Position numbers and translations under genes: made by a program
Part shown: piece after piece, positions 1 to 64,000 of the stretch
Layout: the number at the start of each line of letters is the position of its first letter
Position numbering within the stretch: the first letter of the stretch is position 1
NCBI GenBank assembly: GCA_043228905.1
Contig: JBHGNT010000138.1
Location: 1-64,000, forward strand
DNA: 64,000 bases
DNA from: Azolla caroliniana
Lineage: Eukaryota > Plantae > Polypodiophyta
Direction of reading: 5' to 3'
Notes under the pieces: generated by a model
What the model was told of the DNA's origin: nothing
The model's database searches: none
What the model saw: only the letters and a program-made list of their open reading frames with translations

Positions 1-14300: not shown

Positions 14301-14550
14301 CTCGACTAGAAAGAGGTTTGGTTCTGCTTGCCGGCCAAGCAATCAGTGCACTTCTCAAGATGCACGTCTTTCACCTTCGGAAAGAGGTTATCTTCGGCAA
14401 GTCTTCTCATCCCTTTCTGGCTCACCAACATTTTCGGATGCCACGTTCACTTCGTCCCGGCATATCCGGGCATGCATCAGGTACAATGCGTTGATCTTCC
14501 GGGCTCGGGCCATGATTAGGCTTCCTTTGCAAAACTTCATGATTCCGTTC
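11345..14550 (-). mobile_element. Ty1/copia (Tnt1/Tork-like) internal fragment: integrase to RT, split by an insertion at ~12225-13961
   Basis: Reads RKINALYLMHA, QYFVTFIDDHSRKLW, HLKVFGCLAYMHV...CIFLGYND, then resumes DEFGYRVWDLV at 12224 and IYMQQPEGFV...LKKSLY. It has many stops and deletions. Confidence 0.88.
12225..13961 (-). mobile_element. 5'-truncated DNA transposase fragment, Sola1/DUF7869-like
   Basis: ORF 13641-13976 contains FRKVKVNFLLVGHTHDYIDQMFS (GHTH-D-D motif). The downstream broken ORFs 13310-13510 and 12593-13273 continue the same gene. Superfamily assignment is from motif recall only. Confidence 0.65.
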
Positions 14551-16573
14551 TGTTAGGAATATGTCCCTCCAGTGGGAGGAGCCGACTGTTCGGAGAGAGC
14601 CGACTATTCGGAGAGAGCCGACAGTCGAAGACAAGGAACAACCGACTGATCGGATGAGTTGGTTGATTAGTGAGACTATTATTAATACTAGATAATAATA
14701 GGAATGACAGTAGTAGTGGCTACATTTGTAAATAGCCCATTTAGGGTATGAGTATAAATACACTTAGGGCAAGTTGCGAGAGTGTGTGAAGTGAGAACAG
14801 TGTGTGTGATCCTCCGTTGTAGTTAACGATAGAGAAGTGTGTGAGAACGTGATGTGAGTCTGTGTGAGCGGCGATATAGTTGTGTTCTGTAACAGCATAC
14901 GCCAAGAGCCCTGCGCGGCTGATACACTCGGTGTAGAGAGTGTTATACTCTAATCTCGTTATTGTATATCCACTGTATAGTGAAGCTCCGCTCTCCATGG
15001 TTTTCTCTCGCTTTAGGGTTTTCACGTAAAATCTGTGCACATTTTCTTCTATGTTTCTGAACTGTGTATTTCAGCGCATTCCTTCTTGTGGATTGTCGAT
15101 TCGTTTCTCAACAAACTGGTATCAGAGCTTGAGGTGCAAGCATGGAAGGAGGTGTGAGTGGCTTCCCAGGAATGATAGTTCTAAACTCTCAGAACTTTGC
15201 AAACTGGAAGATAAAGATGGAGGACCTTCTCCTAGTCAAAGACCTGTATGAGCCGATCGACAGAGTAGAAATACCCATGGGGATATTAGAGTCGGAATGG
15301 AAACTTCTTAACAGAAAGGTTGTGGCCACCATCCGACAGTGCGTCAATGTAAGTGTCCTTCAACATGTGGCGAACGACACAAATGCCCATGGGATGTGGT
15401 AGAAGCTATCAAGTCTATATGAGAGGAAGAACGCCCTCAATAAAACCTCATTGATGAGAAAGATCGTACGGTTGAAATACAGAGACGGTGACAACATTGT
15501 CGAACACATCAACACATTCATGGGGTATGTAAATCAACTTGCTGCAACCAAGTTTCCCCTCGATGATGCCATGCAGGCCATCTTGCTGATGTGCATACTG
15601 CCAGATAGTTGGGAGAACTTGGTGGTTACTGTCAACACCTCCTATCAAGAAGAGAAACTGCCTTTACAAGTTGTGAAGACAAGCATCTTGAACGACGAAG
15701 CAAGAAGGAAGGACAAGGGTGTCCTAGTTCACTCAGAATCAAATCGGACTCAACACATCAGTAGAGGGAGGAATCGGCAAAGAAGTCCACCAAGGAGAGA
15801 AAAGTCTCAAGCCAGGTCGAAGTCTAGAGGTAAGCTCGTGTGCTTCTATTGTGGAAAACCTGGACACTTCCAGAGGGACTGTTGACACATGAGGAAGGAC
15901 AAAGGTGTCATTAATGGTGTTGAACCCAGGAAGATTCCTGATGAAAAGGGAACTTCAGCCATTGCTACGAGCAATGAAGAATTGTTGTTCATTTGCGAAC
16001 AGACAAGTCCAAACCTTGTGAGCGAAGAATGCATTTGGGTGATCGACTCCAGTGCATCCTTCCACATAACTCCATCATGAGAGTATTTCTCGACTTACAT
16101 AGCCGGTGATCATGGTTATGTAAAGATGGGTGATAATGGGGGGTGCAAGGTAGCCGGAATCGGAAGGGTCTGCCCGACAACGTCGACAGGGTGTTGGCTA
16201 ACTCTGAAGGATCTTCGACATGACCCTGACATCAAATTGAATTTGATATCGACTGGAAGACTAGACGATGAGGGCTACAGTGGCAGCTTCCAAAACGGGA
16301 AATGGAAGTTCTGCCGAGGAAATCTTATAGTGGCCCAAGCACAGAAAGAAGGCACATTGTATATGATGCAAACCTGACTGTGCAAGTCGGAAATGAATGT
16401 GATAGCCGACTCGGCAGGACAGATATGACATAAGAGGCTAGGCCACATGAGTGCGAAGGGATTGCATCTGTTGGCCGACCAGAAGCTTCTATCAGAAGTA
16501 AAGGGAGTGCACCTGGAGAAGTGTGTTGATTGCTTAGTCGGAAAGCAGAACAGAGAAACATTCCACACATGGC

Positions 16574-17171
16574 TGTCATGACGACATACATTTTGATTCG
16601 AGCTCAAGACGTCTTGGTCTATATGTTAGACCTTTAACCATTATACTAACATATATGATGTATAGTTATAATAAATGTATTATTAGTTATTACAAGAACC
16701 CTAAACTAATAATACATTTATTATAACTATACATCATATATGTTAGTATAATGGTTAAAGGTCTAACATATAGACCAAGACGTCTTGAGCTCGAATAGTG
16801 TTTTTTCTCTCTCCCTCTACCTTCTACTGTCATCTTATTTTTCTCTCTCCTATTCTCAAGTCATGACAGTTTGAACCGAATGAGTTGTGATGAATGAAAA
16901 GACACCTATTTATAGGTCCTTATGGAGTATTCTAGAATGTTCTAGAATATTTATGATATTTATGATATTTAATATAATCATGGAATATCCTAGAATGTTC
17001 TAGAATACTCTAGAATGTTCTAGAATACTCTAAATGTCTTGTAATAACTAATAATACATTGATTATAACTATACATCATATATGCTAGTATAAGGGTTAA
17101 AGGTCTAACATATAGACCAAGACGTCTTGAGCTCGAATCCTTGTAAGGCCAAAATGTATGTCGTCATGACA
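16574..17171. mobile_element. 598-bp foldback insertion made of chromovirus-type LTR pieces in inverted orientation
   Basis: 21-bp terminal inverted repeat TGTCATGACGACATACATTTT / AAAATGTATGTCGTCATGACA. Internal perfect 93-bp arms at 16596-16688 and 16704-16796. Flanked by ATGGC / ACAGC; removing it restores the host frame FHTRPPRRRD. Confidence 0.85.
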
Positions 17172-18123
17172 ACAGCCACCAAGAAGAAGAGATGTTGCAC
17201 TCGAACTAGTACACATGGATGTGTGTTATGTAGATGCTCTGTCGCATCAAGGTGGATAGTACTTTGTGACTTTCATCGACGACTATAGTCGGAAGTTGTG
17301 GGCTTTCATACTAAAGTCAAAAGATCAAGTATTGTCATTTTTCAAGGAGTTCCAGGCAAGAGCTGAACGAGAGTCGGGTCGGAAGTTGAAGGCTGACTAA
17401 ACTGACAATGGTGGTGAATATAAAGGGCAGTTTGAGCAATACTTCAAAGCCCAAGGTATTCGAATCAAATACACCGTACCAAAGACCCTTGAGTTGAATG
17501 GGCTTGCAGATAGGATGAATCGAACAATCATGGAGAGAGTACATAGCATGCTCTCTCATGCTAAACTGCCGAAATCCATTGGGCTGAGGCGATGTATACA
17601 ACTGTTTATCTGATCAACAGGTCTCTCTCAGTGCCATTTAAGGGTGATGTCCCACAGAGGGTGTGGACAGGAAAGGATGTCTCCTACCAACACTTGAGGG
17701 TGTTTGAATGTTTATCGTATATGCATGTGGCTAAGGATAAGAGGTCGAAGCTCGACAACAAGTCAAAACCATGCATATTCATGGGATACTCGGAAGATGA
17801 GTTCGACTATAGGCTATGGGACCTAGTTCACAAGAAAGTAGTGAGAAGTCGGGATGTAATCTTCTTGGAAGACAAGAAGATAGAGGATTGGAAGCAACAG
17901 AAGTCAGAATTGACTACCCAATCAACCCCTACTATTGTCGACTTGAGGCCAAGCGAATCGACACAGTCGGCTGTTTGGAGACAGCCAATCGGCACAACTG
18001 AATCCAAGCCGGTTGACTTGGAGAGACCGACCGACTATGAGTCTGAGTCGGCTGAGCTGTTAATGTCGATCGAGGAATACAAGTTGGAGTCGTCCAACCT
18101 TGAGACGCCGATCGACATATATG

Positions 18124-18594
18124 TGTGCGGAAAATAGCGCTCGACCACAATTGAGTCTTAAATAACAAATGGAAGAAAACAAACTAACAACTAGATGACA
18201 CAAGATGTTTACGTGGAAACCCTAAATGGGAAAAACCATGGGAGCCCATGGACTCCAACTATCACTATGAGGGGAGGAATACAATGTGAGACTCAGAGGC
18301 AACGACCTCAAGCTCTATGTCTTCGCCAACCGGCGGTTACAACAGAAAAGTCATTCTGTCTCTCTCTATCTCTCACTCTCTTTGTACACACTCTATAGCA
18401 ACTCACATCACTTAAAGTGATTGCCCTAAGTCATATTTATACTTATATGACTTTAGGGCTATTTATATGACTCGATGGGCCCACTATGAAAAATATTTAC
18501 ACATATGTTCTTGGATACGGTTTGCACTAGATCCATCCGGATTCACTCGATCCGGTTTCCGGTTCCTTCATCCGGAGGGACCGAATTCCCAACA
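18124..18594 (-). mobile_element. Solo LTR (Tork-like copia)
   Basis: TG...CA termini and exact 5-bp TSD ATATG (18119-18123 / 18595-18599). The minus strand begins TGTTGGGAATTCGGTCCCTCC and has the GGGTTTCCACGTAAA motif, similar to the LTR at 14551. Confidence 0.88.
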
Positions 18595-19289
18595 ATATGA
18601 ATGTGAACAAAGAGGAGAGTCGGGAGAGACACCCGAATGAGAGCCGACAATGAGTGGAAGGAGATACCCACTCAAAGAAAGGAGAGGACCGACAACATAT
18701 GTTAGTCAATACATCCTCTTGATTGATGAGGGTGACCTAGAATGCTATGATGAAGCCATTTCCGATTAACACAAAGAGAAATGGTTGAACACAATGCCAG
18801 ATGAGATGGACTCCTTACACAAAACTACACCTACGACCTGGTAGAATTACCAAAAGGTAAGAGAGCACTCCGAAACAAATGGGTCTACAAGCAAGCCAGA
18901 GTGCCATACATCTAGCCAAGAATGCAACATACCACTCCCGGACCAAGGAGTGTCCTATCGAGCAAGTGTGGAACGCAAGTTCACATTCGCCGCGTGTACA
19001 AGTTGACCTTAGCCGTTGACGTGGCGTGTGAGGTATGGGTGTTTGCTTTCATCTATTTTTTCCGTTTGGGTGGTTTGCGGTCAGTATAGGCAAATTCTAT
19101 ACGTTGGAGGGACGTTGGTGCTCGTGTTTATGTTCATGTGGGTGTAATGCGCGATCGGGGAGACACACTTGTTCGTAAACACTTACGAGAAATTAGAGAG
19201 ATACCACGAGAATAACTTGAACAAGGTTTATGTACTATTTAGAAGCGACGAATACAAGCACGAGGGCGAAGATCGCACTGTTGGAGTAG

Positions 19290-21840
19290 GCGGGAGGCGG
19301 CGACGCCTAGAGCTCTTTCCTCGTCATCGGCCTTGAATTGGCGACGTTGTTGACGTTCGTCCTCTTGTCGTCGAGACATGCAGTGGCGGCGTTCGTCACC
19401 CTCTCGTCGCTCACGGCTGCTATCTCTCCCGCGCTCCTCGTCCTCTTCCTGCCACCTACGGTGTTCCCTTGATTGTTGGCCATGGCGGCGGCCTTCATCA
19501 TTGCTTCATTCCTCCACGTCAGCATACAAGGCATCACGTAGGCGATTGCATCGATCTTCGGCGGGGATTCGTTCGACGTTCCTGCAGCACCGTTCTGAGG
19601 GTCTTGAGTATCGAGTGTTTTCGATCCATGGGGAGCGACGTTATTAGAGATCTAAGTACTAAAGTAAGCTTAAGATAAGGATAAACAAATGATAGATAGA
19701 AAGGAGAAAGAGAAAGAATGGTGCCGATCCACCCGACCACCCCCGAGCGAGGGGATCGAGACGGACTCGAGCCTCGATCGGCGTCCCATACCACCGCCGT
19801 GGCATCGAGTCGTACTTGGTGCTGGCGCGCTCGCTACAAGATTTGACCCACCACAAGAGCAGAGTCTCGATGTAGTCAAAAAGATTATCAAATGAGGGTA
19901 GCTAGGCCCACGTGGCCCATCAAATGGTCACGTCATTACGAATGCCTCTCGTAAGAACGAGCTCATGGTGGCATCGTATCCATGTAACGAGGGAGGGATG
20001 TTGGATACGTGTGTCATTGGAGCGACCTCACTTGAAGTGAGTCAAGCCCTACGTACTCAACATCATTATGGTTATACGCGTTTCTTTGCGTAACGAAATC
20101 GAGGTCATTAACGGGGTTGTCAACAATAAAAAATTGTTGAAAAAGGGATGGTGACAACGCCATTCTCACAACAATGTGAGGACGGCAACCAACATCCTTT
20201 TCCCGACAAGGACAACTTTCGATATAATCACGTAATAACGAATATACACATATGTTTACTTATCACATATATACGATCAAATACGTATATACGTGACCAC
20301 ATATGCCTATATTAACATATCGTTATATTAAATAGCCACAAATGATGTGATCGAGATACGTAATCGAGGTATATACCTCTACGCACACGAAACATCCACA
20401 AATAAGAGATCATCGTAATACGCAATTGAGGTATTGACCTCTTACGCATACGAGACCAACCGCATATCGTTTACAATAAATCAAGGTATTAAACTCATAC
20501 GCAAACGTAACATATGTTCGTGAACGTAATACGTAATTGAGGTATTAACCTCGTACGCATACGACACTCATCACATATTATTTATATGTCAAACAAGGTA
20601 TTGACCTCGTGCACATATGTAAACGTTTTAGATAATCAATTAAAGACCACTACAACATCATTGACTTAATGAAAAAAATTGAGATATAAACTAAACACAT
20701 GATTAGATGGGAGAAGAGAGAATAGAAAGAAAAATTATGGAAAGAGTTACCGAAGTTCTTTGTTGATCGTTGTCTGGATCAAGGCCGACCGCACATCGAT
20801 CGATCAGCATCAATCAAAAGACAAATGAAAAACAAAGAAACATTAGTACATAAATCTGATACCAAATATTAGAGATCTAAGTACTAAATTAAGCTTAAGA
20901 TAAGGATAAACAAATGATAGATAGAAAGGAGAAAGAGAAAGAAGGGTGCCGATCCACCTGACCACCCCCGAGCGAAGGGATCGAGACGGACTTGAGCCTC
21001 GATCGGCGTCCCATACCACCGCCCTGGCGTCGAGTCGTACCTAGTGCTGGCGCGCTCGCTCCAAGAGTTGAACCACCACAAGAGCAGAGTCTCGATGTAG
21101 TCAAAAAGATTATAAAATGAGGGTAGCTAGGCCTCTTATTTATAGCGATACCCAAGGCCCCCAGGCAAGTTCACACTTGACCTAATGGGTTGTCTCAATC
21201 CCGAGGATTAAAAGTAATCCTCCCCTTCTTTACACTCTCGTTTAACCCTCACACTTATCCACATGTATAGAATACTCTGGTAAATTCTCACCACGGGATA
21301 TTAAATGGTCATGCCCGTAACAGACGTCCTTGTTCACCTTCCTCTCTTTCTCAGCGCTCTTGTAGCTCTCGAATCTGCTTGTCGATGAAATCACCGCACT
21401 CTCGCCTCAGTTCCTCGTCACGTGGCTCATCGCGACCACGGCTACGACGTTCCCTCTCCTCTTCAGAGTCTCTCTTGTTGGCAACGTTGTTGACGTTCGT
21501 CCTCTTGTCGTCGAGACATGTGGTGGCGGCTATCGTCACCCTCTCGTCGCTCACGACTGCTATCTCTCTCGCACTCCTCGCCCTCTTCCTCCCACCTACG
21601 ATGTTCCCTTGATTGCTGGCCATGGCGGCGGCCTTCATCATTGTGTTGTTCCTCCTCGTCAACATACAAGGCATCACGTAGGCGATTGCATCGATCTTCG
21701 GCGGGGATTCGTTCGACGTTCCGACAGCACCGTTCTGAGGGTCTTGAGTATCGAGTGTTTTCGATCCATGGGGAGTGACGTCCTTGTTCACCTTCCTCTC
21801 TTTCGGAGCGTTCTTGTAGCTCTCGGATCTGCTTGTCGGA
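19290..21840 (-). repeat. GC-rich ~454-bp tandem unit (about 2 copies plus a partial), split by the element at 19642-21322
   Basis: 19320-19641 is closely similar to 21478-21781; GACGTCCTTGTTCACCTTCCTCTCTTTC occurs at 21323 and 21777. Confidence 0.8.
19642..21322 (-). mobile_element. Non-autonomous LTR element: 5' LTR 20867-21322, PBS-Met 20855-20864, non-coding interior, U3-less 3' LTR 19642-19908
   Basis: Exact TSD GACGT (19637-19641 / 21323-21327); LTR TGTTACGGGC...CTCTAATA followed by TTTGGTATCAGA. Confidence 0.85.
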
Positions 21841-22360
21841 GGGTTATTGACGTGAGATCATTTCTCGAATATTGTTACCGAGCAAAGTTCAAACACTACC
21901 TTTTTTAGTTAGAATGATTGCTTAAGTTTTGCCAATTTATGTGTAAACACACTATAATGGCTCACATCAATGAATTGGTCATGAGATCCTCCTAATTAGA
22001 GATGACACATGCTAGCACCTCTATTGTTATTCCCGTGATGACATAATCATATATACTTAGCTATAAATATGTTTCATCTTGCTTGTGTTTGCTATATTTT
22101 AAACATCATATTGAAGTCTTTCGTTTCACTTCACTCGTTTGTTGATGGCATCCACATAATACAAAGACTACATGGTGAACTATCCAATGCCTTGAAGCCT
22201 TATATGAGAAATAAGTAGGAAGAACCGAATAAGCTTTTAGCAGTTGGTTTTATTAGATGTGTGTCTCATTTCAAGCTCCATCCCAATTTCAATAGTTCCA
22301 AATTGCTTGTTTACTATATTGCATTCAAACTTAGACTATTATTGCCTTGTGCACAATAAG

Positions 22361-23365
22361 TGTTACGAGCATGAGCATAATTTATCCAGTGGTAACTTGT
22401 ACCGTAGTATTCTACACACAAGGATAAAGTGTGAGGATTAATTTAGAGTGTAAAGAAGGGAGGATGTTGAGAATCAAACTTAACTTAGTCTAGTGTGTGA
22501 ACACACCTTTTAGAATATGTAATGTGAACACACTCAAAGTTCATCACCACTCTGTAACATAACGTTTACCGGCCGATTTCCGGTTTTAGGGAATTTGGCC
22601 ACCATCATCCATCAAGACAAAGTGGCCAAAGTGCTCTTAGCACAAATGAAAAATGAGGGAGCTCAAGGTGCTTATATAGCCAGGGCCTTAACTTTCCTAT
22701 CTATGTGGGATAGTTCTAATTTCCCTATCTTCTCAAACTTTATTTTCACATAACTTGATATGTATTTCTCCATTTTGTATATAGTAAAATACGTTTTGAA
22801 GCTCTTGAGTATATCCATCTTTCTATAGTAAGCTACTAATATAATCTATAATAATTATTTCATTATTTTTTACATAGTGTGTGAAGATTCACACGACAAC
22901 GTGTTTTTAGTATACAACCCCGATGAGCGTCAAGGCGAACCATTGTTTGTCATAAAGCCATTTATGGGAGAAAAAAATGAAAGAATCAAACTTGAAGCAA
23001 TCAACACGTGGTTGGGCCGATGGGAGTCTCATTTTGAGCTCTATCCCAAGCCAGATAGTATGAAGATTGCATATGTTGGTTGAGAACTAGGGGGTAAGGT
23101 TGCAGCCCGGTCGCGTGGGCTCCACACTTTGGGGAAATTGCCAAATACCTAGACAAACGTTGTCAAGGTTTTCAAGGGACAATTTGGGGAAATCGGGTCT
23201 AGAAGGGGACAATTGGTTAATAACTTGTTTTATCAATGGCATCCCTAATTCAGACTATCATTGGATAATGCACGATAAGAATCCCAAATCCTTCGAAGAG
23301 GCCGTTGAAATAGTCCTTTGCTATCAACGCACTTCGAAGAAGAACCATAACAAACCCAACGAAGC
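22361..23365 (+). mobile_element. LTR fragments and degenerate Ty3/gypsy gag remnant
   Basis: TGTTACGAGCATGA... LTR start of the same family as 43624 and 45303, a second TGTTGAGAATC LTR-like start at ~22465, and gag-like LEAINTWLGRWESHFELY...KIAYVG and PKSFEEAVEIVL. Confidence 0.55.
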
Positions 23366-23912
23366 ACCTATATTAAATGTACTTAGGAGTGGAGAATCTA
23401 GAATATCCCACCTAAGTACAAGGTCCTGTCATGATATGGCAAGACTCGAATCCATGACTTTATGCTACATGGGTCGAGCTCTTACCATTAGACTATGAAT
23501 TGTAATTTGTAGGATATTATTTTCATTTATGCTTTATCATAGAAAATTGATGTATATTCCAGATCTCTCTGGAACATTCTAGAAGCTTCAGGATTATTCC
23601 TAAAAACACTATAAAAGGAGGCACAAGGCATTGTTTTGAACCAAATTGGTTCAACGCCAATCTTAAGCCTCGTAGCCGATTTGTACTTATCTTTTCATAT
23701 AATATAAGAGCTGCTGTCATCATCCTTCTCTCTCTCTCTTTCTCGCTATCTCTCTCTCTCTTCTCTTCTCACTTCCTCTCTCGGGAATCTTACGCAATCC
23801 CATCCTCTTAGTACTAATAGTACTGCTCTTCTTTAGTACTAATTCCATCTCTGCTTTAGTACTACTCCTGACAGTTTGAACCAATTTTTCCTTCTACCCT
23901 TTTCCCTATACT

Positions 23913-25056
23913 ATGGCTACTGTTAGCGCCCAAGAATATCAATCCGTTTTCTCCGAGCTACAGTGCTTAAAAGAAAAATTTGTTGCCTTGGAACAAGAAA
24001 ACCAACGGTTGATAGGGGATCTGCAACAAATCGCTCTAGAAAAGCAACAAACGCAACAACAACATGGGGAGTTAGCGTTACAGGTGCAACAACTCGAAGC
24101 GGCATTGCAACAACAAGGATCAAGTCCCCAAGGATTTCATAAAGAGCCGAAGATTGGACTTCCTGTGAAATTTGATGGAACGCGATCGCAATTCAAGGGA
24201 TTCCTTAATCAGGTACAATTAGTCCTCCAAATGCATCCTTCCCGATACCCCACTGATGCATCCCGAGTCGGCTTAATAGGCACATTGCTTAGCGGATCAG
24301 CCTTAGCATGGTTCGCTCCGCTCCTAGAAAAACAATCGCCCTTGCTTAATAACTTTGAAGATTTTATTAGTGAGTTCAAAGCCTGCTTTGGAGACATCGA
24401 CAACTTCAGGACGACGATCAACAAGATCCGGCGATTGTGTCAAGGCGATCGTCCAGCCTCTACCTACGTGGCGGATTTCCGCCTACTCGCTTCAGACATA
24501 CCCTGGGATGATCAAGCACTAATGGAGCAGTTTCGCTATGGCCTACGAAACGATGTCAAAGATCTACTTCTAACTTTTCCCGAAGAACCAAAGTCTCTTA
24601 CGGAGGCAATCAGTCGAGCGGTCCGATGTGACAACCGCCTTTCCGAACGGCGTTCAGAACGTCAATTACAGATACCACGCGCTAGGCCGGAGACCACTTA
24701 CGCCGCAGTCACAGCTAAACCGTTTGCACGAGACATACCTCAAGCAAATACTTCAACACCGATGGAGATCGATACCATCGTCGACGCGGCCCGTTATCGG
24801 AAGAAGAAAAGCAATGACGACGTGCAAATCGGTTATGTCTTTATTGCGGTGGACCAGGGCATATCACAATCAATTGTCCCCATAGGCCAAGAAGACAGGT
24901 AAATCAAATTGTAGCCTGTACTAAACCCGAGTCAATTCTTCCCTTAGGAGTGTCTGATAGTATTAATAGTACTAATAGAGTGTTTGATAGTATTCATAGT
25001 ACTAATAGCCCAAGTATCTCAAATAAATTTGAAATCCTTAGTCAATTAGATGAAGA
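23913..25056 (+). pseudogene. gag: Tcn1-like Gag (coiled coil, capsid, CCHC knuckle), frameshifted near 24780
   Basis: PKIGLPVKFDGTRSQFKGFLNQ, LLSGSALAWF and PMEIDT; the knuckle RLCLYCGGPGHITINCP lies in the shifted frame. Confidence 0.88.
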
Positions 25057-25065
25057 GTTAAACGA

Positions 25066-28000
25066 TTGAGTCCAGCCAAAATAGGAGCCATTTGGTTGGA
25101 CAACAACCCTAGATCTGTACAGCCCATTAGTGGTTCCATTCCTTCCAAGCAAGTTAACAATGTGTTCCTAGCCCAAGTCATTGTTAGTACTAAAAGTACT
25201 CCCCCAGTACCCGTCCTAGCACTTTTAGATTCCAGAGCTAATTCTTGTTTCATGGATCGAAATTTTGCCCAAGCTTCTCAGACATCCTTAAGAAAACTTC
25301 CTTGTCCCGCAGCTGTAGTAGTCATTGATGGTCGTCCCATTGCTTCCGGGAATATTGTAGAAGAATCAGAACCCATTCAAGTTGTCCTAGGTAGTTTTGT
25401 GTGTGCAATATCATTTAATATAATTAGTAGTCCAGAGCATCCCATTGTCCTAGGATTACCTTGGTTTGAATTACATAATCCAGCCATAGATTGGAGAACA
25501 AGAGAAGTTCGATATCGACCACCCCAAGAATCAACTCATCGAGTTTCGACCATTTCACTCCATCAACTACGGGAAGAAGGACCCAAGGAGGCAATGTTCC
25601 TATTTGCAATATCAGTACATCCTTCCAGCACTATTAAGAAGGACTCCTCAGTACAACTTCCAGCAAAATATCATCCTTATGCCGATGTATTTGACAAGGT
25701 AAAAGCCGGTACCCTTCCTCATCACCGTCCTTATGACTGTCCCATCGATTTACAACTAGGAACCGAGCCACCACGGGGACCAATTTACAACTTGTCACCC
25801 ACCGAGTTAGAAGTCCTTCAAGCCTACATAGAGGAGAACTTGGCAAGCGGGTTCATCCGTCATTCGAAATCTCCGGCTGGTGCACCCATCTTCTTTGTCA
25901 AGAAGAAAGATGGCTCACTTCGTCTTGTCGTTGATTACCGCGGATTGAATAAAGTCACTATCCGGAATAGGTATGCACTTCCTCTTATATCAAGTCTTTT
26001 AGAGCGAGTTAATGGTGCCAAGTTTTTTACTAAAATCGACCTACGAGGAGCGTATAACCTCGTGCGGATCCGACCGGGAGATGAATGGAAGACTGCCTTC
26101 CGCACGCGGTATGGGCATTTCGAGTATACTGTTATGCCGTTCGGCCTAACCAATGCACCCGCAGTCTTCCAACACATGGCAAATGATATATTCAGAGACC
26201 TCTTGGATATCTGTTTGATCATTTATCTGGATGATCTATTGATTTATTCGAAGACCCAGGAAGAGCACGATTCTCATGTACTATTAGTACTAAAGCGACT
26301 CCGCGAGAATGGTCTTTATGCCAAGCTAGAAAAATGTAGCTTTGACTGCAAGCAAGTGGAATTTCTAGGCTACGTCATCTCCTCAAAGGGCATCGCCATG
26401 GATCCAGCTAAAATCCAAACTGTACTAGAGTGGCAAATTCCACGGTCGGTACGAGATGTACAATGTTTTCTAGGTTTTGCTAACTTCTACCGTAAGTTTA
26501 TACAGGATTACTCGAAGATTATTTTACCTCTCACACAACTTACAAAGAAGGGCCAAGCATTTCTTTGGTCCATAGAAGCAGATATGGCTTTTCGGCATCT
26601 TAAGAAAGCCTTTACATCAACACCGATTCTAGCTCATGTGGATACAAGAAAACCATTCATCATGGAGGCCGATGCATCAGATTTCGCCCTCGGTAGCATC
26701 CTTTCTCAACCAGGAGATAAAGAAGAGTTGCATCCGGTGGCTTTCCATTCGCGCAAATTCGATGTCGAAGAAATCAACTACGAAATACATGACAAGGAGT
26801 TATTAGCCATCGTGGATTCATTTGTACAATGGCGGCATTTTTTAGAGGGCTCTCCACATCAGGTCATTGTCTTTAGCGATCATAAAAATCTTGCTTATTT
26901 TCAGAACGCTCGCGTACTAAATCGACGGCAAGCTCGGTGGGCGCAATTCCTCACGCGTTTCGACTTCAAAATCACATATCGACTGGGGAAGCAGCAAGGA
27001 AAAGCAGATGCACTATCACGACGTTCATATCTTACACCTCGTCCTGGTGATGCAACATTTGATAATCAAAAGCAAGTAATCTTGGGACCAACACGATTGC
27101 ACACGACGCGGATTTTTCACACCCCAATGGATTCACGGATTACCGATGACATACGTGCAACCTTGAAGACAGATAGTTTTGCTCAAGACATCCTGGCGCA
27201 CATTGATACTTCTCGGGCATCATGTTCTCGGTCTCAACAACCAGGTATTGACTACCGACAATTCAAATATCATGATGGTTTGTTATTCTTTAAAAAGCGC
27301 GTATATGTCCCCGATTGCTCTTGTCGCCTTCAAATTGTCCAGCATTGTCACGACACCCATACGGCGGGACATTTCGGTAGTACTAAGACGTTGGAGCTAG
27401 TGCAACGATCTTTTTGGTGGCCCCACATGCGCCGTTTTGTCGACGACTACGTTCGGACCTGTGATGCTTGCTGCCGCGCAAAGATGCCACGACACCATCC
27501 ATATGGCTTGTTGGAACCCTTACCGATTCCAAGTAAGCCGTGGTAGTCTATTTGTCTTGATTTTATCATAGATCTGCCGGTCTCGAAGGGGTTCGATGCT
27601 ATCCTAACCGTCGTCGATCGATATACGAAGATGGCACATTTTTTGCCGTGTACTAAAGCCATCACTAGCGAGGAAACTGCCGCCCTTGTTATGCGAGAGG
27701 TATTTCGGCATCATGGCCTCCCAGACAGTATCATCAGTGACCGAGGACCGCAATTTGTCTCCAATTTTTGGTAGCATCTCTTCAAGATGCTCAAGGTCTC
27801 CTGCAATCTCTCCTCCGGCTACCATCCTCAGACCAACGGGCAGGCGGAACGAACAAACCAAACGCTAGAGCAATATCTCCGGTGTTTCCTGAGTTATCAA
27901 CAGGACGATTGGGCCGAGATTCTCCACTTTGCGGAGTTTGCGTATAATAATGCTATTCACTCCTCGACTCGGGTCTCCCCATTTTTCGCTTATACCGGTT

Positions 28001-28671
28001 TCCATCCTCGTTGGTCGGTGATCGACACCCCGGAGCTACCTACCAACCCTTGTGCCGAGGATCATTTGGAGAGGCTACGCAAGATCCAGATGGATCTCTC
28101 TACTCACCTTCGTCATGCTCAACACACACAAAAGACTTATGCGGATTGTCATCGGATTCCCTCCTCTTTTGCCATCGGAGATCGAGTATGGCTCTTACGT
28201 CGTCACATCAAGACTACTCGACTGTGCGACAAGTTGGATTATCGACGACTCGGTCCCTTCCGTATTACGGGTAAGATTAATGATGTCACATTCCGCCTTG
28301 ATCTCCCTCCGCAGCTTCAGATACATCCGGTTTTCCATTGTTCTCTTCTTGAACCTTATAAAGCAAACACCATTCTCGATCGTGTGACACCACCCCCGCC
28401 CCCGCTAGAGTTGGACGCCGGCCCGGAGTATGAAGTTGCTGCCATCCTCGATTCCAAACTTGTTCGCAACAAACTTTATTACTTGGTCAATTGGCTCGGT
28501 TATAGTCCGAGCGAACGTACTTGGGAACCCGTCGAGCATGTTGCCAATGCACATGATCTTCTTGCTGATTTCCACCGAAAGTATCCGGACAAACCCGGTC
28601 CGCAATTAGCGCCGACTCGTTCCACTCGTCGTCATGATAGTGTCATGATATGGCAAGACTCGAACCCATGA
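25066..28671 (+). pseudogene. pol: Tcn1-like Pol: protease, RT, RNase H, integrase, chromodomain; in-frame stops at ~27544 and ~27772
   Basis: ALLDSRANSCF, YLDDLLIYS, EADASDFALG, HDTHTAGHFG, GYHPQTNGQAER, RLGPFRI, and chromodomain EYEVAAILDS...YLVNWLGYSPSERTWEP. Confidence 0.95.
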
Positions 28672-30089
28672 CCTTATGCTACATGGGTCGAGCTCTTACC
28701 ATTAGACTATGAATTGTAATTTGTAGGATATTATTTTCATTTATGCTTTATCATAGAAAATTGATGTATATTCCAGATCTCTCTGGAACATTCTAGAAGC
28801 TTCAGGATTATTCCTAAAAACACTATGAAAGGAGGCACAAGGCATTGTTTTGAACCAAATTGGTTCAACGCCAGTCTTAAGCCTCTTAGCCGATTTGTAC
28901 TTATCTTTTCACATAATATAAGAGCTGCTGTCATCATCCTTCTCTCTCTCTCTTTCTCGCTATCTCTCTCTCTCTTCTCTTCTCACTTCCTCTCTTGGGA
29001 ATCTTACGCAGTCCTGTCCTCTTAGTACTAATAGTACTGCTCTTCTTTAGTACTAATTCCATCTCTGCTTTAGTACTACTCCTGACAGGTCCTATTTAAG
29101 GCGTTATAGTCAACACTCCTAACTAGATTCTATCTAGGTAACTACAAAGTTACATGGTTGACTAAATAACTAAATTAAGTTGAACTTGATCTCTCAACAT
29201 GCCCCCTCAAGCTCAAGTGTGAGGTGTCCGACATCCGCTTTGGCTTTCGTCGTCTTCGTGTGCTTTCGTCCGGTCTTCGACTTTCTTTGTTGTGGCAATC
29301 TTGCTTACTCCCCCTCAAGCCGGTGATGAAAGCTTGTAGTGTGTGGGTGAAGGTCGACTACTTCCAACCCCATCGTGTGTTACGAGCCACTTTGGTGGAG
29401 CTCTTGGGATCTTGTTCGGCCGCTACCTTCATTGCGAAGGCATAGTGATGGGCCATTTACTAGTTGAAGCTAAGCCGGGCGACATGGTTCTTAGCTCTAG
29501 ATGGGCGTCGAATTTTTTCGCTCGCCGATGTGAGTGCCTTCTTTGCTCTAGGTGTTTGCATGATGGGTACACTGAACTCACTATCTAGTGAGGGAGCCGA
29601 CACATCCGAATCACTGTCGTCGGGGTGATCAACTTCGTATTCAGGCATCTTAACTCTGCCTTTGTTCAAGTTCTTACTTGGCCATGACATGCTTGGGTCG
29701 TGTGGCGGCTCTTGTGGCCCACTAGGCCTTGCTGTAATCGGACTTTCTTCGAACATGTGTTCGAAGAGATCTCCATCTTCTACCTCTTGTTCAATGGATT
29801 CCGGGTTGAGCGGAGTCAGAGTCGAAGTTGTCTCTAGTGCGTACCAGGATGCAGACTCGTCGAAGACTACGTCTTGACTTACCCGAACCGCTTGGGTAGA
29901 AGGGTTGTATCACTTGTATGCCTTCTTCTCGTACGAGTATCCTATGAGGATACATTTCTCCAACTTCGTGTTGGGCTTCTGTCGTTGTTCGTACGGGATG
30001 CGTACATTCTCAATGCTTCTGAACACCTTGAGGTGCGACAAGATCGGCTTTCTTCCGACAAGGAGCTCGTATGGAGTTATTCTTGGCTT

Positions 30090-33000
30090 TCGGAAAAGAT
30101 AAGACAACAACATGGATAGAGGAATGGGAAGCTCGCTACTGACTGAGAAGCTCGACAGGAGCAACTATGCATCTTGGTCGTACAAGATGCACCAGTACCT
30201 GTTTGGTCATGGCTACTGGAGTTATGTTGAAGGAGATAATGATACAACACCCGAATCGACACACATGGATTTTTTGTCTTGGGAACATGCGGCGAGTAGA
30301 GTTCTCTACTGCTTTGAGTCTTGTATGAGAGACCAGCTATTGAGCCATATTGGGGATGCCAAGACGCCAAAAAGATTTTTGCCACTAGCACGACAGCCAA
30401 GAAGCTTCAACTCAGCCAGGAGTTGAGCAATGTTCGACAACGAGATATGTCGGTGGCTGATTACACCTCCAGGATCAAAGAAATCTGCGACTCTCTCGCC
30501 TCCGTCAACGTGAATATCGAGGAAGATGAGATGGTGCAGGTTTGTCTTGGTGCATTAGCGTCAAAGTTCGGAGCATTCCGAACGACGGTCTGTACGAGGG
30601 AGAATACGCCTACGTTCTTCGAGCTTTAGTCAATGTTGCTCGTGGAGGAAAATCATGCGGGCGCGTCGACGAGTACGCACGCCGACGACAAGATGTTGTA
30701 CACGGAGGGAGATATGCCCCGTGGTCGTGGCGGAAGAGGTAGATCAATGCATAATGGAGGCGGCTGAAAAGAGCTGAATGGACGGAATAATCGAAAAGTT
30801 GGGAACAATTCCAAACCCTCTGGAAGCAGGGGGAGTCATGGTGCCGGAAGCTGGCAAGAGAAGGCCACGATAGAATGCTGGTATTGTGGCAAGAAAGGCC
30901 ACAAGGAGAGCGAGTGTTGGAAAGTGTTGGAAAAAGGAAGCCGATTCGGACAAAGCCGGATCAAGTGGAAGAGACGCAGGAAGGCATCAAAAGTCGCACT
31001 ACATTGAGGACTCCGAACAAGCCGTAAATGAATTGAACCCTGCCCTCGTAATGAAGCACAAGGCCAAATTCAATATGCGTGAACACCTTGAAATCTAGCG
31101 AGGTGTGGTATGTTGATTCCGGGGCGTCAAATCATATGACGAGTCATGAGGAATGGTTCTCGTACTTGGAGAAGCCAGAAAAGCAAGGAGTGGTTCAAAC
31201 CAGAGACGACACTCCGCATACCATCGAACATGTCGGTGAAGTTCCCCTCAGCCATGTCGGGCAGAAAGGGAAACTCTTGAACGTGTTACACGTCCCGAAA
31301 ATAACCAAGAACCTTGTGTCGGTCGGAAAGATCGTCGACCAAGGTATGCAAGTTCGAAGAGGAGGGCAAAGTAATCACACAAGGGTGCCGTGAAGGGAGG
31401 ATGTTTATCCTCGAAACCAACAATGTGGGCACCGCTATGTTTGCGAAAGGGCAGAAGGTCGAGTTGGACATCGACCTGTGGCATAAGTGGTTTGGCCATA
31501 TTAACTTCCTGCGGCTTCGTGAAATGCAGACGAAGAACATTGTGTTCGGCTTGCCGAAATCTCGAGGCCGGAATGACCAAGTCTGTGAAGCCTACCAAAT
31601 GGGAAAACACATCGACTTCCATTCCCCAACCAGCATAATCGTAGTCGAAATCCACTAGATTTGATCCATTCGGATGTGTAGGGTCCAACATAGAACATGA
31701 GTCTCGGTGGAAGCCGTTACTTTGTAACCTTCATCGATGACTTCACTCGGCACACGTGGGCATACACGATCGCAAAGAAGAGCAAAGTCTTCACATGTTT
31801 CCTGAAGGTAAAGAGGCTTGCGGAAAGGGAAACAGGGCGTAAGATCAAATGCCTACGGTCCGATGGTGGGAAGGAGTACTTCTCCAACTAGTTCACAAGT
31901 TATCTATAGAAGGAGGGAATTCGACGTGAATTCTCGTGTAGATACACGTTGCAGCAGAACGGCGTGGCCGAACGGAAGAATTGGACAATCGAAGAAGCAG
32001 CCAAGGCAATGCCCTCAGAGAAGCATATGCCGAAATTCTATTGGGCTGAAGCCGTGAGGATGGCTGTCTACTTGTAGAATCAGACTTCTGCTAATGGAGG
32101 AGTGTTGCCACATGAATTGTATTTCGGGAAGAAGCCGAACTTGGCACACTTGAGGATTTTCGGTAGCATTGCATATGTGCATGTGCCGAAGGAAAAGAGG
32201 AGTAAGCTGGATGCCAAAGCCGAAAAGTGCATCTTAGTCGACTATCCAGACGAGTAGAAGGGGTATAAGTGTTATCACCCCCGAACAAAGGAAGTGCACG
32301 TAAGTCGAGATGTAATTTTCGACGAGTCTGCTTGGTGGTACTTGCCTTCCCCTTCACTACCTCATGACTCCATTCTGAATTCTGAAGAAGAAGTCAACGA
32401 GGTTGAGATGCCTCCACATGATGAGGACATCTGAGCTCTAAGAGAGAGACCGATCTCATTTCGGCTCAGTGGGCCAAATGAGGGGTTGGACCGAAATGGC
32501 GAACCAAATGAAGAGATGGCGAGTAGTGAAGACTCAACTATGATGTCCCTGCGTAAAGAATCGAGGAGACGGTTTAAGCGCAAGGAGAAAGGGAAGAAAA
32601 AGATGTCGGAGTACGATTTCGACAATGCCTAGTCAGATCGGAGCGAGTCTGACTACGGGCAAACCGAAAAGGAACCTCCACGGAAGAGGTCGACATTAGC
32701 CGAAAAGGTCGTGAAATTGGGTAATCACGAATTACACTGATCTACCCGCTTGAAGAACCCCGTAAAGAGATACGGGTATAATGAGTACATGGCGCACCAT
32801 TACGCGTACATGACATGAGTGGCGGAAGTGCGTGGGCCAGGGAGCTACGCAGAAGCGGCGAAAGACACAAACTGGCGTGCCATGATGGAGGAAGAGATGC
32901 ACGCTTTGACTGAGAATGAGACTTGGAACCTGGTTGACGCACCGAAGGATGTAAAGCCGATTGGATGTAGGTGGGTGTATAAAGTGAAATACAATACCAA

Positions 33001-36000
33001 CAACTTAATCAATCGATACAAGGCCCATTTGGTTGCGATAGGCTACACGCAAAAGTATGACGTAGATTATGAAGAGACCTTCGCGCCGGTTGCGAAGATG
33101 AGTACTGTGCGTGTTCTGCTAGCCGCAACTGCGGCAAAGGGGAGGCACTTACATCAAATGGATGTAAAGAACGCATTCCTACAAGGTGATCTTGAGGAAC
33201 AGGTGTACATGGTACAACCCCCTGGATTTCTATCCGAATGAAACACTTCGGCAATTTGCCAGTTGAAGAAGTCACTCTACGGACTTAAGCAAGCCCCGCG
33301 AGCCTAGAATGCGAAGATTACGCAACAGTTGCGTAGGATGGGGTTTACGACGTTGAAATCAGACTCTTCACTATTTGTTCGGCAAGGTCAATATGGACCG
33401 GTTAGCCTTCTATTGTATGTTGATGATTTAGTCATCGCTGGTGCCGACCTGAACATCATTCTAAATGAAGGATCTTGGAGACCTTCATTACTTCCTCGAG
33501 ACCGAAGTGGTCCGCACCCCCGAAGGCATATTGATCAGCCAACGTCATTACGTGCTGAATATGCTCTTCAAGATCGGGATGGCCAACTGTAAGCCCATCT
33601 CGACCCCTCTGGATAGAAATGCTGTTGAGAGACAAGCTCAACATCGGCCGGATCGGCTGAAGAAGCCGAGGACCGGATCGGTTGGGACCGATCGGTTAGG
33701 CCGTTAGGAAAGATATTCCGTGAGGAATATATTTGGGAGTTAGTGTAGGAGCTCTTAATGAGCATTGAAGTACTGTCCGTACTTTGGTCAGTCCTTCTAG
33801 GACTTGTACAAAGTGTTCATTGAACACATATATGTAGTGTTTTTTGTCTTTCTTGAATATACATATTCTCTCTCTTGGTCTCTCCCGAGTATACTGCGTA
33901 AGCTCAAGCTCTCCATTAAACCTGAGTGTTCTTCTTTTCTGTTCTGTCTTCATACTTGCTTCCGCACGCTACTTTCTACATGGTATCAGAGTGTGAGGGT
34001 TGAGAACCTCTCTGCAGCCGACACCGCTTGACGAAGAAGAACAAGAAGAACGATGGATAGAGGCATGGCGAGCTCGCTTCCAACAGAGAAGCTCGACAGA
34101 ACCAACTACGCGTCTTGGTCCGACAAGATGCACCAGTACCTGCTCGGGCACGGATACTGGAGTTATGTCGAAGGAGCTAATGAAGCGGCACCCGAATCGA
34201 CACATAGAGACTTCCCGTCATGGGAGCAATCGGCGAGCAGGGTATTATACTGCTTCGCGTTGTGTGTGGGCGAACAACTATTGAGCTATGTTCGGGATGC
34301 AAAGACGTCGAAGGGTGCGTGGGAAAATCTGAAGAAGATTTTCGCCGCGAGCACCAGAGCTAGGAAGCTTCAGCTCCGACAGGAGTTGAGCAACCTACGA
34401 CAACACGACTTGTCGGTGGCGGACTATACCTCGAAGATCAAGGATATCTGCGACTCCCTCGCCTCCATAGAGGTAAACATCGAGGAGAGTGAGATGGTCC
34501 AGATCTATCTCGGAGGTTTGGCGTCGAAGTTCGGAACGTTCCGAATGGATGTGTGTACTCGGGAGAATACGCCGTCCTTTTTTGACTTACAGTCAATGCT
34601 CTTGGTAGAGGAGAACCACGCGGGTGTGTCTACAAGCACGCACGGAGGGAGATAGGCCCCGTGGACGTGGAGGACGAGGCGAGTCGGCGCGCAATGGAGG
34701 CGGCCGACGAGATCAAGGAAGAAGGCACCAAAGTGATGCCGACAGCAACTCCGAACCCTCCGGAAACAGGGGGAGTTGAAGCGATGAGAACCGGCAAGGG
34801 AAGGCCATCGCGGAGTGCTGGTATTGTGGCAAGAAAGGCCACAGGGAAAGTGAGTGCTGGAAGAAGCGCGCCGATTCGGAGAGAACTGGTTCCGGAAACG
34901 GCTCCAGACATACCGACAAGGGAAATCGGCAACGATCGCACTACGCCGAAGACTCCGGGAGAGCTGGAGAAGGGTCTGCCTTCGTGACGAGACACGAAGC
35001 AAACTCAATGAAACAGAGCACCCCGAGATCGGACGAGGTGTGGTACATAGACTCCGGCGTGTCAAACGACATGACGGTTCTCATACCTTGAAAACCGATA
35101 CAACCTGGAGTAGTCGCTACAGGAGATGACACTCCGCATCCGATCGCTAATGTCGGAGAAGTTCCCCTTAGCCATGTCGGGCAGAAAGAGAAACTCATGA
35201 ACGTGTTGCACGTTCCGACAATCACGAAAAACTTGGTCTCGGTCGGACAGATCGTCGACCAAGGGATGGAGGTTCGGTTTACACACCTCGGGTGCTTCAT
35301 TGAGGAAGAAGGTCGTGTGATTGCGCAAGGGCGCAGAGATGGGAGGATGTTCATCCTCGACTCCATTGACGGCGGCACCGCAATGTTCGCGAAGGGACAA
35401 AAATCCGAGTCGGACATCGACTTGTGGCACAAGCGGATAGGCCACGTCAAGCACCAGCGGCTTCAAGATCTGCAATCGAAACAGGTAGTGTTCGGATTGC
35501 CCAAATTTAGTGGCCGAAAGGCACAAATTTGTGAAGCCTACCAGCTCAGGAAGCAACACCGACTTCCTTTCCCCAACGAGCGAAACCGGAGACGGAACAA
35601 GCTCGACCTTATACACTCTGATGTATGGGGGCCGGCACAAAACGTTAGTCTTGGCGGGAGCCGATATTTCGTCTCCTTCATCGACGACCACACGCGGCAC
35701 ACGTGGATCTACCTCATTGAGAGGAACAACGAAGTCTTCGACTGCTTTCGGGACCTCAAAGGGTTCGTGGAAACGGAAATGGGACAAAAGATCAAGTGCC
35801 TGCGGTTGGATGGCAGGAAAGAGTACTTCTCCGGTCAATTCAACGGTTATCTACAACAAATGGGAATTCGGCGTGAATTCAGTTGTAGATACACGTCGGA
35901 GCAGAACGGCGTGGCCGAGAGGAAGAATCGGTCAGTTGTGGAAGCGGCACGGGCAATGCTAGAGGAGAAGAGCTTGCCCAAGTTCTACTGGGCCGAAGCG

Positions 36001-39000
36001 GTAAGGACCGCGGTATACATCTAGAACCGGATCGGAGACAAAGTGTCGGCGCACGAGCTATATTTCGGAACGAAGCCGAACTTGCGACACTTGAGGGTGT
36101 TCGGTAGCATTGCGTATGTGCATATACCGAAGGAGAAAAGGAGGAAGCTGGATGCAAAGGCCGAGAAATGCATCTTGGTCGGTTACTCGGACGAGCATAA
36201 GGGTTATAAGTGCTATAACCCTCGCACCAAGCAAGCGCGTGTCAGCCGCGACGTTGTGTTTGACGAGTCCGCGTCCTGGTACTTGCCCCCGACTACAAAC
36301 CCCGATTCCAATCTGAGCTCTGATGATAAGGTCAGCGAGGCCGAGATGCCTCCGGATGAGCCCGAAATTGAGACCCGCGAAGAGAGTCCGATTTCACTCC
36401 GTTTAAGTGAACCGATTGGACGACTGAGTCAGTACGACCAGTCCGATAAAGAGCCGGCGAGTAGTGGAGACTCGGCCGTGCATTCCCCGCGCGGGAAGCC
36501 GAGGAGACGGCTTACACGCAAAGAGAAATGGAAGAAGAAGGTGTCGGATTCCGGCACGGATAAGAACGAGTCAGACCGATGCGAGTCCGACGGAACCGGT
36601 GACGGGTCTTTAAAGATGAAGACCGCGTCGACCGAGAAGGCCTCGACATTGGCTAATGCGAGATTACGCCGATCTACCCGCCAGAAGAATCCTGTTTTGC
36701 GGTTCGGATACAACGAGTACATGGTGCATCATTATGCGTACATGACCCGTGTAGCGGAAGTGCGTGAGCCGGAGAGCTACGCAGAAGCGGCTAAAGACGC
36801 GACTTGGCGTGCCGCGATGGAGGAAGAGATGCACGCATTGGCGGAGAATGAGACCTGGAACCTGGTTGACGCACCGAAGGGTGTGAAACCGATCGAGTGT
36901 AGGTGGGTGTACAAAGTTAAGTACAACACCGATGGCTCGGTCAACCGGTACAAGGCTCGACTAGTGGCAAAGGGCTACGCGCAGAAACACAGCATGACTA
37001 CGATGAGACATTTGCGTTGGTCGCGAAAATGACGACCGTCCGTGTTTTGCTCGCAGTAGCCGTGGCCAAGGGGTGGCACCTACATCAAATGGATGTAAAG
37101 AATGTGTTCCTGCAAGGTGACCTTGAGGAACAAGTGTACATGGTACAACCCCTCGGATTTCACTCCGGAACGAACTCCTCGGCAGTATGCCGAATGAAGA
37201 AGTCCCTTTACGGACTGAAGCAAGCCCCGCGTGCCTGGAACGCGAAGATCATGCAACAACTGCGTCGGATGGGCTTCGTCACGTCAAAATCGGACTCTTC
37301 CATGTTCATCCAGAAAGGTCGACTCGGACCGGTTAGTATTCTACTATATGTCGATGACTTGGTCATCATCGGCGCCGACCTAGGTGAAATCGACCGCGTG
37401 AAGCTCCAGCTTGCGGCATCGTTCGACATGAAGGATCTGGGGGACCTTCATTACTTCCTCGGGATCGAAGTGATCCGTACCCCCGAAGGCATATTGATCA
37501 GCCAACGTCATTACGTGCTGAGTATGCTCTTCAAATTCGGGATGGCCGACTGTAAGTCCATCTCGACTCCTCTGGATAGAACCATCAAGCTTCGTCCTGA
37601 TACGGGAGAGGTATGCGACCTGACGAGGTTCCGACAAATTGTCGGAAGCCTCATATACTTGACCATCACCCGACCCGACCTCAGTTATCCGGTTGGGGTG
37701 ACCAGTCAGTTCATGGCACGACCTACCGAGGAGCACCTTCAGTGTGCGCAACGCGTACTGCGGTACGTAAGTGGCACTAAGGACTGCGGACTGCTATATC
37801 GGCCCGGTGCAGCCGCGCAGTTAGTCGGCTACACCGATGCTGATTGGGCTGGCAACACCGCCGATCGCTGATCCACGTCCGGATACGCGTTCTCCCTCAG
37901 GAGTGCTGCGATCGCGTGGAGCAGTAAGAAGCAGCCGACAGTTGCACTGTCGAGCACCGAAGCTGACTATCGAGGAGCGGCTGTCGCGACATGCGAAGCC
38001 ATATGGTTGAAGCGGCTACTTAAGGACCTGCAAGCGGAGGTGTCAGATCCGACGACGATCTACTGCGACAACCTCAGCAGCGTCTAGCTCGCGAAGAACC
38101 CCGTTTTCCACGCACGGACCAAGCACATTGAGCTGCACTACCATTTCGTCCGTGAGCGTGTCCTTTCCAGTGAAGTCGAACTTTAGTATGTGCCGACGGA
38201 TCGGCAGACTGCCGACATCTTCACAAAGCCTCTTGGTCCGGACAAGTTACGACAATTCTCAGGTGCGTTCGGATTGCGTCACCTCGACGTGCCAAACTTG
38301 AGGGGGAGGACAGTCCCGAACAACCAAGCAAGACAGCAGGAAAGGAGCAGAGACTGCGACACCGAGTCGGTTGTCGAGTTCGACTTCGAATCGGCTAAAG
38401 AAGCCGAGGGCGGACCCGCGGAAAAGTCCGGAAGCGGACAGAAGGGGAGGAACCGAAGGAGAGAGCCGAAGCCAACCACGCATGGGGGAGATGACGCCAT
38501 CGAGGGCGAGAAGACCGAAGACGAGTTGGAGACAGCCAACTCGGACGAGAGCGAAAACCGATCGGAGGTAGCCGAGTCGGTTCGGATGTTTGATTCAGAC
38601 ACGTTGAATCAACCAAGGCCCAAGCGGAAGAAAAGGCAACAGAAGAAGTGTCGACACCGCAACAACAGAAGAGCTGATAAGGGCCACATGAGCAGAAAAG
38701 CCGACCGGAAGGGTCGAAGCGCGCGGAGTTGAACAGGTCGAGGAGCGTGAGTGAGGCGTGAAGCCAGGAGGAACCGGAGCTGTAAAGATCCCGAAGAGCC
38801 TCAAGTTGAGCTTGAAGGGGAGTGTTGAGAGACAAGCTCAACATCGGCCGGATCGGCTGAAGAAGCCGAGGACCGGATCGGTTGGAACCGATCGGTTAGG
38901 CCGTTAGGAAAGATATTCCATGAGGAATATATTTGGGAGTTACTGTAGGAGCTCTTAATGAGCATTGAAGTACTATTAGTACTTTGGTCAGTCCTTTTAG

Positions 39001-40818
39001 GACTTGTACAAAGTGTTCATTGAACACATATATGTAGTGTTTTTTGTCTTTCTTGAATATACATATTCTCTCTCCTGGTCTCTCCCGAGTATACTGCGTA
39101 AGCTCAAGCTCTCCATTAAACTTGAGTGTTCTTCTTTTCTGTTCTGTCTTCATACTTGCTTCCGCACGCTACTTTCTACAAACGCAAAGCTTCGCCGAGA
39201 TTCGGGAAAGGCATGCGACTTGACATGGTTTCGACAGATTGTCAGAAGCCTGATATATTTGACGGTCACTAGGCCGGACCTCAACTACCCGGTCGGACTC
39301 AGTTTATGTTGCAGCCTACGGCCAAACAGTTTTAGTGCACGCAAAGGATATTGCGATATGTCAGTGGCACAAAAGACATGGTGTTGTTGTATTGGGCAGG
39401 CGTAGCTGAACAGATGGTTGGCTGCATGGATGCTGATTGGGCCAGAAACGCCAGTGATCGTAGATCCACATCCGGATATGCCTTCTCATTAGGAAGTGTG
39501 GCGATCGCGTGGAGTAGTAAGAAGCAGCCGACAGTAGCACCGTCGAGCACAGAGGCCAAATATCGAGGGCCGACTATCGCTACGTGCGAAGTCATTTGGC
39601 TGAAACGACTGTTACGAGATTTGCATGTGGATGTGTCCGATCCGACGAAGATCTATTGCAACAACCTTAGCAGTATCCACCTTGCGAAAAACCATGTATT
39701 CCACGCCCGGACCAAGCACATTGAGGTGCATTACCATTTTCTCTGCGAGCGGGTCCTTTCAGGTGAAGGCGTATGTTCCAACGGATCAACAAGTTGCCGA
39801 CATTTTCACCAAGCCTCTTAGTCTCAACAAGTTGCGGCATTTCTTGGGTGAGCTTGGGTTGCGTCACCTCGACACGTCGAACTTGAGGGGGAGACAGGAG
39901 CAAGAGAGTGAAAGGAGGGGAGGTGATCATCGCGGCGGAAGTGACCGTGATGTGGAGTCAGATGAAGAATTCAATTTCGGGTCGGCTGAAGAAGCTGATG
40001 AAGAGAGGAAGGGCCGAGGACGACCGAATTAGGGGGAGGTAAGGCCAAGACCAAGACGTGGTCTGACATTGTCAAAGGCCTAAAAACTTAAGACGAATTG
40101 GAGACAACCAATTTGGATGTAAGTGGAATTGAATCGGAAGAGACTGATTCAATAGAAATATTCGATTCGGATATTGCGAGTCAAATCAGGGCCAAGTGGA
40201 GGAAAGAGCAGCGGAAGAGGTGCCAACACCGCAACAACAAGGGAGCTCAGAAGGGCCAAATGAACAGACTAGCCGACCAGAAGGGTTGAGGAGTGCGGAA
40301 TCAAATAGGTCATGGAACACGAGCAAGGCGTGAAGCCAGGAAAGCCGGAGTGAAGATCCAGAGGAGCATGTGGAACTTCAAGTTGAGCTTGAGGGGGGGG
40401 TGTTGAGTGACAAGCTCAACATTGGGTGCATAACACAATGCGTAACCTAGTGTGTAAACTAGGTGCGTAAAACAATACGCATAACGTGGTCGTATCAGTG
40501 CGCAAACCGAAAGGCCATTAGTATGGTATTCCTTGTAAGGAATAATTTTGGGAGTTAGTGTAGTAGGCTCATTTATGAGCAGTCAAGTACTGTCAGTACT
40601 TGTGTCAGCCCGATAGTTAGGGTTTGTATAAAAGGTGCTCATTGAGCACGAAATATGTACAGAGTGTCATTATTTTGAAATAGAACTAAGTTGCCTCTCA
40701 ATCTCTGTCTCTCCATCTCCATCTCCATCTCTGTGTTCTCTGTGTTTTACCAAACTATCGGTCTCCGAACTGTGTACTCTGTGTTGTGCATACGTTTCCG
40801 CACATGTATTCTTTTACA
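30090..40818 (+). mobile_element. Ty1/copia pseudo-element lacking its 5' LTR; 3' LTR 40401-40818; split by the element at 33623-39180
   Basis: gag MDRGMGSSLLTEKLDRSNYASWSY, WYVDSGASNHMT, integrase and RT HQMDVKNAFL/LLYVDDL. It resumes at 39181 with RNase H, then PPT GAGGGGGGG and TGTTGAG..TTTTACA. Confidence 0.9.
33623..39180 (+). mobile_element. Full-length Ty1/copia element, LTRs 33623-33980 and 38823-39180, PBS-Met 33981
   Basis: 358-bp TG..CA LTRs (about 9 differences by eye), TSD AATGC/AACGC and TGGTATCAGAG. The gag-PR-IN-RT-RH order is complete, with several stops and frameshifts. Confidence 0.96.
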
Positions 40819-43053
40819 AAGATCCACGCGTAGCACAAGTAGTCGTCGATGAAGGTGACGTAGAATCGGCATCCGCCGATCATTGGCATTTGAGCTGGTC
40901 TCCATACATTCGAGTGTATGATGTCGAGGAGGCCTTTGCTCGCGTGGCTCACCTTCGGGAATGGGAGTCGATGTTGTTTACCGAGTTGACGCGCTTCACA
41001 TACTCGGTTGACTTGAATGTTGGAATTCCGATGACGACGACCTTTGATTTGCGTAGCTCGGAGCCGTTGGAGGTTTATGTGGCCAATTCTCTTGTGCCAC
41101 AACTCGATGCTTGTCTCCGTTTTGAGACCTTTAGCGTACATTGCCGATTTCATCTTGTTCGAACGAGGATGAACATTCGACCATCTCTCGGCCCCTTAGC
41201 TATGAGTCGGCCATCTTTCTCGATGAAACAACCTTCGTTGTTGAAGCGGACTTGCATGCCTTGCTCCACGATTTGGCCGACCGAGACCAAATTCTTCATT
41301 ATCGTGGGCACGTGCAAGACATTCTTGATGCAAGTTTGCTCGCCTTCTTTCCCGAATGGGACATTGTCAATGTGCCGAATAGGATGTGTGGTGTCGTCAC
41401 CCATCTCTATGATGTCGGGTCGATTGGGTGTGTGCAAATCATTGAACCACTCTTCGTGGGATGTCATGTGATGTGAGGCACCGGAATCGACGAACCACAC
41501 ATATTCTGAGTTGGAGGTGCTTGTGGATTGGAGGCCATCATAGAGTTCGCTCTATGTCTCATTACGAATAGACCACCGTAGTCGTTGTATTCGGAGTTGT
41601 TGGCGTAGTTTGTGAGTTGTCGATTTGTCGAAGCCGACTCACTTCTCTTTTTCCAACACTCCTCTTTGCAGTGGCCGATTTTGCCGCAATAATTGCATGG
41701 TATGGGCCTCATTTGGCGACCTTGTTCGGCATGGAAGCTCCCCCTTCTTCTGAAGGTTCTTTGATGGCTTCCGTGAAGGTTTGAGTTCCCTTCATGCGAT
41801 GGGCCGAATTGGCCTCTTCTACTACCTCGACTTCGTCCTCAACTACCATCTAAATTCGAGAAGAACATTTGTCCTTCCGATGTCTTGGTTTTGGCTTGAA
41901 CGTGGTTCTCTTCAACCATTAGCATTAATTGAAGGTCGAAGAACGAAGGAGGATTTTCCCTCGCCAAGATTGCCGTCCTCAACGAGTCGAATCGTTGTGC
42001 AACGCCGCCCAAGCATACTTGAACCATCTCGTCTTCGTCGACGTTTATTTTGATGGAGCCAAGCGAGTTGCAAATGCTGTTGATCTTGGCAATGTAGTCC
42101 GAATGTTGTTAAACTCTTGTCGTAGTTGAAGCTTTTGGGCGGTCGTGTTGGCGGCGAACATTTTCTTTAAGTTCTCCCACGTCTCTTTCGGCGTCTTGGC
42201 GTCTCGAATGTGGCTAAGCATGTGGTCGTGGACACATGTTCCCAAGCAATACATGACTCGACTAACCGCTTGCTTCCATGTTGAGTAGTCGACGTTCTTT
42301 GCGTTCGATCGATTTTCTTGAGCGCCGTTGATGTAACTCCAATACCCTTGGCTGACAAGGTATTGGGTCATCTTGTAGTCCCAAGATGAATAATTGCTCT
42401 GGTCTAGCTTTTCACTAGGGGGCGAGCTACCCATTTGTGTGTTCATTTTGATGTAGTGTCTTTCGTTTTGCTTTTCTTCCTTCGATCATGTACTCGTGCT
42501 ACGTAGCGGCACTATGGTAGCGGATAGCTGGAATTTGTCATCGGTGTTTCGAACACACAATTATGAAGAGGCGGATGGGCTTAGTGGATATGCTAAACCA
42601 CATGCTCTAATACCATGTTAATAATTAGGTAATTAAACATGGGTTAATTAGTACCTAATTATGTGATTAGTTGATAAGCGGAAGATTACGTGATATGTGT
42701 GTGTATGTGTGTGAGAGGAAGAGAGAGAGAAGTACACTTATGAACAACACAAGATGGGGGATGATTAACTCTATATTAAATTAGCATTATCATCATCAAA
42801 TACAAAAATACCCACAATGAGGTATATATACATCTCATGTGCAAAGGTGCACATCTGTGAGTAGAATATAGGTACTAAGGTATAAGTCCTATATTAAATG
42901 TACTTAGGAGTGTAAGATCTAGAATATCCCCCTAAGTACAAGGTCCTATTTAAGGCGTTATAGTCAACACTCCTAACTAGATTCTATCTAGGTAACTACA
43001 AAGTTATATGGTTGACTAAATAACTAAACTAAGTTGAGGTTGATCTCTCAACA

Positions 43054-44058
43054 ATTTTCAACCACAAGCCCCGATTGATGTTAATATACATCATGATGAG
43101 TTGCGAAGTACACAAAACTTTCTTCGGGATATGCAAGATGTGTTGCATATTGCACGAGATAATATAAAAAAAACTCAAGATAGAGCTCATTTTTATGCCA
43201 ATCATAATAGGCAACCTCGTGTATTCAACTCTGGACAGAAAGTACTTTTACGTGTACCTCACAATTCTAAGACATTGTCTACAGGTAAGTGCGTTAAGTT
43301 AACCCCATGGTTTTGTGGACCTTTTACAGTCCTCAAAAGCATTGGTTCATCAGCCAATTGTCTTGTTGTTCCTAATGGCGTTGAAATCCATCCAATTTTT
43401 TATGTAGATCGTCTAAAAGAACTTCTTGGTTATGGCGACAATACAGTGACAATTGAAACTCTGGTTAAAACGAAAAATTTGCGTTCTAAAATAATCCGAG
43501 AATTTAAAACAAAATGGATGGATAAGTCTATCAAAGATACCACATAGGAACCCGAAAATACACTTACAACTAACTTCCCTAACTTTCCATTACAAGAGTG
43601 CAATGTTTTAAAGAGGGGAAGTATGTTACGGGCATGACCATATCCCGTGGTGAGTTTTACCATAGTATTCTATACACATGGATAAAGTGTGAGTGTAAAG
43701 AAGGAAAGGATTGCTTTTAGTCCTTGGGATTGGGACAACCCATTAGGCCAAGTGTGAACTTGCTTGGGGACCTTAGGTTTGGCTATAAATATGAGGCCTA
43801 GTTACCCTCATTTGACACATTATCGACTATGTCGAGACTCCGTCATTGTGGTGGGTCAACTCATGTAGTGAGTGCGCCAGCACCAGGTACGACTCGACGC
43901 CACAACGGTGGTATGGGATGCCGATCGAGGCCCGTCCGTCTCGATTCCTTCGCTCGGGGGTGGTCGGGTGGATCGGAACCCTTCTTTCTCTCTCTCCTTT
44001 CTTATTTTATATCTATTATATCCTTATCTCATGTTTACATTAGGATCTAGCTCTACCA
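43054..44058 (+). mobile_element. Ty3/gypsy integrase/chromodomain remnant with PPT and 3' LTR (43624-~44058)
   Basis: ARDNIKKTQDR..YANHNR..KLTPWFCGPF..IHPIFYVDRLK, then PPT AAGAGGGGAAG followed by TGTTACGGGCATGACC. Confidence 0.8.
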
Positions 44059-44919
44059 AGTCCAGTGGATGTGAACCATTGATTGTAAGACCAACGAATA
44101 ATTCCTTAAAATGGAAAATTGTTATAGAGGCTCACAAATTACTAAATAATTGCCGCTAGAAGGCACACATTTGAACGAGAAGATGGGAGGGGATATATAT
44201 ACAATCAATGAACGATTTTGTGTAATATAAGGTTTGTAATATAATTTCTCCCTCTTTTTATCTTGAACATTTGCATATAATGTTGTAGTGTAATTGCTAT
44301 CAAGTGACCTAACTTATAAAGGCAACACTCAGCTAGTATCATTTGTGAATCTACCATTCATAATGTGGTTTTCATTTTTATGATAGGAATCTAGTTAACG
44401 ATAGGATACATGCATAGTGAGGCCAAAGGTAAGAGGCCAAAGCCAAAGCATTGGATGCAAACTATCACTAAAAGAGCCCTTCTTCCCCACCTAGATGCTG
44501 TGGACAATGGATCAAAGGTAAGATGTATAGAGAATACTAAACAACCCCCTAATCTAATAAATGCATGCTCTTGAGTCATGATATCACACAACCATGTGTG
44601 CCTAAGCTGCTCGAGCGGAACTACATGGAATCTATACTAGGGAAGATGTGATCTCATACAAGAAGAACCTTAAAACCCCTTTGAAGGTTTCCTTGAGGAA
44701 TTTCCCCTTTCTTTGTAAATAATGCTCGTTGATCTCCTGGGCTCGCTAGGCTCATGGGCTCCTCAAGCTCGTAGAGTTACTAGGCTTTTGGGCTCCTTGG
44801 GCCCATTGGCCTTGTGGCCTTGTTTGTGTCATGGGCAAGTTAGGGTCGTACGCTCCTATCATTTTGGGATCCTCTGAATCTTGTGCTCCTTGGATTCCTC
44901 TTCTAGCCACCACTACTTT

Positions 44920-45219
44920 TATTAAGCGAGCACGCTCAACCGGATCCGAATCGGCGGAATAAGCCAAAGCTGGATCGGTGTACGGATGATATCCGGAACT
45001 AGGAGCCGGATAAGAGACCTAGATCGGATTGAAACCAGCAGGCCATTAGAGGCCTACGTAGGCATTTTTTTGGGATTCAGTGATAGTTGCTCATGTGAGC
45101 ATTGATGTACCTGTCAGTACTTCTGCCAGCCCTTTATGAACTTGTATAAAAGTGCTCTCTGATCACATTCTATGTACACATAATATTGAGAGTATTATTT
45201 TGAATTGAGTTTATGTTCT

Positions 45220-45261
<42 letters not shown>

Positions 45262-48200
45262 CCTCCCACGCGTATTCTCTGTGTTAAGTTCTCCATTAAA
45301 CCTGTTACGAGCATGACCATATAATATCCTGTGGTGAGAATTTACCGTAGTATTCTATACACGTGGATAAGTGTGAGGGTTAAATGAGAGTGTAAAGAAG
45401 GGGAGGATTACTTTTAATCCTCGAGATTGAGACAACCCATTAGGCCAAGTGTGAACTTGCATGGGGGCCTTGGGTATCGCTATAAATAAGAGACCTAGCT
45501 ACCCTCATTTCATCATCTTGTTGACTACATCAAGACTATGTTCTTGTGGTGGGTCAACTCTTGTAGTGAGCGCGCCGACACCAGGTATGGGACGCCGATT
45601 GAGGCTCGAGTTCGTCTCGATCCCTTCGCTCGAGGGTGGTCGGGTGGATCAACATTCTTCTTTCTCTCTCTCCTCTCTATCTAGATCTATTGTTTATCCT
45701 TATCCTTTGCTTACATTAGTACATATCTATAATAAAACCTTTTCTCATTTTCTATTGCTATATGGCTGAGCCGGTTTGTCAAATGCTTCTGCACGCTAAC
45801 TTTCACATGGTATCAGAGCGCGAGGGTTGAGAACCTCTACAACCGACAGACGCTTTCGAAGACAAACCCTAGTACCCGGTAATGACAGACAAAGAAAGAT
45901 ATGGACTGAGGTATGGTGAGTTCACTTCCCACAGAGAAGGTCAACTAGAGCAACTACACGTCCTGGTCATATAAAATGCACCAGTACTTGTGCCGGAGCC
46001 GGCACACAAGGACTTCTTGGTATGGGAGCAAGGAGTGAGCCGAGTTTTGTATTGCCTCACCTCCTGTGTGTATGATCAGATGCTCAGCTACATCAAGGAT
46101 GCAAAGACGCCGAAGGAGGCCTAGGAAAATCTACGGAAGATTTTCGCCGCAAGTACCACAACCTGTAAGTTGCAGCTCTGGCAAGAGCTAAACAACATCC
46201 AACAGAGAGACATGTCGGTTACGGACTACACCACCAAGGTAAAGGAGATTTGTGACGCGGTTGGGTCCATCAACGTGACGGTGGACGAACACGAGATGGT
46301 CCATATTTGTCTTGGTGATCTAGCACAACAATACGGGCCAATCCGGATGGCAATTTGCACCTGGGAGAAACCACCGTCCTTCTTTGAATTACAATCAATG
46401 TTGATGGTCGAAGAAAACCACGCGAGTGGGTTGAAGAACACTCAATCGATGCCGTGGGCGTGGAGGACGAGGTGGGTCGGCACGCAATGGAAGCGGCCGG
46501 CAAGAGCAGAACTGAAGGCACGGAGACGATGCCGACAACAGTTCCGGACCCCCCATAAGTAGGGGGAGTCAAGTCAGAGCTGGAAATTGGCAAGGAAAAG
46601 CCGACATGGAATGCTGGTACTATGGCAAAAAGGGCCATAGGGAAAGCGAGTGCTGGAAGAAGCACGCCGATTTGGATAAATCCGGATCCGGCAAGATCGG
46701 ATAGGGAAACTGGCAAAGCTCGCACTATGCAGAAGGATCGGAAGGATTCAGAACCGGGAAGACCGGTAAAGGGCCAACCTTCGTGATGAAGCACAAGGCT
46801 AACTCGATGAAGAAGACTACTTCCAAATCATAGGAATTATGGTATGTTGATTCTGGAGCGTCCAACCACATGACGAGCCATGAAGAGTGGTTCTCTTTTT
46901 TGGAGAAACCAGAACAACAGGGGATTGTCGAAACTGGAGACGACACCCCTCACCCGATTGTGCATGTCGGAGAAAAGGGGAAGCTGATGAACGTAAATTA
47001 CACGTTCCGAATATCACAAAGAACTTGGTATCGGTCGGACAAATCGTCGACCAAGGAATGCAAGTGCGGTTTAGGTGCCTCGGGTGCTTCATCTTAGAAG
47101 AAGGCTGGATAATTGCGCAAGGGCGTAGAGAAGGGAGGATGTTCATCCTCAACACTAATGATGTTGACACCGCCATGTTTGCCAAAGGACAGAAGATTGA
47201 ATCATACATCGATCTCTGGCACAAGCGGATCGGTCACGTCAATTATCGGAGGCTTCAGGACCTACAATCGAAACAAGTTGTGTTCGGTTTGCCAAAATTC
47301 AGTGGCCGGAAGGCCCGAATTTGTGAAGCCTGCTAACTCGGGAAGCAAACCGGCTTCCATTCCCCACCGAACGAAACCAGAGCCGTAACAAGCTCGACTT
47401 AATCCACTTGGATGTATGGGGACCGACACAAAACTTTAGTCTTGGCGGGAGTCAATATTTCTTCTCCTTCATCGGCGACTATAGCCGACACATGTGGATC
47501 TACCTCATCGAGAAGAAAAGCGAAGTCTTCGAATGTTTTTGGAACCTTCAAAGCTTAGTTGAATGGGAAACAGAGAGGAAGATCAAGTGCCTGTGGTCGA
47601 ATGGTGGAAAAGAATACTTTTCCGGCCAATTCAACAGTTATCTGCAGCAGAACGGAATTCAGAGAGAATTCAGCTGCAGATACACACCAGAGCAAAACGG
47701 TGTGGCTGAAAGGAAGAACCGGTTGATTGTTGACGTGGCAAGGGCAATGTTGGAGGAGAAGAGCATGCCCCAATTCTATTGGGCTGAGGTGGTCCGAACG
47801 ACCATCTACATCCAAAACCGGATCGGAGACAAGGTGTTAGCACATGAGCTGTACGTCGGGCGGAAGTCAAATTTGAGGCACCTTTGGATATTCGGTAGCA
47901 TAGCATATGTGAATGAACCGGATGGGAAGCGAAAGAAGCTAGATCCGAAGTCGGAGAAGTGCATCCTAATAGGTTACTCGCATGAGAAAAAGGGGAACAG
48001 TCTGGACGGTCCGGTTTGCATTTTGCTTTATGTAGAAGATTTAGTCATCACCGACCGAGTGAAGTCCCAACTATCAGACACATTTGAAATGAAGGACTTG
48101 GGGAACCTTCATTATTTTCTTGGGATCGAGGTGATCTAAACCCCCGATGGCATATTGCTCTCACAACGCCATTATGTGTTGAATATGTTGTACAAGTTCC

Positions 48201-49786
48201 GCATGATTGAATATTGACCGATCTCCACAACCCTAGACCGGAACTTGAAGCTACGTCCTCACTCCAGCCCGACCTGTGATGAGAAACGGTCAAGCACCTT
48301 TACTGCGCACACCGGATACTCTGGTATGTTAGCGGCACGAAGAACCGAGGACTGTTATACTGACACAATATAGCTGGGAAGCTAGTCGGATATACCGATG
48401 CCAACTGGGTTGGTGATGCATCGGATCGCCGATCCACCTCCGGTTACATGTTTTCTCCTGGTAGCGTGGTTGTCACGTGGAGCAGCAAAAACAAGCCAAC
48501 AATGGCTTTGTCGAGCACTGAGGCTGAATACCGGGGCCCTACCATTGCCACCTGTGAAGCCATTTGGCTTCGGCGACTGTTGCGAGACCTCCGGATTGAG
48601 GTGCCGAACCCGATCCTCATCTACTGTGACAATGTAAGCAGCATACAGCTCGCCAAGAATCCTGTATTCCATGCTCGGACAAAGCACATAGAAGTGCATT
48701 ATCACTTTGTTCACGAGCGGGTCATGAGCAGTGAAGTTGAATTTCGGTATGTTCACACGGATCGGCAGGTTGCCGACGTCTTCACCAAGCCACTCGGATC
48801 GGACAAGTTGCAACATTTTTTAGAGATGCTCGGCATTCAACATCTCGATGTGCTGCACTTGAGGGGGAGAATAGGAACAGGAATGGATGGCACCAAAAAA
48901 GGAGCTGGAGAGGAAGAAAGAACCAAGGTGGGAGACGAGCAGATAAAGGAAGTCGAGACGACCGAAGGAGTCGGCACATCCAAACAAGTTGGAGCAATCG
49001 GCAATGATGGCAGAGTCAAGAAGGACAGAGCCGACCGGAAGAAGGCCAAGAAATGGAGGTGGTCCGATGTGGTGAAGGGCCTAAAAACAAAAGCCGAGTT
49101 GGAGACTACCAACTCGGACAAGAGTTGGAACGAATCGGAGGAAGCCGATCCTGTTCAAGATTCACAGAAGTCATATCAAGTAAAGGCCAAGTGGACGAGG
49201 AGGCAACGGAAGTCGACATCGACACGGAGGAACCAATGGATCGACAAGCGCTGTAGTCATAGCAGTGAAGGAGCTGAAATGGGCCTATTGATCAAACAAG
49301 CCGACCAAGGAGGTCGAGGTGCGCAGTACCAGACAGGTCGCGGGAAGCGGAAGCGAACCAGACGAGGAGCGCGAGCAAGGCGGGAGGACGTCAGAAGGAG
49401 CTAGAGGAAAGCACCGACTATTGCAGACACTGACACCATGATCCGACCTCAAGTTGAGCTTGAGGGGGAGTGTTGAGCGAGCAAGCTCAAGCGGATCCGG
49501 TTTGGTTGAATAAGCCAGAGCCGGATCGGTATCCGGATGATATCCAGAACCAGGAGCCGTATTGGAGACCCGGATAAGATTGAAACCAATAGGCCATTAG
49601 AGGCCTACGGATCCAACCTAGTACGCAGGCATATTTTTGGGAGTTAGTGATAGTCGCTCATGTGAGCATTGAAGTACCTGTTAGTACTTCTCTCAGTCCC
49701 TTATGGACTTGTATAAAAGTGTTGTCTGAGCACATTGTATGTACACAGAATATTGAGAGTATTATTTTGATTTGATTTTATGTTAT

Positions 49787-49824
<38 letters not shown>

Positions 49825-49927
49825 ACGCGTATTCTTTGTGTTAAGTTCTCCATTAAATCTTTTCTCATTTTCTGTTGCTATCCGGCTGAGCCGGTTTGTC
49901 GAACGCTTTCGCACGCTAAATCTCACA
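44920..49927 (+). mobile_element. Ty1/copia element, internally deleted; 5' LTR 44920-45807 (containing a nested solo LTR), PBS-Met 45808, 3' LTR 49471-49927
   Basis: TSD ACTTT (44915-44919 / 49928-49932) and TGGTATCAGAGC. gag, PR and IN are present; IN is fused to mid-RT at ~47995; RNase H follows. Both LTRs contain (CT)n. Confidence 0.88.
45303..45734 (+). mobile_element. Solo LTR with TG..TA ends, nested in a copia LTR
   Basis: Exact TSD AAACC (45298-45302 / 45735-45739); homologous to 20867-21322 and 43624. Confidence 0.9.
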
Positions 49928-50016
49928 ACTTTCATACACAATCTCTCTCTCTTTCACTCCCACTAATGGTACAATGGTGTTTAAACCGTTGAATATGGGA
50001 TTTGGGTAAGTGCACT

Positions 50017-53000
50017 TGATTAACAAAACATTACAAGATTAAGACCTTAATACACATGATTTTTTCAACAAACCCCTTTATACCCATTAGAGTTAACCGA
50101 AATAGCACCATGATAATGATGGTTTTTACAAAATGGCATTCAAGTTTAAACAAGAAAACAAACAATAAGGAGCGGTTGAGCTTTCAGTGAAGATCCAAGC
50201 GGAGAGGTGTCATCGAGGCCTCAAGTACGATAAATGACAACAATGCCTTTATTTTGATGTAGTGAAGAAGAAGCTTAACAAATTCACTATCACACTCACT
50301 CTCTCTTAAACCCAAAAACATTTAAAAAGAAAGAAGAAGAAGAAAATATAAGAAAACCCTAGATAAAACAAAAAATGGAGACATAAAACTGCTCAACAAA
50401 AAATCTGTTGAGAGACAAGCTCAACATTCGTGCGTAATACGATGCGTAACCCAGTGTGTAGACTGGGTGCGTAAATCGGTACGCATAACATGGCCGTATC
50501 GGTGTGAAAACTGCGAGGCCGTTGGGAAGATATTCCTCGTAAGGAATAATTTTGGGAGTTAGTGTAGTAGGCTTATTTATGAGCAGTCAAGTACTGTCAA
50601 TACTTGTGTCAACCCTATTGTCAGGGCTTGTATAAAAGGTGCTCACTGAGCACGGTGTATGTACAGATTAAGTATTATTTTGAATTGAGTTTCTGTGTTC
50701 TCTCTCTGTCTCTCCCACGTACTGTGTATATTCAAGCTCTCCATTAAACCTGCGTATTGCTTCCGCATATAATCTTTTTAATGGTATTAGAGCGCGAGGG
50801 TTGAGAACCTCTGCAGCCGACATAACTTGAAAAGAGAACTAACCAAGAAGAATAGGAAAAAACAAAATGGATAGAGGCATGGCTAGCTCGCTTCCTACCG
50901 AGAAGCTCGACAGAAACAACTACGCGTCTTGGTCCTACAAGATGCACCAGTACCTGCTCGGGCATGGTTATTGGAGCTATGTCGACGGAGCAAATGACAC
51001 AACACTTGAATCGACACACAGAATATTGTACTGCTTCGCGTCTTGTGTGGGCGAATAGCTCTTGAGCTATATTCGGGATGCGAAAATGCCAAAGGATGGT
51101 TGGGAAAATCTGAAGATCTTCGCCGCAAGCACCACAGCCAGGAAGCTTCAACTCCGATAGGAGCTGAGCAATTTACGACAACGTGACTTATCGGTGGCTG
51201 ATTACACCTCGCAGATCAAAGAGATATGCGACTCTATCGATGTGAACGTTGACGAAGGCAAGATGGTGCAAATCTGTCTTGGGGGACTGGTGTCGAAGTT
51301 CGGAGTGTTCCGAACTGCTGTGTGTACACGGGAGAATATGCCGTCATTTTTTGACTTACAATCGATGCTCCTTATAGAGGAGAGGAGAACCACACGGGTG
51401 TGACGACAAGCACGCATGCCAACAACAAGATGTTGTACACGGAGGGAGATAGGCCCCGTGGTCGTGGCAGACGAGGCGAGTCGGTGCGCAATGGAGGCGG
51501 TCGACGGGATCGAGGAAGAAGGCACCGAAGTGATGCCGACAACAATTCTTGACCCTCCAGAATAGAGGGAGTCGAGTCGACGAGAACTAGCAAGGGAAAT
51601 TTGTCGCGGAATGCTGGTACTGTGGCAAAAATGGCCACAAGGAGAGCGAGTGCTGGAAGAAGAGCACCGATTTGGATAGGACCGGATCCGAATCAGGTTC
51701 CGGACAGACCGACAAAGGAAATCGGCAGTGATCGCACTACGCTGAAGGATCCGAAAAAGCCGGAAAAGGGTCAGTCTTCGTGACGAGACACGAAGCAAAC
51801 TCGATGAAGAAGAACACCCCGAAGTCGGACGAGGTGTGGTACGTCGACTCCGGCGCGTCAAACCACATGACGTGCCACAAGGAGTGGTTCTCGTACCCGG
51901 AAAAACCGATGCAACCGGGAGTAGTCGCAACTGGAGACGACACTCCGCATCCGATCGTGAATGTCGGTGAAGTTCCCTTGAGCCATGTCGGGCAGAAAGG
52001 GAAACTTATGAACGTGTTACACATCCCAACAATCACGAAGAATATGGTGTCGGTCGGGCAGATCGTCGACTAGGGGATGCAAGTTCGGTTCACGCATCTT
52101 GGGTGCTTCATCGAGGAAGAAGGCCGAGTTATTGCGCAAGGGCACAGAGACGGGAGGATGTTTATCCTCAACTCTAGTGACAGTGGCACCGCAATGTTCG
52201 CGAAAGGACAAAAAGTCGAGTCAGATATCGACTTATGGCACAAGAGAATAGGCCACATTCAACTATCAACGGCTTCAGGACCTGCAATCGAAACAGGTGG
52301 TGTTCAGATTGCCCAATTTTAGTGGCCAGAAGGCATGAATTTGTGAAGCCTACTAGCTAGGGAAGCAACACCGACTTCCTTTCCCTAACGAGCGTAATCG
52401 GAGCCGGAACAAGCTCGACTTGATACATTCCGATGTATGGGGGCCGGCATAGAACGTTAGTCTTGGCGGGAGTCGATATTTTGTCTCCTTCATCGACGAC
52501 AATACGTGGCACACATGGATCTACCTCATCGAGAAGAAGAGTGAAGTCTTCGACTGTTTCCGGGACCTCAAAGGGTTCGTGGAAACGGAATAGGACGAAA
52601 GATCAAGCGCTTGCGGTCTGATGGCGGAAAAGAGTACTTTTCTGGTCAATGCAACGGCTATCTACAACAGATGGGAATTCGGCACGAATTCAGTTGTAGA
52701 TACACACCGGAGCAAAATGGCGTGGCCGAGAGGAAGAATTGGTCAATTGTAGAAGCGGCACGAGCAATGTTGGAGGAGAAGAGCTTGCCCAAGTTCTATT
52801 GGGCCGAGGTGGTACGAACCACGGTGTACATTCAGAATTGGATCGGAGAAAAAGTGTCGGCGCATGAGCTTTATTTCAGAAGGAAGCTGAATCTGCGACA
52901 CTTGAGAGTTTTCGGTAGCATTGTGTATGTGCATGTGCCGAAGGAGAAACGGAGGAAGTTGGACGTGAAAGCTGAGAAGTGTATCTTGGTTGGCTATTTG

Positions 53001-56000
53001 GACGAGTAGAAGGGTTATAAGTGTTATAACCCTCGCACCAAACAAGCGCGCGTGAGCTGCAACATTGTGTTTGACGAGTCCGCGTCTTGGTACTTGCCTC
53101 CAGACCTCACCTCTAATCTGAGTTCTGACGATGAGGTCAACGAGGTTGAGATGCCTCCGGATGAGCCTGAAATCGGGACCCGCGAAGAGAGTCCGATTTC
53201 ATTTCGGTTAAGCGGACCGGATGGGCGACTGAGTCAGTTTGACCAGTCCGATGAAGAGCTGGCGAGTAGTGGAGACTCGGCCGTGCATTCCCCGCGCAGG
53301 AAGCCGAGGAGACGGCTTACACGCAAGGAAAAAGGGAAGAAGAAGGTGTCAGATTATGGCTCGGATAAGAACGAGTTGAATCGACCCGAGTCTGACTCCG
53401 AGGGAAGTGATGATGGGTCTTCGAGAGTGAAGTCCGCATCGACTAAAATAGCCTCAACATCGGCTAATGAGCAATTGCGCCGATCTACCCGCCAGAAGAA
53501 CCCTGTTGTGCGGTTCGGATACAATGAGTACATGGCATATCACTATGCATACATGACTCGTGCAGCGGAAGTGCGTGAGCCAGAGAGCTACGCAGAAGTG
53601 GCGAAGGATGCAAATTGGCGCGCCGCAATGGAGGAAGAGATGCGCACATTAGCGGAGAATGAAAGCTGGGACCTGGTTGACGCACTAAAAGGTGTGAAGC
53701 CGATCGGATGCAAGTGGGTGTACAAGGTCAAGTACAACACCGATGGCTTAGTCAACCGATACAAGGCCCGATTAGTAGCGAAAGGCTATGCGCAGAAACA
53801 CAACATCAACTACGATGAGACGTTTGTGCCGGTCGCGAAGATGACGACCGTCCGTGTTTTGCTCGCGGTAGCTGCGGCAAAGGGGTGACACTTACATCAG
53901 ATGGATGTAAAGAATGCGTTCTTGCAAGGTGAGCTTGAGGAACAGCTGTACATGGTACAACCCCCTAGATTTCACTCCGGAACGAACACTTCAGCGGTGT
54001 GCCGATTGAAGAAGTCCCTTTACGGACTAAAGCAAGCCCCGTGTGCCTGCAACGCGAAGATCACGCAACGATTGCATCGGTTGGGCTTTGCGACGTCAAA
54101 ATCGGACTCCTCACTATTCATCCGGAAAGGTCGACTCGGGCTGGTTAGCATTTTACTTTATGTTGATGACTTGGTCATCACCGGCACCGACCTAGGTGAG
54201 ATTGACCGCGTGAAGCTCTAGCTTGCGGCATCATTCGACATGAAGGATCTGGGGGACCTTCATTACTTCCTTGGGATCGAAGTGATCCGCACCCCCGAAG
54301 GCATACTGATCAGCCAACGACATTACGTGTTGAGTATGCTCTTCAAATTCGGGATGGCCGACTGTAAGTCCATCTCGACTCCTCTGGATAGAACCATCAA
54401 GCTTTGACCTAATTCCGGAAAGGTATGCGACCCGACGAGGGTCCGACAGATAGTCAGAAGCCTTATATACTTGACCATCATCCGACCAGATCTCAGCTAC
54501 CCGGTCAGGGTGATTAGTCAGTTCATGGCGCGACCGACCGAGGAGCACCTTTAGTGCGCACAACGCTTATCCGATACGTCAATGGCACTAAGGACTGGGG
54601 GCTACTATATCGGACCGATACTACCACACAGTTGGTCGGTTACACCGATGTTGATTGGGCCGGAAACGCCGCCGATCGCCGATCCACGTCTGGTTTCGCG
54701 TTCTCTCTTGGGAGTGCTGCGATCGAGTGGAGTAGCAAGGAGTAGCCGACAGTTGCGCTGTCGAGCACCGAAGTCGAGTATAGAGGAGCGGCTGTCGCGA
54801 CATGCGAAGCCATATGGTTGAAGCGGCTACTTAAGGATCTGCAGGTGGAGGTATTCGATCCAATGACAATCTACTACGACAACCTCAGCAGCATCCAGCT
54901 AGCTAAGAACCCCGTCTTCCATGCCCGGACTAAGCACATTGAGGTGCACTACCATTTTGTCTGTGAGCATGTCCTCTCCAGTGAAGTCGAACTTCAGTAT
55001 GTTCCTACGGATCGGCAGAACGCCGACATCTTCACCAAGCCTCTTGGTCTAGACAAGTTGCGGCAATTCTCGGGTGCGCTTGGGTTGCGTCACCTGGACG
55101 TGCCGAACTTGAGTGGGACAGATGTCCATGATGACCACGGAAGGGAGTAGGAAAGGAGCGGAGAAGACTGTGATGACGAGTTGGATGACGAATTCGATTT
55201 CGGATCGGCTGAAGAAGTCGAGGGCGGATCCGCGGAAGAGTCAAAAAGCGGACATAAGGGGAGCAGTCAAAAGAAAGAGCCGAAGACAACCAAGACCGAA
55301 AACGAGTTGGAGACAGCCAACTCGGACGAGAGCGAAAACCGATCAGAGGAAGTCGAGTCGGTTCAGATGTTTGATTCGGATACATTGAATCAACCAAGGG
55401 CCAAGCGGAAGAGAAGGCAGCAGAAGAGTCGCCAACACCGCAAATGCAAAAAAAGCTGAGAAGGGCCGTGTAAGCAAACAGGCCGACCGGAAGGGTCGAG
55501 GCGCGTAGAATCGAACGGGTCGAGGAGCATGAGCAAGGCGTGAAGTCAGAAGGAACCGGAGCGTAGATCTGGCGGAGTAGGTGGAACCTCAAATTGAGCT
55601 TGAGGGGGAGTGTTGAGAGACAAGCTCAACATTCGTGCGTAATACGATGCGTAACCCAGTGCGTAGACTGGGTGCGTAAATCGGTACGCATAACATGGCC
55701 GTATCGGTGTGAAAACTGCGAGGCCGTTGGGAAGATATTCCTCGTAAGGAATAATTTTGGGAGTTAATGTAGTAGGCTCATTTATGAGCAGTCAAGTACT
55801 GTCAATACTTGTGTCAGCCCTATTGTCAAGGCTTGTATAAAAGGTGCTCACTAAGCACGGTGTATGTACAGATTGTGTGTTCTCTCTCTGTCTCACCCGC
55901 GTATTGTGTATATTCAAGCTCTCCATTAAACCTGCGTATTTTCTGTGTTCGGTTTTCTATTTCTTCTGCACATAATCGTTTTCAAAATCAAACCCCTCAA

Positions 56001-56224
56001 TGAACCCTCCTCTCCTCTTTTTATAGAGAAAAGGTAACACCAACCACATTTAATGCTAGGTTACCTCCTTTACATAAAATATGTAAAAGGGTAGCCCCTT
56101 TACCTACCCACCAAAACTGAAACTTGATGTAGAAGTTAGATTTACGGGGCAATGGTGGGGAGGGTGAAGAAAGGAGGATTTGAAGGACAATGTTGCGATA
56201 TCAACCTCAACTATGTTTTCAACA
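50017..56224 (-). mobile_element. Probable solo LTR split by the 50406-55984 element
   Basis: The minus strand starts TGTTGAAAACATAGTTGAGGTTGAT, has CTATAAAAAG at ~56020, and continues through 50405; no clean TSD. Confidence 0.4.
50406..55984 (+). mobile_element. Full-length Ty1/copia element, LTRs 50406-~50781 and 55611-55984
   Basis: Exact TSD AAATC, PBS TGGTATTAGAGC at 50782, complete but stop-ridden gag-pol, and PPT GAGGGGGAG. Confidence 0.95.
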
Positions 56225-57099
56225 CATTTGATTGAGAGTTAACTATTTACCTAACTAATAGTTCAAAGTTCTTGTAACTATTTAATAGTTGGTGTTTTTG
56301 TAAGTCACTTCATAAGTGCTTAATGCATGAGATTTTGTACTTCATATCATAGTACATTTTTTGTAGACAACACACTAACTCACTCATTCACTAAACCCTA
56401 AACCCTTTTCCATCATTACATGTGTACTCACACATGGTCGTATATAAACTCATCATGGAGTTCTTTGGTAATTGATGATGTTTGATACATATTTTCCCTC
56501 TTCTACATAAATTCCTGAGTATTAATCATCTCTCGCACTTGATCCATCTTCTCCACATGCATATTAACACATATTTCTTTCTCTCCTTCATCAGATTTGA
56601 ATAATAATCACTCAAATAATTGGTACTAGTTACACATATAATAAGTACCTACCTATTACATAATCACATGGTAACCATTTACATAGCATCAAGGATTGGG
56701 GATTAGTATATCCACTAAGTGCAACTGACCATTTGTGTTAAGTATGTCTGAGCCATCGACGACAAAACAATTAACATATTATTGCTATGTAGCATGTGAT
56801 CGAAGGAAAATTGAAGAGACAAAAAGAACAAGATTGCAACATAAAAACAAATGAAAAGTGCATGATCGAAACAAATGGGAATCTAAATTGAAATGATTTT
56901 GCATCTTGGGAGTGCACGATGCACCAATCCGTTGTGAGAAAAGGTTATTGTGGTTGCATTAAAGAAGTAAAAAAAATGATGCTCGACCTTACCCATACCA
57001 ACTACCAACATTGAATCAAATGAGCATGTGTACATGCTCACATGCTCATCTACATCTTGTAAGAAGTGTGGGAAAACTTCAAGAACATTTTCATTGCAA

Positions 57100-57320
57100 A
57101 CATGATTGTTGGAAGGTTATATATTTCGCAACATGTCAACAATATTTGACAAAAAGATATGTTTGTTTTGGACTACACAGTGAAGATGAAAGATTTGTGT
57201 GACCCACTAACCTCTAACTTTACAATCCATTATGATGAAATTGTGAAAATATGTCTGGAGTACTTGCACAAAGACTCAATGCATTCCGGTGTCGTGTTGC
57301 GAATGGCACATGATGGGAAA
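57100..57320 (+). pseudogene. Highly degenerate copia gag fragment
   Basis: MFVLDYTVKMKDLCDPL...DEIVKICL resembles SVADYTSKIKDICDSL...EMVQICL of the neighbouring copies. Confidence 0.55.
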
Positions 57321-57949
57321 CCACCTCTAAAGCGAGTAAATTTTCTATTTAAAATAAACATAAAGAGTGAGTTTCAAACTCAACATGCCTCCTCTTTAAC
57401 GAAATGTAACTATCACTAAGATAACTATTTCATATGCTAAATAAATATATAATTATGTAGTTAATATACTTATTTGATGTCATTTAAAGCATGAACACTA
57501 AGTGGCGATATGCCCTCACCCCGTTATGCATGTTAGACCTTATATATAGGTGTTCTCATCTTATATAAAGGGGGAAGGAGAAAGAAGGGAAGAGGGGAAA
57601 ACAAAATAATATTGATGTCTCAAGGAGAATAAAAGAGCAATGTGGCTCAAAAATTCTTGAAAGGAGGGTTAAAATCTAAGACATAAGTTCATATAAATTA
57701 ATACAATCAAATCTTTCCATTTGAGTATATGTTTATCGAAGTCATTTAAAATTATAAGTTATTAGTTTAACATATATAAATAACAAACTTTTATTAAAGG
57801 TATGTTTTGGTCTATTGGTCGAAATGATTTAATTTGTCATGAAGTTCATGTGTTTGAAACCTAATTTTGCAAAAAGAATCCTTGCATAGTATATTTTTGC
57901 CTCCTCCAAACACCACTTTTGGGTAAGGTCAGGTGCTTGTCCACGCACT

Positions 57950-60800
57950 TGTGATGCACACTTCCAGACACCGAGCAGAAAACACAACAAGAGAGACATT
58001 AGAGATTACAACAAGAGAGAAATTTCTAACTTTCTCTACAATTGTATACATACAAGTCTTTTGGCATTAGGCCGAGTTAGCAGAGTTATAGTCGGAAACT
58101 AGCTTGATTCGGCTAGTCATCTGGATCGTCTGTTATCCAGGTCGGCTAGACTAGGTTAGTTGGATCGATTGATTCGGATAAACTTGCATTCGAGTCGGCT
58201 CATGTCCGATTCCAACTCTCGGCCTCTAGTCAATTGTCCGCTTCCTGCTCACGATAGCTTCCATGCTCACTGCTGGATCCTCGATTTGTCTTCGGCTTCG
58301 CTCGCCAGACAATCATTTCCTTTCTTGTCGACATCCTCGCACTCGGCTACGTCCTTAGCCTTTTGGCTTTCCGATTCTTTGGACTTTGCTTTTTCGGTTC
58401 GTCCGATCGGGCCGGTCATTGACTTACCTATTGTGATTGTTTGTTTGGTTCTCTTCTGCTCGGTCGCTTGTTGTAGTTCCATCGTTGTCCTCAATGCTCC
58501 GAGGCGTTGATTTGGGAGTGGCCTCATTAGGCAATCAACGATGTTAACCTAGGTGTTGATCTTCCGGATTTAGAGCTTCTTCTCTGTTACGAGCACTCGG
58601 GTATGATAAAACCACACCTCAATATGTTTCGTCTTCACATGGTAGATGGGATTGCTAATGAGGTGTATTGCGCTCTTGAGTCACAATAGATGGTCGACAC
58701 TGGATGATCGATTTGGCTTGTGGCTGAAAAATCGGCCGATAGTTGGTGCATCCAGATTGCTTCCTTTGTTGCTTCCAACGCGGCAATGTACTCGGCCTCT
58801 ATGGTCGATAGGGCCATGCAGTCTTGCAATTTCGATCTCCCTGATGTCGACTTCTGATTGTCTGGATTACCTGGTGTAGCCTTTGACTTGTGTCAGATTT
58901 GCTGATCGAAAAGTGAATTGTACATCTTCGGTTTCCCTCAAATACCTGACGATGTGCTTGATGGCCTCCCAATCCTTCCGTCCTATGTTCGACATGTACC
59001 AGCTGACAACCCCAATGGCATATGCAAGATCACATCGGGTCTCCATTGTTGCATACATGATACTTCCTACGGTTGATGCATAGGGTATCTTTCCATTGAG
59101 TTGTTTTCCTTGTCAGTCAAAGGAGAGTTCATGTCTGTTAGTCATGTTGACATTGGGAGCGGAGTCGGTGCCAGCTTAGTATTCTCCATGTTGAACCTTC
59201 AAAGAACCTTTGGGATATAGTCAGATTGGGAGACCTAGAGAGTCTTCATCATCCGAATTTGCTCGATCCTCATGCCAAAGATATGTCAGGCTTGTCCGAG
59301 TTCCTTCATCGTGAATTTTTTATAAAGGGTCCGCTTTAGTCTTCCGATTTCTTCTTGATTGCTCTTTGCAATCAACATATCGTTGCCGTATAGGATCAGG
59401 TAGATCCTGGACTCGTCGGCCAATTCCCAAATGTACATGCATGGGTCAGAGTTCAACCGGTTGTACCCGAGCTGCCAGATGTAAGTATCAAACTTTTGAT
59501 ACCAAATTCTTGGTACTTTCTTGAGGTCATATAGGCTCTTCTTCAGCTTGCCAACAAGTTCACCTTGCTCCCCTATCGCCGTGAAGCTTGTCGGTTGAGA
59601 CATATAGATGGCTTCATCTAGATATCCGTGAAGGAAGATCGTCTTTACGTTGAGTTGCTCCAGTTCTAGGTCTTCTATCACCACAACCCCTAAAAGGAGC
59701 TGGGGGTGGTCATTTTGACTACAGGCGAAAAGATCTCGTTGTAGTGAACCCCATGTTCCTGTTTGAAACCTTTGGCGATGAGCCGAGCTTTGTACTTGGG
59801 TTGTTCCGAACTGGATATGTAATTGTATCTGTAGAACCATTTGCACGGTAGTGGCTTCTGATTAGTTGGTAATTCAACCAACTCCAATGTCCTGTAGCCA
59901 TGTCTTGGCATCACGTGTAGGTACAACTTCCTCATATTCTCCTACATCTGTGTAGTTGACGTAGTCGATGCCCGGTTGGTAAAACTATGTTGGCCTTCTA
60001 ACTTGTCTGGATCACTTGGGTGCCAAGTTCTTTGGTTCAGATCCTTCCATCATCTCTATCGGCTGATTGATATTTCTTGAACTATCTCCAAGAGTCTTAT
60101 GGGATGATACACCCCTTAAATAGGATTTCGGTGATGTTAAATCATTCTCCCCTTTTTTGGGATTGATTAACGAAGGAGTAGAAGCCATGGCCAGCTCAGC
60201 TCAACCTTTCAGCATCTTATCTTATTTTCCTTCTTTGGCCCTTTCGATATACTTTGCCGGTTCGACATTTGTCAATCTTTCAGTTGAATCAAAGTCGATT
60301 TCGACTAGGAATATCTTGCCGTTTCAGATTCAATAGAGGGGTTGTTGGCTCAATCGATTTTGATTGTTTGTTGAATCTCTGGTTTGGCCCAATGATTCGG
60401 TTCTTCTATGGTATCTCTGTCTATGTCGAAGGAGACCTTTTTTCCAACCATTTTTGGTTGGTTCCATTAAGAAAGAATTGAGTCTTCATTAAAGACTATA
60501 TAACTACTCCAGATCAATTTTTGGTTCTCTGGGTCCTATAGTCAATAGCCGAAGTTCCCATCGGTTCCATAACCGAAAAATATACACTTAAGTGCATGGG
60601 GTGCCAACTTGGTCCTTTTGTCCCTAGGGGTGAAGGTGTAGGCATCGCATCCTAAAGTACGAAGCCTGTCGTAGGTCGCATGTTTACCTGACCATAGTCC
60701 CTATGGCACTTTGAGCCGTATTTCTCTCAACAACAACAGATTTATCAAATATACTATCGTTTGCAACGCTTCGGCCAAAATTCCAGCTTTAGTCCGGTTT
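57950..60800 (-). mobile_element. Ty1/copia (Tork-like) fragment: integrase C-terminus, RT, RNase H, 3' region
   Basis: [53 protein letters not shown]. Confidence 0.88.
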
Positions 60801-60859
60801 GTTGGGGCATTGTTGTCACCCTCTCCCGGATCATTTGGTTGATCGAATCCGCCATGACA

Positions 60860-63800
60860 TTCTGCACAGTTGGAGTCTACGGGCTTCCATGGTTTTTTCT
60901 TGATGAGGGTTTCCACGTTAACATCTGGTGTCATCGGATTATGTGTAAGTGCATCGATCTTCATTTTTGGTTTGTTTCTTCCATTGTGTTTAAGACTTGG
61001 TTGCGGCTGAGCACTATTCTTCTCAAATTGGTATTAGAGCATGGAAGATCCATTCGGCAACATGTTCAAGCTCACCGGCTCCACCTACCTAGTGTGGAAG
61101 TCAAAGATGAGGGACATGTTGGTGGTCAAAGCTCTTTGGCTTCCGGTATAGTTCGGAGACAAAATACCAAATAAAATCGATGCCGCAAACTAGGAGGCGA
61201 TGCACATGAGAACAACGACATACATTCGATGCTTCATAGACATGAGCCTGTACAACAACTTTAACGAAGAAAGTAAGGCTCATGTGCTCTGGAAGAAAAT
61301 CGATACCATGCTGGAAAGAAATAATGCAGTGAATCACAACTCAGTATTCCGGAAGTTAGTGAGACTTTGATACCAAGACAGGTCCAGTATGCAAGAGCAC
61401 ATGAATGTCTTTCAGGGGTTGATAATTCAAACAACCTTGTTGGAAGTACCTCTAGCCGACGAGGTACTCGCGTTGTTGCTGCTCGGTTCCCTCCCAGATA
61501 GTTGGGTGATGCTAGTTGTCACTTTGGGCAACTCCGAGCCGAAAGGAAAACACCTATCCCTAGCAAGGGTAAAATCAAGCTTGTTGGATGAAGAAGCTCA
61601 CCAGAAGGACCAGGAGTCCGGAACTGATCTGAAGGCTTTGGTTACGGAAGACGATCATAATTGGGGAAGAGGCCGGAATCAGAGTCCCTAGAACATGGAA
61701 AAGTAGAGGATGAGGTCGAAGTCAAGGAGGAGACCCACCTGCTTCTATTGTGGGAAGCCGGGGCACTTCCAGAAGAATTGTCGGCACTTACGGAAGGAGA
61801 AAGGAACCGACAATACCAACTCGAAGAAGGGTTCGGACCGAAGGAGGTTGGATCAGAAAGGAACAATGGAAATCACGAGAAGTGAAGAAGAACTATTGCT
61901 TATCATTGAGGAGAGAGAGCTACACCTTATTAGCGAAGAAACGACGGGTGGTCGACTCCGAAGCGCTGTTTCATCTGACCCACGACCGGAAATGCTTCTC
62001 ATCATACAGAGCCGGAGATCACGGTTGTGTCCGGATGGGGAATGATGGTGCATGCCAGATTGTTGGCATAGGAGATGTGTGGTTGACTATGTCAACCGGG
62101 TGCAGATTGCTATTGAAGGATATCTGACACGTTCCGGAGGTTCGGTTGAACCTGATATAATCCGTCACCTGGATAATGAAGGCTACACAGGTAGCATCCG
62201 GAACGGAGTCATGAAGTTTAGCAAAGGAATCCTAATCGTGTCTCGAGCCCGGAAGATCAACACATTGTACTTGATGCATGCCCAGATTTGCCAGGAAGAA
62301 GTGAACGTGGCATCTGACAATGACGGTGAGTTGTGCCACAAGAGGTTGTGCGACATGAGCCAGAAAGGGATGCATAAACTTGCCAAGGAAGGTCAAAGAG
62401 TACTGATGGTCAAAGAGAATCCGGCTCAAATTCCTTGTGCCAAAGACACCGGAGCTCAATGGATTGGTTGAAAGGATGAACCCGACTGTGATGGAGAGAG
62501 TCCGGAGCATGCTAGCACATGCTAAGTTGTCCAAGATGGGCTGAGGCACTCATGGCGGTGCCTTACATGATAAATAGATCACCCTCAACACCCTTAGATG
62601 GAGACACACCACAGAGACTATGGACCAATAAAGTCATGTCTTACCAGCATCTAAAGGTGTTCAGTTGTCTCGCTTACGTGCATGTTGGATCCAAGAGAGA
62701 AAAGTTGGATCCAAAGTCAAGGCCATGCATATTCCCTGGATACGGCGATGATGAGTTCGGCTACCGAGTGTGGGACTTGGTCGACAAGAAATTCTTCCAG
62801 AATCCAGACATAGTCTTCGTGGAAGCCAAGACTATTGCAGACTAGGACTCAGAGAAGAAGATAGCAAACTCCAGATCGACCGACAGAGATCGGTTGGAAG
62901 ATGGAAGGACACATCTGATCAAAATTCGGATGTCAGCCGAAGACTAGGATAAACCAACCGGATTCGGACAAAGAACCAGAACCGACCGAAGAAGAATCGG
63001 ACACTAGAACCAGACAAGACCCCGAATCGGATTTGGATGTAGAACAAACGGAGGAATCGGTGGTCGAGAATGAAGGAAGGAGATTTCCTCACAGGAAGAG
63101 AAGAGCCCATCGGAGATTTCCAGATGCAGAGCATGTGCTGCTGACCAACGAGGGGGAGCCGGAAAGCTTCGAAGAAGCAAAGAGAGACACCCACGGCAGG
63201 AAGTGGTTAAGTGTCATGCAGGATGAGATGGATTCCCTACATGAGAACCACACATATGACCTAACGGAGCTGCCGAAAGCAAAGAGGGTGCTTCAGAACA
63301 AGTGGTTGTACAAGCTGCAACCAGGAGACACCGGAAATCCACCAAGGTACAAAGCCCGCATTCTGTTAAAGGGTTTCCAGTAGAAGAAAGGAGTGGATTT
63401 CGACGAGATCTTTGCCCCGGTAGTAAAGATGAAATCCATCGAAACTCTGTTGAGCATAGTGGCAAGCATGGACCTCGAGGTCGAACAACTAGATGTGAAA
63501 ACGACGTTCCTTCATGGAGACCTTGCGGAGGAGATCTACATGCAGCAACCGGAAGGATTCGTCAAGAAAGGATAGGAGCACTTGGTGCGCCGGTTGAAGC
63601 TTTTATACAGACTGAAGCAAGTTCCCCGGGAATGGTACCGGAAGTTCTACTCCTTCATGATCGACCAGGGATACCACAAGATGCAAGCCGACCATTGCGT
63701 GTTTGTGAAGAAGTTCGATGGAGGAGATTTTCTAATACTCTTGTTGTACGTGGACGACATGTTAATAGTCGGACCGGACCAAACCAAAATCGGAGTGCTA

Positions 63801-64000
63801 AAAAAGACCTTCAACCGGTCATTCTCAATGAAAGATTTGGGTTCGGTGAAACAGATATTGGGGATGCACATAGTTTGGGACTCGACGAAGAAGCTATTGT
63901 GGCTATCACAGGAGAAGTACGTGACGAAGGTGCTCCAATGATTCAACATGTCGGATGCTAAGCTGATCGGGTCAACACTTCCGGAAAATTACAAGCTATC
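60860..64000 (+). mobile_element. Ty1/copia (Tork-like) element, 5' LTR remnant, PBS-Met 61029-61040, gag to RT running off the window
   Basis: GGGTTTCCACG LTR motif, TGGTATTAGAGC, CFYCGKPGHFQKNC, LDVKTTFLHGDL, LLLYVDDML. Confidence 0.9.

What the first reader, a model, noticed from the sequence alone, without database searches (positions are those of the whole stretch)
16574..17171. Integrated foldback element that looks like a fossil of a self-primed reverse-transcription product
Seen in sequence, reading the minus strand from 17171: TGTCATGAC (LTR start), a U3-like region with TTCTAGAA repeats, TATAAATA (~16907-16914), then ~30 nt later GGTTCAAAC. This is joined directly to TGTCATGACTTGAGAATAGG..., the reverse complement of a pyrimidine-rich U5 end. 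On +, the junction reads U5...TCATGACA|GTTTGAACC, the same LTR/PBS junction as the Tcn1-like element (CTGACA|GTTTGAACC at 23873). So the transcript-start 'primer' sequence is contiguous with the antisense U5, which is the geometry of a self-primed minus strong-stop product. Both outer ends are the same U3 terminus in inverted orientation. The flanks ATGGC and ACAGC are both single CpG-decay products of ACGGC, and removal restores the host reading frame. Inference: an aberrant cDNA with two U3 ends was integrase-inserted, giving a MITE-like element born from an LTR.
Basis: partly seen in the sequence, partly recalled or inferred. Interest (0 to 1): 0.85.

Follow-up and report, generated by a model that had tools for sequence, protein, structure and literature searches.

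The report
Self-priming retrotransposon leaves mirror-image inserts
A 598-base insert in a plant genome is made of a jumping gene's terminal repeat joined to its own mirror image at the element's built-in primer site, and the same joint recurs in other copies, so it is likely a repeated copying error that the element's integrase pasted in by two identical ends.

Summary
The structure is real: 598 bp inside a dead Copia pol gene, both ends the U3 terminus of one chromovirus LTR family, with a decayed 5-bp duplication. Relatives confirm the parent order U3-TATA-primer-R-U5-GT-PBS; primer and PBS are an 11-nt complement, compensated in a neighbouring family. The + strand reads U3...U5-GT-PBS-antisense U3. 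A metagenome contig holds the form with R-U5 intact, and short-read contigs from 3 of 4 runs hold the joint in other copies. Integrase insertion is inferred; capture of cDNA by recombination, or a chromosomal template switch, is not excluded. This locus's own junctions were not seen in reads, and nothing shows MITE-like amplification. The scan noted a similar dimer in another genome (unchecked). I found no description in 10 literature searches. It is a recurrent by-product of a known mechanism, not a new system.

The parts
16569..16573 (+). Left copy of the 5-bp target duplication (ATGGC)
   Evidence: other Copia copies skip 598+5 bases here (table 5)
16574..16595 (+). U3 terminus, U3 positions 1-22, followed by an 11-nt deletion (U3 23-33)
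   Evidence: alignment with the right arm and 17 family copies
16596..16697 (+). Left arm, U3 positions 34-135
   Evidence: 100 of 103 complementary to 17037-17139; carries the family letter at all 3 positions where it differs from the right arm
16698..16703 (+). 6-nt filler ACCCTA; with its neighbours it reads as one plant-telomere-like repeat (repeat unit recalled)
   Evidence: no source for the filler in the window or in loci L001-L031; sequence shown
16704..16796 (-). Inner inverted copy of U3 34-126; forms a perfect 93-bp hairpin with the left arm
   Evidence: 93/93 to the left arm, 90/93 to the right arm
16797..16868 (+). Last 72 nt of U5, ending in the LTR terminus CA
   Evidence: 16806-16881 is 75/76 identical to the U5-GT-PBS of L019; 1-nt overlap only at the joint with the inner arm
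16869..16870 (+). GT spacer between LTR end and PBS
   Evidence: same spacer in L010, L019 and the neighbour element
16871..16881 (.). 11-nt crossover word: PBS on +, predicted self-primer (R start) on -
   Evidence: contigs leave the window sequence exactly behind 16881 (leader) or before 16871 (R) in all four runs; pairing probability 0.6-1.0 in the parent's 5' RNA
16882..17171 (-). Right arm: complete U3 (290 nt) with TTCTAGAA repeats and TATA box at 16914-16907, 33 nt before the primer's first base
   Evidence: loose ends behind 17171 read as the complement of a polypurine tract in X1 and X3; L001, L008, L009, L016 have the PPT before this terminus
17172..17176 (+). Right copy of the target duplication (ACAGC)
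15403..18137 (+). Host: decayed Copia gag-pol (several stops), interrupted in the integrase region; limits are those of two ORF remnants, not of the element
   Evidence: Retrotran_gag_2, zf-CCHC
23428..29087 (+). Neighbour, not the parent: full-length chromovirus of a sister family, LTRs 446 nt with 10 differences, TSD GGTCC, its own primer (23644) and PBS (23876)

Best explanation
The insert is an LTR joined to the mirror image of its own U3 at the 11-nt primer/PBS complement, likely formed during reverse transcription when a plus-strand strong-stop DNA (U3-R-U5-GT-PBS) paired its PBS tail with its own R start and was extended back along U3, and likely inserted by the family's integrase through two U3 ends. 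Shown: the parent order, the 11-nt complement, the joint inside it, two U3 termini, the 5-bp duplication, and recurrence of the joint in other copies. Inferred: (1) the plus strong-stop DNA is released as a single strand with a PBS tail, as reported for Ty3 and Tf1; (2) it snaps back and runs off at the U3 end, which fixes the second terminus exactly; (3) a second strand is made, perhaps from the retained polypurine primer by strand displacement; (4) integrase accepts two U3 ends; (5) the long inverted repeat later broke and was repaired, replacing U3 136-290, R and the first part of U5 of the left LTR with a 93-nt inverted U3 copy and a 6-nt filler. The product lacks a second R and a PPT, so it is predicted to be a dead end; it recurs by repeated origin, not by amplification.
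For: Parent order seen directly in L019 and L010 and as loose ends in 4 of 4 runs. Complement is exactly 11 nt in L019 and L010; the neighbour family differs at 2 of the 11 positions and its PBS changes to match. L018 reads U3-primer-R-U5-AT-PBS-antisense U3 with the loop intact, the one-jump form. Of 25 matches to a 20-mer at the R start in 24 metagenome loci, 23 continue as normal R and 2 (L011, L018) as antisense U5. Of 32 listed contigs (longest first, of 640 laid), 1 bridges the joint with 31 or more letters on both sides (X3 record 17, depth 91.7) and 6 more run 12-30 nt into U5 (X3, X7, X13); two of these are 329- and 350-nt contigs at about the depth of their run's other listed contigs, and all 7 differ from the window by 5-13 letters. 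All window arms share 11 letters that are rare among 17 family copies, 5 of them absent there; one of these (17130) is replaced in over 99% of the depth in 4 of 4 runs, which points to one template. The inverted copy stops exactly at the LTR terminus, and solo copies L003 and L004 show that the family makes 5-bp duplications. About 50% of Tf1 cDNA keeps a single-stranded PBS at its 3' end (PMC11042837, passages); the first Ty3 plus strong-stop DNA ends in a primer copy, is displaced and accumulates (PMC5371799, section 2.2).
Against: Only the window copy shows both ends and a duplication; L018's second end is off its contig and L011's left side is unrelated sequence with no duplication. The metagenome contigs are partly chimeric: 3 of 5 solo-like copies lack a matching duplication, and L017 shares L018's flank but differs in R. 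No run holds more than 0.32 of the stretch's words and no listed contig joins this element to its flanks. None of X1's 8 listed contigs crosses the joint. All 3 arm differences are derived on the right arm (1 in 27 if three copies aged alike, 1 in 8 if two), which an older resident LTR plus a younger incoming cDNA would also give. The duplication matches at only 3 of 5 letters. No experiment shows this integrase using two U3 ends, and second-strand synthesis is a guess.
Confidence: 0.6

Rival explanations
1. Recombinational capture: a free cDNA or plus strong-stop DNA annealed by its PBS tail to the primer word of a resident LTR in the opposite orientation; its U3 start then joined through the 8-9 nt terminal inverted repeat to the resident's U5 end, keeping the resident's old duplication. 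No integrase step with two U3 ends is needed.
For: Tf1 inserts without integrase at PBS-like sites, often with truncation of the far end (PMC11042837, passages). L011 is one-sided as this predicts. The right arm alone carries the 3 derived changes. LTR start and end are near-perfect inverted repeats.
Against: The window arms share letters that are rare in the family, so donor and resident would have to be near-identical siblings; two precise short-homology joins are needed.
Confidence: 0.15
2. Chromosomal template switch after a normal insertion: a broken or stalled strand ending at the PBS folded back on the R start, copied U3, and rejoined at the far LTR end through the terminal inverted repeat, deleting the internal region.
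For: Explains a single template for all arms. The left half shows that nuclear repair did act here (filler, 1-nt overlap, deletion). Short inverted repeats priming foldback in chromosomes is recalled knowledge.
Against: A chromosomal foldback has no reason to stop at the LTR terminus; here it stops exactly there and the host frame is collinear.
Confidence: 0.12
3. One reading: a nascent plus strand paused after U3 and the primer word, primed at the PBS of an RNA like the normal self-primer, copied U5 backwards, and reached a second U3 end by further jumps; the inner hairpin arose in the same reverse transcription.
For: The - strand does read U3, primer, AC, antisense U5. L011's antisense R stops within a few bases of the primer's end, near where a cleaved RNA would end.
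Against: The window copy would need four jumps, three of them with 0-1 nt of overlap; its U5 copy stops 72 nt in, not at the RNA end; L018 needs one jump under the plus-strand model.
Confidence: 0.08
4. Assembly or library artefact, wholly or for the perfect inner hairpin.
For: No reads or contigs for this locus were found; the inner arms are 93/93 identical; foldback chimeras at short inverted repeats are a recalled library artefact.
Against: Outer arms differ by 3 substitutions and an 11-nt gap; each duplication copy has its own CpG-type change; the same joint stands in long, diverged contigs of three separate runs and in two metagenome contigs.
Confidence: 0.05

Closest known systems
Tf1/sushi self-priming chromoviruses and the plant Tcn1 clade (PMC6317226, passages; bioRxiv 10.1101/2022.12.06.519325, passages)
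   Same: Parent has a chromodomain, no tRNA-type PBS, a 5' RNA end predicted to pair with the PBS, 5-bp duplications and TGTCA...ACA ends.
   Different: The insert is not an element of this kind: no coding region, no PPT, LTR parts inverted, two U3 ends. The passages read describe no such product.
Dead-end plus strong-stop DNA of Ty3/Ty1 (PMC5371799, section 2.2)
   Same: A displaced U3-R-U5-primer-copy single strand is the proposed starting molecule.
   Different: With a tRNA primer the tail has no partner in its own LTR; in a self-priming element it always has one.
Integrase-independent Tf1 insertion at PBS homology (PMC11042837, passages)
   Same: The single-stranded PBS tail of the cDNA finds a complementary or identical word and makes a joint there.
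   Different: Reported products are direct tandems or truncated inserts; the word 'inverted' does not occur in that text. Here the joint is inverted and both ends are intact LTR termini.
Ginger1/Ginger2 and GingerRoot DNA transposons (PMC2836005, passages and Discussion; PMC6839031, search listing only)
   Same: TG-starting terminal inverted repeats of similar length; the paper suggests that such repeats may have come from two LTRs in opposite orientation.
   Different: No transposase, no sign of excision or amplification; Ginger1 makes 4-bp duplications; that paper invokes two separate insertions, not one foldback.
MITEs, foldback elements and TRIMs (recalled)
   Same: Short, non-coding, flanked by a duplication; inverted ends as in MITEs; LTR-derived as in TRIMs.
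   Different: No family of near-identical copies was seen; TRIMs have direct LTRs, a PBS and a PPT.

Membership tests
Parent family: chromovirus, Tcn1 / Tf1-sushi type | Integrase ending in a chromodomain, with aromatic-cage residues | tested here: met
   Chromo PF00385 and SH3_Tf2-1 above cut-off in 3 of 3 loci that abut this LTR (L008, L009, L016); EYEV...WLGY present (cage positions recalled)
Parent family: chromovirus, Tcn1 / Tf1-sushi type | LTR word complementary to at least 10 nt starting 0-5 nt behind the 5' LTR (self-primer criterion of PMC6317226) | tested here: met
   11 nt, 2 nt behind the LTR, in L010 and L019; compensated in the neighbour
Parent family: chromovirus, Tcn1 / Tf1-sushi type | Transcript starts at the primer word and is cleaved to prime | not testable with these tools
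   Only the 33-nt distance from TATA supports the start; no raw RNA reads were offered
Parent family: chromovirus, Tcn1 / Tf1-sushi type | RT/RH/INT phylogeny within the Tcn1 clade | not tested
   No tree was built; the neighbour's RT search gave mostly unnamed hits, named ones fungal, amphibian and algal
Intact LTR retrotransposon, solo LTR or TRIM | U3 terminus at one end, U5 terminus at the other, LTRs in direct orientation | tested here: not met
   Both ends are U3; the U5 terminus is internal at 16868
Integrase-made insertion | TG...CA termini with the family's 5-bp duplication | tested here: met
   603 bases skipped in paralogues; duplication 3 of 5 identical, both changes CpG-type; L003 and L004 show 5 bp. 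This does not tell which molecule the integrase inserted
MITE | Terminal inverted repeats and a target duplication | tested here: met
   135-column inverted match and 5-bp duplication
MITE | Many near-identical copies of the same unit, moved by a transposase | tested here: inconclusive
   One copy in the window; none of 24 loci repeats this unit; other joints differ by 5-13 letters; the whole genome was not available
Ginger DNA transposons | Integrase-like transposase between the inverted repeats | tested here: not met
   All 598 bases map to LTR, spacer, PBS or a 6-nt filler

The most novel reading that the evidence does not exclude
Every self-priming LTR retrotransposon carries a built-in snap-back error: its plus strong-stop DNA folds on itself and is integrated by two U3 ends, seeding genomes with inverted-repeat inserts. 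These keep intact promoters facing each other, so they would make antisense and hairpin RNA against the family's own U3 (here a predicted perfect 93-bp stem) and act as self-made silencer loci; they would also show in one step how an LTR becomes a terminal inverted repeat, the step left open for Ginger transposons.
Probability: 0.25. Interest if true: 0.75.

Novelty: new variant of a known kind. Interest (0 to 1): 0.52.

Why it matters
Self-priming in plant Tcn1 elements is only predicted from sequence; a joint that falls exactly in the primer/PBS word, again and again, is fossil evidence that this pairing happens on DNA intermediates. It makes a sharp, cheap prediction: such inserts should occur in self-priming families (Tf1/sushi, Tcn1, the Copia TAR lineage) and not in tRNA-primed ones, and snap-back cDNA should be visible in Tf1 particles. 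It would show that a Ty3/gypsy integrase accepts two U3 ends in vivo. Annotation tools would call these MITEs or miss them. If they are transcribed they could silence their own family. Against this: the product looks like a dead end, and only one copy here has both ends resolved.

Tried and rejected
Look-up of earlier findings by sequence gave one unrelated note and by place nearby none. No RNA holder was listed for the stretch. Scans of viral contigs (7 loci; 0) and genome contigs (3 loci) gave only 18-22 nt matches with no further likeness: chance, dropped. The neighbour at 23428-29087 is not the parent: only short patches match the insert. GGTTCAAAC as the primer was rejected. A simple inversion between primer and PBS was rejected: it would leave a U5 end or the leader on the far side, not a second U3 terminus. 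A source for the 6-nt filler was not found. The RT search did not name the host or the family; the host is taken as a plant, likely non-seed, from the Copia and Tcn1-like content and PMC6317226. The two primary Tf1 papers on primer retention are not held; I cite them only through PMC11042837. The '11-nt primer of Tf1', the plant telomere unit, Mu killer and library foldback artefacts are recalled. Ten literature searches listed no title or abstract describing such an insert; 'inverted LTRs' and 'U3-U3' had 0 occurrences in the 20 and 15 papers listed. Most subscription papers are not searched and no supplements were read.

Full report
1. Observation. The insert 16574-17171 (598 bp) lies in the integrase region of a decayed Copia gag-pol. 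Both ends begin TGTCATGAC; the outer arms match over 135 columns with 3 substitutions and an 11-nt gap. Flanks are ATGGC and ACAGC. Contigs of other Copia copies skip 603 bases at this place in runs X1, X3 and X7 but not X2 (table 5), and a paralogue in the window keeps the same codon spacing with Arg at this codon. This fits a 5-bp duplication with one CpG-type change in each copy.

2. The parent. A 20-mer at the predicted transcript start gave 24 metagenome loci with 25 matches. They define an LTR of about 360-550 nt. L008, L009 and L016 have a chromodomain integrase and a polypurine tract before the same terminus that ends our insert; loose ends behind 17171 read as that tract in X1 and X3. 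L019 and L010 show R, U5, GT, PBS, a pyrimidine leader and a gag start; L019 is 75/76 identical to window 16806-16881. So the order U3-TATA-primer-R-U5-GT-PBS is confirmed. The complement between R start and PBS is exactly 11 nt and is predicted to pair in the 5' RNA with probability 0.6-1.0; the neighbour family differs at 2 of the 11 positions and its PBS matches its own primer. This meets the self-primer criterion of PMC6317226 (passages), which predicts self-priming for Tcn1 alone among plant chromoviruses. PMC2864245 (passages) found no evidence of either priming mode for one Selaginella Tcn1. I built no tree, so 'Tcn1-like' rests on these features.

3. Anatomy. On +: U3 1-22; deletion of 23-33; U3 34-135; filler ACCCTA; inverted U3 126-34; last 72 nt of U5; GT; the 11-mer; inverted U3 290-1. 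The crossover lies inside the 11-mer: in all four runs ordinary contigs leave the window sequence behind 16881 (into leader) or before 16871 (into R). The three U3 copies share 11 letters that at most a quarter of 17 family copies carry, 5 of them carried by none (one of the 17 rows is all gaps and one partly so in this region, and the loci may come from other species). At 17130 over 99% of the depth has another letter in 4 of 4 runs. One template is therefore likely. The 3 differences between arms are all derived on the right arm; the inner hairpin is perfect.

4. Recurrence. Of the 25 matches, 23 continue as normal R and 2 as antisense U5. L018 has the whole form: U3, primer, R, U5, AT, PBS, antisense U3; its arms are not identical and its far end is off the contig. 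L011 has R from about base 17, U5, GT, PBS, antisense U3 and a Copia flank, but unrelated sequence on the left. These contigs can be chimeric: 3 of 5 solo-like copies lack a duplication, L005 and L006 share one flank only, and L017 shares L018's flank but not its R. An 11-nt overlap is too short for an assembler to bridge without reads (my knowledge of the method). In short-read contigs, 32 of 640 laid records were listed, longest first: X3 record 17 bridges the joint by the tool's 31-letter rule; X3 record 18, X7 records 25-27 and X13 records 9-10 run 28, 30, 23, 12, 27 and 17 nt into U5; X1 shows none. They differ from the window by 5-13 letters, so they are other copies. X7 record 25 and X13 record 9 are 329 and 350 nt long at about the depth of their runs' other listed contigs, which suits single diverged loci better than a library artefact summed over a high-copy family. 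X3, X7 and X13 carry three different organism labels. Whether these copies have two U3 ends is not known. This locus's own junctions were not seen: no run holds more than 0.32 of its words.

5. Mechanism. The + strand is what a plus strong-stop DNA (U3-R-U5-GT-PBS) gives if its 3' PBS tail pairs with its own R start and is extended to the end of U3. In a self-priming element this partner is always present. Ty3 displaces and accumulates a first plus strong-stop DNA that ends in a primer copy (PMC5371799, section 2.2), and about half of Tf1 cDNA keeps a single-stranded PBS tail (PMC11042837, passages). Run-off at the molecule's end explains the exact second terminus. Second-strand synthesis and integration by two U3 ends are inferred. 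The left LTR then lost U3 136-290, R and the first part of U5 and gained the inner inverted copy; a 1-nt overlap, a filler and a deletion at the hairpin's base look like later nuclear repair of an unstable inverted repeat, but the order of events is not shown. Capture of a cDNA by its PBS tail at a resident LTR gives the same end state and fits L011 and the one-sided arm changes; a chromosomal foldback does too but should not stop at the terminus.

6. Function. None is shown. Without a second R or a PPT the insert is predicted to be unable to retrotranspose. The right-arm promoter is intact, and an RNA from it would fold into a perfect 93-bp stem of U3 sequence (-160.4 kcal/mol), a possible source of small RNAs against the family; this is untested.

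7. Comparison and novelty. It is not a solo LTR, TRIM, intact element or Ginger transposon (membership tests); it has a MITE's shape without evidence of a MITE's amplification. PMC2836005 (Discussion) calls the path from LTR element to DNA transposon unclear and suggests two opposite LTRs as the source of the inverted repeats; a snap-back gives that in one event, but without an integrase gene inside. Ten searches found no description (see Tried and rejected). The scan holds an unchecked note of a similar two-U3 dimer in another genome (e1-9818888), seen after I had written down the plus-strand reading; it is a lead, not support.

8. Verdict. New variant of a known kind; interest 0.52.

Noticed in passing
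window 28620-28641: The neighbour chromovirus lacks the polypurine tract before its 3' LTR: where L001, L008, L009 and L016 have a run of A and G, it has a short stretch resembling its own LTR start. It still has a perfect GGTCC duplication and LTRs 10/446 apart.
   Followed up: partly
window 23634-23655 and 28848-28869: In the neighbour's LTR a PBS-like word lies directly before the primer word, forming a short palindrome across the predicted transcript start.
   Followed up: no
window 16696-16705: The hairpin loop contains one plant-telomere-like repeat in register with the end of the inner arm, as if telomerase had added filler at a break; the same 9-mer occurs at 4 other places in the window, so chance is not excluded.
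   Followed up: partly
window 16925-17030: The U3 itself is a 106-nt imperfect palindrome built of TTCTAGAA units, whose number varies among family copies; such units resemble heat-shock elements (recalled).
   Followed up: no
window 30100-56000: Dense nest of at least four related Copia copies, 60-97% alike, with one inverted piece near 40800-42300.
   Followed up: no
window 19338-22465, 43617-45735: A further LTR-like repeat family in both orientations, with a direct pair 19642-19908 and 20867-21133 only 1.2 kb apart.
   Followed up: no
L011 1-500: One-sided foldback joint whose R stops a few bases short of the primer and whose two flanks belong to different sequences.
   Followed up: partly

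What the first reader, a model, noticed from the sequence alone, without database searches (positions are those of the whole stretch)
23610..23887. Tcn1-like chromovirus has a self-priming (tRNA-independent) primer site
Seen in sequence: after the 5' LTR (ends 23873) there is no TGG-type tRNA PBS, only GTTTGAACCAATTT. The 12-mer TTGAACCAATTT (23876-23887) is the exact reverse complement of AAATTGGTTCAA (23643-23654), which lies ~27 nt downstream of the LTR TATAAAA (23610), where the transcript should start. Established: fission-yeast Tf1 primes reverse transcription with the first 11 nt of its own mRNA annealed to such a PBS. Inference: this plant element self-primes, whereas every other PBS identified in this window is tRNA-Met type. 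The primer segment also sits in a DNA palindrome (TTGAACCAAATTGGTTCAA) straddling the putative start site.
Basis: partly seen in the sequence, partly recalled or inferred. Interest (0 to 1): 0.8.

Follow-up and report, generated by a model that had tools for sequence, protein, structure and literature searches.

The report
Self-priming plant chromovirus, already predicted kind
A jumping gene, probably from a moss or other non-seed plant, has no tRNA primer site; 12 bases after its left repeat match the predicted start of its own RNA and change in step with it across relatives, so it likely primes its own copying as yeast Tf1 does, which is already predicted in print for this group, and its repeats also carry conserved backwards tRNA-gene promoter boxes whose role is untested.

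Summary
Observation confirmed. The element (23427-29087, 447-bp LTRs, 5-bp TSD, Gag-RT-RH-INT-chromodomain) has no TGG after the 5' LTR; 23876-23887 is the exact complement of 23643-23654 (0 of 5000 shuffles reach 12). In relatives the two 12-mers covary (6 of 12 pairs change on both sides; 43 cells vs 13 shuffled), the TATA box sits 32-33 nt upstream in 40 of 45, and pairing stops at 12 nt in 41 of 45: Tf1-type self-priming is likely. It is not new: Neumann et al. 2019 predicted it for 83% of 1500 plant Tcn1 elements, and the scan noted it twice before in other genomes. The U3/R palindrome does not covary (perfect in 10 of 40). No TSS or cleavage was measured. Side finding: the U3 edge carries antisense tRNA-type A and B boxes at tRNA spacing in 28 of 31 LTRs, with the boxes conserved but the cloverleaf lost; my searches found this in print only for non-autonomous TRIMs (Helenus). 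This copy is broken (frameshift, stops, no polypurine tract).

The parts
23427..29087 (+). Full-length Ty3/gypsy chromovirus copy (5661 bp), 5-bp TSD GGTCC, inserted in sequence that matches another repeat at 42888-43053
23427..23873 (+). 5' LTR (447 bp)
23443..23495 (-). Antisense tRNA-like unit in U3 of the 5' LTR: A box 23485-23495, B box 23443-23452 (one mismatch in this copy)
23610..23616 (+). TATA box, at -33 from the predicted start; same spacing (-32/-33) in 40 of 45 anchored loci
23636..23654 (.). U3/R palindrome; perfect 7-bp stem in only 10 of 40 loci, no covariation
23643..23654 (+). Predicted 12-nt self-primer (predicted RNA 5' end)
23655..23662 (+). Conserved motif after the primer, able to pair with the LTR end plus the GT spacer (5 of 5 pairs in 22 of 30 distinct loci; 4 of 5 in this 5' LTR); invariant, so pairing is not shown by covariation
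23876..23887 (+). Self-priming PBS, 2 nt after the LTR
23913..24902 (+). gag (Retrotrans_gag, Ty3_capsid, DUF4939); a frameshift near 24780 separates it from the zinc knuckle
25054..28671 (+). pol in pieces: protease-like stretch, RT, RNase H, integrase, SH3, chromodomain; broken by stops/frameshift around 27546-27775
28616..28640 (+). Place of the polypurine tract: no purine tract in this copy, whereas relatives have one
28641..29087 (+). 3' LTR (447 bp)
28657..28709 (-). Antisense tRNA-like unit in U3 of the 3' LTR: A box 28699-28709, B box 28657-28666 (perfect match to the recalled consensus)

Best explanation
This is a Tf1/sushi-group (Tcn1-like) chromovirus whose family likely primes reverse transcription with the first 12 bases of its own RNA instead of a tRNA. 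Shown: the PBS has no TGG, is the exact complement of an LTR 12-mer, and the two sites change together across relatives. Inferred: Pol II starts at the A at 23643, 33 nt after the TATA box; the RNA 5' end folds back on the PBS, helped by a short inner helix between +14..+20 and the LTR end; the element's RT/RNase H would cut after base 12 (by analogy with Tf1) to free a 3' OH. Inferred: because the PBS is recopied from the retained primer each cycle, a change in the primer would be passed to the PBS, which would explain the tight covariation and the G:U intermediates seen in 3 close relatives. The U3/R palindrome is likely incidental or lineage-specific. This particular copy is broken.
For: Exact 12-nt complement, 0 of 5000 shuffles. 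Folding from 23643 pairs primer with PBS (z -2.65); probability above 0.5 in 34 of 36 loci. Of 45 loci with both sites, 30 pair 12 of 12 Watson-Crick and 35 with G:U; 8 different perfect primer/PBS sequences; 21 distinct pairs give 220 of 252 pairs vs 181 +/- 5.6 when swapped, 0 of 100000. On alignment A4 (29 sequences): 96.8% paired vs 84.0%, 6 of 12 pairs with two-sided change, 43 cells vs 13.1, 0 of 500; slid controls 7.5-65%. On a Gag tree of 40, joint changes at primer positions 2, 3, 4, 7, 8 are 4, 3, 3, 3, 3 against 7, 6, 5, 6, 5 if independent. TATA at -32/-33 in 40 of 45, C at -1 in 39, A at +1 in 42, pairing ends at 12 nt in 41. Domains and Tf1/sushi-type Gag neighbours. Published prediction for the clade (PMC6317226).
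Against: No TSS, cleavage or priming measurement; only contigs were available and they cannot show starts. 14 of 59 loci with a PBS had no primer anchor, 7 of them with over 700 nt upstream, unexplained (possibly collapsed or chimeric contigs). 10 of 45 anchored loci have at least one unpaired position; 3 of these look like false anchors. The last 4 primer bases were part of my anchor motif, so they are not independent. The third duplex of the Tf1 'pretzel' was not found (0 of 30 at p<0.05). Loci are metagenome contigs of a high-copy family and may join different copies. Novikova 2010 found no self-priming signal in SM-Tcn1. The host tRNA set could not be searched.
Confidence: 0.9

Rival explanations
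1. A host tRNA or tRNA fragment primes. TGAACC matches the acceptor end of the window's tRNA-Trp, and GGTTCAA resembles a T-loop.
For: A 7-nt complement to the tRNA-Trp gene at 3489-3563, at its 3' end; 6 nt of it lie in the mature tRNA.
Against: The CCA tail would face GTT (three mismatches); the PBS follows the LTR 12-mer through 8 sequence types, some lacking TGAACC.
Confidence: 0.04
2. The complementarity is chance or a DNA-level inverted repeat with no priming role.
For: AT-rich LTR; primer use not measured.
Against: 0 of 5000 shuffles; compensatory changes on several tree branches; fixed distance from TATA.
Confidence: 0.02
3. Self-priming plus a regulatory switch: the U3/R palindrome forms a hairpin that hides the primer in transcripts starting upstream and in the 3' LTR copy, so only correctly started RNAs can prime.
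For: Folding from 23620 replaces the primer:PBS helix by the hairpin (hairpin probability 0.98); hairpin wins in 12 of 36 loci; strong hairpin in the 3' LTR context.
Against: Perfect stem in only 10 of 40; where the primer changes the U3 arm does not follow; 77.9% paired vs 77.6% shuffled, 251 of 500; a variant in the left arm at 23637 is common in close family contigs.
Confidence: 0.12

Closest known systems
Plant Tcn1-clade chromoviruses (REXdb; Neumann et al. 2019, PMC6317226; searched passages and supplementary file MOESM5 read; files 1 and 3 too large to read)
   Same: Chromodomain, 5-bp TSD, length inside 5466-9444 bp, gag and pol in separate frames, PBS complementary to the LTR (self-priming predicted for 83% of 1500).
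   Different: Covariation, the 12-nt boundary and the antisense A/B boxes are not mentioned in the passages I read; per-element data in the unread supplements may cover this family.
Tf1/Tf2 (S. pombe), Tj1, Tosmo/Tcry (10.1101/2022.12.06.519325, PMC4600332, PMC5341516; searched passages only)
   Same: Self-primer at the RNA 5' end pairs with a PBS just after the LTR; an adjacent helix with the LTR end is possible.
   Different: Predicted primer is 12 nt (Tf1 11 nt, recalled); the third duplex of the three-duplex 'pretzel' was not found; plant host.
Helenus / TRIMp3 (Kojima 2024, PMC10886601; parts 1-4 of 6 read)
   Same: tRNA-derived sequence in LTRs with boxes A and B conserved and tRNA function lost; one family in Selaginella.
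   Different: Helenus are non-autonomous TRIMs under about 1.3 kb with tRNA-type PBS; here the unit is in autonomous chromoviruses with a TATA promoter and points against the element's transcription.
SM-Tcn1 and PpatensLTRs (Novikova et al. 2010, PMC2864245; section 6 and searched passages read)
   Same: Size, about 440-bp LTRs, T-rich leader, two ORFs, chromodomain.
   Different: That paper found no evidence of self-priming in SM-Tcn1.

Membership tests
Ty3/gypsy chromovirus | LTRs TG...CA with TSD; order Gag-PR-RT-RH-INT | tested here: met
Ty3/gypsy chromovirus | Chromodomain at the integrase C-terminus | tested here: met
   PF00385 E 9.9e-13
Tcn1 clade | RT-RH-INT phylogeny with reference Tcn1 elements | not testable with these tools
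   No REXdb or named Tcn1 references on hand; indirect only: a Gag homologue's nearest named Atlas clusters are PEG10/Rtl and fungal Tf2-like proteins
Tcn1 clade | Chromodomain with aromatic cage | tested here: met
   Y, W, Y at the cage positions by eye (cage positions recalled); 95% of Tcn1 per PMC6317226
Tcn1 clade | PBS complementary to the LTR over at least 10 bp, starting 0-5 bp after the LTR; 5-bp TSD; size range | tested here: met
   12 bp starting 2 nt after the LTR; 5661 bp
Tcn1 clade | Host is a moss or club-moss | tested here: inconclusive
   No genome held; organism names coded, leaf and plant metagenomes hold it
Tf1-type self-priming | Primer is the RNA 5' end | tested here: inconclusive
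   Inferred from TATA spacing, C/A initiator and 12-nt boundary; no raw RNA reads
Tf1-type self-priming | Primer:PBS complementarity kept by compensatory change | tested here: met
Tf1-type self-priming | Three-duplex 'pretzel' | tested here: inconclusive
   Inner helix possible in 22 of 30 but invariant; third duplex 0 of 30 with a simple contiguous-helix search
Tf1-type self-priming | RNase H-dependent cleavage after the primer | not testable with these tools
   Needs a biochemical assay
Helenus / TRIMp3 | Non-autonomous TRIM without coding capacity | tested here: not met
   Full gag-pol
Helenus / TRIMp3 | tRNA-derived A and B boxes conserved in the LTR | tested here: met
   (antisense orientation)

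The most novel reading that the evidence does not exclude
This autonomous plant chromovirus lineage has dropped tRNA priming yet keeps, under selection, a backwards tRNA-gene promoter (A box, variable-loop AGGTC, B box at tRNA spacing, cloverleaf lost) at the outer edge of U3, which binds TFIIIC/Pol III and acts as a built-in insulator or antisense promoter carried to thousands of sites.
Probability: 0.45. Interest if true: 0.6.

Novelty: new member of a known kind. Interest (0 to 1): 0.33.

Why it matters
Self-priming in plant Tcn1 elements is predicted in print from complementarity alone; the covariation here strengthens that prediction and pins a testable 12-nt primer and start site, but would not surprise a specialist. 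The side finding could matter more: if the conserved antisense A/B boxes bind TFIIIC or Pol III, a very high-copy plant retrotransposon would be spreading potential chromatin boundaries or antisense promoters, something my searches found described only for non-autonomous TRIMs.

Tried and rejected
Genome-wide copy analysis: no genome held. Viral contigs: no relatives. TSS from sequencing runs: no RNA holder listed; the 8 runs laid were contigs only and show no starts. Palindrome as conserved structure: no covariation. Third pretzel duplex: 0 of 30. The helix 23713-23719 with the LTR end seen in the window fold is not shared by most relatives. tRNA-Trp as primer: rejected, CCA cannot pair. The U3 unit as a real tRNA: no Rfam tRNA hit in 3 of 3 stretches; acceptor, anticodon and T stems no better than row swaps in 14 non-redundant units, D stem marginal (0.48 vs 0.38, p 0.032, one of several tests); ARAGORN at a lowered threshold called 11 of 22 with inconsistent anticodons and no control, not used. 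One search's stem test mixed in non-LTR units and was replaced. PDB search gave only Ty3 and more distant RTs. Cluster members carried no informative names. The primary Tf1 papers PMC1563812 and PMC1369541 were not held. Sequence look-up of the LTR in earlier findings: nothing; genome-scope look-up returned notes on a different family.

Full report
Anatomy. The window holds one full-length Ty3/gypsy element at 23427-29087: two 447-bp LTRs (TG...CA, 10 differences, 9 transitions), TSD GGTCC, gag, RT, RNase H, integrase, SH3 and chromodomain. It sits inside sequence matching another repeat at 42888-43053. The copy is broken: a frameshift near 24780 in gag, stops or a frameshift around 27546-27775 in pol, and no purine tract before the 3' LTR, where relatives have one. 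The family is very high-copy: thousands of contigs per run lie on the LTR in runs labelled with four organisms. No genome is held, so the host is inferred (non-seed plant) from the clade's published range.

Observation. After the LTR come GT and the 12-mer 23876-23887, the exact complement of 23643-23654; 0 of 5000 dinucleotide shuffles reach 12. There is no TGG. Other PBS-like sites I checked in the window are of the tRNA-iMet type. RNA folded from 23643 pairs the 5' end with the PBS; folded from 23620 it forms the U3/R hairpin instead.

Relatives. A Gag alignment (25 sequences) fetched 79 metagenome loci, the best 80 of 182 confirmed matches. I used 67 of the 79 whose match reached near the Gag start, plus the window; 59 of these 68 show the LTR/PBS junction. 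An anchor motif that includes only the last 4 primer bases located the LTR site in 45 of 59; 14 had none, half of them for lack of upstream DNA, the rest unexplained. Of the 45, 30 pair 12 of 12 by Watson-Crick and 35 with G:U, in 8 different perfect sequence types; 3 look like false anchors and were kept in these counts. Swapping partners among 21 distinct pairs gives 181 +/- 5.6 pairs against 220 observed (0 of 100000). The TATA box begins 32 or 33 nt upstream in 40 of 45, the base at -1 is C in 39, the first base is A in 42, and pairing stops at 12 nt in 41. On alignment A4 (29 of the 36 loci with both sites in one LTR; six near-duplicates and one long LTR left out) 96.8% of cells pair, 6 of 12 pairs change on both sides, 43 cells against 13.1 in shuffles, 0 of 500. 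Such shuffles ignore relatedness, so I mapped both sites on a Gag tree of 40: at positions 2, 3, 4, 7 and 8 joint changes number 4, 3, 3, 3, 3, against 7, 6, 5, 6, 5 if the sites changed on different branches. Position 5 is looser (PBS 6 changes, primer 2), including G:U states in L001, L003, L005. Contigs may join different copies.

Mechanism. Shown: complementarity, covariation, fixed TATA spacing. Inferred: start at 23643, fold-back, cleavage after base 12 by the element's RT/RNase H and priming, by analogy with Tf1/Tf2 as described in PMC5341516 and PMC4600332 (passages). A conserved motif at +13..+20 can pair with the LTR end (5 of 5 pairs in 22 of 30) but is invariant; the third duplex of the Tf1 'pretzel' (10.1101/2022.12.06.519325, passages) was not found (0 of 30). 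Recopying of the PBS from a retained primer would itself produce covariation (inference; primer retention in Tf1 known to me only from a reference title).

Palindrome. A perfect 7-bp stem exists in 10 of 40 loci; with 25 nt of U3 added the hairpin wins in 12 of 36 and the primer:PBS helix in 20 of 36. On A2 (20 hand-picked loci) pairing is 77.9% against 77.6% shuffled. It could hide the primer in upstream-started RNA or in the 3' LTR of this sub-family, but it is not a general feature.

Known status. PMC6317226 states that most plant Tcn1 elements lack tRNA PBSs and are predicted to self-prime; its supplementary table gives 83% of 1500; its criterion is met here. Its files 1 and 3 were too large to read and may list this family. 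PMC2864245 found no such signal in SM-Tcn1. Two earlier scan notes report the same layout in other genomes. Tcn1 membership by phylogeny could not be tested; domain content, aromatic cage, size, TSD and Gag neighbours fit.

Side finding. Reading the first 130 nt of U3 on the minus strand gives a tRNA-like A box and B box. In 28 of 31 distinct LTRs the pair is found with at most 2 mismatches (plus strand 2 of 31; shuffles 0.56 expected; 7 loci skipped for short flanks; four other LTRs of the window negative), 25 of the 28 at 37-38 nt, the spacing of the window's tRNA-Trp. The A-box core was defined after seeing the data; positions outside the search motif confirm it: T8 in 13 of 14 (36% in shuffles) and AGGTC at 44-48 within one mismatch in 13 of 14 (0.9%). 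Column identity is 0.75 (A core), 0.70 (variable loop to T stem) and 0.79 (B box) against 0.38 for the spacer and 0.41-0.45 for flanks (17 sequences). Against a canonical promoter: G10 and Y11 of the A box are not conserved, and a T4 terminator inside the LTR follows in only 6 of 14. Stems are not kept and Rfam finds no tRNA. Selection on TFIIIC/Pol III boxes is my preferred reading; alternatives are pairing of the genomic RNA with host tRNA loops (a tRNA-like sequence in HIV-1 U3 is recalled; one search showed only search listings) or slow decay of a captured tRNA or SINE head. In print I found tRNA-derived LTR boxes only for non-autonomous Helenus TRIMs (PMC10886601, parts 1-4 of 6); searches and a term search in PMC6317226 gave nothing for Tcn1 or other autonomous chromoviruses, but most subscription papers are not searchable. 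Earlier scan notes describe similar units in probably fungal elements, unchecked.

Verdict. The finding is real and well supported, but a new member of a kind already predicted in print. Interest 0.33, most of it from the covariation evidence and the U3 side finding.

Noticed in passing
window 23443-23495 and 28657-28709 (minus strand); L001, L013, L015-L017, L020, L024-L026, L029, L031, L033, L036, L040, L045, L060 and others: Antisense tRNA-like A box, AGGTC and B box at tRNA spacing at the outer edge of U3, conserved across the lineage while spacer and stems diverge.
   Followed up: yes
window 28616-28640: No polypurine tract before the 3' LTR; a short copy of the LTR start stands there. 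Relatives have a purine tract.
   Followed up: partly
window 23808-23866, 24948-25007, 25184, 26284: Repeated palindromic TAGTACTA motifs in U5 and between gag and pol; present in U5 only in the closer sub-family.
   Followed up: no
window 3489-3563 (-): tRNA-Trp(CCA) gene; its acceptor end matches 6 PBS bases but the CCA tail cannot pair.
   Followed up: yes
window 2790-3160: Tandem array of about 33-37-nt units containing TTGAACCAA, just downstream of the tRNA-Trp gene's strand; unrelated to the element as far as seen.
   Followed up: no
window 16595-17139: 93-nt perfect inverted repeat with a 15-nt gap (16596-16796) and a further 103-nt inverted arm at 17037-17139.
   Followed up: no
window 29088-56000: Several nested Copia-like copies with tRNA-iMet-type PBS (LTR pairs 33623/38823 and 50406/55611).
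   Followed up: partly
L057 (about 600-4000 and beyond): A cluster of many degenerate tRNA-like repeats on both strands, not part of the LTR.
   Followed up: no
L001, L003, L005: Primer has T where the PBS has G (G:U pair), between the C:G type (L007, L010) and the T:A type (window, L002): a possible intermediate of primer-to-PBS copying, or contig chimerism.
   Followed up: partly
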